Assembly: GCA_964525295.1 (NCBI GenBank)
Contig: CAZGEO010000002.1
Location: 65,230-129,229, forward strand
Source: an uncultured Candidatus Saccharibacteria bacterium
GTDB lineage: Bacteria > Patescibacteriota > Dojkabacteria > GCA-002793355
Length of the DNA: 64,000 nucleotides
Reading direction: 5' to 3'
Shown: piece after piece, positions 1-64,000 of the stretch
Layout of the letters: every line of letters starts with the position of its first letter
How positions within the stretch are numbered: position 1 is the first letter of the stretch
Translations under genes and position numbers: made by a program
Notes under the pieces: model-generated
Told to the model about the DNA's origin: nothing
Databases searched by the model: none
The model's input: the letters and a program-made list of their open reading frames with translations, nothing else

Positions 1-185
1 AGGTGAAACTCAGTCGGTTGTTGTTGTACCAGATAATGTTAAACGATACTTACCAGAAGATCTGGGAGTACTAGGGTAGTTTTTCGTTGTGCTTAATAAT
101 CAATAGTTAATTGATAACAAAGACTTTGAATTAAGCAACGAAAATATTGACTATTAATTATTAAATATTAAGTATTAAAAAAATT

Positions 186-1844
186 ATGAATAATGAATCA
201 AATTCGACAAATGCCCCGTTAAAGGTTATTCCTTTGTCAGGTGCTGAAACTGTCGGCTTAAACTCGTATATCGTAGAGTATAAAAACGATATTTTTATTA
301 TCGATTATGGCGTAACATTCCCAGCGGGTGAAACGTACGGAGTAGATTATTTATTGCCACCACTCGAATATTTGAAAGCAAATAAAGACCGAATCAAGGC
401 AATAATCGTGACTCATGCTCATCTAGATCACATCGGAGGAATTCCATTTGTGATAGATATTCTTGGTTACCCTCCAGTATACGGATCACCTTTTGCGGTT
501 GAATTCTTGAAAGAAAAACTTGCAGAAGTGAAAAAAGATAAAGAGGCAACGTTGAAAATTGTAGGTAAAGATGATGTTGTCAAATTTGGCGAGGTCTCTG
601 TTTCTTTTGTGCATGTCACGCATAGTATCCCACAGGCATACGCGGTTTGTTTGCATACTCCAGAAGGACGCGTTTTTTATACTGGAGATTACAAACTTGA
701 TGAAACTCCAATTAATCAACAACCCACCGAGATGAATAAAATTCGAGAACTTGGTGATAAAGGTATTCTTGTTGCGTTGCTTGATTCAACAAATGCATAC
801 GAACCAGGAAAATCAAAATCAGAAAGTGAAATTCTTGAGAATTTGGTGACAACAATAAAAAATGCTAAAGGGCGAGTCATAATTGCTGCTTTCTCATCGT
901 TAGTCTCGCGAATCGCAGGGATTATCGAGGCTGCAAAAAAGCTCAATAAAAAGATTTATATTTCGGGGCGTAGCCTTGAAAGTAATATCAAAATTGCGAT
1001 GAGAATCGGGTATGTTCATCCTCAAGCGGGAGTCATAATTAGTCGAAAAGACATGGATAAGATTCCAGATAATCAACTAATTATTTTGACAACTGGAAGT
1101 CAAGGCGAAGCAAATGCTTCATTGACCAGAATTGCTACTAATAGGCACTCATTCTTGACAATTAAGAAAACTGATACTGTCATAATGTCGTCAAGTGTCA
1201 TTCCTAATAACGTAATGTACGTGCAAAAGCTTATGGATGCCATCGCCAAAAGAGGCGCTCGAATCATCAATAATAAATTGATGAACGTTCACGTTAGTGG
1301 GCACCCAAATCAGGAAGATATGATTACCATGGCAAAAGCCTTGAAAGCTAAGTATTACATTCCAGTACACGGCTACACATCGTTTAACGTGCAACATAGG
1401 ATAGTTCTGAGCGATGCGGGAATTCCCGAGTCGTCAATTTTTGTACCAGTCGAAGGCGGCGTTTTTACCTTTACTAATGGCGTATTGACCCAAGACAAGA
1501 AGATAGAAGTAGAGCAGGTTCAAGCGATTGAACGTGATTTATTGGCAGAAAAAGAGCCGTTGATTACAGATCGTAAAGCAATGGCTTCTGACGGAATTTG
1601 TAGCGTAACAATTTTCGATAAGAAAGGAGAAGGACTTGCTTTTGGTGTAACGTTGAGAGGTTTTGCAAAGGCGGATGTTGCGCAGGAGATAATAACCCAA
1701 ATTAAGGAACGCTTGCACAATACAATTAAGTCTGTAAAGGATGATAAAACGGTAAAAAAACAAATATATACCCAATTGGGAGTATTCTTTTACCGAAAAT
1801 ATCAGAAATATCCAATATTGGCAGTTGATATTATTCATCTTTAG
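186..1844 (+). CDS. rnj: Ribonuclease J (metallo-beta-lactamase fold RNase)
   Basis: HxHxDH motif THAHLDHIGG. Beta-CASP architecture and a length of 552 aa are typical of RNase J. ATG at 186. Confidence 0.85.
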   Translation: MNNESNSTNAPLKVIPLSGAETVGLNSYIVEYKNDIFIIDYGVTFPAGETYGVDYLLPPLEYLKANKDRIKAIIVTHAHLDHIGGIPFVIDILGYPPVYGSPFAVEFLKEKLAEVKKDKEATLKIVGKDDVVKFGEVSVSFVHVTHSIPQAYAVCLHTPEGRVFYTGDYKLDETPINQQPTEMNKIRELGDKGILVALLDSTNAYEPGKSKSESEILENLVTTIKNAKGRVIIAAFSSLVSRIAGIIEAAKKLNKKIYISGRSLESNIKIAMRIGYVHPQAGVIISRKDMDKIPDNQLIILTTGSQGEANASLTRIATNRHSFLTIKKTDTVIMSSSVIPNNVMYVQKLMDAIAKRGARIINNKLMNVHVSGHPNQEDMITMAKALKAKYYIPVHGYTSFNVQHRIVLSDAGIPESSIFVPVEGGVFTFTNGVLTQDKKIEVEQVQAIERDLLAEKEPLITDRKAMASDGICSVTIFDKKGEGLAFGVTLRGFAKADVAQEIITQIKERLHNTIKSVKDDKTVKKQIYTQLGVFFYRKYQKYPILAVDIIHL

Positions 1845-1926
1845 TATTTAATAGTTAATGCTAGATTTGAAATTAAATATTACCTATTAAACTCAACAAA
1901 TAGGAACTTTCCTTGGGATTAATTTG

Positions 1927-1935
1927 TGCTATACT
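1927..1935 (+). promoter_or_regulatory. Extended -10 element TGcTATACT ending 6 nt before the ATG at 1941, indicating a leaderless transcript
   Basis: Matches the TGnTATAAT-type extended -10. There is no room for a Shine-Dalgarno sequence. Confidence 0.4.
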
Positions 1936-1940
1936 GACAC

Positions 1941-3194
1941 ATGGCATTATTCTCACTTTTTGGTGGGCAAAAAAAAGAAGCTCCTAAGCAAAGCAAGTAC
2001 CTGATTTCCCTCGATATTGGTACCGAGGTAATGAAAGGTTTGCTGTTTTCGATGTCGAATCTTGGGGTTGATATTTGGTCAACATATCAGGTTACGCAAC
2101 AAACTCATGCGATGCGTAGTGGTATGATTTTAAATCCTGAAACTGTAATTGAAAACGCTAAGCTTTGTGTTCAAAAATTGATTGAACCGCTAAGTGAAGA
2201 GGAAATTCCTTCAAAAATGGTGCTTGGTATGGCAGGTGAGTTAGTCAATGGAATTTCAATTCGTGTGTCATATGATCGTGGTGCCGATATGAAACGAAAA
2301 GTCACAGATGTAGAAGCTAACACCGTTGTTGAAAATGTAATTGGTGACATTTTGACGAAAGGAAAGGGAGAATTGGCCCGTCGATTAGATACAACCGAAG
2401 ATAATGTCGAAGTATTGCAAATTCAAGTTACGGGTATGTTTGCCGATGGCGCAAAAGTCGATACAATTATTGGATTAAACCCAATGGAGATTGTATTGAA
2501 CTTGTATGCGTCTTTTGCGCCGAAAACGTATATTGAAACGTTAAGGAAGATTGCGCAGGCACTCAATCTTGAAATTGCATCAATTGTGACGCAACCCTTT
2601 GCTGTTTCACGTTCCCTTGCTGGTAGCTGGGATTCGCAATTTTCTGGAATTTTTGTCGACGTCGGTGGTGGCACAACTGACGTTGCATTGGTACTCAATG
2701 GCGACTCTATTCAAACTCAAATGTACGCCTTTGGTGGTCGTGCCTTTACGAAGAAAATTGCGCAATCAATGGATGTCAGCTACACCGTAGCTGAGGGTAG
2801 AAAAATTAAGTATTCAACTGGCGAACTTCCACTTGACCTTCGCGACGAAGTTCGCCGCCTTATCGCACCAGACGTTCAACTTTGGATGGACGCACTGGTG
2901 GTCGCAATGGAAGAATTTGAAAATGTAGAAGAATTTCCACCACAATTCTACCTGTGTGGTGGTGGTGCTATGTTGCCAGATCTCAAAGAAGCGATACTTC
3001 GGTATCCTTGGCATAAATATCTGCCCTTTAAACGCCTTCCAAAAGTAATGCTGGTTACTCCAGATAAATTGGATCGTGTATATGATAAGAGTGGGCTTTT
3101 GGTGCATCCATATGATGTAACCCCTTCGTCTTTGGCGAAATTCTACTGGGAAGTACTCAGACAGCCACAACTCAATTATTTAGGAACATATTAA
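1941..3194 (+). CDS. Actin-like ATPase of the FtsA/PilM family
   Basis: N-terminal ISLDIGTEVMKG and FVDVGGGTTDVAL phosphate-binding motifs of the ASKHA/actin fold. Length is 417 aa. FtsA and PilM cannot be separated by eye. Confidence 0.55.
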   Translation: MALFSLFGGQKKEAPKQSKYLISLDIGTEVMKGLLFSMSNLGVDIWSTYQVTQQTHAMRSGMILNPETVIENAKLCVQKLIEPLSEEEIPSKMVLGMAGELVNGISIRVSYDRGADMKRKVTDVEANTVVENVIGDILTKGKGELARRLDTTEDNVEVLQIQVTGMFADGAKVDTIIGLNPMEIVLNLYASFAPKTYIETLRKIAQALNLEIASIVTQPFAVSRSLAGSWDSQFSGIFVDVGGGTTDVALVLNGDSIQTQMYAFGGRAFTKKIAQSMDVSYTVAEGRKIKYSTGELPLDLRDEVRRLIAPDVQLWMDALVVAMEEFENVEEFPPQFYLCGGGAMLPDLKEAILRYPWHKYLPFKRLPKVMLVTPDKLDRVYDKSGLLVHPYDVTPSSLAKFYWEVLRQPQLNYLGTY

Positions 3195-3197
3195 ACC

Positions 3198-5396
3198 ATG
3201 ATTGATGCAGTACCAGAGAAAAAAGTTGTCAAACTAAATATCACGATTGATGATGATATTAACCTGATTTTAGATGCAATTTCAAAAGTTGAAGCTGCAT
3301 TCATCTTATTAATTCTTCCCGAAGGTAATGATCTAGCCAATAGCCCAATCGGTTTGAAAGCACTTCGTAAGAAAACTTACGAGAAAGGGAAGAGAATGAT
3401 TTTAGTTGTCCCTTCTGGTCCCTCGTATGAACTTGCAAAAAGAGCCGGATTTATTGCCACAACTCAACAAGATGCCGTTACGAGCGATGTTTGGCAAACA
3501 GCAATTCAACAGTATGAAGAGTACCATCACGCGAATGTCGGCAAGAATTCAATGAAAGAGGTCCCAAACAAAATTGATAAAGGCGTTGAATATTTGAATC
3601 CAGTGAGTAAAGAACTACCTGTTCCCGAAATTGTCAGTTCAGGTATGCTAGCTCAAGAAGAAGCTGAAAAGAAGGCAGAAATTGAAGAGAAGCGAAATGC
3701 AGATATTGTGCCAAACGCTATAGAGATGAATTATGGAGAAGAATCTAAAACAGAAGAAATTTCGCTAGATAATGCAAACAAAACTATCGGAAAAGTCGAC
3801 GCAACCAGTGACTCGTCAGAAACCGAGAACTCATCAATTGTTGCAGAAACTAAAAAAACATTTGGCAACTTCTTTAAAAAGCTTCCTTTTGTGAAAGCTG
3901 AGCCGACACCAGAAGAAAGAACCACGCCACTTGAAATTCCTAAAACAACTCCAGTTGTTGCATCAAATCAACCAAAAAATCCAAGAGATGTAGGTATGAA
4001 AATTACTGGCATGGATTTTTCCAAAATGATTCGCCCAGGAAGCACCGCACTATATGCGAGAAAACCTCAACAAAAATCTGTGCAGCCACAAACAATTCAA
4101 GCACCTCCTGAAGTGAATACGTTTCACCCTGATGTTACACCAAAAAAGATTGGTGGGGTTTCTTTGCCAAGTGTAGCCAAGAAGAAGGGGTTATCTCCAG
4201 TTGCTAAGTTCGCACTATTTGGTGTCTTAGGCTTTCTCTTAATTGCTTTGTCAGGCTTTTTCGCCTACTATATCTATTTCCCAACTATTCGTATTGAATT
4301 ACAGGTTCAGTCAACTCCTGAAACTGTCGTTGATAAAGTTCTTGCGACTTCAGCGGTATCATCATTTGATGCGAATAAAAAAGAAATTCCATTAATCAAA
4401 GAAACCGTCGAAAAGAATGCGTCTTGGTCATTTGAAGCAACCGAAAAAGGAGTCGATGGCACAAAAGCTACTGGTACAGTAAATCTCGATAACTCTGATA
4501 CGGCTGATAAAACGATTCCATCAGGAACACTGTTAGTATCAGGAAACCTTAAGTTCGCGACTCAAAATGCGATCGTCATTCCAGGGAAGAGTGGCGGTGC
4601 GCTTGGTCATGGCTCGGTAAATGTTATTGCAGCCGATCTAGGTGAAGAATACAATATACCAATTAGCTCATCGTTTACCGTTACAGGATTTCCAACCGTT
4701 ACAGGGGGGAATACCGCAGCCTTTAAAGGTGGCACTAAACGAACCTTCACCATAGTTGGTCAAACCGATGTTGATAAGGCGACTAAAGAATTGCAAGAAG
4801 AACTTGAAAAACAAGGTACAGCAGAGCTAATGTATATGAATCGTGATACTGGGTACGTTTATATGCCAGACTCGGTAAAAACAACGATTAAAGATAAGGC
4901 AACGGTTACTCCAGCAGTAGGTACAGAAGTTAAAAGTACCGATGAACAGCCAAATATTTCAATGAATACTAAAACTACCGCATTGTATTATCAAAAAACC
5001 GGTCTTGATAAACTTTCAGAAAAGATGCTTCTTGAAAAATATCGTGCAGAAAAGAACCTTTCTGCAACTGATGCGGCATTAACGACAATAGAACAACTTG
5101 TCGTCAAAGTTGACAAGATCACAATAGACAAAGATGAGAAAGTAACCATTGACTTCACGGCTACTGGTCTTGCTACGTCAAAATTAAGTACTGAAAAAAT
5201 TAAGAATGATGTAGTCGGCAAGAAATGGCCAGAAATGCTCTCGATTGTTTCGCAAATTTCTACCCTTTCTCAGCAACCGGTGGTGAAGTTTTTCCCTTCT
5301 TGGATGCCTGATTCTCTTCGTTATGTTCCGAAAGAGACTGCGAGGATTGAAGTGAGCGTAAAGGTAGTTGCGCCAGAAGCGCAAGCGATTCAATAA
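3198..5396 (+). CDS. Bitopic membrane protein of unknown function
   Basis: Long ORF translationally coupled to the upstream ATPase gene. One clear TM helix (FALFGVLGFLLIALSGFFAYYIYF) follows a roughly 330-aa cytoplasmic region rich in E/P/K low complexity. The roughly 370-aa extracytoplasmic region is rich in T/G/V. Confidence 0.6.
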   Translation: MIDAVPEKKVVKLNITIDDDINLILDAISKVEAAFILLILPEGNDLANSPIGLKALRKKTYEKGKRMILVVPSGPSYELAKRAGFIATTQQDAVTSDVWQTAIQQYEEYHHANVGKNSMKEVPNKIDKGVEYLNPVSKELPVPEIVSSGMLAQEEAEKKAEIEEKRNADIVPNAIEMNYGEESKTEEISLDNANKTIGKVDATSDSSETENSSIVAETKKTFGNFFKKLPFVKAEPTPEERTTPLEIPKTTPVVASNQPKNPRDVGMKITGMDFSKMIRPGSTALYARKPQQKSVQPQTIQAPPEVNTFHPDVTPKKIGGVSLPSVAKKKGLSPVAKFALFGVLGFLLIALSGFFAYYIYFPTIRIELQVQSTPETVVDKVLATSAVSSFDANKKEIPLIKETVEKNASWSFEATEKGVDGTKATGTVNLDNSDTADKTIPSGTLLVSGNLKFATQNAIVIPGKSGGALGHGSVNVIAADLGEEYNIPISSSFTVTGFPTVTGGNTAAFKGGTKRTFTIVGQTDVDKATKELQEELEKQGTAELMYMNRDTGYVYMPDSVKTTIKDKATVTPAVGTEVKSTDEQPNISMNTKTTALYYQKTGLDKLSEKMLLEKYRAEKNLSATDAALTTIEQLVVKVDKITIDKDEKVTIDFTATGLATSKLSTEKIKNDVVGKKWPEMLSIVSQISTLSQQPVVKFFPSWMPDSLRYVPKETARIEVSVKVVAPEAQAIQ

Positions 5397-5601
5397 CTTC
5401 GTACATTTTATCGATTGTGTGTTTATTACTGTCGTTTAACAGCGTATCAAACACGAAATTATCATTCCAAAGCATGTCACAAAGTGCCATGATCTTGAAA
5501 TACAGCTCTTTTCTGAGCGATATAGAATTGTGTGTCATGTAAAGATTCTAAATGAATTTCAGAATAGTTTTGCGAAAATCTTGCTAAAATTAAGAAATGT
5601 A

Positions 5602-5621
5602 ATTTCATGGATACATGAAAT
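5602..5621. promoter_or_regulatory. Perfect 8-bp inverted repeat ATTTCATG-GATA-CATGAAAT, a candidate operator
   Basis: Palindrome 22 bp upstream of the XRE-family regulator start at 5643. Autoregulated HTH repressors typically bind sites like this. Confidence 0.4.
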
Positions 5622-5642
5622 CATATTGCGTACGATTTCACC

Positions 5643-6209
5643 ATGACAGATCAGCAAGTAGGGGCGATAATTAGAGAGAATCGTAAAAAATTAGGGCTAA
5701 CACAAGGGCAACTAGCAGAAAAAATTGGAGTCACCTGGGAGATGATAAGTCGATATGAAAGAGGTCGTTCCTCGGCGCTTTTGAAAATTCTTGAGCTGTC
5801 AGTGGCCTTGAACATTTCTCCAAGTATTTTTCTTGGTGGTACAGGTGGGTTTAGTGAAAATTCATCGCTTTATGAAACTGCAAATTATGTTCCCGTTCTT
5901 ACGTTAGTACCACAATCTAGAGATGAATTGTTTCAAGCTATACAGGTTGAACAAGAAGGCACAAAACTCTTTACCGATTCTGCCGGCGGTATTAAATTCG
6001 CAATAAATCTTGAACAGGCAAAGAGAATTCGTATTTCGGTGAGTACGATACTCTCAAAAGGTCTTTTAGTTTGTACAACTTCGCTTGAAGGTATGAAATT
6101 AGGAGATATTGTCGTGGCAGTTAAGGGTGGTTTATTGGTTGTTGAAAATTATGAACCTGGCTTGCAGGTATTGGCGAAAGTTGTGCAGTGGGTGGTGAAA
6201 TTTGGGTAA
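5643..6209 (+). CDS. XRE-family helix-turn-helix transcriptional regulator with an uncharacterised C-terminal domain
   Basis: N-terminal LGLTQGQLAEKIGVTWEMISRYERG is a canonical Cro/C1-type HTH. Confidence 0.7.
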   Translation: MTDQQVGAIIRENRKKLGLTQGQLAEKIGVTWEMISRYERGRSSALLKILELSVALNISPSIFLGGTGGFSENSSLYETANYVPVLTLVPQSRDELFQAIQVEQEGTKLFTDSAGGIKFAINLEQAKRIRISVSTILSKGLLVCTTSLEGMKLGDIVVAVKGGLLVVENYEPGLQVLAKVVQWVVKFG

Positions 6210-6328
6210 CACTTGAGGTAATTTGCAATAGTGAAATGCTTGCATGTAGTGTTATATTTTAATCTAACCACGTTGCTTGGGCGAATCCTCGGTTATGTTC
6301 TGGCGTGACATGCCTGTATTAAAGCGAT

Positions 6329-6356
6329 TTGACACTTTCTAAAAGTTTAGTATAAT
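6329..6356 (+). promoter_or_regulatory. Consensus sigma70-type promoter TTGACA-16nt-TATAAT
   Basis: Exact -35 TTGACA at 6329-6334 and exact -10 TATAAT at 6351-6356. The predicted TSS is about 6362-6364. Confidence 0.55.
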
Positions 6357-6367
6357 TCTTTGCAATT

Positions 6368-6457
6368 ATGTACTCTCGAACAAGTGTAAACACAATTAGC
6401 TCCCTCGGACTCCTCCTTAGCATTATTATTCTTTCAACATTCACTTTCGGGAGCTAA
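6368..6457 (+). CDS. 29-codon sORF encoding the hydrophobic peptide MYSRTSVNTISSLGLLLSIIILSTFTFGS
   Basis: The ATG lies 12 nt downstream of the perfect -10. The ORF is followed by a strong intrinsic terminator. It is below the 60-aa cut-off of the ORF track. A 9-bp stem (6396-6404 / 6449-6457) pairs across the ORF. Confidence 0.3.
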   Translation: MYSRTSVNTISSLGLLLSIIILSTFTFGS

Positions 6458-6486
6458 ATAACCATAAATAAAAATAAAGAAAATGG

Positions 6487-6516
6487 AAGCCTCCCGAAAG
6501 GGAGGCTTTTTTTTTT
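6487..6516 (+). terminator. Rho-independent terminator
   Basis: 9-bp GC-rich stem AAGCCTCCC / GGGAGGCTT with a GAAA tetraloop, followed by a 10-T run. Confidence 0.75.
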
Positions 6517-6538
6517 ATATAAATCAATTTAATAAAAA

Positions 6539-7564
6539 ATGCCAGAAGCAAAAGAGAAAATTTTTCTTGGTGACCAATCTCCGGGAATGGGAGGCCTGTT
6601 ACGTGCAGCTGCAGCTGAGAAAATTCCCGGCGCTGAAGTGACTTATGTTATTCAAGATGCAGATGCACCTTGGAAAGCTACTGGGTCATCAGTTGCAATT
6701 GTTCGCAGTCCAAAGTGGCCCGATTATTGGGCAACTGCAACAAGGAATGCGTGGTCACCAAATACACCGAATCATCAATCAGAAGGTTTTCGTAGTAGTG
6801 TAGGTGCCCCGATGGGATTGGTGTATTTAGCAGGGCCATCAGGAGGCAGTACTTTTCATTCTGAGCGTGAAAATGCGAAAGTTCTCGAACTCTCGACTGA
6901 AATGTTAGTTGAAGAGGTTACATGGGCCAGAAAAGTCGCCGAATTGATGGGTAAAACAGAAGGCGTGAAAAAAGCTGATGCAATGCTAGATCAATTAGCT
7001 AAGGAAAAAATGAATGTATATCAGTCAACGAAGTTTATTGCGAATGAGCAGGGCCTTTCTGTACCAATTGATGCAATGGTTGATTTATTTACCCGCGAGC
7101 CAGTCAGGTTAAGTGAGCATATACCGCCAAATAATTATTGGTTAATTTCTGCCTTAGGACATCGCTCTGAATGGGATGGAAAAGCACCTCAACGTGGTTC
7201 GATACTACTTCCTAAAGGGCACGCATTACCCCTTGAATTGGCAGCAAAGGGATATCGAATTGGCTACACAGGTATGAGTTACAAAGCGGAAATGCTTGCG
7301 ATGAGAGATCAATTCGTTCCTGGATTAGAAGTAAAAATGATGAATATAACATTCAAATGGGATTTCGATGGAGATAATCCATTAAAAGCATTGGAAGCCT
7401 TTTACATTCGTAAAAACCTAGAGCGTCCTGTTCCTAAAACAGTTTCAGTCGACACAGAAATCTTCGAAGGCATTAACAAGTATTGGATGGGCCGCCCGAC
7501 TTCGATTTCTTGGCTGATTCTTGGTGGGAAAATCACACCTGAATTTGAGTACGAAAACTTATAA
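6539..7564 (+). CDS. Hypothetical protein, 341 aa
   Basis: Long ORF with no recognisable motif. It starts directly after the terminator T-run. Confidence 0.55.
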   Translation: MPEAKEKIFLGDQSPGMGGLLRAAAAEKIPGAEVTYVIQDADAPWKATGSSVAIVRSPKWPDYWATATRNAWSPNTPNHQSEGFRSSVGAPMGLVYLAGPSGGSTFHSERENAKVLELSTEMLVEEVTWARKVAELMGKTEGVKKADAMLDQLAKEKMNVYQSTKFIANEQGLSVPIDAMVDLFTREPVRLSEHIPPNNYWLISALGHRSEWDGKAPQRGSILLPKGHALPLELAAKGYRIGYTGMSYKAEMLAMRDQFVPGLEVKMMNITFKWDFDGDNPLKALEAFYIRKNLERPVPKTVSVDTEIFEGINKYWMGRPTSISWLILGGKITPEFEYENL

Positions 7565-7582
7565 TTTTATCGATAATTATTT

Positions 7583-8305
7583 ATGGAAAATGACTACAAA
7601 GTAAAAGTTTTAGCAATTGGAGCTCACCCAGACGATGTTGAATTTGGGTGTGGTGGATTAATGAAAAAGTTTGCCAAAAAAGGATATAAAACTGCCATCG
7701 TTGACATGAGCCAAGCCGAACTGTCAAGTAATGGGACGGTCGATGAGCGCATGAAGGAGGCAGGCGACTCGCGTGAAATTTTAGGAGCAGCATATCGTGA
7801 GAATTTGAAGATTCCTAATAATTTCTTTTTTAATACAAAGGAATACCAAGACAAACTTGTATATGCAGTCAGAAAGTACCAACCAGAGATGATTTTGGCA
7901 CCATACTTTTTTGATCGTCACCCTGATCATGAAAATGCGTCAAAGCTGATTCGCGACACCTTGTTCACTGCAGGATTGCGTATGTACAAATCAGAATTTG
8001 AGAAACACAGGCCAATTTATGTCCTTTTTTATATGATGTGGTACGAATTCCAACCTTCTTTGGTCGTTGATATTTCTGATGAACTTGATGACAAAATCAA
8101 TTCTCTTTTGGCATATAAGTCTCAATTTGATTTAGCTCCAGGAAGAGTAAAAACAATAGATAATGAAGATGCAACTCTTAAATATGTTGAGGCACGTGCA
8201 AGAACTTATGGCTTCCCAATTCAACGGAAATACGGAGAGCCATACTTAAGTATCAACAATCTTGGTGTTGATGACCCATTTTCGGTATTACCTAACTTTT
8301 TTTAA
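7583..8305 (+). CDS. PIG-L/LmbE-family N-acetylglucosaminyl deacetylase
   Basis: AHPDDVEFGCGG motif and HPDH motif of the LmbE-like zinc deacetylase superfamily (BshB/MshB/PIG-L). Confidence 0.8.
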   Translation: MENDYKVKVLAIGAHPDDVEFGCGGLMKKFAKKGYKTAIVDMSQAELSSNGTVDERMKEAGDSREILGAAYRENLKIPNNFFFNTKEYQDKLVYAVRKYQPEMILAPYFFDRHPDHENASKLIRDTLFTAGLRMYKSEFEKHRPIYVLFYMMWYEFQPSLVVDISDELDDKINSLLAYKSQFDLAPGRVKTIDNEDATLKYVEARARTYGFPIQRKYGEPYLSINNLGVDDPFSVLPNFF

Positions 8306-8306
8306 T

Positions 8307-9425
8307 ATGCAGAAAAATAGAGTATTGTTTGTAGCTTCTCCATGGTTGGGAGGAAGCGGTACTGTGGCGTATCGATTAGCTGAAGAAATTGAGAAAAAAG
8401 GCTGGGAGGTTCATTTTCTGTCATATGAAAAGCCTTTTAAATCGACGATGGAAAGCAAAATTGTTTATCATTTGGTGAAAGGGTACGAATATCCATTGTT
8501 CCCCTTTCCCATGTATGAACTCGCGCTAGCAGAAGAGATCGTGAAGACGGTTGTCGAGAATGACATTGCAGTTATTGCTGTGCATTATGGTATTTTGTTT
8601 GGCCATGCGGCAATGGTTGCGAAAAGTATACTCGCAACCTATGGGAGGAAAGTAAAGGTAGTTTTAACGATGCACGGGAGCGATGTTTTGGGATTTGATT
8701 TAGAAAAACCAGGAACAATTTTACCAAAGCACTTAAATAATTGGGTATTAGATTCTGCAGACCATATTACCGTAGCTTCAAAAGCTTTGCGTAAGTCGAT
8801 TCACGACATCAATGGGAAGTTCAGGGAGATTCAGCTCGTTCCGAATTTTATTGATGAATCGATCTATTATCCGAGCGATTTGAAAGTGAAAAAGAAGAAT
8901 ATTTGTATTCATATTTCGAACTATCGGAAAGTGAAGCAGCCACTTATTGTTGTGAAGGCATTCGAGCAGGTACAGAAGTCAATTCCCGATGCTGAGTTAT
9001 GGTTGGTTGGCGAAGGTCCACTATTAAGTGAAGCAATGAATTATGTCACGGCAAACGATATAAAGAATGTTACGCAATGTGGCAAAATTGATAGCGAATC
9101 CGAAATAGCTGCGATTTTGCGTAAATCAAAGGTGATGCTGTTACCTTCAATTTTTGAGAACTTTTCACTTGTAGCAATTGAAGCTCAGGCATGTGGGATT
9201 CCTGTAGTTGCTTCAAATACAGGAGGAATCCCTGAAGTCGTAATCGATACCAAAACAGGGTTCCTGAGCAATCCTCAAGATTTTGAATCGATGGCACAAA
9301 ATATTGTGAGCCTCTTAACAAACGAGGATGTGTACAGAAAGGTGAGTAGGGCTGCAGTTGCGAATGCACAACTGTACAAAATCGTTGAAGTCGCAGACCA
9401 GTACATAAGGCTTTTCAGACACTGA
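8307..9425 (+). CDS. GT4-family retaining glycosyltransferase of the BshA/MshA type
   Basis: N-terminal SPWLGGSGTVAYRLAEEIEKKGWEVHF resembles BshA/MshA. C-terminal LLPSIFENFSLVAIEAQACGIPVV carries the EX7E motif. The start was moved to the ATG at 8307 from the ORF-track start at 8262. Confidence 0.75.
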   Translation: MQKNRVLFVASPWLGGSGTVAYRLAEEIEKKGWEVHFLSYEKPFKSTMESKIVYHLVKGYEYPLFPFPMYELALAEEIVKTVVENDIAVIAVHYGILFGHAAMVAKSILATYGRKVKVVLTMHGSDVLGFDLEKPGTILPKHLNNWVLDSADHITVASKALRKSIHDINGKFREIQLVPNFIDESIYYPSDLKVKKKNICIHISNYRKVKQPLIVVKAFEQVQKSIPDAELWLVGEGPLLSEAMNYVTANDIKNVTQCGKIDSESEIAAILRKSKVMLLPSIFENFSLVAIEAQACGIPVVASNTGGIPEVVIDTKTGFLSNPQDFESMAQNIVSLLTNEDVYRKVSRAAVANAQLYKIVEVADQYIRLFRH

Positions 9426-9443
9426 ATCTCATAAGTATGATAT

Positions 9444-10904
9444 TTACCATAACTTCCTATCCACCAAATAGTGATACAGGTAGTAGCCCTTTTTGCTTAA
9501 ATAGCCAAGGTTGTACAGTTCGGTCGCTCGTTCTATGCCAATGTAGCGAATATGCCATGGCTCATACGTGTAGCCAGTGTATGGTTGGGAACCGTCAGGA
9601 TACGAAATGACAAAGCCAAATTCGTGAGCATGAGCTTTTAAGTATGCATACGCAGTATTATTTGCTGAACTATATAGATTGCATGGGGCGGGGCAGCCCA
9701 TTATATCGAGAGTCGTGCCTAATTGATGCTCAGATTGCCCGGGTCGTGCTGAATAGGTATTTGCTTTTTCGATTGCCCGGGCGTAGGAAAGTCCATTTTT
9801 GACCTCTGTATTTACATAAGAATTGAACAAGGATTCCTGTACCGCAAAAGAGCGGTATGATGAGGAAACTCTGATGTAGCCAACGCCTTTGGCGTTGGCA
9901 TCTGCAAACATTTTTTGTAGTGCATCTCGAGTTTCGGGAGTAACGAAACCTCCGCCAGTAACGCCAGTTGCTACTACTTGCGGTGCGTACCACGAGGGTA
10001 ATGCATAGTTCTTACTTACAGGTGCAAGCCAGCAATTTTTACAGTTTAGTGGAATAGCGTTGGTTCCTGCCGAGGCTGGCTGAGGTTTGGCGCATAACGA
10101 GTTAATTGTTGCAAAGACTTTGTCGAATACGTAGGTTTTAGATTCTTTGAGATAGAGTATTGGAATTACACCAGTAACATCGCAGTTACTCTGTTTGATG
10201 GTGATTGTGGCAATTGAAACGCTATCGGCATTTTCTTCAATAGTGTCGTTAATATGATAGAGAATTTTGGCATCAAGGCGATAAGAAAGATCTGAAATTT
10301 CAACCAATTTGTCGATATTTTTCATCTCTTCTGGTGAAAATAGTGGAAGTAGGGCAGTTTTGTCTTTTTTGGGTAACTTATCTTTGAAAACTGCCCATTT
10401 TTGATTGAATTCCTCTAATAAATGTTCTTCGTTTTTTGTACCTGCATAAACGATTTCATTTGTGGGCTCTTTTATGATGTTTCCTGGTACTGAATAGTCA
10501 CTTGCAATGATGCCATTGATAGTTAATCTGTGGTAATTGCGTTGATAAACGCCATCAACGCCCTGCGGAAAACGATAATTATGATCAACTAAAAAATTTT
10601 CGTCAATTTGCCGGCTTGTTGAAAACGGTACAGGTTGCTCTTGTGTGGTAATTATCTCATCGGTTGCTGAAATATCATATTTTCGCAGTTCAGTTGCCAC
10701 AAGAGGCAAATTTGAGGCATTAGTGTGCCCTACTAAGCGTAATGCTAGCGTGAGCGTTTCTTCTTGTGTTTGTGGTGTGTTGTTTTTTAATAATGCCCAC
10801 GCAAGTACCCTATTGAAAGGAGATAACTCCCAGGCAAGCATAACAGCCATAATAGAGGCTGCAAGAAACAGGCTTGCAATGAGAATTAGGCGTTTTACTG
10901 GCAT
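9444..10904 (-). CDS. Membrane-anchored peptidase M15 (VanY-type D-Ala-D-Ala carboxypeptidase)
   Basis: N-terminal TM helix. C-terminal SEHQLGTTLD and EPWHIRY motifs are the zinc-binding motifs of the M15B/VanY family. Confidence 0.8.
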   Translation of the reverse strand: MPVKRLILIASLFLAASIMAVMLAWELSPFNRVLAWALLKNNTPQTQEETLTLALRLVGHTNASNLPLVATELRKYDISATDEIITTQEQPVPFSTSRQIDENFLVDHNYRFPQGVDGVYQRNYHRLTINGIIASDYSVPGNIIKEPTNEIVYAGTKNEEHLLEEFNQKWAVFKDKLPKKDKTALLPLFSPEEMKNIDKLVEISDLSYRLDAKILYHINDTIEENADSVSIATITIKQSNCDVTGVIPILYLKESKTYVFDKVFATINSLCAKPQPASAGTNAIPLNCKNCWLAPVSKNYALPSWYAPQVVATGVTGGGFVTPETRDALQKMFADANAKGVGYIRVSSSYRSFAVQESLFNSYVNTEVKNGLSYARAIEKANTYSARPGQSEHQLGTTLDIMGCPAPCNLYSSANNTAYAYLKAHAHEFGFVISYPDGSQPYTGYTYEPWHIRYIGIERATELYNLGYLSKKGYYLYHYLVDRKLW

Positions 10905-10954
10905 GTAGCATTATAGAGTAAAGAGGGTAGTTATTCAAAATCTTTACTGGACAA

Positions 10955-12319
10955 TTAAGTTCTTTTTGACTTATGTCTGTGTCGTTTGTTTTTTTCTTGT
11001 GCTGGGGCGTCGGCATCTGTTGCGAGTCTGAATTCTTTAGGCATGAGTGAATAAACTATTTCTTGCGCAACTAGAAAAGCTAATCGACGTGTAGCAATCT
11101 CTGTCGCATATTTGGCATCTTCAGTTTGCTTATTTTTTGTTTCAATACCGCACATCGCAGATTCTGCAAGAACATATAATGCATTTTTGGCATCTTCATC
11201 CTCGACTTTATGGGTGAAATTTTGTAAGTTTACAGCATAATGGATATCATCTTTTCCTAAATATCCACGTACAAAATGATTCGCAGCAGAATTAATTTGT
11301 TGGTGGAGTTGATCAATAAGATTCCTAACATCGGTAGTATCAGCTGGAAATCGTGCACATTTGAACCGTTTAATGAATACCGAAAAATCTTTCTTTAGTG
11401 CATGTTGAAGTGTAAGAATTAATCCTTTTGCATAAGGGGAGGCCAGAACTGATGAATCGTTTTCAAAGTCTAATAAGTCAGCAGTACCAGTAAATTTTGA
11501 ACCTCTGGTAAATCTTGAAATATCAACAGTATCTTCGAAGTCAGTTAACGCAATCTTGAACGAAGTCATTCTATTTTGGGCAATTATATATCTATTACCA
11601 AAGTGAAGCTGAGGGTGGCATTCACCGATTGCTGCTAACTCACCAATAGCGCGATACGTTGTTGCTAGGCAGGAGTCCCATCCATATAATTCAATTCCTT
11701 CGTAATAATCAATAACTTTCCCCCCGTTTATTGTGTAAACACCAGTTGCAAATCTTGTAGGCCTATTGTCGATAGAATATTCAAATGCAGCGATGTATTC
11801 TGGAATTATAAGGTTAGTTGAGCCATTTCGACTTCTGTTAAGTTTTTTAACCTTATTATACGCACGTTGCGTATTCAAAACTTTTTCTCTCAGCGAGTCA
11901 GAATAGTAACCTCCACGTGGACTTTGATCGTTAACAAAAGTAACTTCACCGTTTGCTGAAATTACCGCTGATTGAATAACTAAATTACCTCCAGGTAGAT
12001 AAGGCATTTCAGATACTGGTAATGAGATTGGTAGCTCTGTGAAGGATTGCCCTTGTTTTCGAAATCTTCCCCCGTTTATTACAAAGAATCTTGGTAATCC
12101 AGGTGCATTAGATACTGCGATAAGATTTCGCGTTGTTTCGTTAGGAACGAATTCGCGTGTTTCATACACGTTTTTTGGGTAAGTTCCTTTTTCCAGCCAT
12201 TCATCAAGTAATGCTATCAATTCTTGCGATGGTTTTGGAATTGATTCAACTAAGGGGCTTGGTGAGGTAATAGTACAAACTCTTGTCGAATCTGTGAGTA
12301 TCTCAGTTTTCATCTTCAC
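10955..12319 (-). CDS. Hypothetical protein with an aminoglycoside-phosphotransferase-like kinase fold and a substituted catalytic Asp
   Basis: ECHPQLHFGN aligns to the APH-family catalytic loop CHGDLHPGN with GD replaced by PQ. Downstream LTDFED resembles the metal-binding IDFE. Calling this a pseudokinase is an inference. Confidence 0.4.
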   Translation of the reverse strand: MKMKTEILTDSTRVCTITSPSPLVESIPKPSQELIALLDEWLEKGTYPKNVYETREFVPNETTRNLIAVSNAPGLPRFFVINGGRFRKQGQSFTELPISLPVSEMPYLPGGNLVIQSAVISANGEVTFVNDQSPRGGYYSDSLREKVLNTQRAYNKVKKLNRSRNGSTNLIIPEYIAAFEYSIDNRPTRFATGVYTINGGKVIDYYEGIELYGWDSCLATTYRAIGELAAIGECHPQLHFGNRYIIAQNRMTSFKIALTDFEDTVDISRFTRGSKFTGTADLLDFENDSSVLASPYAKGLILTLQHALKKDFSVFIKRFKCARFPADTTDVRNLIDQLHQQINSAANHFVRGYLGKDDIHYAVNLQNFTHKVEDEDAKNALYVLAESAMCGIETKNKQTEDAKYATEIATRRLAFLVAQEIVYSLMPKEFRLATDADAPAQEKNKRHRHKSKRT

Positions 12320-13187
12320 ACCCGATTAATTTTGCCATTTTTTGCAAGATTGCAAAATATTCTTTATTGTATTTGTTTTCTGGTTCAACCGCACTAGGTA
12401 TTGGATTTCTTGCTGGTGATAAATATATAGCCGGGATGGTAATGACTTGACCTGGGTCAAATGCACCATGAAGTACATTTGCAAGAGCACCGCTTGGCGT
12501 TTGTGACGTACCATTGGTATCGTGAATAAGATAGTAAATGTTTGTACTCTGTTTAATAATTCTTGTGCATATTTCATCAATTGAACGTCCGAATGGGAAA
12601 TTCAGCAACATTGAGTGAAAGCCTTCTCTTTTGGACTCTATGAGTTCCTTAATTACGTTGAAATATTTTTCGAACCACTCAACCATTTTATTACTCTCTA
12701 CAGTCGGACGTTCTTTTAATACTGAATCTAGAGCTTTAGTTTCAAAATTATTTAGAAATATTCTTTGAAACATTGATGTTGCCGTAAATATTCCGCTGGT
12801 ATGATAGCCTCCGACGTATGCACTCTTCACGTCTTCTCGACCTAAGACATGTATCTTTAATATCGTATTGGCACTTCTTTCAGTAAAAACATGTTGGCGC
12901 ACTACGACAGGAAGGTCGCTTATGTCATTTTGGTCGCAATGAGTTGCAATAACTGGAACCATTCTTACCTCACTACCTTTGATGTTTTTTACTTCTACCG
13001 CAATGTAACCAATACCTGCGAATTGATCAGGATCGATGATTTCAAGCGTTCTCATCGGCAGAATTGCATTGTTATATCGGTCAATAATTCTATTTTCGAG
13101 CTTGGTAATATTTTCGCGCGTGGCTGGGATATTTTTGTGATTTGGTCCAGTTGGAGAAAATTTTGCATCGTAAAGAGGAGCCATCAA
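12303..13187 (-). CDS. Hypothetical protein, 294 aa
   Basis: Long ORF that overlaps the downstream gene by 17 nt. No recognisable motif. Confidence 0.55.
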   Translation of the reverse strand: MMAPLYDAKFSPTGPNHKNIPATRENITKLENRIIDRYNNAILPMRTLEIIDPDQFAGIGYIAVEVKNIKGSEVRMVPVIATHCDQNDISDLPVVVRQHVFTERSANTILKIHVLGREDVKSAYVGGYHTSGIFTATSMFQRIFLNNFETKALDSVLKERPTVESNKMVEWFEKYFNVIKELIESKREGFHSMLLNFPFGRSIDEICTRIIKQSTNIYYLIHDTNGTSQTPSGALANVLHGAFDPGQVITIPAIYLSPARNPIPSAVEPENKYNKEYFAILQKMAKLIGCEDEN

Positions 13188-13272
13188 TAATTTTATTATA
13201 TTATCCTGTAGTGTATTTTATTTCTTTTGGGATTTATTGTCAAAGTTACTCAGTTAAGATGATCGCTTGAGA

Positions 13273-15075
13273 CTAAAAACGTTCATTTAATGCTAAGTGC
13301 GCTACTGCAACAAGCCTTAATGCATCTAGTTCGTATTCATTTATTGGTACTTTGACGATTATTTGCTCAAGTTGTCTCCAATACGTTTCAAATAATTCTG
13401 GGCGCAACGCTTTATTACATAAACCTGCAGCAGTCTCTAAAATGCTTATTCGGTATGCTTTTTCGACATTAAGTACTTTTTCAAAAAAATTGTTTGCGTT
13501 AAACCACGTTGGGTGAATCTCGTTTTTTGCTGAAATTTTATAGGTAGCAAGGGCAACAGTATCGCTATTCCGCGATTCATTCCAAAGTTGTTCGGCAAGT
13601 TCGGCACGCTCCGCGTATTTTGGTGGCGCATATTGCATAAAGTGTTCCGTATTGCCCGTGCGTATCAATTGAATGAATTGTGCAATATGCGTGTGATTTT
13701 CATGTTTCATGGTATTGGTGTATTTCGCAATATCCTGGAAGTCAAGTGGTTCTGGTAATCGTTTGTACCGATTGTTTTGAAGTTGTAACTTCTTATCGTA
13801 TTTTTTGAAAAGTGAGTCTCGGCTTCTTGCAATATTTTTTCTAGTCTGAGCGTATGGTTCTTGCGTATATTTTTGTTGTAATTCATGCGCAATTGCGTAG
13901 TAAATTTTTTGGTCAAAATAGGGCACGAAACGCGACAGAATTACAGCTACTTCGTTTGGATTAGGGCAGATATCTTGTAAAAGTACAGCAAGATATTTTG
14001 CTCGATGTGAATCGAGCTCTTTTTTGGTAAATAATCTGAGAACTGGGGCGGGGGGTGGGGCAAGGCGTCGTAATGATTTTGCCGTAAGCATTATTTCGAT
14101 ATCTACAGGAGTGATCTCTTTGAATGGAGTTCTCTGCAGGCTGTATGGCGCAAAATCGCTGAAAAATACTAAATCGCCGGCATCTGCAAAGCCATATTCA
14201 GAGTCTTTGAAGAATTGTTGATTGTGTGAAGAGGCTTCATCGTATACTGCGCCGGCCTTTAGTAAATGAATCACCGTTTTTGCAACGTGTGCAAAACCAT
14301 TATCTCTAATTAATTCTTTTGCATGTGCAGGAATCATTTCACCTCTGACTCGTACCCGTGGTACTCGTTTTTCACCAGGTGATAGTGAGCCTAATGTGAC
14401 TACTTTCGGTAGTTCATCTTCGCGAAAAGCCTTCGGCTTTTCGCGTACTTTTCTGAAACGCTCATACAAATTGGCTAATCTTTCATTAAGTACGGGTAAT
14501 TCTGCTATGGCAAAGGGTATATGAAATTTTCTATTTGCAAGAAAATTTGTTGTGGTTTCGCTTTGCCAGGTATGAGTGTTCCCGATGATTGCTAGGGCAT
14601 TGATCATTTCGAACAAAGCTTCTTCTTCATACAATGCGCCGGCAACACGTGGATGGGCAGTAGATTCCATGAAAAGTTCCATAGGTTTTATTGGATATGC
14701 AAATCCAGCACTATCTAGCTCCTCTCGTTCAAGTGTAACGTCATTCCCGTCACCTTTAACTGTTACTGTGAGTTTTGTGTTCTTGTCGATGACAATTTTG
14801 TGTGAACTGGATCTACCTTCTCGGTGAACTTCCCCTTTTTTTCCTTTTCGTGTTGGGGCAAGAAATAGTATTGGCGTGAGTTTTGCCACAACTGTGGCTA
14901 ATCCATTAGCGATTTCTTTAGGAAATCCTGCTATTTTTAAATCTTCGCAATAATTCCTTTTGTAGGCTTCAATTGTTTTTTCGCTATCTTTAGGTTTAAT
15001 ACGACCTGTATATAAAGAATTGCGTTTTGATGATAACTCCGGGAGATTTTCAAAAATAGGCGCCGGTATTGGCAT
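13273..15075 (-). CDS. Hypothetical protein, 600 aa
   Basis: Long ORF. No recognisable motif. Confidence 0.55.
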   Translation of the reverse strand: MPIPAPIFENLPELSSKRNSLYTGRIKPKDSEKTIEAYKRNYCEDLKIAGFPKEIANGLATVVAKLTPILFLAPTRKGKKGEVHREGRSSSHKIVIDKNTKLTVTVKGDGNDVTLEREELDSAGFAYPIKPMELFMESTAHPRVAGALYEEEALFEMINALAIIGNTHTWQSETTTNFLANRKFHIPFAIAELPVLNERLANLYERFRKVREKPKAFREDELPKVVTLGSLSPGEKRVPRVRVRGEMIPAHAKELIRDNGFAHVAKTVIHLLKAGAVYDEASSHNQQFFKDSEYGFADAGDLVFFSDFAPYSLQRTPFKEITPVDIEIMLTAKSLRRLAPPPAPVLRLFTKKELDSHRAKYLAVLLQDICPNPNEVAVILSRFVPYFDQKIYYAIAHELQQKYTQEPYAQTRKNIARSRDSLFKKYDKKLQLQNNRYKRLPEPLDFQDIAKYTNTMKHENHTHIAQFIQLIRTGNTEHFMQYAPPKYAERAELAEQLWNESRNSDTVALATYKISAKNEIHPTWFNANNFFEKVLNVEKAYRISILETAAGLCNKALRPELFETYWRQLEQIIVKVPINEYELDALRLVAVAHLALNERF

Positions 15076-15187
15076 TATAAATGATGCTGTCTACTTATTG
15101 TGAATTGTAGCCGAAAATACCAGATAAAGTCAACGGTATGTTATCTCGTAAGTGGAGAACAGCATACTCAGGGTGATATTCCTTTAA

Positions 15188-16192
15188 CTACGACCTGCAC
15201 TGGTCTTGAATTTTCTGGAAAACTTGTCCGAGAGTATTTGCAAACCTTCCTCGATCGACACTCAGGTTATATGCTTCGTTATTGTTTAATGTTTCAGGAT
15301 GAGTGGTGTTGGTTTGAAACGGATCTGTACCGTATGCATCGACTTCGAAATCAATTGCTATGTTCGGCGAAATACTTCCACCCCCAAGTAAATCAGCTTT
15401 GTCGGTAAAACCTACTTGATCTTCTGGGGATAACTGAGTTTTGTAGTAAATAAGAGTTTTTTCGTTTTTTCTAAAGAATCTCTCAACGCGGGAAGGTTTT
15501 TTTACAACAACATTAGTTTTTTCGCCAGAAGTATAGATTTTGTATGGAAATCCAACGATAGTTAACCTGTTAAGGTCAGGATTTACTTTCCAGAAATTTT
15601 CTCTGTGCAACAGTTCATTCGGGAGTGTTTCGCCTCCACTTTGTCTTTCTATCCATGAAAGATCTTGAACTCCTGGTAGAGGTAAGTCGTCCATTTCTTC
15701 TAATTTTGTTCCATCTGGATAACTTTCATATTTTGGAACAGAAATTGCTTGTATAAGACTTGTTGGTCTATAAACACCACTTGCGCCATCGAACGTACAA
15801 ATAGCGGTCGCTGTTCTAACGGAGGCATTTTGAACTACGTACATTCTTGCTAATACGGCACCTTCAGGCAAATTCTCAAGGAGTTCCTTTGGTATAGATT
15901 TACTTTCATCTGGCTCTAATCTTCGTAAAATAAATGGAATTGGCTTTTCACCGACTTCTTGCTGAAGTCGCTCCCCCGAGGGGGAAACTTTTTCGATTGT
16001 ACCTGTTGCGAGTATTGGTGTTCGGCCTGTAGCTGCTTCGGGGGAGAATTTGTTGTATTCAGGGTTTCTGTCTTTGTAGATTCCGATAATTTCATTGATT
16101 AAATCAGTCGCTTGCTTGACTCTTTCATCTGCAGAATGAATGTCTTCCAGAGGTTTTCTTTCAGACTTTGTTGGTTCAAAAAGTGGTGCCAT
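15188..16192 (-). CDS. Hypothetical protein, 334 aa
   Basis: Long ORF. No recognisable motif. Confidence 0.55.
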   Translation of the reverse strand: MAPLFEPTKSERKPLEDIHSADERVKQATDLINEIIGIYKDRNPEYNKFSPEAATGRTPILATGTIEKVSPSGERLQQEVGEKPIPFILRRLEPDESKSIPKELLENLPEGAVLARMYVVQNASVRTATAICTFDGASGVYRPTSLIQAISVPKYESYPDGTKLEEMDDLPLPGVQDLSWIERQSGGETLPNELLHRENFWKVNPDLNRLTIVGFPYKIYTSGEKTNVVVKKPSRVERFFRKNEKTLIYYKTQLSPEDQVGFTDKADLLGGGSISPNIAIDFEVDAYGTDPFQTNTTHPETLNNNEAYNLSVDRGRFANTLGQVFQKIQDQCRS

Positions 16193-16253
16193 GTAGTATT
16201 ATACTAAATTTTGGGGAGGTTAGACAATATCCTTTGCTTCGAATTGAATAATA

Positions 16254-16262
16254 TGGGATAAT
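16254..16262 (+). promoter_or_regulatory. Extended -10 TGgGATAAT, 5 nt before the ATG at 16268
   Basis: Fits the leaderless promoter pattern recurring in this window. Confidence 0.35.
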
Positions 16263-17296
16263 TGCACATGGGAAGATCTACTCCTCGTTCGCGATCGCAC
16301 GAGAATGAAGTTGAAGCAATTCTAGGGCAAGGTATTTCAGGTGCTCCAGTTATGCAGGTAAAAATGTCTGAGGGGCGATTTGCTTTAAAATTTGTGAATG
16401 GTGAAAAGGATTCTATCGAAGCTAAGATTCATGAGAAATGTCGAAAAGCCCAATTAGATAAAAACGGTCCAATCTTTTATTCACCAAAAACTATAGAAGT
16501 ATCTGAAAAACTGCGTACTAGGTCTCTTGAGATGTTTATAAATTATGAAGCAGCGAATTTGAGGATTCAGCCAGAGCTTTTAAGAACACAACTTGAAGCG
16601 AAAATTGTAGATAGGGGGCTAATATTGCAGTCAATACACTACAATGCATTGAAAAATGCAAAAATTGCATTTCTTTTTCCTATTGTTCAAGAGGGCTCTT
16701 GCGAACAAACATTAGCACTTATTGCGGCAAGCCATGATACTAAATCTAATAGGGCGAGCATTTTAGATAAAGAGCTCTTGATAAGTACTGTGTATAGAGT
16801 AGCAACTGCCCTGGATTGGTTGAAATGCGAAGGGTATATTCATGATGATTTGTCACTCGCAAATATGTTTGGTGTAGGTGATAAAACTCAGCTAGCTGAT
16901 TTTTCAAATGCAAAGGCAATTAGTGGCAATAACGAAAAACGCCAGCGAGAGCAATTTGTTCGATTAATTAGAGCACTGGCCGTTTCCGAAGGGTATTTCA
17001 ATATATTAATTGCAATTTTCTTACTTCAAGGGAAAGAGTCTCCTGTTGCCAATATGTATCGAAAAGATATTGATATTCCAAAGCAATTGAATATGTTTTC
17101 CGTCTTAGTAAGACCTCAATTTCCTATGCCCGCACCTGACGGAAAAAATGTCGATTCGTGGTTAGTTGCACTCGAAGCAAAATTCCAGACAGAATTTATT
17201 AAGGAATTAGGGGATAAATGGATCGTATCGGGAGAGAGTTACGAAGCGTTTGCTCAACAATTGATACCAAGATTTCGAAAAGCACTTGTTGATTAG
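16262..17296 (+). CDS. Protein-kinase-like protein of the eukaryotic-type kinase fold
   Basis: Gly-rich loop LGQGISGAPV, Lys in FALKF, catalytic-loop YIHDDLSLAN (an HxDxxxxN pattern) and DFG-like LADFS. The ORF-track start is a TTG; the first ATG is at 16268. Confidence 0.55.
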   Translation: MHMGRSTPRSRSHENEVEAILGQGISGAPVMQVKMSEGRFALKFVNGEKDSIEAKIHEKCRKAQLDKNGPIFYSPKTIEVSEKLRTRSLEMFINYEAANLRIQPELLRTQLEAKIVDRGLILQSIHYNALKNAKIAFLFPIVQEGSCEQTLALIAASHDTKSNRASILDKELLISTVYRVATALDWLKCEGYIHDDLSLANMFGVGDKTQLADFSNAKAISGNNEKRQREQFVRLIRALAVSEGYFNILIAIFLLQGKESPVANMYRKDIDIPKQLNMFSVLVRPQFPMPAPDGKNVDSWLVALEAKFQTEFIKELGDKWIVSGESYEAFAQQLIPRFRKALVD

Positions 17297-17302
17297 AGGG
17301 TT

Positions 17303-17358
17303 TCAATAAATTTCTAGCCTTACCACCCATTCCCCGTTTTCAATTTTCTAGGTAAGTA
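17303..17358. repeat. Copy A of a 56-bp imperfect direct repeat; the partner copy is at 19660-19715
   Basis: 48 of 56 nt are identical to 19660-19715. Copy A is a decayed duplicate of the 3' end of the minus-strand gene 19660-20670, with a stop codon in frame. Confidence 0.7.
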
Positions 17359-17383
17359 GTCTCAAATTGTGGCATAATTACAT

Positions 17384-19435
17384 ATGCATGGTGAGAGCAA
17401 ACGCGTAGAAAATAGAGATCGTGAAGCTACTAAAGAAACAAAAAATATAGTTCGTGATAGCAGGGTTTCTGAAGCTTTGAGTATTTTTCATGACAAAAAA
17501 GCATCTGCAGAACAATTAGAAAAAGCTTGTAGACTACTAGCATCGCCGGATTTATCATTTTTGAGAGAAGATTCTCTTCTTCAACGCCGAGATTGTACAG
17601 ATGTGCATAAGAGAAATTTACAAGATAAAATTCGCCAAAAATTTGATACTGCACAAATTATATATAGCGGAGAATATTCACCGTTAGTTCCGATTTCCGA
17701 TGACCAAGTAATCTCACGGAATATCAAATTTTCGAGTAAAATTAGAAGTCTCGGTTCATATAACATTGAAAAAGATAGAATCACACTAAATAGTAGTTTA
17801 GCGATTGAACAACAAAACTTTCCAACACTCCATCAATTAAGACTCACAGCAACAATAATTCATGAAGAAGAGCATCGCAAAAACTTTAGTAGACGTGCTT
17901 TGGGGCGATTATGTATTATAGAATCTAATGATAAGCAAAAAGAACCACACGTATCGCAACGTGATTTGGTTGTGCCAGAAAAGTTTTATAAGGCCTCCCG
18001 ACAGGTACTTTCTTGGATAGATGAAATTGGTGCATACTTGAGTGAAGTCGATATGTCAGATTATGGAGACTTTGCAGAGTATCTCAAAATGCTTAAGGAG
18101 CACAAACGATATACTGACACCGATGCGCCAAAGGCTGGCACTCTTGAGGTTTTAGTTATAACAATTGCTGCTGGTAAAGAAATTGGTGTGCAACCAGTAG
18201 ATATTCTTGAGCAATTGGTAACTCGTTATCAAATATACGAGAGATTACACCTTTCACCGCAATTGACCAGTGCACTTTTGCTCAGGCAAGCAGAAAGTAT
18301 CGTAAGATCAGAAGCCAAAAAAATTGGGAGAACAGAAGAATTATCAGAATTAGGGAAACGATATATCCTTCGTGGGCAGGTCAAATATTTACTTGCAAAT
18401 GCCTTAACAGCAGAAGCATTGCAAGAGGTTGGAGAAATGTTGGAGAGCAAACAAAGTTATGAATTAATTGCCCCTGAGGGGAATCTCGCTGCAAAGGTCT
18501 ATTTTATTCCCGATATGTTTAAATCAAGGTCTAATATTCCATCACGATATCAGCCTGCATTTGTTTTAAAGAAAATGACTGATGATAAGGGCGAATCTTC
18601 GCAATTCGGAAATTATCGCTTGTCATTACGATACTTTGACCCAACAACAGGGGGAAGTTATGTTGTTCCATCTAGAAATATCGAGTCGTTACGAAGTGAC
18701 GAATTTCAGAATGCTTTTAAAGATTTTGTTAAAACTTTACCAAATGAGCTTGTGAGCGATCTCTTGCGTAGTGCAAATTCATCAAGTGTTTTGCAAACAC
18801 ATCTGCATAGTTTAAGTGAGACATTGAGCGATCAATTCATTATGGAATTGAATATACAGCACGGTCTTGCATTTGAACGGGCGAAAGAGATACTTGCGAC
18901 GCGACAGCAGAATCGAAAGAGAACAAATTTTAGTCAAGCTATGAAGTTGCTACAAGAAGAATTGCTCGAAAAAGAATATGTCGCAGCACAACGACCGACA
19001 TATTTACCCGTTAAAATTTCAAGAATGAGCGAAAATGAAATGGGAAGTGTCACTACGATTGCATTGAGAAATCATTCAATTCAAGGAGTACCGTATGATG
19101 CTGCTGCGGTTGTTACTATACCAAATAAAGAATATCTTGACGCTGGTAAGTTATCTATAACGCTTGCATCAGTCGAGAAAGTACCCAATGAGGAAAGATT
19201 AAGGCAGGTTGCAAAAGCAATTATTGATTCACTTCCACACGTGACCAGGCAAGCGATGTCGTTAAATTATAGAGCAGGGAATTTTGAATTACCTCGAGAT
19301 GTTCAAGACACTCATGGTAGGCTGGTTAGCGAGGTAAGAAAGTACTTAGAAGAGCTTGGTTATGCAGTAATTGCTGGGGCAAAACAGAAAAGAATAATTA
19401 CCATTGCTGATTGGTTTAGTAAGTATGTTAAGTAG
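17384..19435 (+). CDS. Hypothetical protein, 683 aa, containing an HEEEH (HExxH-type) motif
   Basis: Long ORF. TATIIHEEEHRKN is a possible zincin motif, but the evidence is weak. An extended -10 TGgCATAAT at 17370-17378 ends 5 nt before the ATG. Confidence 0.55.
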   Translation: MHGESKRVENRDREATKETKNIVRDSRVSEALSIFHDKKASAEQLEKACRLLASPDLSFLREDSLLQRRDCTDVHKRNLQDKIRQKFDTAQIIYSGEYSPLVPISDDQVISRNIKFSSKIRSLGSYNIEKDRITLNSSLAIEQQNFPTLHQLRLTATIIHEEEHRKNFSRRALGRLCIIESNDKQKEPHVSQRDLVVPEKFYKASRQVLSWIDEIGAYLSEVDMSDYGDFAEYLKMLKEHKRYTDTDAPKAGTLEVLVITIAAGKEIGVQPVDILEQLVTRYQIYERLHLSPQLTSALLLRQAESIVRSEAKKIGRTEELSELGKRYILRGQVKYLLANALTAEALQEVGEMLESKQSYELIAPEGNLAAKVYFIPDMFKSRSNIPSRYQPAFVLKKMTDDKGESSQFGNYRLSLRYFDPTTGGSYVVPSRNIESLRSDEFQNAFKDFVKTLPNELVSDLLRSANSSSVLQTHLHSLSETLSDQFIMELNIQHGLAFERAKEILATRQQNRKRTNFSQAMKLLQEELLEKEYVAAQRPTYLPVKISRMSENEMGSVTTIALRNHSIQGVPYDAAAVVTIPNKEYLDAGKLSITLASVEKVPNEERLRQVAKAIIDSLPHVTRQAMSLNYRAGNFELPRDVQDTHGRLVSEVRKYLEELGYAVIAGAKQKRIITIADWFSKYVK

Positions 19436-19659
19436 TAGTGCTAACGATGTTCGCTTTATCGAGGCTCTCAGGTGGAAGTTGATAACGTGACGTTGTTTGT
19501 ATAATTCCCCGAAGAAACTTGTAGAATATACTGCTAAATGTATTGTTAAATTACAATATTACGTTGTTGAAGTACTTCGACATTATTGAATCCTTGTACC
19601 CCTATAAAGAAAATAGTTCATATTCTTGACACATATGGCGAGAAAAATTCAACGACGTC

Positions 19660-19715
19660 TTAATAAATCTCCACCCTTACTACCCATTCCCCGTTTTCAA
19701 CTTTCCAGGTAAGTA
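19660..19715. repeat. Copy B of the 56-bp direct repeat, forming the authentic 3' end of the gene 19660-20670
   Basis: Encodes the C-terminus TWKVENGEWVVRVEIY of the minus-strand gene. Confidence 0.7.
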
Positions 19716-20670
19716 ACCCAAGGTTAGTCTTTTCAAGGTAGCGTGCGGCAAGCGAGAGCGAGCGAGGTTCACGACAGGTAGCACCGGGCAGAAGGGCATT
19801 GCGAAGGGTAATGACGTCGCGCTGGCACGAGATGCGAACAGGAGCAGTCACATCCCCATGTTGGGAGATGTTGGAGAGGAGGTCGAAGAGAATGAGGGGA
19901 AGTATTAGTAAATGTGATGAGTTAATGTTTTTCTTGTAAGAATCAAATGAAATTTTGATATCTAGGATATCGCCAAAATATTTAGTTAGGATTGCGAGGA
20001 TTTCTTTTATCGAAGTACCTCTTATGGTATTGTTTGAATCTACAGGCGAGTTTCCGAGTAATTTAATTAGTGCTTCTTTTTGTTTCGAATCCTTTTGCCA
20101 TATAAATGAATTCAGCAAATTTTTGTTTGTATGTGCGGAGAGAGAAGAATAGAGTCCTCTTATAACGAGCAATGAGATTTTATTGTCTGTATGAGTATCA
20201 AGAAAGGCAAGTTTTAATAAGTAATTTTGTGTCATAAAAATGCTAATAGATATAAGACCGATTAAAAGAATATTTTCTGCTCCTACAACCCAATAAGGAT
20301 CCTTTTGAAAAGGTAGAATTTCAATAAATTCGAGTCCAAGCAAAAATAATACTAAGAATTGGAAAAAATAGACGTATTTTTTTTCATATAGAATATAAAT
20401 AAAAGGAGATATTAGTATTGGTAAAAGACTTGAGAAGGGAACAATACTTCCCCAAGTAAGAATTGTTGCGATGTAGGTTATTACTAATAAGAATACTAGT
20501 GCGTGGATAATTAACTTGGGATATATGATAGAAACAAGTAACGCAATTGTAATAGCAGAGCATATTATCAGGTATTCAAATTTCAAAGTAGCTCCAGAAA
20601 TTTGGTAGTAAAATATGATTGAAAGCGGTACTACACAAAATAGTAAAAGTAATCTACTAATCTTTTTCAT
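19660..20670 (-). CDS. Polytopic membrane protein with a degenerate histidine-kinase-like ATPase C-terminus
   Basis: Six or more TM helices in the N-terminal half. The C-terminal LLSNISQHGD (N-box-like) and GLL region are weakly HATPase_c-like. Overlaps the mutS start by 4 nt. Confidence 0.4.
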   Translation of the reverse strand: MKKISRLLLLFCVVPLSIIFYYQISGATLKFEYLIICSAITIALLVSIIYPKLIIHALVFLLVITYIATILTWGSIVPFSSLLPILISPFIYILYEKKYVYFFQFLVLFLLGLEFIEILPFQKDPYWVVGAENILLIGLISISIFMTQNYLLKLAFLDTHTDNKISLLVIRGLYSSLSAHTNKNLLNSFIWQKDSKQKEALIKLLGNSPVDSNNTIRGTSIKEILAILTKYFGDILDIKISFDSYKKNINSSHLLILPLILFDLLSNISQHGDVTAPVRISCQRDVITLRNALLPGATCREPRSLSLAARYLEKTNLGLLTWKVENGEWVVRVEIY

Positions 20671-23345
20671 CCCTTTTTCAACTTCTCCACCAGTACCAAT
20701 GCTTCTACGGGGGTGAGGGTGTTTATGTCTGTGCCGTCGAGCAGCTCCATTAATCTTTCAAACTTCTGCAACTTTTCTTTCTGTTCTTCGGTTAGCTGAT
20801 TGCGCAGGGGGAGCTGGGGTTTGGTAGTGCCGATGAGTTCGCCCAATAGATTCAGTTGTCCCTGCCCACCATTGTGGGAAAGCGGTAAAGGATTAAAGCC
20901 TGAAAGTTCACTAACTTCTTTATTACTTTCTTGCTTTACTTTTTGTCCCTCTGCTTCAAAGTTCTCTAGTACTTGAAACGCTGTATTGATTATTTCTTCT
21001 GGCAAATTCACCAGTTTTGCTACCTGTATACCATAGCTCTTGTCGCTTTTGCCGCGGGTAACGGTGTGTAAGAAGTAAATCGTATTGTCTTGCTCGCGCA
21101 GATTCACTTTGTAGTTAATAAAGCGGTTCGAGATATTTTCAAGGTCGGTTAGTTCTCTAAAGTGGGTGGTGAAAATTGTTGTACACCCAATCTGATTGGC
21201 GATATATTGGGCAATTCCCCAGGCGAGCGAAATTCCTTCGTATGTGCTTGTTCCTCGGCCAACTTCGTCTAGAATAACCAAGCTTTTTGCGGTTGCTTGC
21301 GAAACTATGTAGGCCACTTCTGAAAGTTCAACCATAAACGTACTCTTGCCGGTGGTAATATCGTCTGACGCACCAATACGTGCGAATACTTGATCGGTAA
21401 TTGGCAAGGTCGCTTTTTCAGCTGGCACGAAAGAGCCAATCTGCGCCATAATTTGCAGTAGCGCAATCTGACGAACAAAAGTAGATTTACCACCCATGTT
21501 AGGGCCAGTAAGTATCAAAAAGTTCTGATCTTCAGTAACGGTGAGGTCGTTTGGCACAAATTCTTTCACGGTAGTTTCAACAACTGGGTGGCGCATGCCA
21601 ACAAGGTCGTAGGTTCTTTCAGTTTCGGTAAGTAGCGGGCGAACATAGCGTTTGGTAAGTGCGTTTGTAGCGAATGAATGGAGTACATCTAGTTTGGCAA
21701 GGTAGTTAGTGAGTATGTTGAGTGTTGCGGTGTAGTTGCGAAGGTTTTGCACTAGTTCGCCGTAAATCTTTGTTTCGAGAATTGTTAATTCACCTTTTGC
21801 CGAAAGTACTTGTGCCTCGAGAGTTTTCAATTCCTCAGTAATGTAACGCTCGGCATTCACCATCGTTTGCTTTTTGATGAAGTGCTCTGGTGCGTTTTTG
21901 CCTTGAATGCGCGAAAGCTCGAATGCGTAGCCGAAGACATTGTTGAAGGTGAGCTTGAGCGCCGGCAAATTATTGACAGTCTTTTCTTTGTTGAATAGGT
22001 CTTTAATGTACTGTTCGCCATTAGTGGCAAGACTGACCAATTTGTCTAATTCGCTATTTACACCGTCTTTGATAAATGTCCCCCGGTCTGAATTAATAGT
22101 TAATACAGTAATAATTAATGAAACAATTTCGCTCAATTTTTCAATTTCTTGCTTCGCTAGCTTTGCGAGTTTTTCTTCAGGAGGGAAACTCGTTGGATTA
22201 GTATCTAGGAATCGTTGAATTGCCTCGGCAATGGTGAGTAGGTGTCTATAATGAATTCTGCCAAGCCCAAGCGCGCTAGTTAAACGCTGCAAATCGGGGA
22301 ATTTGTGCAATAAGTTGGCTACTCCTTGGTAGGCTTCGCTATTTTGCATGAAAAAGTCGACAACGTCGTATCTTTCGTTAAGTTGCTTGACATCGGTAAG
22401 CGGAAAACTGAGCCATTCGTACAAAAGTCTGTGTCCCATGGCGGTCTGCGTAGAATCTACGGCCCCAAGAAGAGAACCTTCAGTTCGGTGTGTCTTCAAA
22501 TTGTAGAAAATTTCAAGATTTCGTTGAGAAATTGGATCAATATGCAGCGCCGACTTTGGGTTAAAGAATGAAAGCGACGTAATATGCTTAGGTTCCGATT
22601 TTTTCGTATCGTAAAGGTAATCTAACAGAACGCTAGCTGCGCTTGTCGCATACGGAAAATCACTTAATCCAAGAGGATCCAAATTTGGCACGCCAAAGTG
22701 CTTTTTTAACTGTTCCAGCTTTGTTGAAGAGGAAAATTCGCGGTCTTCAATCGGCTGCACAACGGTGGACAGGGTAGAGGTATCGGTGTGTGTATCTTTT
22801 GTAGACTTAAGCAGTTCTCGTGGTGAAAGGCGTTCCAAAAGCTCGGTTATGGTTTTGTCGTTGAATCTATCTTCGTAAACCTTGAATTCGCCGGTTGAGA
22901 TATCGGCAAAAGCTAAACCAAACATTTTACCGTCGGTACTTATGCAGGCCAGGTAGTTTTTGTCGTTCGAGAGCAATTCTTGCTGTGTTGCTATGGTCCC
23001 TTGGGTGATAACTTCGGTAACTGCGCGTTTTACAATGCCTTTGGCATTCTTTGGATTCTCTATTTGGCGTGCAACGGCCACTTTAAACCCTGCTGCAATC
23101 AACTTTGGGAGGTAATCGTCTAACGCTTTTTGTGGAAATCCTGCCATTGGTGGTGCATCTTCACTTTTTGATCGACTGGTAAGCACAATTCCCAAGGTTT
23201 CTGATATTTTCTCGGCATCATCGCCGAAGCATTCGAAAAAATCGCCCATTTGAAACAACAGTACTGCATCTTTATATTCATTCTTGATTGCCTGATACTG
23301 TGCCATTAATGGCTTTGTTTCGGTCATAACGAGATTGTAGCACAA
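20667..23345 (-). CDS. mutS: DNA mismatch repair protein MutS
   Basis: N-terminal MAQYQAIKNEYKDAVLLFQMGDFFE mismatch-binding domain. Walker A TGPNMGGKSTF and the DEVGRGTST motif. The likely true start is the MTETKPL Met at 23327. Confidence 0.9.
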   Translation of the reverse strand: MCYNLVMTETKPLMAQYQAIKNEYKDAVLLFQMGDFFECFGDDAEKISETLGIVLTSRSKSEDAPPMAGFPQKALDDYLPKLIAAGFKVAVARQIENPKNAKGIVKRAVTEVITQGTIATQQELLSNDKNYLACISTDGKMFGLAFADISTGEFKVYEDRFNDKTITELLERLSPRELLKSTKDTHTDTSTLSTVVQPIEDREFSSSTKLEQLKKHFGVPNLDPLGLSDFPYATSAASVLLDYLYDTKKSEPKHITSLSFFNPKSALHIDPISQRNLEIFYNLKTHRTEGSLLGAVDSTQTAMGHRLLYEWLSFPLTDVKQLNERYDVVDFFMQNSEAYQGVANLLHKFPDLQRLTSALGLGRIHYRHLLTIAEAIQRFLDTNPTSFPPEEKLAKLAKQEIEKLSEIVSLIITVLTINSDRGTFIKDGVNSELDKLVSLATNGEQYIKDLFNKEKTVNNLPALKLTFNNVFGYAFELSRIQGKNAPEHFIKKQTMVNAERYITEELKTLEAQVLSAKGELTILETKIYGELVQNLRNYTATLNILTNYLAKLDVLHSFATNALTKRYVRPLLTETERTYDLVGMRHPVVETTVKEFVPNDLTVTEDQNFLILTGPNMGGKSTFVRQIALLQIMAQIGSFVPAEKATLPITDQVFARIGASDDITTGKSTFMVELSEVAYIVSQATAKSLVILDEVGRGTSTYEGISLAWGIAQYIANQIGCTTIFTTHFRELTDLENISNRFINYKVNLREQDNTIYFLHTVTRGKSDKSYGIQVAKLVNLPEEIINTAFQVLENFEAEGQKVKQESNKEVSELSGFNPLPLSHNGGQGQLNLLGELIGTTKPQLPLRNQLTEEQKEKLQKFERLMELLDGTDINTLTPVEALVLVEKLKKG

Positions 23346-23385
23346 TTGTTAATACGTTAGCTCGTTAATAAATTGTGAAGATAGT

Positions 23386-25581
23386 TTACCCTAGCTGCAC
23401 TTTTTCCATCTCTTTGCCTAACTCGGCAACGTCTGCCTCTAAAACGTGAGGTACGTGTTCTGAAAAGACCAAAGAAGTGATACCTTTTTTAATGAGTGGA
23501 AGAACTTCTTTTCTTAAGGGAATAGTGAAGTATTCTTTGGGTAGAATCATGCCCAAGTACGAGAGCTTTGATGCTTGAACTAACTCCATATTTCCAGCAA
23601 CTAGTTCCCAAAGTTTTTCATCTATTGAGGTTGAACCTGGTAAATATGATTTTGCAAGTGATGAAAGATCATAAAGGAAGCCATCTACAGCAATCTCAGC
23701 AAGATTCTTGCTATTTAGCAAACCATAAATTGAACCAATGCTAATGATAAATTTGATACGCTTATTTCGTCGTATACTGTTTGATGCTAATGTTCGCTTT
23801 GTTTTTAAGAGTGCATCTAGTGAAGGAATATCAGAAATTACGATATATAGATCAGCTTTGGCATTTGCTTTGAGTTTTTTTAAGAAATTGATCTCGGTCT
23901 TATCGCCATTTGTTATTGGAATCATAATTGCCTGCGCATCATCGGGAATTCTTTCTTTTGGATTGTTAATAACAACACATTTGGCGGTAGGCGTATCAGT
24001 TAAAAAGATAGGGAAAACAAAATCGTCAGATGTGCTCACTGGAATTAATGGTTTTTCTTGTGTTTCGATAGTTGTTGGAAAAATCGACTTTTCTTGCCTT
24101 TCTAACAAAGGTGATTCTGTATTCTCTTGAGGTAATGCTTCAGGTAGATGTGATACTCGATAAATTGCTCCTGCATTGCCATCAACTTTAATTAATGCGC
24201 CATTTTGCAAGAAACTTGTTGCAATTCTACTTCCTACAACCGCTGGAATTTGTAATTCACGCGCTGTTAGGGCTGCGTCGCTGTTGACACCACCATAATT
24301 GGTAACAATACCGCCAGCTTGAATAAATAATGGCTCAAGAGTTCCGGTAAATTCATCGGTAATTATGATTGAGCGTTTGTTAACTGAGGGTTTTAGTTCG
24401 GCTATCATTTCTTCAGTCATTGCAGCAGCAGAGGGAATAACAACGGCTTCGCCGTATGCAATACCCGAAGAAGCAGCGCTACCTAGAAAGAGCAGGGTTT
24501 CTTCTGGAACAGCCTCAACAATTTTTTCTTCGCTGCCCTTTGCATCTGATACTTCGAAAGTTATTTTTTCAGCTTCTTTTACAAACTTATCCATGTCATT
24601 CATTGAGGTGATTTTGTGTTTAACCTCATTAATTGTTGCCGGATTTTCTTTATTATTCTTCATTGGTTTAGCTTGCAAGACATACAGACTTCCGCGCTCC
24701 ATTGCCCATTCGATTATTTGTGGACCACCAAGTGCTTGTTCGACTTTATCTGCAAGTTTTGTTAGTTCAATGATGAGAGAATCGTCTAATTTTTGAGCGT
24801 ATTGCCAAACTTTAGAAATTGAAATTTTCTGTAAATGTTCAAGTGATTCAGTATCACCAACTTTTCTAACTTTCATCCAATCTTGTGGAACGATTTTTTT
24901 CTCGATAATTTCGAGAGAGGTTTTCGATACTGTATAAACGTCAGGGTTGATACTACCATCAGACAACACATCACCTAGCCCAAATACAGCTTCAATAGAG
25001 ACGTGTTCCTTTTCAAGAGTAATTGGGTCTACTGTATACATAATGCCCGATACTTCGGCTTGAATCATTTTTTGAACAATTACTGCGGTACTGATATCGC
25101 TATATGAAATTTTGTTCTTTTTTAGGTAGTCGTAGGTGCGGTCTTGAAAGAGTGAGATATAAATCTCTTTTAAGCCATTTTCGATGTCATTTGCACCACG
25201 TACATTAAGCATAGTGTGTAAAAGACCGCTGAATGAAACGTCTGGATGTAGTGGCGCGACAACTGAGGAGCGAACGGCTGTCCAGGCTTTGCCAAACCCA
25301 GAAATCTTTTGATATTCATTTTCTAGCGAGGTTATTACCTGTGGTGATAGAGGGGTTTGTGATAATTTACTGCGAAACTCGTCGAGTGAAGCAACTGAAG
25401 TATCTTGAAAAATTGTTGAAATCATATTTTTGAAAACATCAGGACGGATAATAAAGAATCCTGGAACTGGTACGTGATTCGCAACAAGCAATGTCAGGCT
25501 GAGCCCTTTGCGACCAACATCCTGCTCATTATATTGATTGCTTCCTGACAGAAGATCTTTGTAGAAAATGGGCTGTGTCAT
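23386..25581 (-). CDS. PEP-utilising enzyme family protein (PEP synthase / rifampicin-phosphotransferase-like) with the catalytic His replaced by Asp
   Basis: N-terminal PPDK_N ATP-grasp-like region. The swivel domain reads GGVNSDAALTARELQIPAVVG against the consensus GGxTSHAAIxAREfGIPAVVG, so the phospho-His is Asp here. Confidence 0.75.
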   Translation of the reverse strand: MTQPIFYKDLLSGSNQYNEQDVGRKGLSLTLLVANHVPVPGFFIIRPDVFKNMISTIFQDTSVASLDEFRSKLSQTPLSPQVITSLENEYQKISGFGKAWTAVRSSVVAPLHPDVSFSGLLHTMLNVRGANDIENGLKEIYISLFQDRTYDYLKKNKISYSDISTAVIVQKMIQAEVSGIMYTVDPITLEKEHVSIEAVFGLGDVLSDGSINPDVYTVSKTSLEIIEKKIVPQDWMKVRKVGDTESLEHLQKISISKVWQYAQKLDDSLIIELTKLADKVEQALGGPQIIEWAMERGSLYVLQAKPMKNNKENPATINEVKHKITSMNDMDKFVKEAEKITFEVSDAKGSEEKIVEAVPEETLLFLGSAASSGIAYGEAVVIPSAAAMTEEMIAELKPSVNKRSIIITDEFTGTLEPLFIQAGGIVTNYGGVNSDAALTARELQIPAVVGSRIATSFLQNGALIKVDGNAGAIYRVSHLPEALPQENTESPLLERQEKSIFPTTIETQEKPLIPVSTSDDFVFPIFLTDTPTAKCVVINNPKERIPDDAQAIMIPITNGDKTEINFLKKLKANAKADLYIVISDIPSLDALLKTKRTLASNSIRRNKRIKFIISIGSIYGLLNSKNLAEIAVDGFLYDLSSLAKSYLPGSTSIDEKLWELVAGNMELVQASKLSYLGMILPKEYFTIPLRKEVLPLIKKGITSLVFSEHVPHVLEADVAELGKEMEKVQLG

Positions 25582-25611
25582 ACAGTAACAGGGTACGGTA
25601 TTTCGGTTTTC

Positions 25612-27195
25612 TTGTCAATGCGGTATAATACAGAAAACTTAGCAAAAAACCGTATGAAAAGGTCGTATGATTTAAACTCTTTCTCATTTAAGATTGTTCG
25701 TGTAATTCCTGGATTCGTCACGCTGTTTCTCTTAACTGCGCCAATCTGGGCAACTTTATTAGGGTATCCTGAGCTTGTTTTGTATTACGTCGCATTCTTA
25801 GCAGTATATTGGTTTTATAAAACAATTCTTACAAATATCGGTAATTTCGTTGCGCTCAGAAGATATCGCCGAGCTCTCGACCTAGATTGGGATAAAATGA
25901 TTGCATCGCTGAATTGGGACGATTTACCAGATCGTGAACAATTGCCGCGTTCTTTCGAAGATTTGAACGCGGTGGTTATGATTCCCTTCTTCAAAGAAGA
26001 ATATGCTGTACTCAAAGAGACAACGGAAGCTATCAAAAATTCAACCTTTGATACGAAAAAAATTACGATTGTGTGGTGTAGTGAAGAACGTGGAGGAGAG
26101 CAACCTCAAATTGATATTAAGCGAATAATCGATGAATACTCCCAGTATTTCAAATCAATGAAAGTTTATGTACATCCAGCGGGAATTCCTGGTGAACCTA
26201 TCGGTATTGCTGCGCCAAACCTTAACTGGGGGGCAAAGGCATATGTAAAAGAATTGCTTGAAGCTGGTGAAGATTTGAAAAATTATATCGTCATTAAATA
26301 TGACAGTGACTTATTGATTCATAAGAAATTCATTTCGAATTTCGTTCATACCTATCTGACCGTTAAAGATAGATATTTTGCGTTTTTCTCACCTGCAATT
26401 ATGTTGTATGCAAATAATTATTGGCAGGTTCCTGTTTTGATGCGCGTTTTTTCAGGTGCTTTGACTATCGCTCTTATGAGTGAATGGATTACTGCTAAGC
26501 GAGGGAAGCAATCTTTTTCTTGCTTTGGCTTTTCATTGCAATTGTTGCACGATATAGATTATTGGGATCCTTTGATTGGGGTTGATGATACAGGTTTTTA
26601 TTGGCGCGCGTATCTCGCACTTGATGGTAAATTCCGTGGAGAAGAATTTTATGCCCCAGCTTATAGTGACGCTGTGCAAGCAGAAGATTATTACAAAACT
26701 CACGTAGTGCAGTATAAACAGTTGCGTCGTTGGGGGTGGGGAGCAATTGTGTACCCAATGACCTTGCAAGGAATTATGGCAAATAGCAAAATTAAATTGC
26801 GTAGTAAAGTGTCGAGCATCGCGGAGCTTTTCAGGGCATACAATTTGTATACCACAATCGCATTTCTTTTAACATTCGCCATTCCAATTATTGCTTTGGT
26901 TAATCCAGATTTTGGACTTTCAAGCTCAGCTCATGTGTTACCAAAAATTATTAGTTCAATATTGACATTGTCACTCTTAGGTTTATTGCCATCACGTTGG
27001 GTACTTGAAGAATTATATGGCGCTCCACCAGCAAAATATGGAAAGCTCTTTCATCTTTGGCATTATTTTGAACAGGTTATGTTAATGATTTTCTCGCTGA
27101 CGTTAGGATTCTTTCCATATTTGCAAGCACAGATTGAAATGATGTTAGGTAAGTCTATGAATTTCATTGTCACCCCGAAAGTCAGAAAGGAGTGA
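25612..27195 (+). CDS. Membrane-bound processive family-2 glycosyltransferase (cellulose/chitin-synthase-like)
   Basis: TM helices flank a GT-A domain with a DSD (DxD) motif, a GVDDTG motif and the QxxRW motif QYKQLRRWGWG. Confidence 0.65.
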   Translation: MSMRYNTENLAKNRMKRSYDLNSFSFKIVRVIPGFVTLFLLTAPIWATLLGYPELVLYYVAFLAVYWFYKTILTNIGNFVALRRYRRALDLDWDKMIASLNWDDLPDREQLPRSFEDLNAVVMIPFFKEEYAVLKETTEAIKNSTFDTKKITIVWCSEERGGEQPQIDIKRIIDEYSQYFKSMKVYVHPAGIPGEPIGIAAPNLNWGAKAYVKELLEAGEDLKNYIVIKYDSDLLIHKKFISNFVHTYLTVKDRYFAFFSPAIMLYANNYWQVPVLMRVFSGALTIALMSEWITAKRGKQSFSCFGFSLQLLHDIDYWDPLIGVDDTGFYWRAYLALDGKFRGEEFYAPAYSDAVQAEDYYKTHVVQYKQLRRWGWGAIVYPMTLQGIMANSKIKLRSKVSSIAELFRAYNLYTTIAFLLTFAIPIIALVNPDFGLSSSAHVLPKIISSILTLSLLGLLPSRWVLEELYGAPPAKYGKLFHLWHYFEQVMLMIFSLTLGFFPYLQAQIEMMLGKSMNFIVTPKVRKE

Positions 27196-27897
27196 TTCAA
27201 GCATATAGCCATACCCATAAATGCTACGAATTGTATAAGGTAATTTTGCCTCGGCAATCTTTTTGCGAAGTCGCTTAATAGTGCAAACTACGGTATTGTT
27301 TTTAATCGAAAAAGTACGCCAACCAGCAAAGGCAAGTTCACTCAACGCAAGAATTCCTGAGTGTAACCCAAAATAGTCGAGAAGGCGCTTTTCAATTTGA
27401 TTTAAATGAATTGCGCGAGTACCTTTCATGAGAAAAGGATGCCCCGCATTATCGTATAAATAGTCAAATGTTTTGTTCGCGCAATAGACAGCACCTGGTT
27501 CACGTAATTGGTTTGCTAGTGCAGGAACTTTTTTAACAGAATTTTCAATTGTTTTAATGATTACTTCTGTTGCTGCGGGAAGTTCGATGCATTGCGAAAA
27601 GCCAATATCAAGAAGTTCGACCTTTAATTTGTAATCTTTAGAAATACAAAATGCTATGCCGATGCTACTTTCTTGCAGTAATTGTCTTATTTGCTCTTTT
27701 TGCGTGTACGATAAATTATTTTTGATTTCGTGAGCCTCAGCAAGAATAAAAGATGGCGGTTTTGTAGTCAATGAACTGAGTGAGTGACAGTTAGTAACCG
27801 GCATGCCCCGCAGCTTCAGCTGCGGGGCTACAATATCTGTTATGAAGGGCGTTGCCTTGTAGGCAACGCCCGAATACTGTACTGAATAGTTTTGCAT
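27145..27897 (-). CDS. OmpR/PhoB-type winged-helix DNA-binding protein with an atypical N-terminal domain
   Basis: C-terminal RAIHLNQIEKRLLDYF...TIKRLRKKI...IRSIYGYGYML matches trans_reg_C. No clear receiver Asp. An alternative start lies at the Met at 27804. Confidence 0.5.
   Translation of the reverse strand: MQNYSVQYSGVAYKATPFITDIVAPQLKLRGMPVTNCHSLSSLTTKPPSFILAEAHEIKNNLSYTQKEQIRQLLQESSIGIAFCISKDYKLKVELLDIGFSQCIELPAATEVIIKTIENSVKKVPALANQLREPGAVYCANKTFDYLYDNAGHPFLMKGTRAIHLNQIEKRLLDYFGLHSGILALSELAFAGWRTFSIKNNTVVCTIKRLRKKIAEAKLPYTIRSIYGYGYMLESLLSDFRGDNEIHRLT
27805..27871. repeat. Two tandem perfect GC-rich palindromes at 27805-27828 and 27847-27871, each with a 10-bp stem
   Basis: The sequences are GCCCCGCAGC-ttca-GCTGCGGGGC and GGGCGTTGCC-ttgta-GGCAACGCCC. 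Neither strand has a U-tract after them. Confidence 0.4.
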
Positions 27898-28032
27898 ACA
27901 ATAAGTGTAGCGATGAAATCTTTCAGAATTTTTGCAAAACTTAGAAGTGCCGAATAAAAGAATATTTACGAAATGTTCTTATCATTACTACGGAAATAAA
28001 GATCAAGAATAAATTCAATTTTGATCAACACC

Positions 28033-28869
28033 CTACGTCAAATTGAAGAATCTCATCGCATTGGCAGAGGTGATCTCTAAAACAGCTTCGAGTGTGCAAC
28101 CTTTTAGTGAAGCAACTCGTTTTGCAATGCTGGCAATGGCAATAGGTTCGTTTATCTTTTTATCTCGCAATGTTGAACGATCCATATTGCTAGGAATTAA
28201 AAAGGGAGAATCTGTTTCAAGAAGAATGTTGGTTAATGGCACATTTTTAACAACATCCGCTAAGATTTTTGCTCCAGAATAAGTGATAATTCCGTTAATA
28301 CCGATCATATTGCCTTTGGCAACTATTTTTTGTGCTAGCTCATTATCGCCGGCAAAACTGTGGTAGTAGGTTGGTTGTGTTGGTGCAAGTTCATCTAACA
28401 ATTCTATAATTTTGTCGTAGAGGGAATAATCTTCAACATTCTTTCCTCGGGCATGAATTACCAATGGAAGGTTGCGTTTTTTAGCTTCATTTACGTGGAG
28501 AATGAAAAGTGCTATTTGCGTGCTAATGATTTCGTTATTATCAGAAGAATCTTCAAGATATGAATAGTCAAGCCCAGTTTCGCCGATGCCAACAACATTG
28601 TTTGGCAGTTCTTCAGCAGAAAACAATTCTTTTACAGCATCTAACGGAGAGGTAAGTTGCTCGCTAGTGCATTCCTCTGGATGGATACCAATTGTGGTAT
28701 GCACAATATGTGGGTATTTCTCTGCTATTGTGCATGCTATCTCGAAATCTTTAAGAGTTGTTGTAACGTCAATAATTTTTCTGCCACCCGCATGCAGAAA
28801 TTTTTCTATTACAAATGAAACTGAATCAACAGTATAACTCGCATTCAAGTGACAATGTGAATCAATCAT
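28033..28869 (-). CDS. tatD: TatD-family metal-dependent hydrolase/DNase
   Basis: The N-terminal MIDSHCHLN motif and the conserved His/Glu/Asp pattern of the TIM-barrel TatD family. Confidence 0.85.
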   Translation of the reverse strand: MIDSHCHLNASYTVDSVSFVIEKFLHAGGRKIIDVTTTLKDFEIACTIAEKYPHIVHTTIGIHPEECTSEQLTSPLDAVKELFSAEELPNNVVGIGETGLDYSYLEDSSDNNEIISTQIALFILHVNEAKKRNLPLVIHARGKNVEDYSLYDKIIELLDELAPTQPTYYHSFAGDNELAQKIVAKGNMIGINGIITYSGAKILADVVKNVPLTNILLETDSPFLIPSNMDRSTLRDKKINEPIAIASIAKRVASLKGCTLEAVLEITSANAMRFFNLT

Positions 28870-28875
28870 GCGAGA

Positions 28876-30258
28876 TTATAATAGAAAGAATGCTAATAGA
28901 GTAGCGCCAATAAGCGAAATAGCTGCAAGGGCACCTGCTGTTAGGTAAGTGAATTTTCGGTCACCGTAAATTGCAACAACGCCAATTTTGAAAAGTAGAT
29001 TGGTAATTACCGCGCCAAAGAGTACCGCCGCACCGAATGATAATGGAATGGTGCTGGTAACAGCTTGACCGATAACGATGGTAATTGCATCAAGCCCAGA
29101 AGCGGAAGCGAGTAAAACTGTTGCAACAAATCCACTACTGCCGATGAGTGTTTGGGCAATCGAAGTTGCAAGAGAAACAAAGAAGAAGAGTAGTGCAAAA
29201 GCAAGTGCAGGTTTTAGCGCTAATGGAGAAGAAAATACGGTAGGATTATGTTCGTTGAATCGAGTATTTCGTTGCCAGAAAAAGGCTATTGCAAGGGTAA
29301 TAACGGTAAGTAGAAAGAGTGCACCAAACACCTCTAAGAATAATGCGGGATTTATGGCTAGCGCGATTAATGGTATACGAATAAAACTAGTCGAATTTGC
29401 AATGAGTGTCGCAGCAGCAAGAAGTTTCATTGTAGCTGAAGATTTTACTGCTTTACTGCGTTCTGCCATCAATTGTGTAACAGAAGTACTTGAAACGATT
29501 CCGCCAAGAAATGCCGTTAAAAGAACGCTTGAGGAAGACTGTAATAATTTTGCAAGAAAGTACCCAACAAAATTTAGGGCACTAATAAATACGACGACTA
29601 GCCATAGTTGAAATGGGTTGATAAAAGTTGTCGCAGAAATCGCACCAAAATCTATGTTCAGAAAGTTGCCTAACTGCGCAAAGGTGTATGCTTTATTTGG
29701 AAGCCATGGTAAGACGACAGCGGAAATAGCAAGAAATTCAATAGATTCTACAATTTCTTTTTTGGTAAAAGTACCAATGATTTTTTGAAATTCTACCTTT
29801 AGTGACGAAATCAAAGAAACAATAATTGAAATTCCAACTACGATGCGAGTATCTAAAATACCTGAGCCCAGCGCGAAGGTGAGAGAAAGTAGAATAAGCA
29901 TACCTAATTCTGAGGTCAACCCAAGGGTATGGCGATCAAAGTAGTTCAAAAAATAGGCGATACAAATATATGCAATGACTCCTACAATTCCGGCGATTAC
30001 GAGCCCAAGTGTACGTTGATCAAGCGCATACATCGTACCGAGGATAAATCCAAAAATTGATAGCATTGTGTAGGTGCGTACACCACCAAGCCCAATTGCA
30101 AATTTACCAGGTCGTAAAAAGGTAAAGCGAGATGCTCTTGCACTTGTTTCTTTTTGACGCCACCCATCATCTCGATCAATACCAATAACGAAACCTAAGA
30201 AAAGGGCGATTAAAAGGCGAAAAAGAATAGTCTGTGGTTCTAGTATATAATTACTCAT
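28876..30258 (-). CDS. MgtC/SapB-family membrane protein with a DUF4010-like C-terminal region
   Basis: N-terminal LLIALFLGFVIGIDRD...GLGGVRTYTMLSIFGF resembles the MgtC domain. The rest is polytopic. Confidence 0.55.
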   Translation of the reverse strand: MSNYILEPQTILFRLLIALFLGFVIGIDRDDGWRQKETSARASRFTFLRPGKFAIGLGGVRTYTMLSIFGFILGTMYALDQRTLGLVIAGIVGVIAYICIAYFLNYFDRHTLGLTSELGMLILLSLTFALGSGILDTRIVVGISIIVSLISSLKVEFQKIIGTFTKKEIVESIEFLAISAVVLPWLPNKAYTFAQLGNFLNIDFGAISATTFINPFQLWLVVVFISALNFVGYFLAKLLQSSSSVLLTAFLGGIVSSTSVTQLMAERSKAVKSSATMKLLAAATLIANSTSFIRIPLIALAINPALFLEVFGALFLLTVITLAIAFFWQRNTRFNEHNPTVFSSPLALKPALAFALLFFFVSLATSIAQTLIGSSGFVATVLLASASGLDAITIVIGQAVTSTIPLSFGAAVLFGAVITNLLFKIGVVAIYGDRKFTYLTAGALAAISLIGATLLAFFLL

Positions 30259-30278
30259 TCTATTAACAATATACTAAC

Positions 30279-32372
30279 ATGATACTTCGTTACTTTCTAG
30301 CAGCAGAAGCATTTGTCGTACTAGGATATATTATTGGGAATTCGCTCTTTCCAAAACGATTCTCTCTCGTATTTTACAAGTTTTTCGGTATTACCATGTT
30401 TGGTTTATTGCTGTGGTATCTATCATTGAGCACCGGTAGTGAATGGAAGTCTCTTTTCCCCGCAGCAATCGGAATTTCTGCTTTATTAGCAATTGCTTTA
30501 GCAGCAATTCGCCAAAAAAAGATAGCGCTACCAGATAAACAGGAGTTGAAGAATTTTATAGCACTAGAAGTGATTTCGTTGGGAATTTATCTTGCCCTTG
30601 TTTATCTCCGAACATTTAAGCCAGATATTTTGGGAACTGAGAAATTGATGGATGTAGCGTTAATAAATTCGATTTTACATGGCGGGAGAATTCCAATTGA
30701 AAATCCGTGGCTTTCTGGTTTCTTGATGAATTACTATTATTTTGGGCATTTTATTCTGGCTTTACTTCAATATATTGCAAATATCCCTTCTGCAATTGGC
30801 TATAACTTAGCGATTTCATTGTTTGGCGTGTGGATTGTGCAGGCAGCATATCTCGTTGCACGCGGATTAACGTTAAAACCTGCCCAATCGTTGGTTACGG
30901 CAATTCTTCTGGCATTTGGTGGAAACTTTTACATGTTAATAACTGGCCTTTTCAAAGAAGCTGGTTCACAATGGTTCGCAAGTGCAACCCGCGTTATTCC
31001 TTATACGATTAACGAATTTCCAGCGTATTCTATTGTTCTTGGTGATCTTCACGGCCATTATCTGTCGTTTCCATTCTTTTTGGTGGCGATTTTTCTCCTT
31101 GTTGACATCTTTTTTGGCGAAAAATCGCCAGAACCAACAGACACCGTCATTAAGTCATCATTTCTTGGAATTCTTTTAGGACATCTATATTTAACGAACT
31201 CTTGGGATGTTCTAACGTTAGCGTTGCTCGGTGGCATTTTTACCGGGTGGTTCGCCTATCGCGAATATAGAGAGAATTCTTTTAAAAACTGGCGCACTTT
31301 TGCCGAATTTATCTTCTATATCGGTGCTCCTGTTATTGTTTTTGCGGTCCCTCAGTTCATAATTTCTCGATATTATTATCTTCCTCCAGTTGGTGGCATA
31401 GGAATTAACACCTTGTTTAGCCCAATTCTGGATATTTTCAAGCTCTTTGGGCAATATCTACTCTTGGCCTTGATTTCGTTTGCTGGCCTTTTTACCGTGT
31501 ATAAAACAAAGGGAATGAATCAATTGAAAGATAGTAAACAGTCAATAATCCTCGCACTTTTGCTCGCTGGTACAGGTTTTCTTCTTATGATCTTGGTCGA
31601 ATTTTTCTATGCAAAAGATATTTTTACAGTACTTAATCCTCCATATGCGAGAACGAATACTGTATTTAAAATTTATTTCCATGTCTGGGCATTTTTCGCT
31701 TTTGGTACGATGCTCGGGTTTTATACTATGATGAAAGAAATTTCCTCGATTATTTCGAAGAAACCATGGCTGTACATGTTGCATTTTGCCTCAATTTCAA
31801 TTTTCGCAATTATGATTTCTTACACATATATTGCAGTAGAGCAGTATCTTGTACCGAAGGCAGGTAAAGAAACGATTCAACGGGTTTTTGATGAAAAATA
31901 TAGTAATGGTCTGGGCTATATCAGATTGCAGCATCCTGCGGATTATGAGTTAATTGAATATTTACAGACGATTCCGCATAGCACAATTCTAGAAATTGCT
32001 ACTTATGATTCATACTCCTATAATGCAAGACTTTCAGCATATACGGGGCATTCTGCGGTTTCTGGTTGGCCACTTCACAATGTTCAGTGGTATAACGGGT
32101 ATGACGGTAGTGGCGTGCAAATAAAAAATCGCAAAATAGCAAAGATTGAAATAGCTCAAAGAATCACTGATATCGAGGCACTTTATACTGAGAAATCGGT
32201 TGTAAAAGTTCAAACTCTTCTTGAAAAATATGCAATTGATTATGTCATTTTTGGAGCACAAGAAAAAACCTGGGCGACAACAAAGGGCGCAGAATTGAAT
32301 GAAAATATTTATGAACAGCTGTGCGATCGCCAGTGGGAGAAAAATGATGCAATCGTCTTCAAATGTAGATAA
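30279..32372 (+). CDS. Large polytopic membrane protein, possibly a GT-C-type (DUF2298 / oligosaccharyltransferase-like) glycosyltransferase
   Basis: More than ten TM helices are followed by a roughly 200-aa soluble C-terminal domain. The glycosyltransferase assignment is inference only. Confidence 0.45.
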   Translation: MILRYFLAAEAFVVLGYIIGNSLFPKRFSLVFYKFFGITMFGLLLWYLSLSTGSEWKSLFPAAIGISALLAIALAAIRQKKIALPDKQELKNFIALEVISLGIYLALVYLRTFKPDILGTEKLMDVALINSILHGGRIPIENPWLSGFLMNYYYFGHFILALLQYIANIPSAIGYNLAISLFGVWIVQAAYLVARGLTLKPAQSLVTAILLAFGGNFYMLITGLFKEAGSQWFASATRVIPYTINEFPAYSIVLGDLHGHYLSFPFFLVAIFLLVDIFFGEKSPEPTDTVIKSSFLGILLGHLYLTNSWDVLTLALLGGIFTGWFAYREYRENSFKNWRTFAEFIFYIGAPVIVFAVPQFIISRYYYLPPVGGIGINTLFSPILDIFKLFGQYLLLALISFAGLFTVYKTKGMNQLKDSKQSIILALLLAGTGFLLMILVEFFYAKDIFTVLNPPYARTNTVFKIYFHVWAFFAFGTMLGFYTMMKEISSIISKKPWLYMLHFASISIFAIMISYTYIAVEQYLVPKAGKETIQRVFDEKYSNGLGYIRLQHPADYELIEYLQTIPHSTILEIATYDSYSYNARLSAYTGHSAVSGWPLHNVQWYNGYDGSGVQIKNRKIAKIEIAQRITDIEALYTEKSVVKVQTLLEKYAIDYVIFGAQEKTWATTKGAELNENIYEQLCDRQWEKNDAIVFKCR

Positions 32373-32946
32373 ACCTTCTCTTCGATTTGCGCAGGGAATT
32401 ATGGTAGGTGTAAATCTTGTGATTCTTTTGCCACCAATTTTGATGCAGCAGGGTTTCGATAAAGTCGCTAATTTCCTGTATCAAATGCTAGCCTTATTAT
32501 GTCATCAACGGGCAGATCGCAGTTTTTATTTATTTGGGGAAGCATTACTGTATCCAAAAGAGAAAGTTTGGAATTTAGTATCCTTCGACAATATTTTTTC
32601 ACTAAAATCAGCAAATCGATTTACTTGTAGTGACTCATTGGGCTGTAAATTCGGCGTTTGCGCTCGTTGTACAGGAACGTATCTTGGATTATTGCTTGGT
32701 TTGATAGTTGCCGAATTTACGATGCAACTGAGAATTCCGAAAATCATTCCTTTATTAATGCTTTTGCCTATGGCGCTTGATGGCGGAATTCAAACTATTG
32801 CGTATATTATTGCCCCTGAGCAGGGTTTTTATGAAAGTACAAATCCTCGCAGATTCGTAACAGGCCTGCTTTTCGGTCTTGGTGCAGGGTACTTACTTGC
32901 AGAGGCAATTTTGTTTCCGAAACAAAATCAGCAATCAGCTACCTGA
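32344..32946 (+). CDS. DUF2085-like small membrane protein
   Basis: CHQRADRSF and CARCTGTY cysteine motifs plus TM helices. An alternative start at 32401 would avoid overlap with the upstream gene. Confidence 0.5.
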   Translation: MMQSSSNVDKPSLRFAQGIMVGVNLVILLPPILMQQGFDKVANFLYQMLALLCHQRADRSFYLFGEALLYPKEKVWNLVSFDNIFSLKSANRFTCSDSLGCKFGVCARCTGTYLGLLLGLIVAEFTMQLRIPKIIPLLMLLPMALDGGIQTIAYIIAPEQGFYESTNPRRFVTGLLFGLGAGYLLAEAILFPKQNQQSAT

Positions 32947-32961
32947 TTGCTAAATTAGCAA
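32947..32961. promoter_or_regulatory. Palindrome TTGCTAA-a-TTAGCAA upstream of hrcA, a CIRCE-like half-site arrangement
   Basis: Perfect 7-bp arms. TTAGCAACTC resembles the CIRCE left arm TTAGCACTC. It lies about 14 nt upstream of the hrcA ATG. Confidence 0.3.
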
Positions 32962-32974
32962 CTCCATAATACAA

Positions 32975-33730
32975 TTGCTTATGACAGAGCGACAACGACA
33001 AATACTTAAAGCCCTAGTCGAATTATTCATTGAAAGTGGTCAAGATATCAGTTCTTTTGAACTGTTAAGACAGCATGATTTACCGGTAAGTTCGGCTACG
33101 CTTCGAAATGAATTTTTGGAACTAAGTAATACTGGGTATTTAACGAAGAGCCATTTCGCTTCAGGAAGAATTCCAACAATAAAAGGGTTGTATTTTTATG
33201 TAAACAACCTAATGGAAGAGCAAAGCATCGATTTTGTTGATATTGTCAAAGAGGGGCAATCACTTTACAGCTCACGTTTTGAAGTGCAATCACTTTTACG
33301 CGATGCAATGAAAACTCTCCATAAATGGACAGGAGAGCCAGTTTTCATTTTGTACAACGATATTATTCAATTTTATAGAATTTCACGACTTTTGAAGGAA
33401 TACGAACACTTTCCAAAGAAAATTCAAGGTGATTATCTTTCTGGATTAATGAAGTTTTGGGATATTTTAGAAGATCCTGAGTTGATAGGATCATTTTTTA
33501 AGAAAAAAGTTGAGTATCATAAAGAAGGAATAGGCATTTTCTCAGGAGCTGAGCTAGGGTGGAAAGATTTAGAAAATTTTGTTGCAGTATTTACCCCATT
33601 TAAGCTTTTTGATGGTGAGCAAGTGGGGTACGTTGGCACTATTGGTTATGTAAACATGCACTATCGCACCATTGTTCCATCACTTAAAGCGATGTCAAAT
33701 ATTTTGAATAACATCCTAAGAGGCTGGTAA
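32975..33730 (+). CDS. hrcA: Heat-inducible transcription repressor HrcA, a short form
   Basis: N-terminal ERQRQILKALVELFIESGQDISSFEL...PVSSATLRNEF matches the HrcA winged-helix domain. At 251 aa it is shorter than typical HrcA proteins. Confidence 0.65.
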   Translation: MLMTERQRQILKALVELFIESGQDISSFELLRQHDLPVSSATLRNEFLELSNTGYLTKSHFASGRIPTIKGLYFYVNNLMEEQSIDFVDIVKEGQSLYSSRFEVQSLLRDAMKTLHKWTGEPVFILYNDIIQFYRISRLLKEYEHFPKKIQGDYLSGLMKFWDILEDPELIGSFFKKKVEYHKEGIGIFSGAELGWKDLENFVAVFTPFKLFDGEQVGYVGTIGYVNMHYRTIVPSLKAMSNILNNILRGW

Positions 33731-33731
33731 A

Positions 33732-34559
33732 ATGGCGCTTTCTGATTGGTTGCAACAGCAAACCCTCGTTCCTGGGCTAATTTCGGTATATAAACCTTAC
33801 GGCATTTCGAGTACAGTTTTAACTGAACTATATAAGCGTTCAACTCGTGAAAAAGTTGGGCATGGCGGAACACTTGATCCATTGGCCGAAGGTCAAATGC
33901 TTCTGGGTATAGGCAAAGGTACGAAACTGCTAGAAAATTACCTTTCTGCAACCAAAAGTTATACTGCAACAATTTTACTTGGCGCAACAACCCCGTCACT
34001 TGATCTTGAATTAGAGTTTTCTTCGATTGACGGCGCAAGTGTAAGTGAAAATAATCTTCTATCGGTTATCAATGAATTAGAAAGGCCTTTTGAACAAGTG
34101 GTTCCCTCATTTAGTGCAGTAAAAATCGGCGGGAAGACATCTTACGAGCTTGCTCGTAAAGGCCAAGAGGTGAGTGAGAAGCGAATTGTGACGCAATTAA
34201 TCGCACCTCAGCTTTTATCGGTGCAACAGGTTACGTCGTTACAATTCGCAGCTTATCTACTTTCCAGATTACAGAAAATGAATGATAATCTTACTGCGTT
34301 AAAAGAAATTGCAGCCGAGATTTCTTTCTATACTCACAAAAGTGAAGGATTAATTGAAAAATGGCAGGGTAATTTTCGTGCTAATAGTGAATCTCTGGCG
34401 AATTCTGAACAAACATTCACGTTGTTTGAAATCACTACGACTGTGCCAAAAGGCACGTATATTCGTTCGTTAGCCTCTGATATTGCGACTCGTCTTGGAA
34501 CAATTGCTGTTCTAACCAAATTGGTTAGAAATAATGCAGGAAGTAACGGAGCAAAATAA
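33732..34559 (+). CDS. truB: tRNA pseudouridine(55) synthase TruB
   Basis: GHGGTLDPLAEGQML catalytic motif with the catalytic Asp, and the TKL...KSY motifs. Confidence 0.85.
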   Translation: MALSDWLQQQTLVPGLISVYKPYGISSTVLTELYKRSTREKVGHGGTLDPLAEGQMLLGIGKGTKLLENYLSATKSYTATILLGATTPSLDLELEFSSIDGASVSENNLLSVINELERPFEQVVPSFSAVKIGGKTSYELARKGQEVSEKRIVTQLIAPQLLSVQQVTSLQFAAYLLSRLQKMNDNLTALKEIAAEISFYTHKSEGLIEKWQGNFRANSESLANSEQTFTLFEITTTVPKGTYIRSLASDIATRLGTIAVLTKLVRNNAGSNGAK

Positions 34560-34579
34560 GTAGTAAATTTATTTCTTAA

Positions 34580-34608
34580 TTGACAGTACCTCGCACATTT
34601 AGTAAAAT
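34580..34608 (+). promoter_or_regulatory. Promoter TTGACA-17nt-TAAAAT ending 6 nt before the rplU ATG, indicating a leaderless transcript
   Basis: Exact -35 at 34580-34585 and a near-consensus -10 at 34603-34608. Confidence 0.5.
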
Positions 34609-34614
34609 CCCACC

Positions 34615-34935
34615 ATGACTGACTTCGCAATTATTAAAAAAGGTTTACACCAATACGAACTTAAGAAGGGTGAATATTTAGATATGCCTCATATCGATGG
34701 CGCCGTTGATTCTAAGGTCGAATTTTCAGAAGTATTACTCGCAAAAGTAGGTGACAAGACTGAAATCGGACAGCCAGTTGTCGAAAAGGCAAAGGTCGTT
34801 GGAACAATCTTGAAGCAGTTCAAAGGCGAGAAATTCGAAGCTGGAAAATTCAAAGCAAAATCACGATACCGCAAACAATGGGGTTATCGAGAAGAATTGA
34901 CCCGCGTTCGTGTCGACGAAATCGTATTGAAATAG
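34615..34935 (+). CDS. rplU: 50S ribosomal protein L21 (bL21)
   Basis: FAIIKKGLHQYELKKGEYL and the C-terminal GYREELTRVRVDEI region are typical of bL21. Confidence 0.85.
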   Translation: MTDFAIIKKGLHQYELKKGEYLDMPHIDGAVDSKVEFSEVLLAKVGDKTEIGQPVVEKAKVVGTILKQFKGEKFEAGKFKAKSRYRKQWGYREELTRVRVDEIVLK

Positions 34936-35034
34936 GTTTTCAATTTTACAGGTTGGCTCGATAATAGTGTTTGTTTTTTTGCACAATTTCGGAGCGAGAA
35001 TAGCACGTCTGTGAGGCCGTAAGTCCAGGGATAT

Positions 35035-36045
35035 CTATCTCTTTCTGAGTTTGTAAACGCGAGCTTTTTTACCAGAAACGAGAATATCGAAAATCTGTTC
35101 AGATTCAAAAATTTGCTTGAAATCTTTAGTTAGAAATTCATTCATCAGGTCTTTCTGTGCAGTTAGCAATATCAGCACGCCATTAGTGGCCAATACGCGA
35201 GAAGCTTCTTGTAGAAAATCAAAATAAAGTCTGCCAATTCCTTCCATCTTTTCGTAAATTCCCCAGGGCGGATCAGTAACGATTTTTGTGATACTTTCGT
35301 TTCCTATTTGTTCTAGCTTTTTCGCGTTACCTTCTATTACATCAAAATCACGAGGCTTTTTGGAAGTAGAAATCTTATAAGTAATTTTTGAAATGTCGGT
35401 ATCAAGAGCAATGATTCTTTTGTAATCAAATGATCGCGCTCGCTTTAGGGGGATTGCACCAGTGCCGCAGAAAGGGTCCAAGAATACATCGCTTTTATTT
35501 GGTTCCGAGAGTGCGCATAACAGATAGCATAATTCTGGCGATAATTCACCTTTTTCTAATTCCTGTTTCTCTCCTGGTTTTGATAACTGAAGCCCGGCGT
35601 AGCAGGCACCATCATCTCGACGAAGTAGTTGTAGTTCTGTATCGGCCGCGTTTCTGTTGATCGTAACATTTCTCAGGCGTAGTAAGCGGGCTTCAATTTT
35701 TTCGACAATGAATCGATTAACGCTAACTGAAATATTCTTGTCTGAAATTCGCAACCGAAGGATCGTCCTTTTTCCTTTGAGGATCGCTTGCACTTTCGCG
35801 TCTAACGATGAATCTGCAGAAACTACTGTAAGAAATTCCTCTAATTTTTGATTCGGTCGATAGTGAAGTTGCACATAAGAATTATTCAAAAAGGGCAAGG
35901 TGGTGATTCGTTCGACCGGCAGTTTACTGTCATAAACGATAAATCCTTCTGCAAGCTTGAGAATAGTTACCTTAGGGTCCTCTTTTTTGATAAGTTCTGC
36001 TGCTAACTCTTGTAGCCCAGTAATAAGTGTTGAAAAATATACCAT
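35035..36045 (-). CDS. THUMP-domain RNA methyltransferase (an N2-guanine or N6-adenine class enzyme of the Trm14/RlmL type)
   Basis: DPFCGTGAI motif I and the DPPWG catalytic motif. The N-terminal region is THUMP-like. Confidence 0.7.
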   Translation of the reverse strand: MVYFSTLITGLQELAAELIKKEDPKVTILKLAEGFIVYDSKLPVERITTLPFLNNSYVQLHYRPNQKLEEFLTVVSADSSLDAKVQAILKGKRTILRLRISDKNISVSVNRFIVEKIEARLLRLRNVTINRNAADTELQLLRRDDGACYAGLQLSKPGEKQELEKGELSPELCYLLCALSEPNKSDVFLDPFCGTGAIPLKRARSFDYKRIIALDTDISKITYKISTSKKPRDFDVIEGNAKKLEQIGNESITKIVTDPPWGIYEKMEGIGRLYFDFLQEASRVLATNGVLILLTAQKDLMNEFLTKDFKQIFESEQIFDILVSGKKARVYKLRKR

Positions 36046-36140
36046 TGAGTAGAGTATAGCTGAAACTCAATGAAGATGCGATGTTAAAGTGATTTTTTTG
36101 TTGCTGAGATTAAATAACTAAAATCTAGTATAATACACTT

Positions 36141-37286
36141 ATGATTGCTTTTTTCCTTGGTGCTCACCCAGAGGTTTCAGTCGCAGAGTTGCGTCTTCTC
36201 ATCGGTGCAAAAGAACTTATGTGGAACCGCTCAGCGGCATTTTTTGATATCGATGCTGAAAGTGCACTCTCGATATTCAAAAAATTAGGTGGTTCGCCAA
36301 AAGTTGGTGAAGTAATCTCAACCTTCGAAAATACGGCAGATTTTAATCAAAGATTCCTTCCTGAAATGAAGAGTTTGATGGAATCTGTTGAAAGAAAAGA
36401 GTATGTACTATCGCTTTATGGCGTTAGGCTTGGGAAAAGGGATTTTCACCGAGAGTTGAAGGACCTTGTTACAGAAGGCGTTGTGAAGTACGATGGTCGC
36501 TTCGAAGAGATGATTCATCCTCCGGCTGCCTGTGAACATGTTATGAAGCGCGGCGGAATGGATCTTTCTTTGGTACCAGCCGGTTCAAAATCCTATTTGG
36601 TTAAAACTTTGCTTGTTCAAGACGCCAAGGAATGGTCCCGCTTAGATACTGAAAGGCCTGGGCGTAATATGGAAATCGGAATGCTTCCGATGAAATTGGC
36701 GAGAATCATGGTAAATCTCTCAAATATTCAGCCAGATGGTCGCTTATGGGACCCATTCGTTGGTCAGGGATCAATCGTTATTGAAACAGCAATGCGTGGC
36801 ATTCCAGCACTCGGAACCGACAAATCTCGACAAAGTATTGAGCAGGCAAAAGCAACAAATGCTTGGGCAATTAATAACAAAAAGATTAAGCATGGTTTGG
36901 TCGTACTTCGAGAGCAGCCTATTGAAAAGGCCGATCTTTCAGAACCAGCCTCGGCAATTGTGACAGAACCTTATTTGGGAAAACCACATTTCAAGCCGTT
37001 CTCAGGTGAATTCCTTGCAAAAAGAGAATGGACCGATATTTCTCGTTTATATGAATTGTTGTTGAAACTTGCTGCCCGTGTTCTTCGCCGTGGGCAGAGA
37101 ATCGTATTTGTAAAGCCAATTTTCGCCTATATTGCGGGGCGAGAACGCAAGTGGTATAATCCAAAGATTGAACTACCGAGAGATTCATGGAAAGTACCTG
37201 AAATCATCAGAGATTTGGGGCCTCTCGTTTGGGTTCAGAAAGATACCGTAGTCGGTAGAGAAATAGTCATCCTCGAGAGAAGATGA
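36141..37286 (+). CDS. Putative SAM-dependent methyltransferase, possibly Trm11/N2-G-like
   Basis: DPFVGQGSIVIE motif I-like and an EPYLG (DPPY-variant) motif. The assignment is tentative. Confidence 0.4.
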   Translation: MIAFFLGAHPEVSVAELRLLIGAKELMWNRSAAFFDIDAESALSIFKKLGGSPKVGEVISTFENTADFNQRFLPEMKSLMESVERKEYVLSLYGVRLGKRDFHRELKDLVTEGVVKYDGRFEEMIHPPAACEHVMKRGGMDLSLVPAGSKSYLVKTLLVQDAKEWSRLDTERPGRNMEIGMLPMKLARIMVNLSNIQPDGRLWDPFVGQGSIVIETAMRGIPALGTDKSRQSIEQAKATNAWAINNKKIKHGLVVLREQPIEKADLSEPASAIVTEPYLGKPHFKPFSGEFLAKREWTDISRLYELLLKLAARVLRRGQRIVFVKPIFAYIAGRERKWYNPKIELPRDSWKVPEIIRDLGPLVWVQKDTVVGREIVILERR

Positions 37287-37309
37287 TAGTTAAACTGTAA
37301 AAAAGAAGC

Positions 37310-37714
37310 ATGGCACACGTCAAAGCTGGGTCATCCTCAGCACATCAAAAAGCAAACGTTGCTGGAAAGCACCGTGGTCTTAAAGTTAACCAGGGGCAAT
37401 TTGTCCGTGGTGGTCAGATTTTGGTTCGTCAAACTGGTGTTGTTTACAAATCAGGAATGAATACAAAATTGAGCCGTGATAACTCAGTCGTTTCACGTGT
37501 TGCGGGCTTGGTACAGTTCAGCTATATGCGCCGACCAAATGGCGTTAGAACTGTCATCAACATCGTTCCTCAGGCTGCAAAAGTTGAAAAGAAGGTCGTT
37601 ACCAAAAAGGTTGTAAAAGCCGAAGCGAAGGTTGAAAAAGTTGTTGCCGAGAAAAAGGTTGCAACCAAGAAAGTTGTAGCAAAGAAGACTGTTGCTAAGA
37701 AAGCGGTTAAGTAG
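37310..37714 (+). CDS. rpmA: 50S ribosomal protein L27 (bL27) with a 45-aa Lys/Val-rich C-terminal extension
   Basis: MAHVKAGSS...GKHRGLKV...GGQILVRQTG matches bL27. The tail AAKVEKKVVTKKVVKAEAKVEKVVAEKKVATKKVVAKKTVAKKAVK is in frame. Confidence 0.85.
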   Translation: MAHVKAGSSSAHQKANVAGKHRGLKVNQGQFVRGGQILVRQTGVVYKSGMNTKLSRDNSVVSRVAGLVQFSYMRRPNGVRTVINIVPQAAKVEKKVVTKKVVKAEAKVEKVVAEKKVATKKVVAKKTVAKKAVK

Positions 37715-37778
37715 AAGCATTTTAAGGCGGAATCCTACTTTACGTAGGGTTTCGAAATTAAGATACTTGAAATCCCTT

Positions 37779-37861
37779 GCCGGGGTGGTGGAATGGCAGA
37801 CACGTCAGCCTTAGGAGCTGATATCCGCAAGGGTGTGGAGGTTCGACTCCTCTCCTCGGCA
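37779..37861 (+). tRNA. tRNA-Leu(TAG), a type II tRNA with a long variable arm
   Basis: Acceptor GCCGGGG / CCTCGGC with a G-T wobble. Anticodon loop CTTAGGA. T-arm GGAGGTTCGACTCCTCT. Discriminator A. No CCA is encoded. Confidence 0.85.
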
Positions 37862-38070
37862 TTTCCTTCTTCTCTTCACTTCTCTACATTTTTATTAAAG
37901 CCTTCCTTTTCGCTACCGAAAAAGAACTTCTTTTTCGGCTCACGCTCAACCAGGCTTTATTCTTGGCGTTTCGCGCAGACAATAAATGCCGAGAGAAGTG
38001 AAGAGAAGAAGGGGATAGGGGATGTGAGGAGTCGAAACCCAAACGAGACAACAACAATTTGTTGTCGAGA
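37862..38070 (+). ncRNA. Structured element trailing tRNA-Leu: a 21-bp perfect long stem (37865-37885 / 37992-38012), inner hairpin CCGAAAAAGAA/TTCTTTTTCGG and hairpin GACAACAACAATTTGTTGTC
   Basis: It shares the 24-nt exact motif AGACAACAACAATTTGTTGTCGAG and the 13-mer ACCGAAAAAGAAC with the element trailing tRNA-Ser. The long stem is kept by different sequences in the two copies. Confidence 0.5.
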
Positions 38071-38284
38071 GCAGGGCGAGGTTACGCCTAAAATCCTTTC
38101 AAAGTTCAATGTTCAATTTCAGTGACGAAGCATGAGTCCTGAAATTGTTGGGGAACCGACTCCTCTCTCATCACCTTACTAATGCTGTTCGTTCACTACC
38201 GAAAGAACTGCTTCTTTCGTTTTACCGCTCGATAGAGTAGATCTTGTGTGAAGTCTCGCAAAAAGAATACAGAAATATTGAATG

Positions 38285-39343
38285 TTAGTATGTTCTGTTA
38301 ATAACGTAATCGTTCAATGATTGTAGAAATTCACGATATTCTTCATTAACATTCTTTAATTCATTCAAATTCTTATTCGACTCATTAATCAATCGCTTTG
38401 CTTCGTTAAATGCATAATCTTTTGCACCAGTGTCGATGAGAGCTTGTTTTGCTTTGGCGATCTCTGTATCGGTTGCCTTAAGATTGCCAAGTGCATTGCG
38501 AAGATCGGCTTGCTGAGTTGAGGTACCGTTCTTTATTGCATAAGCAACCATGATAGTTCCCTTGCCTTCTTTGATATCTGACGAAGAGGATTTTCCGGTC
38601 TTTTCTTCATCTCCGAATGTTCCGATAATATCATCGATTATTTGGTATGCAATTCCTGCTGGAACGGCATATTTTTCAATTTGTTCAATTTCTAATGAAC
38701 TTGCGTTTGCAAGCATTGCTCCAGCTGTTGTCGGAAGTTCGAAAGTATATCTCCCAGTTTTCAATTCATAAACTTTTAGAACATTTTCGAGACTTGGCGT
38801 TGTATGCTCATTGAGCGCATCAAGTGTTTGTCCGTAACCAACATCAATAATCTTTTTGTTTGCAAAGGCTGCAATACGTGCGTTTATTTCAGAATTATCT
38901 GATAGGGTATTGAGCAAATACATTCCTTGGTGAGAGACAACGTCTCCCATGCATATGGCGATACCCTCACTCAGGTGTTGCACATCATTGAGGTCAGCAT
39001 ATTTATCCATAAAACCATAATGTATTGTAGGATTACTGTATCTAATTGGCGCTCTATCCATTATGTCATCATGAATAAGCAGGAAGGTATGCAATAACTG
39101 AATACCCATTGCTCCTCGGAATTCCGATCGTTCAGATGCATTTCCATTTAACATCCGATGTGTCGCGATGAAAAGTGCAGGACGAAGTCGTTTTCCTCCG
39201 AAATATAAGGGGTAGGTTAGATTATAGATATCTTGAAGTTCTGGAGTGTATGTCGCAATATCTGAGCGTGCTTCTTGTAAAAAATCTTTCAAGTATGATT
39301 CTAGTTTATCGGATAATTCCGACAACTTCTCTTTGAAATTCAT
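38285..39343 (-). CDS. Polyprenyl diphosphate synthase (GGPP/FPP synthase of the CrtE/IdsA type)
   Basis: First DDxxD LLIHDDIMD and second DDxxD QIIDDIIG aspartate-rich motifs. Confidence 0.85.
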   Translation of the reverse strand: MNFKEKLSELSDKLESYLKDFLQEARSDIATYTPELQDIYNLTYPLYFGGKRLRPALFIATHRMLNGNASERSEFRGAMGIQLLHTFLLIHDDIMDRAPIRYSNPTIHYGFMDKYADLNDVQHLSEGIAICMGDVVSHQGMYLLNTLSDNSEINARIAAFANKKIIDVGYGQTLDALNEHTTPSLENVLKVYELKTGRYTFELPTTAGAMLANASSLEIEQIEKYAVPAGIAYQIIDDIIGTFGDEEKTGKSSSSDIKEGKGTIMVAYAIKNGTSTQQADLRNALGNLKATDTEIAKAKQALIDTGAKDYAFNEAKRLINESNKNLNELKNVNEEYREFLQSLNDYVINRTY

Positions 39344-40188
39344 TATGCAGTAATCAAATTTAGTAAAGCTCTCGCTATTATAAACCCTTTCTTGGGTTTC
39401 ACTTTCTTTTCAAATACTATTAATGGATTCTTTTCAATTTGAGTAGCTGTCCAATTGTACATATCGGCAGCCGTTTTTATTGCAATGCGATATCTTCTAG
39501 GAATATATTTGTAACCAGCTTCGGCTTCTTTTTGCCAAGTTCTGTAGTAAGTAAGTTGCGCGCGAACGAAGTTCGCGAAACTTTCTTCGTTCGCGCGCAC
39601 AGCAACTTCAGTGAGCTCAGAGAGCCCATATTTTTGCATTTCTGTCGTCGGAAGATATTGGCGACCTAGTGAAATATCTTCATTAATATCACGAATAAAA
39701 TTGATGTATTGCATTGATTTTCCTAGTGCTTGCGCTGCGGGATATGCAATTTCGGGAATTCCTAATAATTTACACATGAATAGCCCTACAACTTCAGCAG
39801 AGCCGTACATATATACTTTTGTTTCCTCAATGGTTGAATAGGTCTTTTTCGTTAAATCAGCTTGCATGGCATCAAGAAAAGCGATGGTCCATTCGGGGGC
39901 AAAATTCAACTCGTTCGCCAGAGCGATATAGTCATCAACAACAAAGTCACCACTTTGCCAATCATTTTTTCCTTTGTTGAGCATATCTAATGCGGTTTCA
40001 TATCGTTTTCTGAGGATATAGAATTCGGTTTCTTGTTGGGGAATAGCATCGACATAATCATCAGCTTTTCTAACGAAAGCATATAATCTGGTTACATATT
40101 CGCGGATCTTCGGTGGGAAAAAAAGGCTCGCAGTAAAATAGGTGGTACTACCATTTTTGAATAGTGCTTGTTGTTCAGTGCTTGGCAT
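39343..40188 (-). CDS. Phytoene/dehydrosqualene synthase family protein (CrtB/CrtM)
   Basis: YAFVRKADDYVD and the QYINFIRDINEDISLGRQYLP motifs of squalene/phytoene synthases. Confidence 0.8.
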   Translation of the reverse strand: MPSTEQQALFKNGSTTYFTASLFFPPKIREYVTRLYAFVRKADDYVDAIPQQETEFYILRKRYETALDMLNKGKNDWQSGDFVVDDYIALANELNFAPEWTIAFLDAMQADLTKKTYSTIEETKVYMYGSAEVVGLFMCKLLGIPEIAYPAAQALGKSMQYINFIRDINEDISLGRQYLPTTEMQKYGLSELTEVAVRANEESFANFVRAQLTYYRTWQKEAEAGYKYIPRRYRIAIKTAADMYNWTATQIEKNPLIVFEKKVKPKKGFIIARALLNLITA

Positions 40189-41665
40189 ATTGTGAATGAA
40201 CTAGATCTGCGGTAACCTTTCCTGAGATAATGACCATAGGCAGGCCAATTCCTGGATGCGTATAGTGACCGACGTAAAATAGGTTGGGAATTTTGCGGCT
40301 TTGATTGTATGGGCGGAAAGCAGCTGTTTGAAATAAAGTCTGTGCAAGACCGAAATTATTTCCTTGGAATGAATTGTACAGTGAATCTTGATCTCTATGC
40401 GAAATGATTCTCTTATAGATGATATGTTTTCGGATCTCTGTGTTAGTGATACTTTCCAAGTGAGTAATGACTCTGGTAAAAAGCTCTTCTCTTCGTTCAT
40501 CCGTGTCAACCAGACCTGACGCAACGGGTACGAGAACAAAGAGGCTTTCTCCGTGTTCCGGAGCTAATGATGGATCAGTTTTTGCCGTTGCATGAAAGTA
40601 GTACGACGGAATGCCTGTTGGCCAATCTTTCTTTGTAAAAAGGGATTCAAAGTGAGAATCCCAACTCTCTAATGAAAAGTAATAGTTATGGTGCAATGAA
40701 TTTTGGAGCTTGCAATCTAATCCTAAATAGAAGAGTACCGTAGAAGGTGAGATAGTTTTGTTTTTCCATTTTTCTTCGGGGATTGATTGCCACTCGGGAG
40801 CCAGTAATTTGGTTTCAACATGATGGTAGTCTGCGTTGGCTATGACAATATCTGCACTAATTTCTTTCTCTGCGACACAGAAACTCTTGACTATCCCATT
40901 GTCAACATTCAACTTGGTGACTTCGCTATTGGTAATAATTGTAACTCCTAATTCGTTCGCTAATTTAGCGATTCCCTCAATTACTTTATACATTCCACCT
41001 TTAGGGAACCAAGTCCCTTGTTCGAAGTCAACGTTAAGTATAAATGAGTAGATTGAAGGAAGGTTCTTGGGACTTGCTCCGAGAAATAGCGAATGCCACG
41101 TTACTAGCTTCTGCATTCTTGGATCTTTGAAATTCTTCTTGATTACGTAATCAAGCGGCAGGTAAGCCTGCGTTCGGATGCCATCTATTATTAACTCTTT
41201 TACGAACATCGAAAAGAGTGAAGGGTAATTTTTGTAAAGAAATTTATCTTCGGCTGTCTTTAGCATATATCTGCCATTTTCAAGAAGTTTTGCAAGTTTG
41301 GTGCTACTACCGGGCTCGATTTCTTCAATTAATTTGTAAAAGTCTTCTAGATTTGCAGGAATATCATAAAATTCTGACTCTGAGAAAAAAACGCGATAAC
41401 TTGGATCTAGGCGTTTGAGCTCATAATAATCGCTTTGCTTTTTACCAAAATCAGCAAAGAATTTTTCGAAGAGATGTGGCATCCAATACCAGGAGGGCCC
41501 CATGTCAAAATGGAAACCGTCTTTTTCAAAGAACATTGCACGGCCACCTACGATTTCATTTTTTTCGTAAATTGTTACGTTATATCCTTCTTTTGCAAGA
41601 TAACAAGCGGTGGTTAAGCCACCTAGGCCTCCTCCAATTATTGCTACGGTTTTATTCTTTTTCAT
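40175..41665 (-). CDS. Phytoene desaturase family flavoprotein (CrtI/CrtN)
   Basis: N-terminal VAIIGGGLGGLTTACYLAKEGYNVTIYEKNEIVGGRA dinucleotide-binding motif. The length of 496 aa fits CrtI-family enzymes. Confidence 0.8.
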   Translation of the reverse strand: MKKNKTVAIIGGGLGGLTTACYLAKEGYNVTIYEKNEIVGGRAMFFEKDGFHFDMGPSWYWMPHLFEKFFADFGKKQSDYYELKRLDPSYRVFFSESEFYDIPANLEDFYKLIEEIEPGSSTKLAKLLENGRYMLKTAEDKFLYKNYPSLFSMFVKELIIDGIRTQAYLPLDYVIKKNFKDPRMQKLVTWHSLFLGASPKNLPSIYSFILNVDFEQGTWFPKGGMYKVIEGIAKLANELGVTIITNSEVTKLNVDNGIVKSFCVAEKEISADIVIANADYHHVETKLLAPEWQSIPEEKWKNKTISPSTVLFYLGLDCKLQNSLHHNYYFSLESWDSHFESLFTKKDWPTGIPSYYFHATAKTDPSLAPEHGESLFVLVPVASGLVDTDERREELFTRVITHLESITNTEIRKHIIYKRIISHRDQDSLYNSFQGNNFGLAQTLFQTAAFRPYNQSRKIPNLFYVGHYTHPGIGLPMVIISGKVTADLVHSQYAKH

Positions 41666-42347
41666 AGACTAATCCTTGATAATACATATATAGTGGTCCA
41701 ATCATTCCCCCCGCGAGAAAGTACCAAATTACATCGTCTAGTGGTAGTGACAAAACATTAATGTGTGGAGTATTCGCATATAACCAGAAGGATTCAACCC
41801 ATCCTGGGACGATCATATCAATTACCCAGTATACTATGATTGCAATTATTGAGAATGAAAAGGCTGTAAAAAGAGCATTCTTCCATAGGTCAGGTCTAGA
41901 AAATTGCGTCAAGACAATTACTGCGCTTGCACTTAGAATTGTCGCATGCAATGAATTCAGATGAAAGAAGAAGAATGTCATGAAGAATACTGCTAAACCC
42001 GTGATTGCTAATTTCGCTGCTCTTATAACAGCATCTCGTTGAGAAATATATAGTTCGGGAGATTGAGTTGTTTTAAGATTAAAGATTGCTGTATGAATAA
42101 CTGAAGCAATCCCTCCTGAAGAAAATCCGAAGATCCACGGTTCGATTGAAAAAGAACTTCCTGTTACTGTAATTGGGTGATACCAATCGATACTATAGAC
42201 GGGGTCACTTATTTGTCCAATAAAGGCAAATATGACAGACATAAATACTTGCTGCTGGCGTAGTCGAGGAAATTTGAAATAGATTACAAGCCAAAGTATT
42301 AGGTATATGCATCCTAGTAATAAATAAGCAATACCTAGCAAGTTCAT
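41652..42347 (-). CDS. Lycopene-cyclase-domain membrane protein (CrtYcd type)
   Basis: Polytopic 231-aa protein at the head of the crt operon. The LPLDDVIWYF motif resembles the PxEE motif of heterodimeric-type lycopene cyclases. Confidence 0.45.
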   Translation of the reverse strand: MNLLGIAYLLLGCIYLILWLVIYFKFPRLRQQQVFMSVIFAFIGQISDPVYSIDWYHPITVTGSSFSIEPWIFGFSSGGIASVIHTAIFNLKTTQSPELYISQRDAVIRAAKLAITGLAVFFMTFFFFHLNSLHATILSASAVIVLTQFSRPDLWKNALFTAFSFSIIAIIVYWVIDMIVPGWVESFWLYANTPHINVLSLPLDDVIWYFLAGGMIGPLYMYYQGLVYEKE

Positions 42348-42510
42348 CGAGCAAGTATACCAGAAAAAGAGGCTTTTCTGAATAGGTAAGGTGAATTGAA
42401 AGTGGCTAGCTATACCCGCACTTCAATGAGTGCACTGTGGTATTTTCTGTGTGATATTCCACAAGAATCAAAAGGAGCGGGGTTATTAGATATTGTGGGA
42501 TTTAAAAATA

Positions 42511-42582
42511 TGCCGCTACGGGGAGTCGAACCCCGCCCAGAGGATTGAAAATCCTCTGTCCTAACCGATAGACGATAGCGGC
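42511..42582 (-). tRNA. tRNA-Glu(TTC)
   Basis: The minus-strand cloverleaf has acceptor GCCGCTA / TAGCGGC, anticodon stem GAGGA/TCCTC with loop TTTTCAA, and T-arm CGGGGTTCGACTCCCCG. Confidence 0.85.
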
Positions 42583-42859
42583 AATGGTGAATTATACAAA
42601 ATTGTAAGCGCAGAATCAATATCGAGAGCAAAACAATTATCAATTTTCAATTCTTAATGTTTAATATAAATGAATAGAGGAAGTTAATTACGAAAGCGGG
42701 GGAATTTTGCTTTCGATTTTGGGTTTATTGTTCTATTCGAAAATTAAGAATAATCATTATTAATGGAGAAGAAACCAAAAATGTAATTTGTTTGAATTGC
42801 TTATGGATAATTATATTGTTTCACATGAAATCCTTCAAAAAATATGCTACCATGTCAGC

Positions 42860-43420
42860 ATGAACCTATTCAAAAAAATTCTTGATTCGCTGGAGTTTTA
42901 CATCTTTGCCGGCGTGTTTTTTATTATCATTTGGTACTTCGTTTTAAGCCCTCGTGCAATTGATGGCGTTTCGATGTTTCCGTACTTACATAACAACGAT
43001 TTTATATTAGTATACAAACTGGAATACCTTTCAAGCGACCCAAAACGGGGAGATGTTGCAGTCTTCAAACATTCTGAAACGCAAGATTACATTAAAAGAG
43101 TAATTGGCTTGCCTGGTGAAACAATAAAAATTCAAAATTGTAAAGTTTATATAAACGGGCAATTACTCGATGAACCATATCTCGATTCATCGGTTTGTAC
43201 TGAACCTCAGGCAACAATTCGTGAAGGTGTGCCATATAAAATTCCAGAGGGTGAATTCGTTTTAATTGGTGATAACCGTCCACAATCTACAGATTCCCGC
43301 GAGTTTGGTGCAGTTCCCAAAGATTATATTGAAGGTCGAGCACTCGCTGTATGGTTTCCTCCAGAGAATTCAAAGATTATTAATAGGTTAAATTATGATG
43401 GCGCAAAAATCGCCGAATAG
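42860..43420 (+). CDS. lepB: Signal peptidase I
   Basis: GVSMFPYL catalytic-Ser box and the GDNRPQSTDSREFG box. The start is placed at the Met before the TM helix. The ORF-track start at 42788 is probably too early. Confidence 0.85.
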   Translation: MNLFKKILDSLEFYIFAGVFFIIIWYFVLSPRAIDGVSMFPYLHNNDFILVYKLEYLSSDPKRGDVAVFKHSETQDYIKRVIGLPGETIKIQNCKVYINGQLLDEPYLDSSVCTEPQATIREGVPYKIPEGEFVLIGDNRPQSTDSREFGAVPKDYIEGRALAVWFPPENSKIINRLNYDGAKIAE

Positions 43421-43421
43421 T

Positions 43422-44237
43422 ATGAAAATATCATTAGTTCAAACGCTAGATAAAAACCTGGGGCAGACATTGCCTGTTGAATCGTTAAAAGTGTATCCGA
43501 AAGTCCCGGTTATGAATATGTCTGTCAGTAAAATGCTAGCATTCGCCGAAGAAGTACGTAAAGATGGCCAACGTTTGCCTCTGGTATGTTTTAAGACGCC
43601 AGGTGGGCCAGAAGTCGTTTTAGGCGAGCTTTACTTGCGCATTCTCAAGCTCGCCTCGATGGAGCAGGCTGTCATCGTTTACATCGATGACATACCGCTC
43701 GAAATTCTGCACCTTATCATTCTTGCATATCTTGAGGGGGAATTTATGTCTCTTGCTGAGCAAATTGTGTTGTTGCATTATTTGAGCAAGGCCAAGAAAG
43801 CTTCACACGCACAATTGGCACTTCGCTTTAAGTTGAGCAGAACTGTTGTTACTAATCGTATTCGATTATTTGCACTTCCGTACGAAGTTATGAGCGGATT
43901 AGTTAATGACGAAATATCTGAAGGGCATGCGCGAGCTTTGTTGTCGTTAAAGCGCGATGATTTGATTGTTAATGCATTTGAAATCATCAAAAAAGATTCC
44001 TTATCAGTTAGAGAAGCTGAAGAATTAGTTCGCCGTCTTTTAGGTAGAGGAAAGCGATTTAAGCAATCTTCAACAAAATTGAACGTGGAATACGACATGA
44101 TTGCTAAACAAGTCGGTGAAATGTTAGGTTCAAAGGCCTATATTCAACCACTTTTACGTGGTGGGCGATTGATTGTAAGCTTTAAGAGTAAGGAAGATCT
44201 CAAACAAATTCTCGAAAGAATTCACGTGGTGATCTAG
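43422..44237 (+). CDS. ParB/Spo0J-like HTH protein with a degenerate ParB box
   Basis: HTH LSRTVVTNRIRLFALPYEV...EGHARALL matches ParB. The arginine-rich GERRxRA motif reads GELYLRILKLA. No parA is nearby. Confidence 0.5.
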   Translation: MKISLVQTLDKNLGQTLPVESLKVYPKVPVMNMSVSKMLAFAEEVRKDGQRLPLVCFKTPGGPEVVLGELYLRILKLASMEQAVIVYIDDIPLEILHLIILAYLEGEFMSLAEQIVLLHYLSKAKKASHAQLALRFKLSRTVVTNRIRLFALPYEVMSGLVNDEISEGHARALLSLKRDDLIVNAFEIIKKDSLSVREAEELVRRLLGRGKRFKQSSTKLNVEYDMIAKQVGEMLGSKAYIQPLLRGGRLIVSFKSKEDLKQILERIHVVI

Positions 44238-44238
44238 T

Positions 44239-45420
44239 ATGTTTCCTTTTACTTTTTTGCTTTTGTTAGTGCAACTTTTTGAGAATTCGATGGCGTTTAT
44301 GTACGCATTGTTGGTTATTGATGCGGGATTCTCGAATATTGAACTTGGATTACTTTTAGCTATTCCTGCAGCAGCAGGTTTTATGTTTGATTTGCTTTTG
44401 AGTAGATTCGCTTTGAAATTTAATTGGAAAACATTGTTTCAAGGTGCAACTCTTTTGGCAGTAGTATTTGCAGCCTTATTGTATTTCGCGATTTTTACCA
44501 AATCTTTTATCGCGTTTCTTTTTGCAGGAATCGCATGGTATGTGTATTACGAACTATTTTGTTTGATGCAACAGCAATACGTTGTGCAGGAATACACTAA
44601 GGCACAATTTTCGAGAATTTGGGGAATACTGTATATAACGATGCAGGTTGGATGGGTAATTGGTCCAATATTGGGAGCGCTGGCGCTTAGTAAATTATCA
44701 GAAAATGCGATTGTATTGCATGGCGGTGTAGCGATTTTGGTAACTTTTGTTTTGGCTATTCTGCCAATCTCAAAACGAGCAGCGAAATTGCGAGAAGAAA
44801 ATGAACAAAAAGAACAATTGACAGAACCAAAAGTATCTACCTGGAAGTTGTTTATGCGAATTTTGCCAGTTGCAAGCGCCTATGTCTTAATGCTTTTGAT
44901 AACTGAGCTATTCCAAAATATTGGCGGAGTATATGGGGAAGAGTTGCAGTTAGGGCGGGAATGGGCTTGGCTCGTGATTTCGATCTTCGCCTTTGCATTA
45001 GCGATTGGGCCAATATTCTTGAGTAAGTTCGCAATTACCAGAGGAAAAAAGTATCTTTCATTACTTCTTCTTGCCTTTGGTGGAGCATTTTTGTTCTCAA
45101 CTTTTTTCATAAACAATATCATCTTGCTACTTTTCTCGATGTTTTGTTCTGGTTTAGCGGTGTCGGTAGCGCTACCGCTCGAAGAAGCTGTATTTAGTGA
45201 CTTTGAAAAAAGGAGTCCAAAAGAGCGAGCAAGTCTTATGATGCTGGTTCGATTGGTCGCTTCAATTGCGTATATAATTTCTCCACTTCTAGGAGGCTTT
45301 TTTGCTGAATTGTGGGGATATAAAGTTGCCTTCGCAGCACTTGGGGGTATCGTCTTTGTTGGTGCATTAACGTTAAGATTGTTTACCCCAGCAAAAATTA
45401 AGATTCCTCACGCGAACTAG
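44239..45420 (+). CDS. MFS-family transporter
   Basis: Twelve predicted TM helices in a two-half MFS topology. Confidence 0.65.
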   Translation: MFPFTFLLLLVQLFENSMAFMYALLVIDAGFSNIELGLLLAIPAAAGFMFDLLLSRFALKFNWKTLFQGATLLAVVFAALLYFAIFTKSFIAFLFAGIAWYVYYELFCLMQQQYVVQEYTKAQFSRIWGILYITMQVGWVIGPILGALALSKLSENAIVLHGGVAILVTFVLAILPISKRAAKLREENEQKEQLTEPKVSTWKLFMRILPVASAYVLMLLITELFQNIGGVYGEELQLGREWAWLVISIFAFALAIGPIFLSKFAITRGKKYLSLLLLAFGGAFLFSTFFINNIILLLFSMFCSGLAVSVALPLEEAVFSDFEKRSPKERASLMMLVRLVASIAYIISPLLGGFFAELWGYKVAFAALGGIVFVGALTLRLFTPAKIKIPHAN

Positions 45421-45863
45421 GCTTTCTTTTTGTTTCGCAGTATTTTTCGAATATCTTTTAGTACCGACAATTCAGAATCTTTTTTAATTGCAACTGCTTC
45501 TTCTTTTTTCTTGAAGGCATTTAGTGCCTTAACTAGGGCGAATACAACGAGAGAAATCAAGAGAAAATTAAAGACATTTTGTAAGAAGCTGCCATATGCA
45601 ATAGCTACTTCAGGAATCACTTTACCTGACGCGTCTGTTGTAGCTGACTGCAATATTATTCGCAAGTCGCTGAAGTTGACTCTTCCGAGAATCATGCCAA
45701 TCGGTGGCATAACGATATCTTTTACTAGCGAATTCACTATACTGGTAAAGGCTGCGCCGATGATGATACCGACGGCTAAATCAACCACATTCCCTCGTGA
45801 AATAAAGGTTTGAAATTCCTTAATTATGCTTGTTTTTTCTTTTTCCATAATTAATTTTATCAC
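45417..45863 (-). CDS. mscL: Large-conductance mechanosensitive channel MscL
   Basis: FISRGNVVDLAVGIIIGAAFTSIVNSLVKDIVMPPIG is a near-canonical MscL TM1 and periplasmic loop. Confidence 0.85.
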   Translation of the reverse strand: MIKLIMEKEKTSIIKEFQTFISRGNVVDLAVGIIIGAAFTSIVNSLVKDIVMPPIGMILGRVNFSDLRIILQSATTDASGKVIPEVAIAYGSFLQNVFNFLLISLVVFALVKALNAFKKKEEAVAIKKDSELSVLKDIRKILRNKKKA

Positions 45864-45959
45864 CTAAAATAAATAATTGAATTTTGCATTGATAATTGAG
45901 AATTAGAAATTAACTATGTTACCTGTACAACTTTCCCTCGTTATGTCACAATAAGTCTT

Positions 45960-47354
45960 ATGAAAATCTATACGAAGCCCAACAAAATAACGAATCCTAC
46001 GAGATTGTTACCGAGAAGTGAGCCTATCTATCCCAAAAATGTTACTAAGCACAAGTTCTCTTTTGTTACGGCTGCTGCGATTATTATCCCAATCATTGCA
46101 TTATTTGTCATCGTACCATCACTTTTAGGAACGCTAGCCACAGTTTTGCAGCCTTTCTTCAAAGCAGCAAATTTCACGGTTGCGGGTGCTGTTGGCTCGA
46201 ATTCTGTTAAACACGAGCCTGAATTACTCAAAGATGCCGAAGGGATGACCAATATACTTATTGTTGGTATAGATACCCGTGAAAAAGGAAGTAAATTAGC
46301 CAATACTGACACTATAATTCTCGCAACTTATAATTCGAAATCGCATGAGGTAAGCATGGTATCTTTTCCTCGTGATTTGCATGTAAATTATCCCAATTCT
46401 CCAAGCTTTGGCAAGATTAATGCAACGTATGCGCTTGGCGAAGCACGCAAGACTGGTTCAGGAATGGAGTATTTACGTACTTTAATAGAAAACATTTCTG
46501 GGCAGAAAATTCACTATCATGCAATGATCGATTTGAAAGGTTTTGCAACTATTATTGATCAACTCGGTGGTATTGATGTTACTGTAGATACAGCCTTTAG
46601 TGGACGGTATCCCACAGAAAATTATGGTTGGGTCAATGTCAATTTTGCGAAAGGTGATGTTCATTTGAATGGCGATATGGCATTGAAGTTTGCGCGAATT
46701 CGCTATGCTTCGCCTGGTTCAGAGGCAAGTGATTTTGCTCGAGCAAAACGCCAGCAAAAAATTATTAAAGCAGTAATTGAAAAAGCTACAAAAGTTGAAA
46801 CTTTACAGAATCCGAAGACGATCATTGAAATTTTAGGTTCTGTAGCAGCGAATATAAAAGTGAATCGTATTTCGATGGACGATATTGCAGCGGGTTTGAT
46901 AATTATGAAGGAACAGGGGATACCCCAAACTTTTTCGTTAGTGCTTGATCCAAGCGCAGGAGGCAGTTATGGACGTTTAATTACCACTAGTTCATTAGAA
47001 CCTGCTGCTGGTGCAAAAAATTGGTCGCAAGTAACGGCATTTATTAAAGAATATGTTCATGCCCCTGCTTTAGTATCGCAGAAACCAATTATTTGTTTGT
47101 ACAATGCAGGGAGAGCTGATTATGTAAAGCAGATTAGCGCGATCAAATCGCGTTTCTATTTTACATCAGTGAAAGATTGTGGCACGTTTACCGCAGATTC
47201 TTCTATAGTTTACAATGTTGGTGGGCAAAGTTTTGCAGGTTCAGCTCGCTATCTCGCTTCGCAGTATGCAGCCGGTAACTTTGTTGAAGCTAGTGATGCC
47301 TCTGTTGAAGCACCGAGAGGAAAAGATTCCCCAATTTCAGTAGTATTCAAGTAG
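45960..47354 (+). CDS. LytR-CpsA-Psr (LCP) family cell-envelope phosphotransferase
   Basis: N-terminal TM anchor. The LCP core reads ILIVGIDTRE...NTDTIILATYN...SFPRDL. Confidence 0.8.
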   Translation: MKIYTKPNKITNPTRLLPRSEPIYPKNVTKHKFSFVTAAAIIIPIIALFVIVPSLLGTLATVLQPFFKAANFTVAGAVGSNSVKHEPELLKDAEGMTNILIVGIDTREKGSKLANTDTIILATYNSKSHEVSMVSFPRDLHVNYPNSPSFGKINATYALGEARKTGSGMEYLRTLIENISGQKIHYHAMIDLKGFATIIDQLGGIDVTVDTAFSGRYPTENYGWVNVNFAKGDVHLNGDMALKFARIRYASPGSEASDFARAKRQQKIIKAVIEKATKVETLQNPKTIIEILGSVAANIKVNRISMDDIAAGLIIMKEQGIPQTFSLVLDPSAGGSYGRLITTSSLEPAAGAKNWSQVTAFIKEYVHAPALVSQKPIICLYNAGRADYVKQISAIKSRFYFTSVKDCGTFTADSSIVYNVGGQSFAGSARYLASQYAAGNFVEASDASVEAPRGKDSPISVVFK

Positions 47355-47382
47355 AATTTCTTAATAAGTGGAAAGGAACTTG

Positions 47383-47429
47383 GTGGCGCATTTGTTTGTT
47401 TTTTGGGTTTTTTCAAACAAATGCGCCAC
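47383..47429. terminator. Bidirectional intrinsic terminator between convergent genes
   Basis: 16-bp stem GTGGCGCATTTGTTTG / CAAACAAATGCGCCAC with a T-rich loop. U-tracts are present on both strands. Confidence 0.6.
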
Positions 47430-47436
47430 AGGTGGA

Positions 47437-47655
47437 TTAGGGGACCAATTCAGAATGAATCAATTGGTCTCCATTCCACCAGCCCATGAAAGATCGGCGA
47501 CACGTCTCTGAATCCTTGTAGAACAACTGGGTTCGAATCCCATTGTTGTCTTCAAAGAAGCAGAGTATTCCGCTCTGTCCGGGCTCAGGTTGGCTTTGGC
47601 AAGCAGCCAATATAAATATGGCGGCTGCCAAAAGCAAAAGAACCTTTTTTGGCAT
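47437..47655 (-). CDS. Small lipoprotein, 72 aa
   Basis: Signal peptide with the lipobox LAAC. Confidence 0.45.
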   Translation of the reverse strand: MPKKVLLLLAAAIFILAACQSQPEPGQSGILCFFEDNNGIRTQLFYKDSETCRRSFMGWWNGDQLIHSELVP

Positions 47656-47781
47656 CTTTTTCTCACCTCCTTTCCTTGAGAGAGATTAATGATTATATCC
47701 TATAGTTCAAATTAAATCAACTTGCGTTGATTGCAAGAACTTATTCAAATTCTGCGTATACTATTGTGTAATAAGCCACAA

Positions 47782-47790
47782 TGCTACAAT
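47782..47790 (+). promoter_or_regulatory. Extended -10 TGcTACAAT, 5 nt before the ECF sigma ATG
   Basis: Leaderless pattern. The upstream palindrome CTTGC-gttgatt-GCAAG at 47721-47737 and an AAC...CGTA ECF-like motif are also noted. Confidence 0.35.
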
Positions 47791-47795
47791 GATCA

Positions 47796-48383
47796 ATGCA
47801 GGAAGATCTGGTATTAGTTCAACGGGCAATTGCGTCACCAGACGATTTCGGGGCAATTGTTGAAAAGTATGAGCGCAAAATCGACTCATACATTCAATCG
47901 ATTTTGCGCCTGACCAAAGAAGATCGTGAAGATATTTTGCAAGAGATATTTATCGCGGTATACCGAAATTTGAATAGTTATAATTCTGAGTATTCCTTTT
48001 CAACTTGGTTGTATCGAATTGCTCATAATCAAACGATCACCTTTCTACGGAAAAATAATTCAAAATTCAAACACGAGAAATTGCAGGGTAATCAAGTTAC
48101 GCAAGAATCTGAATCAGAAGATGACGCAGCTCAGTTCGAAAACATTGCAAGTGATGAAGATATCGAGGCAAATGTTGAACAGCTGCTTCAGTTGAAACTA
48201 GTTAAAGAGCGAATGCGTCAGTTACCGTTGCAAGATAGAGAAATTCTTCAACTTCGTTACTGTGAACAGCAGGAGTATTCGCAAATAGAATCAATTTTAC
48301 GAATTCCAGAGGGTACAGTTGCATCTCTTATTCATAGAGCAAAAGCTAAATTAAAGAAAGTTCTTCATGAGCGACCTGAGTAA
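47796..48383 (+). CDS. ECF-type RNA polymerase sigma factor
   Basis: Sigma-70 region 2 (ILQEIFIAVYRNL...TWLYRIAHNQ) and region 4 (LPLQDREILQLRY...IPEGTVASLIHRAKAKL). Confidence 0.8.
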   Translation: MQEDLVLVQRAIASPDDFGAIVEKYERKIDSYIQSILRLTKEDREDILQEIFIAVYRNLNSYNSEYSFSTWLYRIAHNQTITFLRKNNSKFKHEKLQGNQVTQESESEDDAAQFENIASDEDIEANVEQLLQLKLVKERMRQLPLQDREILQLRYCEQQEYSQIESILRIPEGTVASLIHRAKAKLKKVLHERPE

Positions 48384-49113
48384 AAGCGTTTTAACAAAAA
48401 TCAAGCAAGAAAAGATTACTCCAATACCAAAATGGAAAATTTTATTGCAAAAGCAATTTATTTGGGCGCTTGTCATAATTGCTGTGCTTCTCGGATCTGT
48501 TGCAGTTGCAATTTCAGCACATCTATGGATTATGCCGATAGATGAAATGCCAGGAAATTCAGCACACTTTCAATTATGGAGCCAATTGATGAGAATTCCA
48601 TTTATCTGGATTATTTTATTACTATTTTTTCTGTACGTCGCTTATCACAATTTTTTACATACAGAAGATGGTTATAAATGGAAAACCTTACAAATATTGG
48701 GCGTTTCAGTCGCAATTTCTTTTCTTTTTGGTGGAATATTACTTATTTCAGGGTTTGCTCCATGGTTAAATTCGCAATTTGTACGGCATATTCCAGGTTA
48801 TGCAAAGTTTGGCGATATGCGTGGTGTAGTGTGGATGAATCCTGCTGCAGGCAGGCTTGCTGGACAGATTATTGCAATTGATAAAACTCGACCAATATTT
48901 ACCTTAAAAGATTTGAATGGTAAAGTTTGGTCGATTTCATACAGTAATTCAATGCTGTCATCTGTAGATTTACAGCAGGGAGAATTCATAAAGGTAATTG
49001 GTGAGCAACAAAATGATTCGAATTTCTCAGCAAAAGAACTCCGTCCTTGGGAAGGCAGAGGACAAATGAGAAGGTTGCAAGGAAATGGTTCTCACTTGCG
49101 TATAACTAAGTAG
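48367..49113 (+). CDS. Membrane protein co-transcribed with the ECF sigma factor, possibly an anti-sigma factor
   Basis: Overlaps the sigma gene by 17 nt. Several TM helices. No zinc-finger anti-sigma motif is present. Confidence 0.4.
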   Translation: MSDLSKSVLTKIKQEKITPIPKWKILLQKQFIWALVIIAVLLGSVAVAISAHLWIMPIDEMPGNSAHFQLWSQLMRIPFIWIILLLFFLYVAYHNFLHTEDGYKWKTLQILGVSVAISFLFGGILLISGFAPWLNSQFVRHIPGYAKFGDMRGVVWMNPAAGRLAGQIIAIDKTRPIFTLKDLNGKVWSISYSNSMLSSVDLQQGEFIKVIGEQQNDSNFSAKELRPWEGRGQMRRLQGNGSHLRITK

Positions 49114-49154
49114 CAGAGAAGAGCTCTCTCGTACATAAGATAGTTATACATTAC

Positions 49155-49586
49155 ATGAAGAAAACAACATTAGGTGCAATTGCACTCGTTGCAGTTGCAA
49201 GCGTCGGTATTGCATTAGTTGCAATGCCAAGTGTCGCTGCATACAAGGGCGATTACACAAAGACTGGTCCAAACCATACTGCAGAACGTGAATCTGCACT
49301 TGAGGAGATCATGAACAAGAAAGATTTTGCTGCGTGGCAGAAATTAATGACTGCCAATGGTGCGACACCCGGTATCATGCGAAAAATTGACACCCAAGAA
49401 GAATTTAACAAATTCGCAGAAGCTTGGATTTTAGGTAAACAAGGTAAAACGGCAGAAGCTGCAAAACTTCGTGCTGAACTTGGCCTAGGTCAAGGCGGTG
49501 GTGCTGGTCGTCAAGGGAATAGAGGGCAAAATAACGGAGGAAACTTCGTTGATGCCAACAAAGACGGCAAGTGTGACAATCTCTAG
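49155..49586 (+). CDS. Small secreted protein with a Gly/Asn-rich C-terminus
   Basis: Signal peptide MKKTTLGAIALVAVASVGIALVA. Confidence 0.45.
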   Translation: MKKTTLGAIALVAVASVGIALVAMPSVAAYKGDYTKTGPNHTAERESALEEIMNKKDFAAWQKLMTANGATPGIMRKIDTQEEFNKFAEAWILGKQGKTAEAAKLRAELGLGQGGGAGRQGNRGQNNGGNFVDANKDGKCDNL

Positions 49587-49609
49587 TTTGAAATAACTAG
49601 AAAAGTATA

Positions 49610-49636
49610 AGAGGGGCAATTGCCCCTCTTTTTTTG
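49610..49636 (+). terminator. Rho-independent terminator
   Basis: Stem AGAGGGGCAA / TTGCCCCTCT followed by a T7 run. Confidence 0.7.
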
Positions 49637-49726
49637 TCGAGTGGGATACCTCGCAGAAAGATGTGCTTTCTGTGAGGTAGTCACCGTGGCATAAACGCGA
49701 GGGAATTTGTGTTATAGTATTGTGCT

Positions 49727-50785
49727 ATGAATGTTGAGCGCATTCGTGAAATCGACCTCTTGCGTGGTCATTTTTTGATCGCTATGATAATTGATCACAT
49801 AATTGGCGTTTTAGGACCATCTATTCTCATTTTTTATAATGGAGAAGGCAAGTTGTGGCTATCTGCTGCAGATGGTTTCGTTTTTCTTGCAGGGCTTATG
49901 GTTGGGTATCTATATGTATTTAATTGCAGATATTCATGGTCACAATTGTTGATTAAGTTCCTACAGAAGGCTTTTTTATTATATCTTCTTTCTGCCGGAT
50001 TAACCGTGGTAGTCTCTCTTCTCTTTCCGTATCAGTCTCTTCTACAAACAGGCGTTTTAGTCGGGAAACAGGCAACAACTTATGAAATCCTAGTAAATTC
50101 ATTACTCTTTACTCATCACGTTGGTTGGACTAACATTTTGACGCTTTACGCTTGCTTATTTTTGGTTACCCCGATAATTGTGTTAATTGCACGAAAATCA
50201 TCATTTGTATTAATAATAATTTCATTAATACTTTGGTTATTAGTTGCAACATCGCAAGTATCATTCACTGCATTCGGCTTTTTCGATATTCTTGCCTGGC
50301 AATTGATATTTGTTCTGGGGATTGTTGCAGGAAAAAACATTATCGTTATACGAAGGGTATTCGATTTTATTGCGCAGAATCGTATTGCAATGCTTTTAAG
50401 CATACTGTTTTTTGCAGGTATAGTTGCTGGGAGCATTCTTTGGACACGTCCGATTTTTCTTGAATATGAGTTATTTAATAAAATTAATTTAGGAGTCGGG
50501 CGTATTATTTTGTTGCCTTTTTGGATCTTTGGTACTTATTCGGTTTTGCATATAATCACAAACAATTTTCTCCAAAACATAGGCAGAATTTATGAGAAGT
50601 TTGGGCAAAATTCACTCTTTGTATATACTGTACATGCGATGATTTTGCCACTTCTAGCAGTTTATGGAACTAAAGCGAATAGTTTATTAGCAACGATTGC
50701 AGTACTTTTGTTTACTACAGTTCTGATAAACTTCGGGCAAGTTACCTGCTACAATACCTCATGGCAACAATTACAAAAACAATAA
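49727..50785 (+). CDS. Acyltransferase-3 / DUF1624-like polytopic membrane protein
   Basis: N-terminal IDLLRGHFLIAMIIDH resembles the acyltransferase_3 motif. About ten TM helices. Confidence 0.45.
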   Translation: MNVERIREIDLLRGHFLIAMIIDHIIGVLGPSILIFYNGEGKLWLSAADGFVFLAGLMVGYLYVFNCRYSWSQLLIKFLQKAFLLYLLSAGLTVVVSLLFPYQSLLQTGVLVGKQATTYEILVNSLLFTHHVGWTNILTLYACLFLVTPIIVLIARKSSFVLIIISLILWLLVATSQVSFTAFGFFDILAWQLIFVLGIVAGKNIIVIRRVFDFIAQNRIAMLLSILFFAGIVAGSILWTRPIFLEYELFNKINLGVGRIILLPFWIFGTYSVLHIITNNFLQNIGRIYEKFGQNSLFVYTVHAMILPLLAVYGTKANSLLATIAVLLFTTVLINFGQVTCYNTSWQQLQKQ

Positions 50786-51084
50786 TAAAAGAAGGTATGG
50801 GTTCAGTAGCAAAAACTGGGCAAAGAGTTACCGTTCATTACACAGGTAAATTTACTGACGGTAAAGTATTCGATAGCTCTAAACTTCATGGGCAACCATT
50901 TTCGTTTAATCTTGGCGCAGGTGAAGTTATTCAAGGTTGGGATGAAGGAGTCGCAGGAATGAAAGTTGGTGAAATATGTGAACTAACTATTCCTCCGGAA
51001 CTCGGTTATGGCGACCGACAAATTGGTCCGATTCCACCAAAATCAACGTTAGTCTTTGAAGTAGAATTGATTGCGGTTTCTTAA
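50761..51084 (+). CDS. FKBP-type peptidyl-prolyl cis-trans isomerase
   Basis: VHYTGKFTDGKVFDSS...GEVIQGWDEGVAGMKVGE...LVFEVELI matches the FKBP domain. Confidence 0.85.
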   Translation: MATITKTIIKEGMGSVAKTGQRVTVHYTGKFTDGKVFDSSKLHGQPFSFNLGAGEVIQGWDEGVAGMKVGEICELTIPPELGYGDRQIGPIPPKSTLVFEVELIAVS

Positions 51085-51106
51085 AAATTAATTAATAAGT
51101 TTTACT

Positions 51107-52096
51107 GTGAAAATTTCTTTACAAGAACTTTCAGACTTAGTCATAAAAGCGCTAAGCAAGTATGGTTATTCCGATGAAGAAGTAAGTATTATTAAAGAAG
51201 TGTTGTTGTATGCGCAATTGCGTGGGAATAATCAAGGCATCGTGAAGTTGATTGGTAAAGGTATTCCGAGAAGCGCTGAAGCGGGTGAAATTAGTGTCAT
51301 TTCAGAAAGAAAAGCTGCAATCTTGCTCGATGGGGCAAAGAACTTTGGCATGATACCAATGAAAAAAGCGACAGAGCTTGCAATTGAACGCGCTAAAGAA
51401 TTCGGAGTAGCGGTTGTAGGGCTAACCAATACGTTTAGTTCTACTGGTGCAATTGGTTATTTCGCTCGAGAAATTGCTAAAGCTGACCTGGTAGGAATGA
51501 TTTATGCGGGTTCACCTGAAGCAGTTGCCCCTCATGGCTCATTTGAACCAAAATTTGGAACTAACCCCATGGCGTATGGTTTCCCAACAAGTAACGCGCC
51601 TATTGTTTTTGATATGGCAACAAGTGCCATGGCATGGTTTGGATTAGTGCAGGCAAAAACGGCAGGAAAGAGTATTCCAAACAATGTCGCTTACGATGGC
51701 GAAGGTAATTTAACCACAGATCCAGCAAAAGCAATGGAAGGTGCGATACTTCCTTTTGACAGAAATTACAAAGGATATGGGTTAAATCTCGTGGTTGAGA
51801 TTCTTACTGGGCCTTTGGTACGTTCTGCGATTGCAGGATTACATGCAGAAGATGGCTGGGGCAATCTCGTTGTTGCAATTGATCCATCGGCATTTGTTTC
51901 GATTGAAAAATTTAAGGCTGATATGTCAGCAGCAGTTGAAATTATTCACAATTCAAAGAGATTGCCTGACGTAGAGAAGATATATTTACCAGGAGAAAAA
52001 GGTGATGAATTGGCAAACACAATAACCAAATCTGGTGAGATTGAGGTAGAAGACAATTTATTGAATGAGTTAAGGGCCTTTGTGCAAACGATATGA
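51107..52096 (+). CDS. Ldh_2-family malate / L-lactate / sulfolactate dehydrogenase
   Basis: Overall match to the Ldh_2 family. Length 329 aa. GIGYFAREIAKA-like motifs. Confidence 0.65.
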   Translation: MKISLQELSDLVIKALSKYGYSDEEVSIIKEVLLYAQLRGNNQGIVKLIGKGIPRSAEAGEISVISERKAAILLDGAKNFGMIPMKKATELAIERAKEFGVAVVGLTNTFSSTGAIGYFAREIAKADLVGMIYAGSPEAVAPHGSFEPKFGTNPMAYGFPTSNAPIVFDMATSAMAWFGLVQAKTAGKSIPNNVAYDGEGNLTTDPAKAMEGAILPFDRNYKGYGLNLVVEILTGPLVRSAIAGLHAEDGWGNLVVAIDPSAFVSIEKFKADMSAAVEIIHNSKRLPDVEKIYLPGEKGDELANTITKSGEIEVEDNLLNELRAFVQTI

Positions 52097-52605
52097 AACC
52101 AATGGTTATAACTTTTGCTGGGCCAATTGGTTCCTCGAAAACTCCAATAGCACATCATTTAGGGTGGAATTTAGGTATTCCATTGTTTAATACAGATATT
52201 GTGAGAACAGAATTTACTGAGGATCGCAGATCCTCAGATAGAGCGGAATTTTTACAAGTAGTTGGCGAACGAATTCGCTCTGCATTAAAATTTAGACGAA
52301 ATATAATCATTGATGCAAGTATTGATCGTCTTTGGGAGGAATATAAGAAAGAATTTTTAGCATTTGATTTCCGATTAGTTGTTATTTCAATGGATATAAG
52401 TTTGCCTTTTTTGCGCGAACTTTATCAATTAAAGAAATACTATTTTGATTCAGATGAAATAATACTTAATAATTATAATGAACATCAGGAATTTTTGAGA
52501 AACTTTGCTGACGATGTATCATTATCAATTACAGATGAAAATTTTGATAAAAGATTGAACTTGAGTTTAGAATATGTGCAAAGAGTATTAACGTCTGAAA
52601 ACTAG
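52093..52605 (+). CDS. Small P-loop NTPase/kinase-like protein
   Basis: Walker A FAGPIGSSKT and Walker B-like IIIDAS. Confidence 0.45.
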   Translation: MKPMVITFAGPIGSSKTPIAHHLGWNLGIPLFNTDIVRTEFTEDRRSSDRAEFLQVVGERIRSALKFRRNIIIDASIDRLWEEYKKEFLAFDFRLVVISMDISLPFLRELYQLKKYYFDSDEIILNNYNEHQEFLRNFADDVSLSITDENFDKRLNLSLEYVQRVLTSEN

Positions 52606-52618
52606 TAGCAATAAAGAG

Positions 52619-53629
52619 ATGAGTAAAAATCGATCAGGCACAGAGCCAGCCACAAAACACATCTCTCAACGAGATTTTCTCAAATTAGCAGTGGGAGCTG
52701 CAGGTGCTGTAGTTTTATCAGGCATTGATTTGCGGTATTTGTTTGCGGGTGATGATTTTTCAGAGCGAGAATATATTGAATTGCATGAAAAATTAGGCTT
52801 AGAACCACCGCAAATGGTATTTGGCACGAAAAAGTTAAAAAGCGGTAACTTAGTTTCCGAAATGAATCGAGGGAAGATTAGTGTTGTACGAGAAACGAAA
52901 TCCATAAAACATGACTACGTCAATATTGCATCTAGAGCAGGTGGAATTGAAACAGAAAAATATTCAAGAAAGTATTGGTCTGATGGCATGATATTTACGA
53001 GTTCTCCTGATTTTGAAGGGAAACCGTATATGTCGATGCTTATACCATTGAAAATTTATGAGAGCCCTGATTCTACCGGAGGTATCATGCTTATGGCGTT
53101 CGTGCGGTCATCTCGAGAGAAGCAGTCGTTACAAGCATTGAATGAACCAACTGTTGATTTGCAGTTACCTAGAAAAATTGTTGAAGAAGAACGTGGCGAT
53201 GCAATGTTATTAGCTGTAACTTTCGGAGAATTTGCAACAACGCATAATCTACTGGGCGTGAACATGCCCGTGAAATCGCTTGTTTTAGCACCACATCAAC
53301 ATGAATCTCATATACGTATGTCTCTGTTACGATATCCAAAACAGGCATTGGTTGAAACGTACCGTAGTGCAGGGAGTTTTATCGACCCAATTAAGAGATA
53401 TTTAACTAATAGCGGGGTGAAGAATTTGGGAGGAGAAATGGAATGCTTGTATTTACCAGATATGGGGTCGACATTTTCTCCAAATTTGCATGGTTTTCGA
53501 ACTGTGTGGCACGATGAAAATGGTTTGCCAGATGCAGAGCAAATTCACAAGAATTTTACGCACCCAGCGATGCTTGCTCATTTTCAAGGCTTAACGGAGG
53601 GAGTGAGTTTTGTCGTGGAAAGGGTTTAG
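52619..53629 (+). CDS. Hypothetical exported protein
   Basis: N-terminal QRDFLKLAVGAAGAVVLSG resembles a degenerate Tat / signal sequence. Confidence 0.45.
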   Translation: MSKNRSGTEPATKHISQRDFLKLAVGAAGAVVLSGIDLRYLFAGDDFSEREYIELHEKLGLEPPQMVFGTKKLKSGNLVSEMNRGKISVVRETKSIKHDYVNIASRAGGIETEKYSRKYWSDGMIFTSSPDFEGKPYMSMLIPLKIYESPDSTGGIMLMAFVRSSREKQSLQALNEPTVDLQLPRKIVEEERGDAMLLAVTFGEFATTHNLLGVNMPVKSLVLAPHQHESHIRMSLLRYPKQALVETYRSAGSFIDPIKRYLTNSGVKNLGGEMECLYLPDMGSTFSPNLHGFRTVWHDENGLPDAEQIHKNFTHPAMLAHFQGLTEGVSFVVERV

Positions 53630-53646
53630 GGAGGATGTGTACACCT

Positions 53647-56600
53647 TTATTTCATCGGCCATTCCTTAATTAAACCATCAATCTCTTTCATAACCCTATC
53701 CGTATTTACTAACGCAACAATGATTTTCTGATAATGTAAAACTTCATCAAAACTCAATTTGCGACCTTTTCTATCTTTTAGCCATTTTTGAGCAGGTTGG
53801 TATCCACCAATATAAAATTCCCATGCAATTTTAGGAACACTATCAAAGTATTGGGTATCATTTATCCAAACCTTGTTTTCTGAATATTTTGGATTTATTA
53901 CTTCGTTTTCACCTGCAACTGGATATTGTGTTACCAATGAACTGCTGTTTGCATGTTCCATTAAATGATATTGCCTAATTTCTCGACCTTTTTCGACGAG
54001 TGACCAGAATAGCTTTTGATTTGATGTAAATGGAATTCGTGGGAAATCTATTTTCAGGAATTCTTTATATCGTTCTCGATATGTTGGAGAGTGAAGTATT
54101 GCGTAAATATAATCAAGAACATCTAGAGGATTGAATGTTCCTTCTTTGCCAGAGTCTGCGTGTTCGTGGTCAGGGATAAAATTGAGTTTTAGTTTACTTG
54201 CAATATGGTCAATAAATCTTTGATTTAAGTTCGGATGACGTCTTGTAGTGTCAAGTTGCGAATCAGTGTAAATGTATAGTGGAAAATTCATGGCGTTACT
54301 ACCAGTATTTCCAGATAAGTAAATCGCTTCAGAAATACTAGTTGTAATGAATGCATGGGCAAAGGAACTATCCTTCAGTGCTTTAGTCGTAAGTAATCCA
54401 ATATTGTTGCCTTTTACATAGTTTTGCATTATTTCAGTTCGCCATCTCCATAATACTTTGTTATCAAAGTATGTATATTTCTTCTCAAATGGTCTGTAAG
54501 CAATCGCCATTGTTTTTTCTGCATCAATTGCGATAGTGTTCTTATTTTGGATAATCCATTTTGCATAGTTCTTTCCCAAAGTATATTTGGTTCTAAAGGT
54601 TGTTTCGTCGTAATCAGTATTTTGTAAATCCTTTAATCGTGAAATGATTGATTCTTGATTATCAGAAATTGCAAATGAGTCACCCATTGTTACAATCCCT
54701 GAGACATTCCTATTAAAGATTGAGTCAATACGTATATAATTTTTATACTCGCCTTTTAGCTGATTGTCCTTGTACACGAAAAAGTATTCAGGCGATTGAT
54801 AGTCGAGTCTGGTCCATTGAATGCTTCCAATATTGGATTTATTTAGAACCGAATATTTTGAATCTCTTTTTCCAAATAAGTCTGCATGATTAACTTCAGC
54901 TAGTGTTTTTTTTGTTTTTTTACTTTTTATAAAAAAGTTTATACTGACCCCTTGCATTATATCGAATACGTTTTCGTCTTTTGTTCCATCAGGGGAGGTT
55001 TCTTTCTTCTTAGTATTTCCGTGAAGGTCCAAGATATAAATTTTATCGAATGTTTTAAGTAGGTGATTACGCATACCTCTAAACGTTGGATTGTCCAAAA
55101 AACCGTGATTGTTAATATACGCGATAATACCTTCCCCATTTTTCTCAATAAACCATTCTGCAAAGCGAATAAACTTTACATAGTCATCTTGAAGCCAATG
55201 CTTCTTTTCGCCAAAATGCACACCATCAACATATTTATAATTCTCGATCAGTTTTGTTATCCATTCTCCGTTATTTGAAGAAACACCGCTGTATGGAGGA
55301 TTACCCATGACAACCATGATTGGTTTTTCCTTCTTAACTTCGTTTGCTTCCATACTTTCAGTCGTTAACCACTGCGAAAGCATATCTTGTTGGTGAGCTC
55401 CGGGTTCTTCTAGCGAATTTGTAAGATAAACGCCGAGTCGTTTACCTTTTCCTTTGGTTGCTTCATAGCCAGTTTCGGCCAAGGTAATATCCAATTTTAG
55501 ATGAGCCATTGAGTAGCTTGCCATCAAAATCTCAAACCCGTGAAGTCTTGGGAGTAAATGTTCGTCAACGTAAGATTGCCAGGCGCCCGCTTGCCCAGTA
55601 AACCGAGTTTTGTAAATATGTTTAATAATGTGGTCCAAAAAGGTTCCGGTTCCAGTTGCTGGGTCAAGAACCTGAACTCGATGTTCAGATACTTTTTGTT
55701 TCTTCTTTGAGCCTTGTAATTCTTTTTCGACCTCGATCTTGCTTGTATCTGCGAGTCCATCGGCAATACCGAACTCAGTTTTCAATATGTCATCGACAGC
55801 ACGTACGATGAAGTCAACCACAGGCTCTGGGGTGTAATAGACGCCTCGAGCCTTTCGCATTTTCTGATCGTATTCTGCAAGGAATGTTTCGTAGAAGTGT
55901 ACGATTGCATCGGTTCGTTTTGTTTCTTTTCCGAAATTCTCGAGTAATTCACGTACATTTACATGATTAAATAGTTCCGCAATATCGTCGACAATCCAAA
56001 TAATTCGTTCATCAATATTGTAACCTGCAATTGTTTGGAAGAAATTCCTCAAAAATGGATTTGACTTAGGCAAGAGATTATTGGCTTCGTCACGAGTAAA
56101 AGTATCTAAGGAAGAATCATGGTAACGGGCTGCAAACATGCCGTAGGCGACTGTTTGAGCATAAATATCCGAGTATTGCTCAAGAGAAAGGTCACGAATT
56201 AATAATTGTTTGAAGACATCGAACTGTTGTTCGAGTGGCCCTTTCTCTGCAGTTACCTCGCTTAATGAGAGATATATTACATTCTTAAGCATTTTTGCCT
56301 TCTCAGCCATTAACGACGCTAACTCCTTTGGACTACGAATTGTAATAGATTTCTTCTGTGTGAAGTTGGTTAATACAGAGTCGAGTAGGGGAATATTCTC
56401 AGGAATAATCTCGATATTTCCGTTTGTTAGACGGGCAATTTCAATTCTTTGAACTTCAACCCCATTCAGAAAGAATCTATAATCAAGGTAGTTAGTGAAG
56501 CAAAGGTTGTTTAGAGAAGCTTTGTATCTATTAAATTGATTTTTCGTTTTGAATTCTTTGTCTAGATCGACGTCAATGTCTTTCGCTTCGATATACCCAA

Positions 56601-56796
56601 TTGGTGTCTTACCTTTTAATATTACAAAATCAGGTGCTCCAACTTTCTGTTGCTTCGGGTCGTTTACTGCATTAATGCCAGGGTTTAGTGTTTCTACAAG
56701 CGTTTCTAATGCTGGGCGGTAGGCGTGTTCACGTGCGTGACCGGTTTTGAATGTTTTAATGACTTCGTCTAAATATGATTGAACTGTGTTAGACAT
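53647..56796 (-). CDS. Type IIG restriction-modification enzyme of the MmeI family
   Basis: N-terminal PD-(D/E)xK region GHAREHAYRPALETL...PDFVI...GYIEAKD. SAM-binding VLDPATGTGTFL. N6-adenine MTase motif IV VMGNPPYSG. A C-terminal target-recognition region. Length 1049 aa. Confidence 0.8.
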   Translation of the reverse strand: MSNTVQSYLDEVIKTFKTGHAREHAYRPALETLVETLNPGINAVNDPKQQKVGAPDFVILKGKTPIGYIEAKDIDVDLDKEFKTKNQFNRYKASLNNLCFTNYLDYRFFLNGVEVQRIEIARLTNGNIEIIPENIPLLDSVLTNFTQKKSITIRSPKELASLMAEKAKMLKNVIYLSLSEVTAEKGPLEQQFDVFKQLLIRDLSLEQYSDIYAQTVAYGMFAARYHDSSLDTFTRDEANNLLPKSNPFLRNFFQTIAGYNIDERIIWIVDDIAELFNHVNVRELLENFGKETKRTDAIVHFYETFLAEYDQKMRKARGVYYTPEPVVDFIVRAVDDILKTEFGIADGLADTSKIEVEKELQGSKKKQKVSEHRVQVLDPATGTGTFLDHIIKHIYKTRFTGQAGAWQSYVDEHLLPRLHGFEILMASYSMAHLKLDITLAETGYEATKGKGKRLGVYLTNSLEEPGAHQQDMLSQWLTTESMEANEVKKEKPIMVVMGNPPYSGVSSNNGEWITKLIENYKYVDGVHFGEKKHWLQDDYVKFIRFAEWFIEKNGEGIIAYINNHGFLDNPTFRGMRNHLLKTFDKIYILDLHGNTKKKETSPDGTKDENVFDIMQGVSINFFIKSKKTKKTLAEVNHADLFGKRDSKYSVLNKSNIGSIQWTRLDYQSPEYFFVYKDNQLKGEYKNYIRIDSIFNRNVSGIVTMGDSFAISDNQESIISRLKDLQNTDYDETTFRTKYTLGKNYAKWIIQNKNTIAIDAEKTMAIAYRPFEKKYTYFDNKVLWRWRTEIMQNYVKGNNIGLLTTKALKDSSFAHAFITTSISEAIYLSGNTGSNAMNFPLYIYTDSQLDTTRRHPNLNQRFIDHIASKLKLNFIPDHEHADSGKEGTFNPLDVLDYIYAILHSPTYRERYKEFLKIDFPRIPFTSNQKLFWSLVEKGREIRQYHLMEHANSSSLVTQYPVAGENEVINPKYSENKVWINDTQYFDSVPKIAWEFYIGGYQPAQKWLKDRKGRKLSFDEVLHYQKIIVALVNTDRVMKEIDGLIKEWPMK

Positions 56797-56933
56797 AGGG
56801 GAATTATATGCCGAAAGCTTGGAAATGGCTAGGATTTTGTAAAAAGACGTGGGAGGATTTCACTACTCACTTTGCCCCCACCAAGAATTCGCCCTCCATT
56901 TGTTTCGCTCGTTGGGGCTCACTGTTTCATTTT

Positions 56934-59231
56934 CTAAATAGTGTTGGTTATGGAGGGGCCAGCTGACATATTCCATATGTCTTTAACGAAATTGTCAATA
57001 TCGGATGGTAAAACCACTTTCTTCAGCATTGGCAAGATGTTGTCGTTATAATGAGGTGATGAGGTCGATAGTTCATCTCTCCAATTCCATACTTTGGAAA
57101 CAATTTCTAAACCATCTAAATATTTCTTATCAATAAAATCTTTATACTTAATTTTGTATTCGCTATCATGTTTTTGGAGGAAACTTTTAATAAATTCGAA
57201 AACTGAATTATATTTATTATGTGTGAGAACCCCAATGTAACTAAGATATATTGCTGATTTGGGCTCGTCTGTATGCAAATCTGCGGCATGAAGGTGCTTT
57301 TCAATCATGTAAGTTAGAGTCTTTACGCTTTTCATAATAGTATCCTCACTATGATTATCAATGATTAATTTTATTGCAATGAATGTAGTTAACTGGAAAT
57401 ATGCTTCAATATTACTGAATTTCTCTTTTGGAATAATAAACCACGAGGAAAGGCTTGAATAGTCATTAATCAAGCGGTCAATATTTGAGATGTAATCAGG
57501 TTTTTTAATATTCGATCTAACTAAAAATAAAAGTTGTATCAGCTGTATTAAGTATTTACCTACGAGACTAAGAATATCAGAGTAAATATCAGTGGTCTCA
57601 CGGACATAGGACCTAAGGGAGAATGCCAATTCTTCATAAAAAGTTAATGCATTTTCTAGTACCTGTTCACTTTTAAGCGCATTTTTCGCAATTGATGTAT
57701 AAACGGAATTAATTAGCCACATATTGAAAATGTAAATGAACATACTATGATATGCACTTCCTCTTTTTACTTGCTGAATAAAGTCAGTGTATTTAAAGAA
57801 TAGTTTCAGAAAATCCGCTATGTTCGATTTCGCTGTAGAAATTGGTACAAAGAGAGATGCATTTAATGTAAATACAATAGTTTTAAAAACAGTTTGAACT
57901 ATTATTTGCTGTTCGTGTGTAATACCCCATTGAATTATTTCTTCTAATGATTCAATGACATTCGGAGCCAACAACTGATCTCTGTAACCAACAGTTTGAA
58001 TGGAGATGTTGTTTAATGAAACTTCTGCTTGATAAATGGATTCAAGGTTATTTGAAACAAGAATTTCTGATATTAGTGTCTTAAAGTAATGAAAGATTTG
58101 AAATGAAATGGGATTATCACCTAGCAGATCGTTTTTTCCATAACTTAATTTCAGTGATTCTAAAACTAGGCTTTCGTAGGTTTTAATCACACATCTCATA
58201 CTAGTTTCCTTTTGAGCAATCAGAAGCCTTTTTGCGAATCTGTTGAAATCTTCAAAGAAGTTCATGAACAATTCTTGGCTATCGCTATTAAATGTCAGCA
58301 GCCCATCCTTTGCTAACTCTTTTGATGAATTCCCTTTTCTTAACTGCAGGTACTGGTATAAAATTCTTGCTACTGAATCAATAGCTTGATTCGTTTGGAA
58401 ATCCTTCTGTTTTTCTGACAATTGTGTCGCAATCTCTATCATGCCTTGAAGGTTATCAAAAAGATATTTGAAATTTGTTTTTTCAGCAGAACCATAAACG
58501 AACTTGGTGATTTCTTCATTAGAGTAGTTGCTGTTTGCACTAATTACTTTTATGAAATGCTCAGCATCAATTTTGATTGTTTTTAATAGATTGCTACACT
58601 CATTTTCTAAATACTTGATTGCATTAGTTGGATTAACTTTCTGTGAGGTAGATTGGTGTAAGAAATCTATCAATATAAGAGCAAGAGTAATTAAAGAGAT
58701 TGCTGTAGCAGTAAAGAGTTTTATCCATGCTAAGTAAGTAGTGGTACCAGAAGTGAGAAAACCAATAAATAGAAAAAGTATAGTTATCGTTGCAAGATAC
58801 CTATAAATCTGTTGGTCACGTTTATCATGAATATACTTTTCGTAAAAAGAGCTAGACTGCAACTCATTTACACTTTGCTGAAGAAAATTGGTAAGAGAAT
58901 ATACTATTGCGATGATACCACCCATCATGCTACCTATTGCGAAATATCCGTTTGATAATGCCGAATAGTTTTCAAAGACAGGAAAATAAAAATATGTAAG
59001 AAACGAAAGTGTTAAACCAATAATAATTATTGTAATTCTAATAATATTCCGTGAATTCAGATCCCAAATTGAAATTGTTAGCAACCATCGCGATCTGGTT
59101 TTGTATAAGAATACCAAAAACTTAGCTCTTATTGATTTAACAAATATCTGTGCCGCGGATATTAGTGTTTTAATCCTAGCTATGATTTGGTTTTTTGATT
59201 TTTCGCGAATTGTTTTAATTGTGTTGGACAT
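56934..59231 (-). CDS. Hypothetical membrane-anchored protein, 765 aa
   Basis: Four or five N-terminal TM helices are followed by a roughly 560-aa predicted alpha-rich soluble domain. No recognisable motif. Very AT-rich. Confidence 0.55.
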   Translation of the reverse strand: MSNTIKTIREKSKNQIIARIKTLISAAQIFVKSIRAKFLVFLYKTRSRWLLTISIWDLNSRNIIRITIIIIGLTLSFLTYFYFPVFENYSALSNGYFAIGSMMGGIIAIVYSLTNFLQQSVNELQSSSFYEKYIHDKRDQQIYRYLATITILFLFIGFLTSGTTTYLAWIKLFTATAISLITLALILIDFLHQSTSQKVNPTNAIKYLENECSNLLKTIKIDAEHFIKVISANSNYSNEEITKFVYGSAEKTNFKYLFDNLQGMIEIATQLSEKQKDFQTNQAIDSVARILYQYLQLRKGNSSKELAKDGLLTFNSDSQELFMNFFEDFNRFAKRLLIAQKETSMRCVIKTYESLVLESLKLSYGKNDLLGDNPISFQIFHYFKTLISEILVSNNLESIYQAEVSLNNISIQTVGYRDQLLAPNVIESLEEIIQWGITHEQQIIVQTVFKTIVFTLNASLFVPISTAKSNIADFLKLFFKYTDFIQQVKRGSAYHSMFIYIFNMWLINSVYTSIAKNALKSEQVLENALTFYEELAFSLRSYVRETTDIYSDILSLVGKYLIQLIQLLFLVRSNIKKPDYISNIDRLINDYSSLSSWFIIPKEKFSNIEAYFQLTTFIAIKLIIDNHSEDTIMKSVKTLTYMIEKHLHAADLHTDEPKSAIYLSYIGVLTHNKYNSVFEFIKSFLQKHDSEYKIKYKDFIDKKYLDGLEIVSKVWNWRDELSTSSPHYNDNILPMLKKVVLPSDIDNFVKDIWNMSAGPSITNTI

Positions 59232-59372
59232 ACATATAATTATAACCTAAATGTCCCACCATTATCATTATTTGAATATTTTTTTAATTCATTCAAAATG
59301 AACTGCACGTTTTTATTAATCAACTCAGAATCACTGTTACAACAAATGAGATTATCAAATTAGTAATAGGCT

Positions 59373-59416
59373 GGGGTTTCGGTCACCTTGCGGAAGTTTT
59401 GTTCACTTCGTTTCAC
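59373..59416. repeat. Copy 1 of a 44-bp direct repeat; the partner copy is at 62756-62799
   Basis: About 40 of 44 nt are identical, with the core CGGTCACCT(T/C)GCGGAAGTTTTGTTCACTTCG. It overlaps the stop codon of the Abi_C gene. Confidence 0.7.
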
Positions 59417-60195
59417 ACGGTATTGATCGTGCCTTTAATTGAGAGTGGATTGAAGTGATGAAAGTCTAAGATGAAGATCCCAAGAGATCCGCAAAGGTTA
59501 ACTGCAAGCTCTGCATATTTTGGATCGGTTATTTCTACACCAGCAATTTGTCCGTGTCTATTTCCATCACTGTTTGAAAGTGTAGACAGAGCGTTTACTA
59601 TTGATGCAATTCCCTTTATGAACTGGTGCTCGTTTTGATAGTCAGCGATATTTAATCCCACCGCTTGTTCGGTATCCTTGAGTAATTCTGATAATTCACC
59701 CGTATATTTATTGGACATACCTCTTTCGTTCAATATTGTTCTACATAATGTTTCCAACATTGTTCTAGCACTGGTAATAGCTTCAGCAGGATTTGAAATA
59801 ATCTTATTGCTTGCGGTTATCCAGTCTTCTCTATAAGTATTTTCCATTAGATGAGAAAACTTCAATCCAATTGGATTGGAGCCGAAAGGAGCATAAAGGA
59901 CTTCGGTTAAGTAATGAATTTCTTGAGGTGTGGGATAGGAATACTTCATATCTAAAGGGGTTTTTATAAGTGTGTCTAGAGCATAAAACTGTTCCTTTGC
60001 TGGAAGACTAAGTATTACCTCAGTAAAAAGTTCTTCCCTTTTGGGAGTTATTGAATACGCTGTTAAAGGTTTAATACTTTTTGAGTAGTTAGTTGAGAAT
60101 GAAAGGATTTCCTTAAGAGAAAATCCTTTGCCCGCACCTGCAAAATACGATGCAAAAATTTCGATTCTTGCCCGTTCAAGTTTTTCTATAGCCAT
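59413..60195 (-). CDS. Abi_C-like abortive-infection C-terminal-domain protein
   Basis: TMLETLCRTILNERG and NALSTLSNSDGNRHG resemble the conserved Abi_C motifs. Confidence 0.5.
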   Translation of the reverse strand: MAIEKLERARIEIFASYFAGAGKGFSLKEILSFSTNYSKSIKPLTAYSITPKREELFTEVILSLPAKEQFYALDTLIKTPLDMKYSYPTPQEIHYLTEVLYAPFGSNPIGLKFSHLMENTYREDWITASNKIISNPAEAITSARTMLETLCRTILNERGMSNKYTGELSELLKDTEQAVGLNIADYQNEHQFIKGIASIVNALSTLSNSDGNRHGQIAGVEITDPKYAELAVNLCGSLGIFILDFHHFNPLSIKGTINTV

Positions 60196-60199
60196 AGTG

Positions 60200-61003
60200 T
60201 TATTTGATTAGATCCCATTTATTTAGATAATAGCTCATATCGTTCTCCTTTTTCCCGATATATGGCTTTTCTTCATTGAATTTTATGGCGACTGCATATC
60301 TAGATTTATCTTTCATTGTAAATATGTACTTTTCAGTCACTAATTTCTCTACGACATGAGCAGGAAGAATCATATAATTGTCCGAACTATCACCATGAAG
60401 TACAAAGACATAGAAGATGTTGCTTTCGTTATAGCGGTCAAAAGAAGCCTTTCTAATCGTTAAGGGGTAGGTGTTAACCTTATTAAGGTTAGAAGTCTTT
60501 ACCTGTATTCCATAAAATTTTGCCTTTTTCGTTGCGACTATATCAAGTCCGACATCGACAGACATGATACTTGCATTGAATCCTAGAAATAAAAGTTTGG
60601 AGCAGACCAAGTGTTCTCCACCCTTGCCTGTGTAGCCACTCTCAAGCTTCTCTTTCGCTTCAAGTTTCTGGAGTTGCTTTGCCGCTTTGTCTGTTTTGGA
60701 AATCTTTACATCGTCATTAAGAATGTAAAGTCCCTTATCATTTCGTTTGAAAGTTGCGTTATCTCCATTTAATTTGATATCGACAGTAATTACTGCACTC
60801 ATTGTGTTTTCGGGGCGTTTTGATCCAGTTACAAGTAAACCTTTTTCAAGTGCCAGTTTTGTGATCTGCAAAACAGACAAGCCATCTTCATTTTGGCGCA
60901 ATATTTTAGTTGCGGCCTCTTTGTAAGCATTCATATTGGAATTATATTCTTTTCCTGTTTCGGTTGCTATGATTACTGGAACCTGAGAGAATATCTGCGG
61001 CAA
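60200..61003 (-). CDS. Mrr-like restriction endonuclease (HARE-HTH N-domain plus Mrr_cat PD-(D/E)xK domain), a putative Type IV enzyme
   Basis: N-terminal AATKILRQNEDGLSVLQITKLALEKGLL...FKRNDKGLYIL matches the HARE-HTH/Mrr_N domain. C-terminal GGEHLVCSKLLFLGF...SVDVGLDIVA...GIQVKT follows the Mrr catalytic pattern. Confidence 0.6.
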   Translation of the reverse strand: MPQIFSQVPVIIATETGKEYNSNMNAYKEAATKILRQNEDGLSVLQITKLALEKGLLVTGSKRPENTMSAVITVDIKLNGDNATFKRNDKGLYILNDDVKISKTDKAAKQLQKLEAKEKLESGYTGKGGEHLVCSKLLFLGFNASIMSVDVGLDIVATKKAKFYGIQVKTSNLNKVNTYPLTIRKASFDRYNESNIFYVFVLHGDSSDNYMILPAHVVEKLVTEKYIFTMKDKSRYAVAIKFNEEKPYIGKKENDMSYYLNKWDLIK

Positions 61004-61104
61004 TTCTTGAATTAGAGCATCTGCAAGCTCTCGAACTCCCTAAAGTTGCCAATCACCCCCCAAAAGTTTATACTCAACGGCAAATATATAAAAAATTACA
61101 AAAA

Positions 61105-61977
61105 ATGAAGCCTAATCCTTTCTTTTTAAAGTTAATTATTATAATTACACTGACGATAGTTGTTTATACCATTGTTGCAGTTGTTAATTTATTTCTCCCC
61201 CCTAAACGCCCGGGTGAATTACTCTCTTTAGAAAAGGCCTGTTCGTTAGAGTCAAAGGGGAAACGGGTAACAGTAGATGGTTTTCTTAGACTAAATAGTA
61301 AAGTTGTGACTTGTAGATCAACCTCGTGTAATATGATTTTTTCGGAATATCCATCAATCTTTGAGCTCGATGGAAGTGAAGTTGTTGTGTGGGTTACCGT
61401 GGGAGACGATAATAATGAGGCTGTTGACTACCCGAAAGGTATATACGTTACCAGTACTTTCAAAGTAAAAACTAATACAGGTGAAATACTAACGAACGAG
61501 CGTGTGAGAATAACAGGAAGAGCGAGGACGGGCAAGGATTTCTGTGAATTGGATATTGATTTAATTGAAAGGGCTCCCGAACCAGTTGCAAAAGAAGTTG
61601 CCCTTGAAAACCTGTGTAACGATGACCTCGACCGAGAAAAGATTTCTTTTTCAGGTTTCTTACGTCCATCGAAAGACGGGTTGAGCGCTATTGGTTATAC
61701 TGATCTTTCTGTGAGTGCCAAAGCAAGCGGTGGAACAGAGTATATGATTAATTTGCCAATTAAGGCTACGAACCGAGAACAAATAAAGCCCAAGTATCCA
61801 ATGCTTTATCCTGAAGGGACTATGTTTTCGGGTGAAGTCATTTCGCTCAATATTGGCGAAGACAAGGTAGTTGAGATAAAGAATAAAGAATTCAAGTTCG
61901 AGGCCTACCAGTACAAAATTCAAAAAGATCAGGAAAAGAAGTGTTATGTGTTGGTTGAGAGGATTGAGGAGATGTGA
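61105..61977 (+). CDS. Hypothetical membrane-anchored protein with two internal repeats of about 100 aa
   Basis: N-terminal TM helix. Repeats begin RVTVDGFLRLNSK... and KISFSGFLRPSKDG.... Confidence 0.5.
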   Translation: MKPNPFFLKLIIIITLTIVVYTIVAVVNLFLPPKRPGELLSLEKACSLESKGKRVTVDGFLRLNSKVVTCRSTSCNMIFSEYPSIFELDGSEVVVWVTVGDDNNEAVDYPKGIYVTSTFKVKTNTGEILTNERVRITGRARTGKDFCELDIDLIERAPEPVAKEVALENLCNDDLDREKISFSGFLRPSKDGLSAIGYTDLSVSAKASGGTEYMINLPIKATNREQIKPKYPMLYPEGTMFSGEVISLNIGEDKVVEIKNKEFKFEAYQYKIQKDQEKKCYVLVERIEEM

Positions 61978-62096
61978 GGGGAAAATCTGGATCGACGGCT
62001 TTATTCGAAAAGCTTTGTGATTGAAATGGTGCAATGGATTATAAAGAATTTTAAACTTTGGTAGAATAAGTACTAATTGGAACTTTATATAAATAA

Positions 62097-62720
62097 TTGC
62101 GTATGTCGTTAAATTTGCTGGTGTTAGGCGTATTTGATTTACTTATTGTTTGCTATGTAATCTTTCTGATTCAGCAAGCGATTGCATTCAAAGCAAAATA
62201 TGGATATTTATGTGAGGCAAGTGGCCTAGGTGAAGTCAAAAATGCTCAATATAAAACTTACAATCTAGGTTATTTCCTGTTTGGCTTTATAAGCCTGGCT
62301 TTTACATATAATTTGCATCAGATACTTATTCCAGGCGTAATTACAAATATTGCGATCGCGTTAGTGTATATTGCAGGTGTGGCACTTTGTTTGATTGCAG
62401 TATTCCCTCGCGATACCTTCCATACTGAGCATACGTTAGCGAGTACTGTAATGTTTTTTTGTGCTGTTATATCTATGCCTCTACTGGTAATTCCGTTTTT
62501 ACAAACGCCTGCAATCTCAAGAGCAATTGTTCCATTTAACATCATTATCCCCGCATTGTTGCTGTACTATCTTTTCTTGAAATTCAAAAATTTTAAAAAA
62601 TATGGAGAAATTGATAATGAAATGGAGCGGTATGTGAGTATCTGGGAATGGATACCCTTTATATCTGCGTATTGTTGGTTCTTTGCATTAAATACAGTAA
62701 TTATATTGAGGCTTTTGTAA
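62097..62720 (+). CDS. Hypothetical polytopic membrane protein, 207 aa
   Basis: Five or six predicted TM helices. No recognisable motif. Confidence 0.5.
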   Translation: MRMSLNLLVLGVFDLLIVCYVIFLIQQAIAFKAKYGYLCEASGLGEVKNAQYKTYNLGYFLFGFISLAFTYNLHQILIPGVITNIAIALVYIAGVALCLIAVFPRDTFHTEHTLASTVMFFCAVISMPLLVIPFLQTPAISRAIVPFNIIIPALLLYYLFLKFKNFKKYGEIDNEMERYVSIWEWIPFISAYCWFFALNTVIILRLL

Positions 62721-62755
62721 GGAAAGTTATTATTTGTTTGTTCCTAGCATTAAAG

Positions 62756-62799
62756 GGGGATTCGGTCACCTCGCGGAAGTTTTGTTCACTTCGCTTCAA
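62756..62799. repeat. Copy 2 of the 44-bp direct repeat
   Basis: Matches copy 1 at 59373-59416. Confidence 0.7.
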
Positions 62800-62825
62800 A
62801 ACATCACGCTCCTCGACCCCCGGTT

Positions 62826-62989
62826 CGCTCGACAACAAATTGTTGTTGTCTTACTCCCGCTTCGAATCCCACAACATTTTTTATCTTTTCCTCTCCTAAT
62901 TACTCCGTTTTTGTTCTTTTTCGGTTCCTGACCGTAACGAAAAATAGCGGTGCTGTTTTGCGTAGGGAAGGAGAGAAAAAGATAAAAAC
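62826..62989 (-). ncRNA. Structured element trailing tRNA-Ser: long stem (62877-62896 / 62970-62989) and hairpin GACAACAACAATTTGTTGTC at 62829-62849
   Basis: Same architecture as the element trailing tRNA-Leu, with the same 24-nt motif and ACCGAAAAAGAAC 13-mer. The T-loop-like fragment TTCGAATCCC matches tRNA-Ser's own T-loop. Confidence 0.5.
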
Positions 62990-63076
62990 GGAGAAGGCGG
63001 GATTCGAACCCGCGATACCCGTAATGGGTATACTCCCTTTCCAGGGGAGCCCTTTCAACCACTCAGGCACCTCTCC
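62989..63076 (-). tRNA. tRNA-Ser(GGA), a type II tRNA
   Basis: Minus-strand cloverleaf with acceptor GGAGAGG / CTTCTCC. Anticodon stem CTCCC/GGGAG with loop CTGGAAA. Long variable arm TACCCATTACGGGTA. T-arm GCGGGTTCGAATCCCGC. Confidence 0.85.
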
Positions 63077-63098
63077 AAAGTTTTCTTAGTGTTGTGAA

Positions 63099-63848
63099 TT
63101 ATACCTTATGCTTAAGAAAATCGGTAACCTGCGAAATTACCTCATCTTTCTTGCTGAACATAAGATCGTGCCCGTCGTTTTCAAACGTTATTACGCGCTT
63201 ATTAGGCACTCTTTGTAAAAGTTTCAGCTGTTGTTTATATGGAAGTAGTACATCTTTTTTTCCAAGGAAGACAAGTTTTTCAGTTGCATCAGTCTTTTCT
63301 AGGGGAATTGTGAAATCTTTTGTAAGCATGTGCCCTTGTTGTTGAATTTGTGACATGGCTGGTAGTGAATCCTTAAGCTTTTCTAAAAAAGGTTGCAGGT
63401 CTTTATTGGGGCGAACTTTCCCTTTCACATAATTTATGGTCACTTTTGCAGCAAGTTCGGCTTGGGTGCAAGGAAAGGTAGTAAGCACAGGTGCGAATAG
63501 AACACTCTTCTTAATAAGTTTTGGGGTAGTGGCTGAAAGTGCCAGTGCAATTCCTCCGCCCATTGAATGCCCAATTACAGAGTTTTCTTCGAAATCAAAA
63601 TGTTTTACAACCGTTTGCATATATTCAACGTAATAGGGGATTGAGATTGGTACTGTAGGTGACGTTTTACTCGAAAAACCGGGCGAGTTTATTGCAATGA
63701 CGAGAAAATGTTGTGCTAGTGCGCGAAAAAACGAGCCATAGTGAGAAATTTCTGCTCCTCCACCGGGAAAAAAGAAGACAGGATCTCCGCTCCCGTAGGT
63801 TTCATAATTAACTTCAAGTTTTTCGGGTGTGGTAATTGTAAGAAACAT
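63099..63848 (-). CDS. Alpha/beta-hydrolase fold protein
   Basis: Nucleophile elbow GHSMGG (GxSxG) and an N-terminal HGxGG-like oxyanion region PGGGAE. Confidence 0.75.
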   Translation of the reverse strand: MFLTITTPEKLEVNYETYGSGDPVFFFPGGGAEISHYGSFFRALAQHFLVIAINSPGFSSKTSPTVPISIPYYVEYMQTVVKHFDFEENSVIGHSMGGGIALALSATTPKLIKKSVLFAPVLTTFPCTQAELAAKVTINYVKGKVRPNKDLQPFLEKLKDSLPAMSQIQQQGHMLTKDFTIPLEKTDATEKLVFLGKKDVLLPYKQQLKLLQRVPNKRVITFENDGHDLMFSKKDEVISQVTDFLKHKV

Positions 63849-64000
63849 TCTGCTGAATTATACCTCACATAGAGAAAATTGCCAGAAGAGAGTCAATTTT
63901 CAACTTATATTGTAAAAGGAATTTCACTCCACTATATTGATAATTGAAAATTGAGAATTGGTAATTGTTTAGCACTTGACAGCCCAGACTGCTAACCTTA

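What the first reader, a model, noticed from the sequence alone, without database searches (positions are those of the whole stretch)
6329..6518. Consensus promoter, 29-codon hydrophobic sORF and strong terminator form a compact unit, a candidate small membrane peptide or sRNA
An exact TTGACA and an exact TATAAT with a 16-nt spacer is the strongest promoter in the window. An ATG follows 12 nt later. The ORF encodes MYSRTSVNTISSLGLLLSIIILSTFTFGS, which has a single hydrophobic helix. A 9-bp stem pairs codons 10-12 with the stop-codon region. A textbook terminator (9-bp GC stem, GAAA loop, T10) follows 30 nt after the stop. The whole unit is about 150 nt and sits in an otherwise empty 330-bp intergenic gap. 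The architecture resembles type I toxin peptides, small membrane regulators, or a highly expressed sRNA. It is below the size cut-off of standard ORF callers.
Basis: seen in the sequence. Interest (0 to 1): 0.6.

Follow-up and report, generated by a model that had tools for sequence, protein, structure and literature searches.

The report
Leader-peptide attenuator before a CPR operon
The promoter, tiny hydrophobic ORF and terminator are most likely not a stand-alone toxin or small RNA but a conserved on/off switch (a translation-sensing transcription attenuator) that controls the operon starting 22 nt downstream, in an uncultured Patescibacteria (CPR) bacterium where no such switch has been described.

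Summary
The last codons of the sORF (6441-6457) are complementary to the terminator's 5' arm and loop, giving an antiterminator, and also to codons 10-12, giving a 1:2 helix. This is the classic 1:2 / 2:3 / 3:4 attenuator layout.

A short sORF followed by a terminator lies upstream of the orphan gene's homologue in 10 of 11 loci examined from other Patescibacteria. Terminator sequences differ between lineages, and the sORF 3' end co-varies with them (Fisher p=2e-13 against shuffles; P=5e-5 against cross-locus permutation). The genome is dominated by leaderless mRNAs, so an ATG just after the -10 box is a normal gene start. The sORFs show a frame-specific hydrophobic signal (T at codon position 2, p=8e-5) but no conservation of amino-acid sequence.

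Best reading: a ribosome-dependent transcription attenuator with a leaderless hydrophobic leader peptide. The signal it senses is unknown, and there are no expression data. I rate it a new variant of a known kind, of moderate interest.

The parts
6315..6321 (+). TGTATTA motif just upstream of the -35 box, conserved in the closest homologous leader (L002). Candidate UP element or operator (inferred).
   Evidence: alignment of window and L002
6329..6334 (+). -35 hexamer TTGACA
   Evidence: TTGACA or TTGACG is also present in L002, L013, L010, L007 and L014.
6351..6356 (+). -10 hexamer TATAAT. The predicted transcription start is about 6362-6364 (inferred), which leaves a 5' UTR of only 3-6 nt.
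   Evidence: genome-wide -10-to-ATG spacing
6368..6457 (+). Leader ORF of 29 codons plus TAA (MYSRTSVNTISSLGLLLSIIILSTFTFGS). It has no Shine-Dalgarno sequence and a leaderless-type start.
   Evidence: Frame-specific hydrophobicity; leaderless genome.
6396..6404 (+). Region 1 (TTAGCTCCC, codons 10-12), the 5' strand of the 1:2 helix (anti-antiterminator)
   Evidence: pair I10; p=0.002 against shuffles
6404..6433 (+). Leu/Ile-rich codon run (codons 13-22, LGLLLSIIIL), the predicted zone where a slowed ribosome keeps region 2 free. Codons 11-16 are mostly used less often than equal synonymous usage: AGC 0.11, TCC 0.06, CTC 0.11 (three times).
   Evidence: the sensing role is inferred
6441..6457 (+). 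Region 2 (TCACTTTCGGGAGCTAA), the last codons plus the stop codon. It pairs either with region 1 or with the terminator's 5' arm and loop (antiterminator).
   Evidence: pairs I6 and I10; E=-15.4 kcal/mol, p=0.0095
6458..6484 (+). A-rich spacer between the sORF stop codon and the terminator
   Evidence: partly conserved in L002
6487..6508 (+). Intrinsic terminator hairpin: 5' arm AAGCCTCCC (region 3), loop GAAA, 3' arm GGGAGGCTT (region 4). Hairpin energy -19.0 kcal/mol.
   Evidence: 19/19 identical in L002
6507..6516 (+). T10 tract of the terminator
6539..7564 (+). First regulated gene: an orphan 341-aa protein with no Pfam, NCBIfam or PDB match. It has no Shine-Dalgarno sequence and no canonical -10 box of its own.
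7583..8305 (+). BshB1-like PIG-L deacetylase, in the same operon
   Evidence: (250.8 bits, cut-off 182.5)
8307..9425 (+). BshA-like GT4 glycosyltransferase, in the same operon
   Evidence: (288.7 bits, cut-off 273.7)
5643..6209 (+). Xre-type HTH regulator upstream, syntenic in L002 (46% identity). Possible regulator of the leader promoter (inferred; context only).

Best explanation
The unit is the 5' leader of the operon that begins at 6539 (orphan 341-aa gene, BshB1-like gene, BshA-like gene). It works as a ribosome-dependent transcription attenuator.

Transcription starts at the consensus promoter, and the RNA begins almost directly at the AUG of a 29-codon leader ORF. The last codons of that ORF (region 2, 6441-6457) can pair with the terminator's 5' arm and loop (region 3). 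That pairing is an antiterminator: it stops the terminator hairpin (regions 3 and 4) from forming.

- If a ribosome translates smoothly to the stop codon at 6455-6457, it covers region 2. The terminator then forms and transcription ends at the T10 tract. The operon is OFF, and a terminated RNA of about 150 nt is released.
- If the ribosome is slowed or stalled in the Leu/Ile-rich codon run (roughly codons 6-21), it keeps region 1 (6396-6404) away from region 2 and leaves region 2 free. Region 2 captures region 3 as soon as region 3 emerges, and RNA polymerase reads through. The operon is ON.
- If the leader is not translated at all, the 9-bp 1:2 helix can hold region 2, so termination is favoured.

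Shown: the parts, the three mutually exclusive pairings, their conservation and co-variation in 10 loci, the leaderless habit of the genome, and a frame-specific hydrophobic signal in the sORFs.

Inferred: that the sORF is translated; that competition during transcription decides the outcome; and that the signal is ribosome speed on hydrophobic codons (supply of Leu, Ile, Val or Phe-tRNA, or general translation capacity).
For: (1) Layout. Promoter, sORF, terminator and gene are all on the + strand. The T-run ends 22 nt before the gene's ATG, there is no promoter-like site in between, and the gene lacks both a Shine-Dalgarno sequence and the canonical -10 box that precedes other genes. In L005, L009 and L013 the gene's ATG is only 4-9 nt past the terminator as defined, so it can only be expressed by read-through.

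(2) Alternative pairings in the window. Regions 1:2 form 9 perfect bp. Regions 2:3 are 92% complementary over 13 nt. Regions 3:4 are the terminator.

(3) Conservation. In 10 of 11 loci that encode a homologue of the orphan gene and have enough upstream sequence, a short sORF (26-51 codons) followed by a terminator lies upstream. In every one of the 10, the best partner of the terminator's 5' arm ends 0-17 nt before the sORF stop codon. Per-locus p values range from 0.0005 to 0.16, and Fisher's combined p is 1.9e-13.

(4) Co-variation. At least six unrelated terminator sequences (for example CCTCCC, CCTCCTGACC, CCCCTCGGC, GAGCCCCGC, CCGGCCCTCT) are each matched by their own sORF 3' end. Own-locus pairing beats cross-locus permutations at P=5e-5, or 1e-4 with one locus per terminator class.

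(5) Simulation of the nascent transcript. Before the 3' arm is made, the 5' arm is sequestered with P=0.6-0.98. A 30-nt ribosome footprint on the last 8-10 codons or on the stop codon releases it: window 0.84 to about 0.4, L005 0.93 to 0, L009 0.98 to 0.01.

(6) The 1:2 helix is significant in the window (p=0.002), L002 (0.010), L014 (0.003) and L009 (0.03). Fisher's combined p is 1.8e-5.

(7) Translation is plausible. Only 6 of 51 ORFs have a Shine-Dalgarno-like motif, and 16 of 40 ATG genes have a strong -10 box ending 5-8 nt before the ATG, against about 0.9 expected. The spacing from the -10 box to the sORF ATG is 7 nt in L013 (which also has a 12/12 promoter), 8 in L002, 9 in L014, 11 in the window, 12 in L007 and 13 in L010.

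(8) Frame-specific signal. T counts at codon positions 1, 2 and 3 are 68, 128 and 93 (p=8e-5; p=0.0016 for a lineage-thinned subset). Frame-0 hydrophobicity exceeds shuffles in 7 of 10 loci.

(9) The terminator hairpin is identical at 19 of 19 positions between the window and L002, although the flanking proteins are only 46% identical.
Against: - There are no expression data of any kind.
- sORF length is only marginally greater than chance (per-locus p 0.04-0.36, combined 0.05). Because the A-rich spacer has stop codons in all frames, where the stop falls carries little weight.
- Substitutions among the three alignable sORFs are spread evenly over codon positions (8/10/10, 9/12/12, 5/5/6), so nothing shows purifying selection on the peptide sequence.
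- In the window the ATG is 11 nt after the -10 box, outside the genome's modal 5-8 nt. The mRNA would therefore carry a 5' UTR of 3-6 nt rather than being strictly leaderless.
- At equilibrium the full-length leader folds into the terminator for almost every ribosome position, so the model depends on kinetic competition during transcription.
- The 1:2 helix is not detectable in L005, L007, L010 or L015.
- The L007 and L010 peptides are not clearly hydrophobic.
- No single amino acid is shared as a regulatory run, and the operon is not an amino-acid pathway, so the physiological signal is unexplained.
- In L006, L010, L014 and L015 the unit lies 120-700 nt upstream of the gene, and the gene there has its own Shine-Dalgarno sequence, so an intervening promoter cannot be excluded.
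- Several loci are related to each other (L005/L009/L013; window/L002), so the combined p values overstate independence.
Confidence: 0.62

Rival explanations
1. The sORF is a genuine small membrane protein gene. The hydrophobic peptide is the functional product, comparable to KdpF, AcrZ or PmrR-type peptides encoded at the front of an operon. The terminator only sets a high peptide-to-enzyme expression ratio through partial read-through. This could also hold alongside attenuation, as a dual function like that of the leader peptide peTrpL (PMC7298713).
For: Hydrophobicity is frame-specific and stronger than composition explains in 7 of 10 loci. Peptide length is exactly 26 codons in four loci (L005, L009, L013, L006). 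The window has a consensus promoter. The window peptide has a hydrophobic stretch of about 18 residues.
Against: The amino-acid sequence is not conserved, and substitutions show no third-position bias. The hydrophobic cores are only 12-15 residues in most loci, which is short for a membrane span. The L007 and L010 peptides are not hydrophobic. The downstream proteins look soluble, so no membrane complex needs a subunit. This reading does not explain why the sORF 3' end co-varies with the terminator's 5' arm.
Confidence: 0.15
2. The unit is a translation-independent conditional terminator. The leader would be a riboswitch, or the target of a protein or RNA, that switches between the 2:3 and 3:4 structures, and the open reading frame would be incidental.
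For: The terminator/antiterminator alternatives are the best-supported feature. sORF length is barely beyond chance. There is no codon-position bias in substitutions. The window's ATG is 11 nt from the -10 box, outside the modal range. A syntenic HTH protein is encoded upstream.
Against: No Rfam family matches any of the leaders. The leader body is not alignable even between the two closest loci, so no conserved aptamer is visible. T enrichment at codon position 2 is a reading-frame signal that an untranslated RNA should not show. An ATG lies 7-13 nt after the -10 box in all six loci with a recognisable promoter, in genomes that use leaderless starts.
Confidence: 0.13
3. The unit is an independent trans-acting small RNA gene of about 150 nt. 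The promoter and terminator would delimit an abundant sRNA that regulates other mRNAs by base pairing.
For: A consensus promoter plus a strong terminator predict an abundant short transcript. Terminated attenuator RNAs can act in trans, as rnTrpL does (PMC6614838).
Against: The position directly in front of one particular operon is conserved in 10 loci while the sequence is not. A trans-acting seed sequence would be expected to be conserved. This reading explains neither the 2:3 complementarity nor the reading-frame signal. A secondary trans role cannot be excluded.
Confidence: 0.06
4. The unit is a type I toxin-antitoxin module: a small hydrophobic toxic peptide repressed by an antisense RNA.
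For: The peptide is small and hydrophobic, and the mRNA is structured.
Against: No promoter-like site lies on the opposite strand within or next to the unit. The unit is single-copy in the window. It is strictly syntenic with a metabolic operon across distant lineages. The peptide sequence is not conserved.
Confidence: 0.02

Closest known systems
Classical leader-peptide transcription attenuators of amino-acid operons (trpL, leuL, ilvL/ivbL, pheL, hisL, thrL). Stated from established knowledge; Rfam holds them as Leu_leader, Phe_leader, Thr_leader and His_leader.
   Same: The order of parts is the same: promoter, short leader ORF, intrinsic terminator, structural genes. Both have three mutually exclusive helices (1:2, 2:3, 3:4), a stop codon placed so that a terminating ribosome covers region 2, and a run of hydrophobic codons (GLLL..IIIL) that resembles the leuL and ilvL leader peptides.
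   Different: Sequence and structure score below the Rfam thresholds (Phe_leader 36.5 bits against a threshold of 55, and that score comes from the terminator). The leader ORF has no Shine-Dalgarno sequence and starts at or near the 5' end of the RNA. No single regulatory amino acid is shared between loci. The operon is not an amino-acid biosynthesis operon. The host is a Patescibacteria bacterium.
Leaderless polycysteine short-ORF attenuators of mycobacteria (Canestrari et al., bioRxiv 10.1101/834739)
   Same: Both have an unannotated leaderless sORF as the first cistron of an operon. In both, ribosome pausing in the sORF remodels a downstream RNA duplex and switches on the genes that follow.
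   Different: [quoted passage not shown] This unit has no Cys run, and the regulated structure is an intrinsic transcription terminator. Only in the Amesbacteria-type loci does the terminator's 3' arm (GGAGG, 9-14 nt before the ATG) also look like a ribosome-binding site.
Antibiotic-responsive ribosome-stalling attenuators, such as the msrD leader (PMC10314930) and the tylosin-induced yxjB leader (PMC6851288)
   Same: Both have a short leader peptide, often hydrophobic, whose stalled ribosome favours an antiterminator and induces the downstream gene.
   Different: Those leaders precede resistance genes and need a drug bound in the ribosome's exit tunnel. Nothing here links the operon to antibiotic resistance, and no conserved arrest motif is visible.
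Dual-function attenuator products rnTrpL and peTrpL of Sinorhizobium (PMC6614838, PMC7298713)
   Same: They show that the terminated leader RNA and the leader peptide of an attenuator can each have a trans function.
   Different: There is no evidence here for any trans target. The peptide and RNA sequences are not conserved between loci.

Membership tests
Ribosome-dependent (leader-peptide) transcription attenuators | A short ORF lies between the promoter and the first structural gene, on the same strand | tested here: met
   sORF 6368-6457, gene at 6539. The same arrangement occurs in 10 homologous loci.
Ribosome-dependent (leader-peptide) transcription attenuators | An intrinsic terminator lies in the leader, upstream of the structural gene | tested here: met
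   9-bp stem, GAAA loop, T10 tract, -19.0 kcal/mol, ending 22 nt before the ATG
Ribosome-dependent (leader-peptide) transcription attenuators | An antiterminator helix is mutually exclusive with the terminator and is conserved through co-variation | tested here: met
   6441-6453 pairs with 6491-6503. Across 10 loci Fisher p=1.9e-13; permutation P=5e-5.
Ribosome-dependent (leader-peptide) transcription attenuators | An anti-antiterminator (1:2) helix has its 5' strand inside the leader ORF | tested here: met
   Window 6396-6404 pairs with 6449-6457, p=0.002. Also significant in L002, L014 and L009, but not detectable in L005, L007, L010 or L015.
Ribosome-dependent (leader-peptide) transcription attenuators | The stop codon is placed so that a terminating ribosome masks the antiterminator strand | tested here: met
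   Region 2 ends 0-17 nt before the stop codon, or overlaps it, in all 10 loci. Masking the last codons releases the terminator's 5' arm.
Ribosome-dependent (leader-peptide) transcription attenuators | The leader contains a run of regulatory codons for the metabolite that the operon makes or uses | tested here: inconclusive
   A Leu/Ile run is present in the window and hydrophobic runs occur in most loci. However, the operon consists of an orphan gene plus BshB-like and BshA-like genes, which is not an amino-acid pathway.
Ribosome-dependent (leader-peptide) transcription attenuators | The leader ORF is actually translated, and termination responds to that translation | not testable with these tools
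   Only indirect support: a leaderless genome and T enrichment at codon position 2
Rfam amino-acid operon leaders (Phe_leader, Thr_leader, His_leader, Leu_leader) | The covariance-model score reaches the family's gathering threshold | tested here: not met
   Phe_leader 36.5 (threshold 55), Thr_leader 20.2 (55), His_leader 18.3 (49). No hit in the homologous loci.
Mycobacterial leaderless polycysteine sORF attenuators | The sORF is leaderless and is the first cistron of the operon | tested here: inconclusive
   The ATG lies 7-8 nt after the -10 box in L013 and L002, but 11 nt after it in the window, so a 5' UTR of 3-6 nt is predicted. No transcription-start data are available.
Mycobacterial leaderless polycysteine sORF attenuators | [quoted passage not shown] | tested here: not met
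   The window sORF has no Cys, and the other sORFs have at most two. The regulated structure is a terminator, and the window gene has no Shine-Dalgarno sequence.
Type I toxin-antitoxin | An antisense or overlapping antitoxin RNA has its own promoter | tested here: not met
   No promoter-like site on the - strand between 6178 and 7575
Riboswitch | A conserved ligand-binding aptamer lies upstream of the expression platform | tested here: not met
   No Rfam match. The leader body cannot be aligned between the window and L002.
Functional small membrane proteins (KdpF or AcrZ type) | The amino-acid sequence is conserved under purifying selection, and a hydrophobic segment is long enough to span the membrane | tested here: not met
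   Substitutions are spread evenly over codon positions. Hydrophobic cores are 12-18 residues.

The most novel reading that the evidence does not exclude
The hydrophobic leader peptide is selected as a peptide and not merely as a string of slow codons. It would act inside the ribosome as a nascent-chain sensor (an arrest peptide that responds to a metabolite or to a translation or membrane stress), or it would double as a membrane-active product. On this reading, Patescibacteria use a leaderless sensor-ORF plus terminator switch to control a lineage-specific pathway, built around an orphan 341-aa enzyme with BshB-like and BshA-like partners, that makes a low-molecular-weight thiol or glucosamine conjugate. 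It would be the first cis-regulatory RNA/peptide family defined for this phylum, and it would give a handle on the function of the orphan gene.
Probability: 0.15. Interest if true: 0.8.

Novelty: new variant of a known kind. Interest (0 to 1): 0.55.

Why it matters
Very little is known about gene regulation in Patescibacteria (CPR), ultrasmall and mostly uncultured episymbionts. Full-text searches of the held library found no paper on leader-peptide attenuation in this group and none linking bacillithiol genes to it.

If the reading is right:
- Ribosome-coupled transcription attenuation operates in these reduced genomes.
- It is built on leaderless translation, which combines two features so far described separately (classical attenuators, and the mycobacterial leaderless sORF attenuators, 10.1101/834739).
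- It controls a conserved, lineage-restricted three-gene module whose first gene has no known relatives or fold. That module is a candidate for the missing step of a bacillithiol-like pathway.

The element is small, carries a sigma-70 consensus promoter and a canonical terminator, and could be tested directly in E. coli or B. subtilis reporters. Its inducing signal would then point to the physiological role of the orphan operon.

It also illustrates a general annotation point. In leaderless genomes, sORFs below the size cut-off of gene callers that sit directly after a -10 box deserve attention as regulatory leaders.

Tried and rejected
- Known RNA families: Rfam at gathering threshold on the window and on nine homologous loci found only tRNAs. 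A permissive scan of the unit gave sub-threshold hits driven by the terminator.
- Mobile or phage origin: megablast of 5600-7600 against phages found nothing.
- Peptide families: Pfam and NCBIfam on the 29-aa peptide found nothing.
- Equilibrium folding of the full leader with a sliding ribosome mask: the terminator dominates at almost all positions. I replaced this with a model of the nascent transcript lacking the 3' arm.
- sORF length against shuffles: only marginal, combined p=0.05, so I do not use it as strong evidence.
- Codon-position analysis of L005, L009 and L013: no synonymous bias.
- Locus scans with the alignment of all eight proteins failed because no conserved stretch was found. 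They succeeded with a four-sequence alignment but returned only 2 loci per collection.
- L004 (P0003 locus, higher GC): no comparable sORF-terminator unit recognised.
- L008, L012, L017 and L018 have no upstream sequence. No DNA was available for the P0008 locus.
- Type I toxin: rejected. There is no antisense promoter, the unit is single-copy, and it is syntenic with one operon.
Full report
OBSERVATION. TTGACA (6329-6334), a 16-nt spacer and TATAAT (6351-6356) give a 12/12 promoter match. It is the only such match in the 64-kb window, where shuffles predict 0.10. An ATG at 6368 opens a 29-codon ORF, MYSRTSVNTISSLGLLLSIIILSTFTFGS, that ends with TAA at 6455-6457. A perfect 9-bp inverted repeat joins 6396-6404 (codons 10-12) to 6449-6457. 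A terminator follows: AAGCCTCCC-GAAA-GGGAGGCTT at 6487-6508, then T10 at 6507-6516. Strict intrinsic terminators are rare in this genome. I find three in 64 kb, and this is the only one directly in front of a gene.

The unit is not isolated. An Xre-type HTH gene lies upstream on the + strand (5643-6209). Downstream, 22 nt after the T-run, a 341-aa ORF begins (6539-7564). It is followed by a PIG-L deacetylase that scores above NCBIfam's equivalog cut-off for BshB1 (250.8 bits against 182.5) and a GT4 glycosyltransferase above the cut-off for BshA (288.7 against 273.7). The 341-aa gene has no Shine-Dalgarno sequence, no canonical -10 box, and no promoter-like site between the sORF and its ATG. 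Promoter, short ORF, terminator, then structural genes is the layout of a transcription attenuator.

ALTERNATIVE STRUCTURES. The segment at the end of the sORF (region 2, 6441-6457) has two possible partners. One is region 1 (6396-6404), with 9 perfect bp. The other is the terminator's 5' arm plus loop (6491-6503), 92% complementary over 13 nt. Together with the terminator (3:4) this gives the 1:2 / 2:3 / 3:4 scheme. The 2:3 duplex scores -15.4 kcal/mol, against -9.2 +/- 2.2 for dinucleotide shuffles of the sORF region (p=0.0095). The 1:2 duplex scores -16.4 against -8.9 +/- 2.0 (p=0.002).

COMPARATIVE EVIDENCE. The 341-aa protein is rare: 15 clusters among 5.8 billion, and every one that carries a name is from Patescibacteria (Amesbacteria, Paceibacterota, 'Patescibacteria group'). 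A further homologous locus lies in a Saccharibacteria assembly. It is always followed by a PIG-L gene and a GT4 or GT2 glycosyltransferase gene. I could read upstream DNA in 11 distinct loci. In 10 of them a short ORF of 26-51 codons followed by a terminator-like hairpin precedes the gene: the window, L002 (identical to L003), L005, L006, L007, L009 (identical to L011), L010, L013, L014 and L015, which is cut by the contig end. L004 has no recognisable unit.

The terminators differ between lineages: CCTCCC/GGGAGG, CCTCC/GGAGG, CCTCCTGACC/GGTCAGGAGG, ACCCCTCGGC/GCCGAGGGGT, GAGCCCCGC/GCGGGGCTC and CCGGCCCTCT/AGAGGGCCGG. In every locus the best partner of the 5' arm within the sORF region lies at the 3' end of the sORF and finishes 0-17 nt before the stop codon or overlaps it. 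Per-locus p values against 2000 shuffles run from 0.0005 to 0.16, and Fisher's combined p is 1.9e-13. Each terminator pairs much better with its own sORF end than with those of other loci (summed energy -182 against -131 +/- 10 kcal/mol; P=5e-5, or 1e-4 with one locus per terminator class). That is co-variation: region 2 changes together with the terminator. Related loci (L005/L009/L013; window/L002) inflate the combined p values somewhat, but the class-thinned test still holds. Between the window and L002 the flanking proteins are 46% identical and the sORF bodies cannot be aligned. Even so, the -35 box with an upstream TGTATTA motif and the terminator (19/19 positions) are conserved.

IS THE sORF TRANSLATED? 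There is no Shine-Dalgarno sequence, but this genome hardly uses them: 6 of 51 ORFs have an SD-like motif. Instead, 16 of 40 ATG genes have a strong -10 hexamer ending 5-8 nt before the ATG, against about 0.9 expected, so leaderless mRNAs are the norm. The sORF's ATG follows the -10 box by 7 nt in L013 (which also has a 12/12 promoter), 8 in L002, 9 in L014, 11 in the window, 12 in L007 and 13 in L010. The window value is just outside the modal range, so a 5' UTR of 3-6 nt is predicted.

The sORFs carry a reading-frame signal. T is enriched at codon position 2 (68/128/93 at positions 1/2/3; p=8e-5, or 0.0016 in a lineage-thinned subset), and frame-0 hydrophobicity exceeds composition-matched shuffles in 7 of 10 loci. 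Three results point the other way. ORF length is only marginally longer than chance (combined p=0.05). Substitutions among the three alignable 26-codon sORFs are spread evenly over codon positions. And because the A-rich spacer has stop codons in all frames, where the stop falls is weak evidence. My reading is that the frame is translated and hydrophobic residues or codons are favoured, but the exact peptide sequence is not under selection. That is what one expects of a leader peptide rather than a functional small protein.

MECHANISM. I modelled the nascent RNA at the moment the terminator's 5' arm and loop exist but the 3' arm does not. In that state the 5' arm is already sequestered, with P=0.6-0.93. 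L009 is the exception: P=0.01 without a ribosome and 0.97 with one, because its 1:2 helix competes. A 30-nt ribosome footprint placed on the last 8-10 codons or on the stop codon releases the arm in all seven loci tested (window 0.84 to 0.35-0.44; L005 0.93 to 0; L009 0.98 to 0.01; L006 0.80 to 0.28; L010 0.73 to 0.21; L007 0.89 to 0.17).

So a ribosome that reaches the end of the sORF favours termination, and a ribosome held further upstream favours read-through. Where there is no 1:2 helix, having no ribosome at all also favours read-through. In the window the permissive stall zone is roughly codons 6-21. It contains LGLLLSIII, and five of codons 11-16 are used less often than equal synonymous usage would give (AGC 0.11, TCC 0.06, CTC 0.11 three times). 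At equilibrium the complete leader folds into the terminator for nearly all ribosome positions, so, as with classical attenuators, the decision must be kinetic. In the Amesbacteria-type loci the terminator's 3' arm (GGAGG) lies 9-14 nt before the gene's ATG. There the same switch may also expose a ribosome-binding site (inference).

WHAT IS SENSED. This is the weakest step. The shared property is a run of hydrophobic codons (Leu, Ile, Val, Phe) in the part of the sORF where stalling would give read-through. My best guess is ribosome speed on those codons, meaning the supply of the corresponding charged tRNAs or general translation capacity. That would be a sensible proxy for nutrient supply in an auxotrophic episymbiont, but I give it only about 0.35. 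Why such a signal should control a BshB/BshA-like module is unexplained. A nascent-peptide (arrest) sensor and a dual-function membrane peptide are not excluded.

COMPARISON WITH KNOWN SYSTEMS. The unit works like the leader-peptide attenuators of amino-acid operons (established knowledge). It is not a member of any Rfam leader family. It shares the leaderless sensory sORF with the mycobacterial polycysteine attenuators, which act on translation rather than on a terminator (10.1101/834739). Antibiotic-responsive stalling leaders (PMC10314930, PMC6851288) are a further analogue. Such RNAs and leader peptides can acquire trans functions (PMC6614838, PMC7298713), but nothing here shows that. Type I toxin, riboswitch and stand-alone membrane protein each fail a defining feature that I could test (see the membership table).

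ORGANISM AND NOVELTY. RNase J from the window has unnamed relatives at 74% identity. Its nearest named relatives (Dojkabacteria, Peregrinibacteria, Uhrbacteria, 'Patescibacteria group') are at 36-43%. Full-text searches found no report of leader-peptide attenuation in Patescibacteria and none linking bacillithiol genes to them. I rate this a new variant of a known kind, of moderate interest (0.55). The mechanism class is textbook. The phylum, the leaderless start, the composition-only conservation of the hydrophobic leader peptide, and the orphan operon it controls are new, and the element can be tested directly in reporter assays.

CONFIDENCE. That the unit is a cis-acting conditional terminator for the downstream operon: about 0.8. 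That ribosomes translating the sORF drive the switch: about 0.6. That the signal is ribosome speed on hydrophobic codons: about 0.35.

Noticed in passing
window 6539-7564; loci L002, L005, L006, L007, L009, L010, L013, L014, L015, L017: The 341-aa protein belongs to a rare orphan family restricted to Patescibacteria (15 clusters at 90% identity among 5.8 billion proteins). It has no Pfam, NCBIfam or PDB sequence match, and its AlphaFold model (pLDDT 79, pTM 0.80) has no significant Foldseek hit in the PDB. It always sits directly upstream of a PIG-L/BshB-like deacetylase gene and a GT4 (BshA-like) or GT2 glycosyltransferase gene. It is a candidate for a missing enzyme, for example a BshC analogue, in a thiol or glucosamine-conjugate pathway.
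   Followed up: partly
whole window (e.g. gene starts at 1941, 10904(-), 16192(-), 28869(-), 36141, 56796(-), 59231(-), 63848(-)): The genome appears to rely on leaderless mRNAs. Only 6 of 51 long ORFs have a Shine-Dalgarno-like motif, and 16 of 40 ATG genes have a TATAAT-like hexamer ending 5-8 nt before the ATG (about 0.9 expected).
   Followed up: partly
window 6315-6321 and 5643-6209; L002 2719-2740 and 1197-1778: A TGTATTA motif just upstream of the -35 box is conserved between the window and L002, and both loci encode a syntenic Xre-type HTH protein (46% identical) upstream. This could be an operator-regulator pair acting on the leader promoter.
   Followed up: no
L005 2968-3003; L009 2468-2503; L013 1590-1625: In the Amesbacteria-type loci the terminator's 3' arm (GGAGG) lies 9-14 nt before the ATG of the downstream gene. 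The hairpin may therefore also sequester that gene's ribosome-binding site, giving combined transcriptional and translational control.
   Followed up: no
L014 1875-1940: A tRNA-like element lies just downstream of the L014 sORF-terminator unit. It scores 25.8 bits against Rfam tRNA (threshold 29), ARAGORN does not call it, and a called 111-aa ORF overlaps it. The unit in L014 is about 700 nt from the 325-aa gene, with an 82-aa ORF in between.
   Followed up: partly
window 6317-6330 and 6521-6534; 6504-6520 and 6527-6543: One AT-rich inverted repeat brackets the whole unit (14 nt, 86% complementary). In another, the U-run could pair with the A-rich region around the start codon of gene 6539 (17 nt, 82%). 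Both may be chance matches in AT-rich sequence, or the second may affect translation of read-through transcripts.
   Followed up: no
window 10955-16192 (- strand): A block of four large ORFs (454, 294, 600 and 334 aa) lies nearby on the - strand. I did not run them against any protein-family library. The same applies to several other large ORFs elsewhere in the window.
   Followed up: no
window 49609-49630: The only other strong + strand intrinsic terminator in the window (AAGAGGGGC-AATT-GCCCCTCTT, then T7) lies 23 nt after the stop of the 143-aa ORF and 91 nt before the next gene. It looks like an ordinary gene-end terminator.
   Followed up: no

Follow-up and report, generated by a model that had tools for sequence, protein, structure and literature searches.

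An orphaned gene end beside mutS in a Dojkabacteria genome: a candidate scar of past recombination

How does the 3′ end of one gene come to stand twice in the same locus, with another gene between the two copies? The question is raised by a site next to mutS in the window, which here means the whole 64-kb stretch of Dojkabacteria DNA that was analyzed. The last 21 codons of a histidine-kinase-like (HK-like) membrane protein gene occur once in their proper place and once more beyond a gene for a protein of 683 amino acids. To one answer we attach about even chances: an insertion by recombination left behind an orphaned gene end, which is an old scar and not part of an active mobile element.

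A repeat search returned one repeat family, 17300-17358 and 19657-19715 (59 nt, 51/59 or 86% identical, spacing 2357). The preliminary description had placed the repeat at 17303-17358 and 19660-19715; it is real, and its identity there is 49/56, one position more than the 48/56 first counted. Since tblastn homology spans 21 codons (17306-17368, 81% amino acid identity, E 4e-5), the true repeat is 69 nt long. Read on the minus strand it comprises 21 codons plus the stop, at 17300-17368 (copy A) and 19657-19725 (copy B), with 55/69 positions identical. A 41-nt degenerate consensus occurs at two sites in 64 kb, both of them repeat copies, with none expected from 100 shuffles. As direct repeats, the copies both follow the coding register of the HK-like gene. 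Their outer edge falls 3 nt beyond the stop codon and the 30-nt blocks flanking them on either side match at chance level (5-9/30), as would be expected if both were natural gene ends with different downstream neighbors. Two independent Logan assemblies contain the same arrangement at 100% identity over 6 kb, which excludes an assembly artifact.

The two copies have fared differently. Copy B functions as the 3′ end of the HK-like gene and closes the minus-strand ORF at 19660-20670, reading ...NLGLLTWKVENGEWVVRVEIY* with its TAA stop at 19660-19662. The resulting C-terminus is of normal length and aligns end to end with those of the orthologues at two related loci, L005 and L007, in keeping with its earlier identification as the true one. 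Copy A is an orphaned, non-coding relic of the same codons and stop. On the minus strand it reads ...NLRLLT*KIENGEWVVRLEIY*, in which a TGG has become an in-frame TAG (17348-17350) and the terminal stop is TGA (17303-17305) in place of the TAA of copy B; it has no start codon. This bears out the decayed pseudo-terminus described before. The relic occupies nearly all of the 87-nt gap between the 683-aa gene and its neighbor on the other side, a kinase-like gene.

Of the codons changed between the copies, five differ synonymously and four non-synonymously (codon-position counts 5/1/6). The differences thus lean silent or conservative, a bias that is not significant (P about 0.07-0.12) and that would also be expected if selection had acted on copy B alone. 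Within the repeat, 19 nt are perfectly identical, with diverged arms on both sides; the run is no longer than the chance spacing of 8 mismatches and so identifies no crossover core. A structured RNA or terminator in the repeat was also considered and rejected, as on both strands the two copies fold no better than shuffled sequence does (z = +0.8 to +1.8) and the repeat has no Rfam match.

The gene whose end is duplicated encodes a 336-aa membrane protein with a multi-pass N-terminal part and a C-terminal domain that weakly resembles the ATP-binding domain of DesK/YocF. A profile of four orthologues matched only DesK/YocF CA domains in the PDB, at weak E-values (0.012-0.04); H180 and N267 are invariant among the orthologues. 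No Pfam match to the protein reached its cut-off, and word-indexed searches for homologues returned the query alone. The start of the gene overlaps by 4 nt the stop of mutS (20667-23327, minus strand), the conserved anchor gene upstream. Inside the HK-like gene, 10 nt past the inner edge of copy B, the GC content of the 64-kb window reaches its 150-nt maximum (19736-19885, minus strand, about residues 262-311), 0.607 against a mean of 0.386 (sd 0.048). This patch is perhaps the trace of a mosaic segment; searches of the window and of the other loci compared, at DNA and translated level, gave no match to it. A donor of similar composition, which the mechanism proposed below invokes, does not account for the patch, and in this respect it speaks against the proposal.

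The kinase-like gene lies on the far side of copy A (16268-17296, plus strand), and its stop is 6 nt from the stop codon of the relic. Stops so close together suggest that it was formerly the convergent neighbor of the HK-like gene. Its product of 342-344 aa contains a catalytic-loop-like motif, HDDLSLAN, and a DFS motif. The best 60 of 142 PDB matches (E<1) are all protein kinases, aligned in the catalytic-loop/DFG region only. The score against Pfam Pkinase is 23.6 bits (E 4e-5), under the cut-off of 31.7, and on these similarities we call the product no more than kinase-like.

What was bracketed by the copies is compact: one native-style leaderless promoter, the 683-aa orphan gene (17384-19435, plus strand) and a 224-bp spacer (19436-19659) between this gene and the convergent HK-like gene. 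The leaderless-type promoter that had been proposed is of a common kind in the window. Its extended -10-like element, TGGCATAAT (17370-17378, plus strand), begins 2 nt past the inner edge of copy A and ends 5 nt before the ATG, and the combination TGGCATAAT-N5-ATG serves about half of the window's genes (19/40). In the spacer region a long imperfect hairpin (19431-19536, -32.1 kcal/mol, z = -2.65) may be a terminator; the spacer contains no meaningful small ORF and has no family match. 

Mobility genes were sought by Pfam, NCBIfam, PHROGs and PADLOC scans of the neighboring ORFs and among Pfam hits about 10 kb to each side. As the preliminary description had it, no recombinase is adjacent; nor did the segment or the roughly 10 kb on either side yield an integrase, transposase, excisionase or phage- or plasmid-like gene. 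Phage, plasmid and IMG/VR collections yielded no relatives, and no inverted repeats were found at the ends of the segment. Target-site duplication by a transposon or IS was rejected: the repeat is 59-69 nt long and diverged, not 2-15 bp and identical, and both inverted repeats and a transposase are lacking. A tRNA or tmRNA as the insertion target was likewise rejected, the nearest tRNA being 18 kb away.

The suggestion that the gene was recently acquired did not hold. The copies differ by 14% over 59 nt and by 20% over 69 nt, and the relic carries a nonsense mutation. A foreign composition was considered for the 683-aa gene and discarded, its GC content (0.379) and codon usage (z = +0.26) both being typical of the window. 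With copies so diverged, and with a codon usage and promoter that look native, the insertion is not recent.

The 683-aa gene is the single ORF between the copies and carries, as described, an HEEEH motif (residues 160-164), with W-x-DEI at 211-215. An exhaustive HMMER search for homologues returned P0003 and P0004, the latter a repetitive giant protein that is probably a spurious hit; word-indexed searches gave the query alone. Both motifs are conserved in P0003, the sole detectable and distant homologue, where HEEEH aligns with HEKRH and is followed by a conserved R and N and, about 50 residues downstream, a conserved DE. These later residues are reminiscent of gluzincins. The epithet zincin-like finds its only, and weak, support in the HExxH itself, which, as in the zincins (HExxH metallopeptidases), is kept in this one homologue. 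The motif's interior is charged where that of zincins is small or hydrophobic, and neither Pfam, NCBIfam nor PDB sequences gave a family match. The protein, which appears mostly helical, lacks a signal peptide and transmembrane segments; its AlphaFold model (pLDDT 37) is too poor for a fold search. From its sequence we tentatively regard it as an HExxH metal-dependent hydrolase and assign it no role. The earlier designation as an effector or toxin is speculation.

Comparison with related genomes bears on how the arrangement arose. The closest available relatives are Dojkabacteria with MutS proteins 65-67% identical to that of the window; in MutS scans of genomes and metagenomes the best identities were 65-69%, with none above 69%. 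At three loci (L005, L006 and L007) the HK-like gene directly follows mutS. The repeat was not found in L005, L007 or L029, the 683-aa gene is absent from every relative examined and the kinase-like gene from the nearest available genomes. Conservation of both copies across distant relatives, named in the preliminary description as counting against an insertion, was therefore not seen. By exact-protein look-ups, the insertion is present in each of the three contigs on record, with no empty-site or excised variant among them; nor did the genomes compared show an empty site or a donor arrangement.

At the L029 locus, a 5.8-kb restriction-modification island follows mutS and is itself followed by an orphan fragment of the HK-like 3′ end (18403-18519, E 0.002), in syntenic position and strand; the body of the gene is deleted. 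This island shows an independent event at the same site, one that left the distal end of the HK-like gene behind, and the site therefore turns over repeatedly. The window's 294-aa and 454-aa genes have no homology by hhalign to the conserved trio that precedes VanY in the relatives. At least two steps went into building the variable block that separates the VanY-like gene from the mutS-kinase operon.

The geometry agrees with the first proposal, in which the segment was inserted into the 3′ end of the HK-like gene or duplicated across it. We infer an ancestral copy, a donor and a recombination route as follows. Copy A would be the original 3′ end, now dead and orphaned, of a putative membrane histidine-kinase gene of DesK-like type that is co-transcribed with mutS. 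In a past recombination, a self-contained transcription unit, made up of the leaderless promoter, the 683-aa gene and the 224-bp tail, would have come to separate the last 21 codons of that gene from its body. The incoming DNA would have brought along a homologous gene end, copy B, which now completes the HK-like gene. The event was presumably homology-anchored, the donor being a related lineage of Dojkabacteria where the 683-aa and HK-like genes were convergent neighbors; the typical GC content and codon usage of the 683-aa gene fit either a compositionally similar donor or an event long past. It was no transposition, and the segment is no integrative element that is currently active.

Two equivalent routes may be envisaged. 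Firstly, in homology-facilitated illegitimate recombination (HFIR), a homologous crossover within the HK-like gene could have been combined with an illegitimate join that fell 21 codons short of the resident stop. Secondly, a circularized fragment could have entered by a single crossover through the roughly 70-bp homology. About 70 bp is short for RecA-dependent recombination, which counts against the proposal. The relic lies in the same orientation as the gene and distal to the new DNA, and the homology ends at the natural gene end, as HFIR would leave them; the independent analogue in L029, with its own orphaned 3′ end, lends support to this type of reading. HFIR is a documented mechanism, as is the Campbell-type capture of linear DNA (PMC3240628), and orphaned 3′ regions displaced in such a manner have been described for T6SS and Rhs loci (PMC5361080).

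Among the competing accounts, a decayed site-specific integrative element with the HK-like 3′ end as its target fares best, and we still consider it unlikely. The copies would be its attL and attR, the element would have supplied the replacement gene end, and its integrase and most of its cargo would since have been deleted. Site-specific integrative elements are classically recognized by direct repeats in which the 3′ end of the target gene is both duplicated and restored, and such repeats stand at both ends of the segment here; the 19 nt of perfect identity between diverged arms and the different island occupying the same site in L029 point the same way. Against this, the scans and collections described above contain no trace of an integrase, an excisionase, phage- or plasmid-like genes or relatives, and the segment amounts to one native-looking gene with a native promoter. 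The L029 island, moreover, removed the body of the HK-like gene and did not restore it, which is not site-specific behavior, and the repeat was not found in L005, L007 or L029.

It is similarly doubtful that the HK-like gene was once tandemly duplicated and that the 683-aa gene replaced the body of the distal paralogue, leaving copy A as its surviving 21 codons. The shared orientation, an outer boundary exactly at the gene end and a divergence that leans silent or conservative, as between two once-functional copies, would all suit this history. It requires two events, however; tblastn at E up to 10 detected no further fragment of a second such gene in the 64 kb, and tandem copies were seen in none of the relatives examined.

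Quite improbable is an account without any large insertion, in which a 69-nt piece of the gene end was copied as filler into the spacer between the kinase-like and 683-aa genes, through break repair or ectopic conversion. Without copy A these co-directional genes would stand 18 nt apart, a normal operon spacing in the window. The copied piece would nevertheless need, by chance, to begin 3 nt beyond a stop codon with the coding register retained, and P0003 stands alone as a leaderless unit and has no kinase-like gene beside it. We give almost no credence to a functional repeat, whether a regulatory or terminator RNA, for which the folding and Rfam results give no grounds, or a DGR template/variable pair, which would fit one copy at a gene 3′ end with a nearby non-coding partner and the 6/12 differences that are A in copy A and G in copy B, and which has against it the other half of the differences, away from copy A adenines, the stop in copy A and the lack of a reverse transcriptase domain in the neighborhood.

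Taken by itself, the finding is a recombination scar of an ordinary and known kind, in a variable site adjoining mutS. Its value lies in the relic, a datable, stepwise record of gene-content turnover in a candidate-phyla-radiation genome with almost no recognizable mobile elements, at a junction that was also struck, independently, in a second lineage of Dojkabacteria. Encoded here as well is one member of an orphan protein family of two, in which an HExxH motif is conserved. With closer genomes, the site could show whether reduced genomes gain genes mainly by homology-anchored recombination after DNA uptake. A bolder reading, which we hold to be very improbable, would make the 3′ end of the HK-like gene a dedicated Dojkabacteria capture site at which host-encoded, integrase-independent machinery installs DNA, with the 683-aa HExxH protein as a cassette-borne effector of episymbiosis. 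Promoter-bearing single-gene cassettes and defense islands would then be installed repeatedly, the gene end being either rebuilt or sacrificed.

Three known systems invite comparison. In enterobacteria, the mutS-rpoS polymorphic region has variable gene content immediately downstream of mutS; that phylum is unrelated and the neighboring genes are others, so the parallel may be coincidence. Islands bounded by attL and attR in the 3′ ends of genes or tRNAs are likewise flanked by direct repeats that duplicate the 3′ end, the proximal copy keeping the gene intact. The present segment differs in having no integrase, a single gene of native composition and repeats that are 14-20% diverged, and the related island in L029 destroyed its target gene. 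From the Rhs, CDI and T6SS effector loci the site departs in that the relic is only 21 codons long, the intervening gene lies on the opposite strand, no toxin-immunity logic is evident and the anchor is a sensor kinase instead of a polymorphic toxin. In both, nonetheless, a homologous anchor in a conserved gene accompanies a newly introduced segment, and the old distal piece is displaced downstream, a relic that keeps its orientation but has no function, with no recombinase needed (PMC5361080).

The 683-aa gene (17384-19435, plus strand) is bracketed by a single direct-repeat family whose two copies, at 17300-17358 (copy A) and 19657-19715 (copy B), agree at 51 of 59 positions with a spacing of 2357. 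This confirms and slightly extends the preliminary description, which had matched 17303-17358 with 19660-19715 at 48 of 56 positions (49 on recount). A 41-nt degenerate consensus recovers just these two sites in 64 kb, and none in 100 dinucleotide-preserving shuffles. On the minus strand, copy B closes ORF 19660-20670, whose 336-aa membrane-protein product ends in NLGLLTWKVENGEWVVRVEIY with stop TAA, while copy A reads NLRLLT, a stop, and then KIENGEWVVRLEIY with stop TGA. As the tblastn match of copy A to the 336-aa protein spans 21 residues (17306-17368, 81% identity, E 4e-5), the repeat is really 69 nt long (17300-17368 and 19657-19725, 55 of 69 positions identical). Directly beyond both repeat edges, identity falls to chance (5-9 of 30). 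The locus is base-for-base the same in two independent Logan assemblies, and every contig on record encoding the flanking proteins has this arrangement, no other being found; the feature is not an artefact of assembly.

Scanning with MutS assigns the window to Candidatus Dojkabacteria (WS6, candidate phyla radiation). The closest genomes, at 65-67% MutS identity, are L005 (PFQB01000107), L006, L007 and L029 (CP129470), and none nearer was found in GTDB species representatives or JGI metagenomes. A VanY/G5 gene (9444-10904, minus strand) and four minus-strand orphan genes (454, 294, 600 and 334 aa) are followed by a protein-kinase-like gene (16262/16268-17296, plus strand), copy A, the 683-aa gene, a 224-bp spacer, the 336-aa gene, mutS (20667-23345; both minus strand) and a PEP-utilising enzyme gene. 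HDDLSLAN and DFS motifs are present in the kinase-like ORF. It scores 23.6 bits against Pkinase, short of the 31.7 cut-off, and protein kinases account for all of the best 60 of its 142 PDB matches at E<1. The start of the 336-aa gene overlaps the mutS stop by 4 nt, the counterpart overlaps in L005 and L007 being 8-14 nt.

Orthologues of the 336-aa protein, at 22-26% identity, lie directly 3' of, and overlapping, mutS in L005, L006 and L007, and H180 and N267 are invariant among those aligned. Against PDB sequences, a four-sequence profile of the family matches DesK/YocF sensor-kinase ATP-binding domains alone, weakly (E 0.012-0.04), across the N-box and C-terminal strands; no Pfam model scored above cut-off on the protein. 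"HK-like membrane protein" is a fair label for the product. The copy B-encoded C-terminus aligns end-to-end with those of the orthologues, so copy B is the functional, normal-length end of this gene. The HK-like gene (z = -1.9) and mutS (z = -1.6; GC3 0.445 versus about 0.31 typical) stand out from the region in codon usage, and the GC-richest 150 nt of the window (19736-19885, GC 0.607 versus a mean of 0.386, about 4.6 sd above) lie within the HK-like gene, 10 nt past copy B's inner edge; their GC3 is about 0.55. This patch has no folding or structure and no match in the sequences compared, and the orthologues have only a mild GC3 increase at its position; a mosaic or foreign origin is possible for it.

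The entire stretch from the HK-like gene to the VanY/G5 gene varies by lineage. In L007 it is occupied by three conserved genes (121, 340 and 301 aa), L005 adds three extra to the same three, and across relatives the trio ahead of the VanY/G5 gene measures about 121-147, 335-342 and 301-342 aa. The window instead carries six consecutive unrelated orphan genes (454, 294, 600, 334, 344 and 683 aa; 10955-17296), and hhalign found no homology between the 454-aa and 294-aa genes and the trio. Neither the 683-aa gene nor the kinase-like gene occurs in any of the relatives examined (L005-L009, L029), and nothing comparable to the repeat is present in L005 or L007; conservation of both copies among relatives, named beforehand as the mark of an ancient feature, was thus not found. 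In the complete genome L029, the HK-like gene is missing and its place, directly 3' of mutS, is taken by a 5.8-kb island with DNA-methyltransferase-like genes (12600-18520). At the distal island edge, on the mutS strand, an orphan fragment (18403-18519, containing KNMGNIRHFLTLTNKGSLEVQRRNSLFITTLTY) is homologous to the final ~35-39 residues of the L005 and L007 kinases (E 0.002) and abuts or overlaps the end of a conserved 143-aa gene. Given this fragment and copy A, insertion or replacement has occurred at this junction in at least two lineages, the distal kinase end being kept each time. By analogy, the distal copy A would most simply be the ancestral end, and copy B would have been brought or created by the insertion.

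The 683-aa gene is typical in composition (GC 0.379, GC3 0.275, codon-usage z = +0.26 against 48 ORFs of the window). The repeat copies have diverged by 14% (59 nt) to 20% (69 nt), with a nonsense codon gained in copy A, and there is accordingly no sign of the recent acquisition previously proposed. TGGCATAAT stands at 17370-17378, 2 nt inside copy A, and the ATG follows 5 nt further on. TANNNT ending 4-8 nt ahead of the ATG is found in 19 of 40 long ORFs, versus 9.4% of all ATG triplets in the window, and a Shine-Dalgarno-like motif in just five of the 40. Leaderless-style starts predominate in the window (e.g. 17370-17386, 16254-16270 and, on the minus strand, 15193-15210). The leaderless-type promoter suggested earlier is therefore supported, and the start architecture is the genome's usual one. 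Immediately after the 683-aa stop, the 224-bp spacer contains a long imperfect hairpin (19431-19536, -32.1 kcal/mol, z = -2.65; equal stability in 3 of 200 shuffles) with neither U-tract nor Rfam match, and no ORF or RNA family was found in the spacer.

Nothing in Pfam, NCBIfam, PADLOC, PHROGs or PDB sequences matches the 683-aa protein, and phage, plasmid and IMG/VR collections yielded no relatives. Exhaustive HMMER searching of 1.84 billion representatives returned one credible relative, P0003 (476 aa, E 3e-7, 29% identity across residues 35-341); a second match, to a repetitive 5137-aa protein, was regarded as spurious. P0003 keeps H160, E161, H164, R165 and N167 (HEEEH versus HEKRH) as well as W211-x-D213-E214-I215. 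The alignment begins at the N-terminus of P0003, in support of the ATG at 17384. Its gene is a stand-alone unit preceded by TATAAT-N5-ATG on an unrelated contig, which additionally bears genes for giant surface proteins and, within a 333-aa gene, three tandem copies of ~243 nt each (8231-8928, 70-74% identical). The conserved HExxH and downstream DE are compatible with a gluzincin-like hydrolase, a lead only given the single homologue and an unusable structure model (pLDDT 37); the effector or toxin label is not supported.

Insertion as such, the core of the preliminary description, remains plausible, the relatives being without the feature. We give an even chance to an insertion between the body of the HK-like gene and its old end by recombination with related DNA. 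The structure requires that the gene was broken 21 codons ahead of its stop and completed by a second, homologous end, which would have come with related-lineage DNA in which the 683-aa gene was the convergent neighbour of the HK-like gene. Homologous exchange inside the HK-like gene would account for one end of the insertion, an illegitimate join for the other; single-crossover integration of a circularised fragment would be equivalent, and captured linear DNA provides documented precedents for both (PMC3240628). The homology's outer edge lies 3 nt beyond the stop codon, one of the 12 differences over 63 coding positions falls at a second codon position, and five of nine changed codons are synonymous. 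No integrase, transposase, phage or defence families are detectable in the genes around the repeat, as the observation of no adjacent recombinase had it. This outer edge, the silent-leaning changes and the lack of a recombinase suit recombination with related-lineage DNA; the silent-change bias, not significant by simulation (P about 0.07-0.12), does not decide the origin, as it is also expected if selection stayed on copy B only.

We consider a decayed integrative element, its integrase lost, unlikely, and the locus does not qualify as such an element because it has no recombinase. Copy A could also be the remnant of a destroyed tandem paralogue of the HK-like gene, a doubtful reading; tblastn found no further fragments of the 336-aa protein in the window. 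A 69-nt templated patch is improbable. A functional repeat, as an RNA element or DGR pair, is very improbable: the folding and Rfam results and the absence of an RT speak against it, and the pair is not a DGR. Transposon insertion is ruled out by repeat length and divergence and by the absence of inverted repeats and transposase.

The locus documents genes being gained step by step, apparently with no recombinase, at a recurrent Dojkabacteria site, and it also flags a two-member orphan family with HExxH. The setting is a variable site 3' of mutS in a CPR genome, and the scar is of a known type, in which the 3' end of a gene is left orphaned where an insertion joins. At T6SS and Rhs loci, displacement leaving orphaned 3' pieces has been proposed (PMC5361080).

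Follow-up and report, generated by a model that had tools for sequence, protein, structure and literature searches.

Two intact tRNA genes in the window (the whole 64-kb stretch of DNA that was analysed), tRNA-Leu(TAG) and, on the minus strand, tRNA-Ser(GGA), are each followed by a structured trailer that consists of a long hairpin, module A, and a core, module B (Table 1). An earlier note on this DNA had described the strings and stems of both trailers, and every one was found where it had been placed, including the long perfect stem behind tRNA-Leu and the stem behind tRNA-Ser, which differs in sequence and keeps its pairing. A 24-mer common to both trailers occurs exactly twice in the window, with 0 occurrences expected, and a shared 13-mer likewise occurs exactly twice. 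Both trailers fold better than shuffled sequence (z = -5.2 and -3.3).

All parts listed in the note are present, but the ends it had set (38070 and 62826) are not those of the unit, which reaches 38156 and 62765, respectively; behind it stands a direct repeat of the tRNA 3' part. With this right repeat copy included, the Leu element spans 37862-38175 and the Ser element 62988-62747 (minus strand). The first 11 nt of the Leu repeat (CGACTCCTCTC) are identical at 37844-54 and 38157-67, the Ser repeat CGAATCCC is identical at 63006-62999 and 62764-62757, and the remainder of each right copy is decayed. Covariance-model matches cover 38021-38169 for the Leu copy, which was outside the training set (49.8 bits, E = 1.8e-12), and 62752-62876 for the Ser copy (122.5 bits).

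Table 1. Features of the tRNA-Leu and tRNA-Ser loci (positions in the window)
Feature	Position	Strand	Basis or detail
tRNA-Leu(TAG), intact target gene	37778..37862	+	ARAGORN; Rfam tRNA 54.1 bits; sequence
tRNA-Leu T55; C56; discriminator A73	37843; 37844; 37861		
Left (functional) copy of duplicated tRNA-Leu 3' part, C56-A73	37844..37861	+	direct-repeat family
Leu module A, optional long hairpin	37862..38020	+	inverted repeats, fold
Leu module A stem arms	37865-37885 / 37992-38012		21-bp perfect, enclosing 106 nt
Leu module A inner hairpin CCGAAAAAGAA-c-TTCTTTTTCGG	37916-37938		
Leu junction complement AAATGCCGAG	37984-37993		complementary to tRNA-end/element-start junction CTCGGCATTT at 37855-37864
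Leu module B, subtype B2	38021..38156	+	covariance model, fold
Leu guide GAGGAGTCGAA	38026-38036		complementary to 37842-37852
Leu module B conserved hairpin GACAACAACAATTTGTTGTC	38047-38066		
Leu element right end ...GGGGAAC	stops at 38156		
Right copy of tRNA-Leu 3' part	38157..38175	+	direct and inverted repeats, fold
Terminator-like hairpin CGAAAGAA-CTGC-TTCTTTCG then TTTT, 3' of Leu element	38200..38223	+	sequence, repeat families
tRNA-Ser(GGA), intact target gene	62988..63077	-	ARAGORN, Rfam
tRNA-Ser C56; G73	63006; 62989		
Ser module A	62877..62988	-	fold, inverted repeats
Ser module A stem arms	62988-62970 / 62896-62877		20-nt stem, 95% complementary
Ser junction complement AAAAACGGAG	62912-62903		
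Ser module B, subtype B1	62765..62876	-	covariance model, fold, pair counts
Ser guide GGGATTCGAA	62870-62861		complementary to tRNA-Ser T-loop
Ser module B hairpin	62850-62831		then P3, AGGA/GAGG internal loop, P4
Ser element right end ...GGTGAC	stops at 62765		
Right copy of tRNA-Ser 3' part	62747..62764	-	direct repeat
Stretch of 3.3 kb between first Ser repeat and truncated copy	59416..62746		Pfam, PHROGs, PADLOC
Truncated older copy of B1 right end and decayed repeat, GGTGAC|CGAAACCCC	59373..59415	-	93% identity over 43 nt

The terminator-like hairpin 3' of the Leu element, which scores below the G-C criterion of the terminator scan, may be the native tRNA-Leu terminator. It is also similar to the inner hairpin of Leu module A. 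A possible ancient duplication of ~100 nt at the Leu locus showed a local similarity of 27 nt only, and global alignment gave it no support.

Behind tRNA-Ser, the truncated third copy lies directly 3' of the stop codon of an AbiJ-like gene. The 3.3-kb stretch between this copy and the first Ser repeat carries genes for DUF998, an unknown 290-aa ORF, a HARE-HTH protein and the AbiJ-like protein (PADLOC AbiJ at 1.3e-12), and may be a cargo or island unit of a tandem array. The element also marks tRNA-Ser as an insertion hot spot with defence genes in a candidate-phyla-radiation bacterium.

Copies in related genomes and empty sites

The covariance-model search of relatives that the earlier note had proposed recovered further copies, and E-values of the model matches as a whole range from 1e-12 to 1e-34. 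Six related Dojkabacteria genomes carry elements of this design behind tRNAs for Leu, Glu, Ser and Arg. Model R1 recovers copies outside its training set, and over about 316 kb its strong matches lie only 3' of tRNA or pseudo-tRNA genes. The Leu B2 copy has a homologue at L008:18776-18988, and Ser module A has homologues at L001:6035-6144 and in L040. When genome contigs were scanned for the exact 20-mer hairpin, BroJett019, with two copies, was the one true locus; the three other matches, in coding or high-GC DNA, were due to chance.

About half of the tRNA genes for Leu, Glu, Ser and Arg in the window and the related loci have a repeat 126-294 nt downstream. The repeats are 8-30 nt long, and in every copy they start at C56. 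Orthologous tRNAs are empty in L041, L039 and L009-11, as is the window's own tRNA-Glu. The assembly contig ERZ21878301 contig_2 is free of the element. Comparison of a filled site (L008) with an empty one (L009) revealed a 164-nt insert with an 18-nt duplication, and the flank of the empty site, CACTCAATTTCT, is the same flank that follows the repeat in L008. Duplications measured 18, 18, 21 and about 30 nt, and the L012 Glu repeat takes in flank that is not conserved. Among the about 13 insertion events sampled, the copies of which are few and related, different subfamilies occupy tRNA-Leu and tRNA-Glu in different genomes, and independent insertion of several subfamilies into the same tRNAs is well supported. 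The minimal copies behind tRNA-Leu and tRNA-Glu of L012 are of the same size and have modules B that are 85% identical. Tandem arrays with truncated older copies are present, and many copies are truncated, internally deleted or decayed. L012 and L014 differ by a 621-nt indel that carries the def gene and has one end within an element.

One copy bears on the origin of the tRNA-proximal repeat. The guide of the L001 Arg element, GAGGGATTCGAA, is a perfect 12-nt complement of the T-arm of the same genome's tRNA-Ser(CGA) and pairs with tRNA-Arg over only 10 nt, one G.U included. Both repeat copies of this element are nevertheless tRNA-Arg sequence (21 nt, perfect). Since this jump kept the guide of its Ser donor and yet has Arg repeats on both sides, the repeat appears to come from the target, as judged from a single recent case.

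Fold of modules A and B

Module B (about 115 nt) is the conserved core at the right end of the element, and on the tRNA-sense strand it has the same minimum-free-energy fold, a three-way junction, in all copies. In helix P1, the 5' guide pairs with the T-arm 3' strand of the flanking repeat, at positions of about 56-64; at the Leu locus, the guide GAGGAGTCGAA and the right repeat form this helix. The tRNA-specific inverted T-arm fragment of the earlier note is real, but it is better seen as one strand of P1, the partner of which is the T-arm 3' strand of the downstream repeat. The guides match their own tRNAs over 11 nt (Leu), 10 nt (Glu, including the unusual T59 of this lineage) and 10-12 nt (Ser). 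A T-arm mimic on the opposite strand was also considered and was rejected, as the stem it predicts does not pair.

Helix P3 is formed with the last 4 bases of the element and C56, and it covaries with the bases that immediately precede the junction (GGUCG/UGAC|C, GCUCG/UGAG|C, GGCCG/UGGC|C, GCCCG/UGGG|C). The insertion junction is therefore held inside a quasi-continuous helix. The earlier observation of divergent stems that stay paired extends to further helices: in an alignment that was fitted to the covariance model, 20 of 32 pairs have compensatory changes, and 84.7% of the pair cells are paired, as compared to 40-48% with the partners slid, values that none of 500 shuffles reached. In 9/9 copies, folding is better for the tRNA-sense strand than for its complement, an asymmetry that could partly reflect the G+U-rich composition.

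Module A, a long pyrimidine/purine hairpin, is optional and is absent from minimal copies. Its stems, which differ in sequence, retain about 20 bp. A second segment of module A is complementary to the left junction, that is, to tRNA bases 69-73 and the first bases of the element. Such junction-spanning complements of 8-16 nt were found in 6/6 full module-A copies and are reached by at most about 2% of shuffles; those of the Leu and Ser copies are 10 nt each and were reached by 2/1000 and 4/1000 shuffles, respectively.

Origin of the trailers

The similarity of the two window trailers has only a negligible chance of being accidental or an assembly artefact. Logan contigs of two samples end inside the tRNA-Leu 3' end and another ends at 38042, and the region is therefore hard to assemble. 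The breaks at 37859 and 38042 also make it plausible that filled and empty sites coexist. However, the exact 24-mer was not expected even once, the covariance-model E-values are very low, and homologous copies in independent NCBI, ENA and Logan assemblies effectively refute this reading.

Of the candidates that the earlier note had put forward, a mobile element that targets tRNA genes is well supported by filled and empty tRNAs, repeats at a fixed position, independent insertions and tandem arrays, and a dedicated processing module is without support. No paper describing the element was found in a literature search, and the trailers are apparently copies of an undescribed family of gene-less mobile elements from Dojkabacteria. 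On balance we favour, with moderate confidence, the reading that they are non-autonomous insertion elements of this group, specific for tRNA genes, 126-300 nt long and without an ORF, which are mobilised in trans and choose their target by base pairing. In each insertion, the conserved right end is set directly against C56 of the T-loop. The tRNA 3' part (C56-N73 and 0-12 further bases) flanks the element on either side; the upstream gene thus stays intact, and the downstream copy decays.

A mechanism that fits these features would begin with a single-stranded form of the element, RNA or ssDNA, whose guide would pair with the T-arm 3' strand and so select the target. Joining would start at the right end, with precision, at 55|56. 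The left end would follow less precisely, 3' of the tRNA, or at N73 where module A acts as a splint, and the target duplication would be made by gap repair or second-strand synthesis. The enzyme would be supplied in trans; a target-primed reverse transcriptase acting on a tRNA read-through transcript would fit, as would a DNA strand-transferase acting on the folded strand.

We searched for such enzymes and for related sequences. Pfam revealed no reverse transcriptase, integrase, transposase or Cas1 in the window or in L001, and Pfam, PHROGs and PADLOC, applied to the ORFs near tRNA-Ser and to every window ORF of 120 aa or more, found no recombinase, transposase or reverse transcriptase. For L008-L014, L039-L041 and L055, the gene tables list no Phage_integrase, recombinase, transposase, reverse transcriptase or Cas1, and the 10 kb upstream contain no integrase, transposase or reverse transcriptase. 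Rfam models matched only the tRNAs at gathering score, and the best match to the elements in E-value mode had E = 0.5. The first metagenome and viral scans, with a TCGAA-N12-hairpin pattern, gave 0 matches; viral scans with right-end motifs gave 24, all by chance in high-GC coding DNA; and a second metagenome scan, which looked for displaced 3' ends of tRNA-Glu (VCGACTCCCCGTAGCGGCA), returned 13 matches in high-GC DNA that were due to chance. Protein searches for orthologous or cargo-bearing loci with the hydrolase adjoining tRNA-Ser and with the AbiJ-like gene returned only the query itself. Group II introns were reported absent from 95 complete Patescibacteria genomes (PMC13011429), which lowers the prior for a resident retro-mobility system.

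The repeats also allow a more conventional origin. The textbook mark of integrase-mediated integration into tRNA genes (sublocation classes) is a repeat that begins in the T-loop and reaches the tRNA 3' end or slightly beyond it, and a long identity block reaching the tRNA 3' end is also how classical integrase att sites look. The trailers would then be att-site remnants, that is, internally deleted (CIME-like) leftovers of tRNA-integrating islands or prophages, moved by a tyrosine integrase with its crossover in the T-loop; the tRNA 3' end would be borne by the element (attP), module B would be the integrase or accessory arm region in double-stranded DNA, and the palindromes would be protein-binding sites. 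The tandem arrays with a defence-gene island behind tRNA-Ser, the truncated and internally deleted copies and the def-carrying indel agree with such an origin. The earlier note had held that copies lying only beside integrase genes would mark an att-site remnant; however, none of the about 13 insertions adjoins an integrase, and no match was found in IMG/VR or, by BLAST, in GenBank phages and PLSDB plasmids. An element-borne tRNA end would, moreover, have turned the Arg copy with its Ser-type guide into a chimeric, dead tRNA-Arg, and the same-size minimal copies of L012 have spread to different tRNAs. For double-stranded arms, one would likewise not expect compensatory changes in four properly nested helices, G.U pairs that are conserved, or a consistent strand bias. 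We therefore regard att-site remnants as unlikely.

A trailer RNA that is useful to the host appears more doubtful still. Such an RNA would be transcribed together with the tRNA, and its helices would act in 3'-end processing, termination or insulation or form a small regulatory RNA; the ~20-bp stem of module A could serve as a site for RNase III, the functional parts would be the complements to the T-arm and acceptor end, and copies would have spread by duplication or gene conversion and not by dedicated mobility. Co-transcription is plausible from the sequence, as no terminator separates tRNA and element in the window copies, and the fold is favoured on the tRNA-sense strand. The persistence of the module-A stems points in the same direction, as does P1, which is kept or even extended in old copies with decayed repeats (13 bp in L001 Ser, about 16 bp in the window Leu copy). 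In contrast, orthologous tRNAs in sister genomes do without the element, many copies are truncated, internally deleted or decayed, and minimal copies lack module A. In L008 Glu, a strong terminator hairpin with T9 stands between the tRNA and module B and would block read-through from the tRNA promoter. The exact C56 boundary and the perfect 18-30-nt duplication are a signature of insertion and not a processing signal.

Several other identities were rejected. A T-loop intron does not agree with a complete upstream tRNA copy and a decaying downstream one. Core motifs of hammerhead, HDV, hairpin and twister ribozymes are absent, with no Rfam match. An IS91 or HUH 'peel-and-paste' element makes no duplication and would need an element-borne tRNA end, a casposon is at odds with the lack of terminal inverted repeats and of a fixed duplication length, and no ORF with a reverse transcriptase domain, as in a retron, follows any copy in the window, L001 or the gene tables.

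To return to the insertion elements that we favour, it is possible, though we put this forward only tentatively, that their insertion is programmable and guided by nucleic acid, with a single-stranded form (tRNA read-through RNA or ssDNA) splinting both new junctions with internal segments. At the right junction the splint would be the guide together with the P3 5' strand, and at the left the module-A complement; 8-12 nt of pairing with the T-arm 3' strand would specify the target, which mutation could change. The guides adapted to Leu, Glu and Ser and the off-target jump from Ser to Arg are consistent with this. If the intermediate is RNA, we would be dealing with a SINE-like, target-primed retroelement of bacteria, in a phylum reported to lack group II introns. 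In these very small genomes, in which roughly half of the examined tRNA genes carry an insert, the elements are a major unannotated intergenic component and a likely cause of assembly breaks and odd tRNA calls.

Comparison with known systems

The element resembles MITEs and REP-like palindromes in being small, non-coding, multicopy and hairpin-rich and in needing mobilisation in trans. It differs in that it has no conserved terminal inverted repeats, its left ends are not conserved, its duplication is long and variable with one fixed end, as opposed to the fixed-length duplication of MITEs, and it is strictly specific for the tRNA T-loop and has a single orientation. IS200/IS605 derivatives (PATE) have subterminal hairpins at both ends and insert 3' of a short motif with no target duplication, whereas the element makes a long duplication and its minimal copies lack a left hairpin.

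With integrase-mediated integration into tRNA genes (T-loop class) and CIMEs, the element shares the T-loop target, a repeat to or past the tRNA 3' end, a restored gene, tandem arrays with older units pushed outward and a downstream defence island. It differs in that no integrase lies nearby, that a unit of only 126-300 nt proliferates as such onto different tRNAs, that its repeat appears to be derived from the target in the one informative jump, and that its conserved arm is a covarying single-strand fold and not a set of conserved double-stranded binding sites.

Site-specific non-LTR retrotransposons (R2, SIDEs, stringent LINE/SINE pairs) likewise have one exact junction beside a conserved structured 3' module, another junction that is variable, duplications of varying length and heterogeneous or truncated 5' parts. 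They are co-transcribed with a host RNA gene, which for the Dojkabacteria element is a plausible prediction only. These retrotransposons are, however, eukaryotic, and the DNA searched contained no reverse transcriptase or endonuclease partner for the element. To our knowledge, no bacterial target-primed reverse transcription exists other than that by group II introns.

An internal segment complementary to the target beside the insertion point, and a second one complementary to the element's own end, are also found in the IS608 TnpA guide, the EBS/IBS of group II introns and the IS110 bridge RNA; in our element the guide differs with the occupied tRNA. Those systems make no long duplication, and the element has no TnpA, DEDD recombinase, intron ribozyme or Rfam match. 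As compared to IS608, its pairing is longer (8-12 nt versus 4 nt) and its fold is different.

Integron attC and CTXphi attP(+) sites (Xer-dependent IMEX) are similar in that structure is conserved and sequence varies, one strand folds well, two inverted target-like copies about 100 nt apart pair with the crossover point in the pseudo-duplex, and new units enter beside a fixed site and form arrays. The element shows the features by which attC sites are recognised, namely an imperfect palindrome, conserved structure with variable sequence and folding of one strand. Its alignment, however, has no R/L boxes (RYYYAAC/GTTRRRY), and its junction is N|CGANTCC and not G|TT. Its inverted sites are T-arm sequences, as opposed to the dif-like XerC/XerD sites of CTXphi, its pseudo-duplex is interrupted by a three-way junction, and neither attC nor CTXphi makes an 18-30-nt target duplication. 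An element that enters an essential single-copy gene without killing it, places the insertion junction inside covarying helices and changes its target-complementary segment with the occupied tRNA has a combination of features found in few mobile elements. This combination points to a new type of folded-strand recombination site or to guide-directed insertion, and the tiny size and defined helices of the element make both possibilities testable.

The units behind tRNA-Leu and tRNA-Ser and their terminal repeats

The window contains three tRNA genes, for Leu, Glu and Ser, and an ordinary trailer follows tRNA-Glu(TTC). All of the features that the earlier note had listed in the Leu and Ser trailers were present in the sequence, and the parts of the Ser copy followed the same order as those of the Leu copy, on the minus strand. 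The shared 24-mer occurred exactly twice in the window (0 expected), and the shared 13-mer was found twice with zero mismatches. Folding indicated that the Leu and Ser trailers are more stable than shuffled sequence (z = -5.2 and -3.3, respectively). Both units run approximately 90-100 nt past the ends that the note had assigned to them.

Each unit ends in a direct repeat of the 3' part of its own tRNA. In both units its first base is C56, the cytosine in the T-loop motif TTCGA, and a related right-end sequence, GGGGAAC| or GGTGAC|, stands just before it. After 8-11 nt the downstream repeat copies have diverged, and they look like decaying former tRNA 3' ends.

Window tRNA genes and features of the units behind tRNA-Leu and tRNA-Ser
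Feature	Position in window	Strand	Remark
tRNA-Leu(TAG)	37778-37862	+	
tRNA-Glu(TTC)	42510-42583	-	
tRNA-Ser(GGA)	62988-63077	-	
Leu-copy stem	37865-37885 / 37992-38012	+	21 bp, perfect; encloses 106 nt
Leu-copy inner hairpin	37916-37938	+	
Leu-copy inverted T-arm fragment	38026-38036	+	
Leu-copy hairpin	38047-38066	+	GACAACAACAATTTGTTGTC
Leu repeat	37844-37854 and 38157-38167	+	CGACTCCTCTC
Ser repeat	63006-62999 and 62764-62757	-	CGAATCCC

Copies in other genomes and empty and filled sites

Only one public genome, Patescibacteria bacterium BroJett019 (L001), gave a non-chance match to the hairpin. It carries two further copies of the element, behind tRNA-Arg(CCG) and tRNA-Ser(CGA); a perfect repeat of 21 nt, CGAGTCCCGCCGAGAGCATAT, lies on either side of the Arg copy. 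Homologues of ribosomal protein L27 assigned the window to Candidatus Dojkabacteria, and orthologous L27-tRNA-Leu-tRNA-Glu loci of several genomes were obtained from the contigs of these homologues. A script that scanned every tRNA gene in the gathered loci for a displaced 3' repeat found the pattern again behind Leu, Glu, Ser and Arg tRNAs, with inserts of 126-294 nt and a repeat that always started at C56; the further copies that the earlier note had proposed to seek are present in relatives. The repeat is 18 nt long in L008 Glu and in L012 and L013 Leu, approximately 30 nt in L012-L014 Glu, where it extends 12 nt beyond the tRNA end, and 8-11 nt in older copies.

Other relatives have no insert at Leu, Glu and Ser(GGA) (L041) or at Leu and Glu (L039 and L009-L011). 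At tRNA-Glu, the loci L009 (empty) and L008 (filled) form an exact pair: in the former, the tRNA is followed by the flank CACTCAATTTCT, which in the latter comes after the second repeat copy, so that the event comprised 164 nt of new DNA and an 18-nt duplication. Furthermore, tRNA-Leu holds different subfamilies in the window and in L012, and tRNA-Glu holds three different inserts, in L008, L012 and L040, so that insertion at the T-loop position has occurred repeatedly. Together, the empty and filled sites, the repeats at C56 and the repeated insertions support the mobile-element reading among the candidates originally offered, and we classify the element as a tRNA-targeting insertion element.

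Module architecture and genomic surroundings

The minimal element, found at L012 Leu and Glu, consists of a 16-nt non-conserved spacer and the conserved right-end fold (module B, ~112 nt), whose minimum-free-energy architecture is the same in every copy. In the predicted fold, P1 joins the guide, the 5' segment that had been noted as an inverted T-arm fragment, to positions ~56-64 of the downstream repeat, and the short P2 bears a hairpin of variable sequence (GACAACAA..., TGAATGTAG... or GAATGCGC...) with YAAY loops. P3 is predicted to have 5 bp, its 3' strand being the last four element bases and C56; beyond it lies a symmetric purine-rich internal loop, either AGGA/GAGG or AGU/UGAG, with a conserved G.U pair closing the loop, and the arm ends in P4. 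The terminal bases and P3 covary (GGUCG/UGAC|C, GCUCG/UGAG|C, GGCCG/UGGC|C, GCCCG/UGGG|C). Subtype B1 includes the Ser copy of the window, those of L001 and L040, and the related forms in L008 Glu and L012; in subtype B2, the window Leu copy and the L008 copy behind a Ser-like gene, the P3-P4 arm is replaced by other hairpins.

A covariance model of module B, built on six copies, recovered all known copies, among them two outside the training set, the window Leu copy (49.8 bits) and one L008 copy (32.2 bits). It gave no additional matches in the window and none in the 10 kb upstream or in other tRNA-free DNA (~316 kb searched overall). In an alignment fitted to this model, which somewhat inflates the figures, 84.7% of cells were paired, as compared to 40-48% with partners slid, compensatory changes were seen in 20 of 32 pairs, and 0 of 500 shuffles equalled the observed values. 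The tRNA-sense strand folded more stably than its complement in all nine copies, with 32 versus 14 G.U pairs, an asymmetry to which base composition may contribute.

The long hairpin at the left (module A) is optional. L012 lacks it; a small hairpin takes its place in L001 Arg, and a terminator-like hairpin followed by T9 does so in L008 Glu. Module A is homologous among the window Ser copy, L001 Ser, L040 and others, its closing stems differing in sequence while retaining ~20 bp. In each of the six full copies, an internal segment is complementary to the sequence across the tRNA end and the first element bases (AAATGCCGAG against CTCGGCA|TTT for Leu, AAAAACGGAG against CTCCG|TTTTT for Ser, 16 nt for L040 Glu), and at most ~2% of shuffles match any of these complements. 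Together with the helices of module B, intramolecular helices would thus span both junctions of the full element. An alternative predicted pairing joins the guide to the T-arm 3' strand of the tRNA itself, around module A. The left junction lies exactly at N73, the discriminator, in all full module-A copies; copies with module B only duplicate 0, 0(?), 3 or 12 extra flank bases.

Several observations concern the surroundings of tRNA-Leu. Downstream of its element, a terminator-like hairpin followed by TTTT (38192-38224) is ~88% similar over 27 nt to the module A inner hairpin region (37909-37935) and may be left over from an earlier unit or from an original duplication that was longer. Three Logan contigs (L005, L006, L007) end at window positions 37859 and 38042: those from two different samples stop within the tRNA-Leu 3' end and the third just past the guide, leaving module A and the guide unassembled. 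These breaks may stem from population heterogeneity, from an inversion whose ends are the 11-bp inverted T-arm copies, or from sequencing drop-out at the hairpin. The near-identical genomes L012 and L014 differ by a 621-nt indel (L012:11278-11898 vs L014:11277) that starts inside the tRNA-Leu element, past hairpin 1, and holds the remainder of module B, the repeat and a peptide deformylase gene. L27 (37310-37714) has a C-terminal extension of ~55 lysine/valine/alanine-rich residues (KKVVAKKTVAKKAVK...), and its closest homologues span just 65-90% of the query. Between tRNA-Leu and tRNA-Glu, this candidate-phyla-radiation genome carries a carotenoid-type cluster (38285-42347) of polyprenyl synthetase, phytoene/squalene synthase, FAD-dependent desaturase and lycopene cyclase, of which relatives show only the first and last. 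Elsewhere, seven large ORFs (294-683 aa) run from 10955 to 20670, with no Pfam family at E <= 1e-5.

The DNA downstream of the Ser element shows a tandem arrangement. Past the first repeat, 3.3 kb with DUF998, an unknown ORF, a HARE-HTH protein and an AbiJ-like protein lead to a 43-nt truncated B1 right end with a decayed repeat (59373-59415), beyond which low-GC DNA encodes a 765-aa unknown ORF and a 1049-aa Type IIG/ISP restriction-modification enzyme. L008 and L009 show comparable arrays and internally deleted copies. The defence island downstream of tRNA-Ser (53647-61003, GC 0.34-0.37) also includes the AbiJ-like and HARE-HTH proteins and the truncated element copy just described, and its 765-aa ORF belongs to no family.

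An odd tRNA-like gene lies at L008:19100-19215 (-); it scores 32.7 bits with the Rfam tRNA model, is missed by ARAGORN, and has an extended D region and a 7-bp hairpin with a 3-nt loop in place of the anticodon arm. The conserved 22-nt block that follows it, GGTGCCAGACCCACATGCYCCG, resembles a mutated tRNA-Ser 3' end (14/22 positions) and also precedes module A, without a tRNA body, at L013:18030-18110 (-), L014:19955-20040 (-) and L040:15855-15935 (-), the last additionally with module B and the repeat CGAATCCCCTCTCTGC. Directly upstream of this L040 element, on the same strand (15936-19265, -), are three ORFs without a Pfam match (292, 281 and 546 aa), the 546-aa ORF with several CxxC pairs.

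Insertion models and comparison with known systems

The earlier note had held that an element found only beside integrase genes would be an att-site remnant; no recombinase adjoins any copy. By Pfam, no integrase, transposase or reverse transcriptase was found among window ORFs of at least 120 aa, which comprise housekeeping genes, carotenoid genes and the defence island, and none was found in L001 or in the gene tables of the other loci.

The repeat is compatible with two classes of model. In the first, a circular element with its own tRNA 3' end would undergo site-specific recombination at 55|56, the right junction, by way of either a classical attP or a site formed by a folded strand, as in integron attC or CTXphi attP(+). 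In the second, a target segment would be duplicated at insertion, with exact joining of the right end at 55|56 and joining of the left end at N73 or past it. Sequence comparison gave two observations in favour of duplication. The guide of the L001 Arg copy, GAGGGATTCGAA, is a perfect complement of the T-arm of the same genome's tRNA-Ser(CGA) and pairs with tRNA-Arg only via a G.U, and both repeat copies are tRNA-Arg sequence; a Ser 3' end carried by the element would have destroyed tRNA-Arg. In addition, the L012 Glu repeat contains 12 nt of lineage-specific flank. The Ser-type guide with Arg-type repeats suggests that the guide is inherited from the donor and later adapts. Over 10-12 nt, guides of the Leu, Glu and Ser copies match their own tRNAs, the Glu guide also at the T59 of its lineage; this implies that pairing to the 3' strand of the T-arm is probably selected for.

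Our best reading is a trans-mobilised element whose folded single strand would base-pair to select T-loops, with variable target duplication as the result. Such mobilisation would fit either a target-primed reverse transcriptase acting on a tRNA read-through transcript, which the window copies would allow since no terminator precedes module B, or a DNA strand-transferase acting on the folded strand. No candidate enzyme was found in the window, L001 or the gene tables of other loci. Group II introns have been reported absent from Patescibacteria (PMC13011429). A categorically new mechanism of programmable insertion behind the guide-and-splint architecture seems to us less likely than not, although the chance is real.

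No Rfam family matches the element, and no match was found in IMG/VR, JGI metagenome contigs (within reach of exact patterns), GenBank phages or PLSDB. In a full-text literature search, the element was not described, including in a recent systematic study of Patescibacteria tRNA genes. It resembles integrase-type tRNA integration in target and repeat, but no integrase lies beside its copies. Like attC and CTXphi attP(+), it keeps its structure while its sequence varies, and inverted sites pair on the two sides of the crossover; it lacks their consensus sites, and those systems produce no duplication. With R2/SINE-type retroelements it shares a junction that is exact on one side, next to a structured 3' module, and a variable duplication; no reverse transcriptase was found here.
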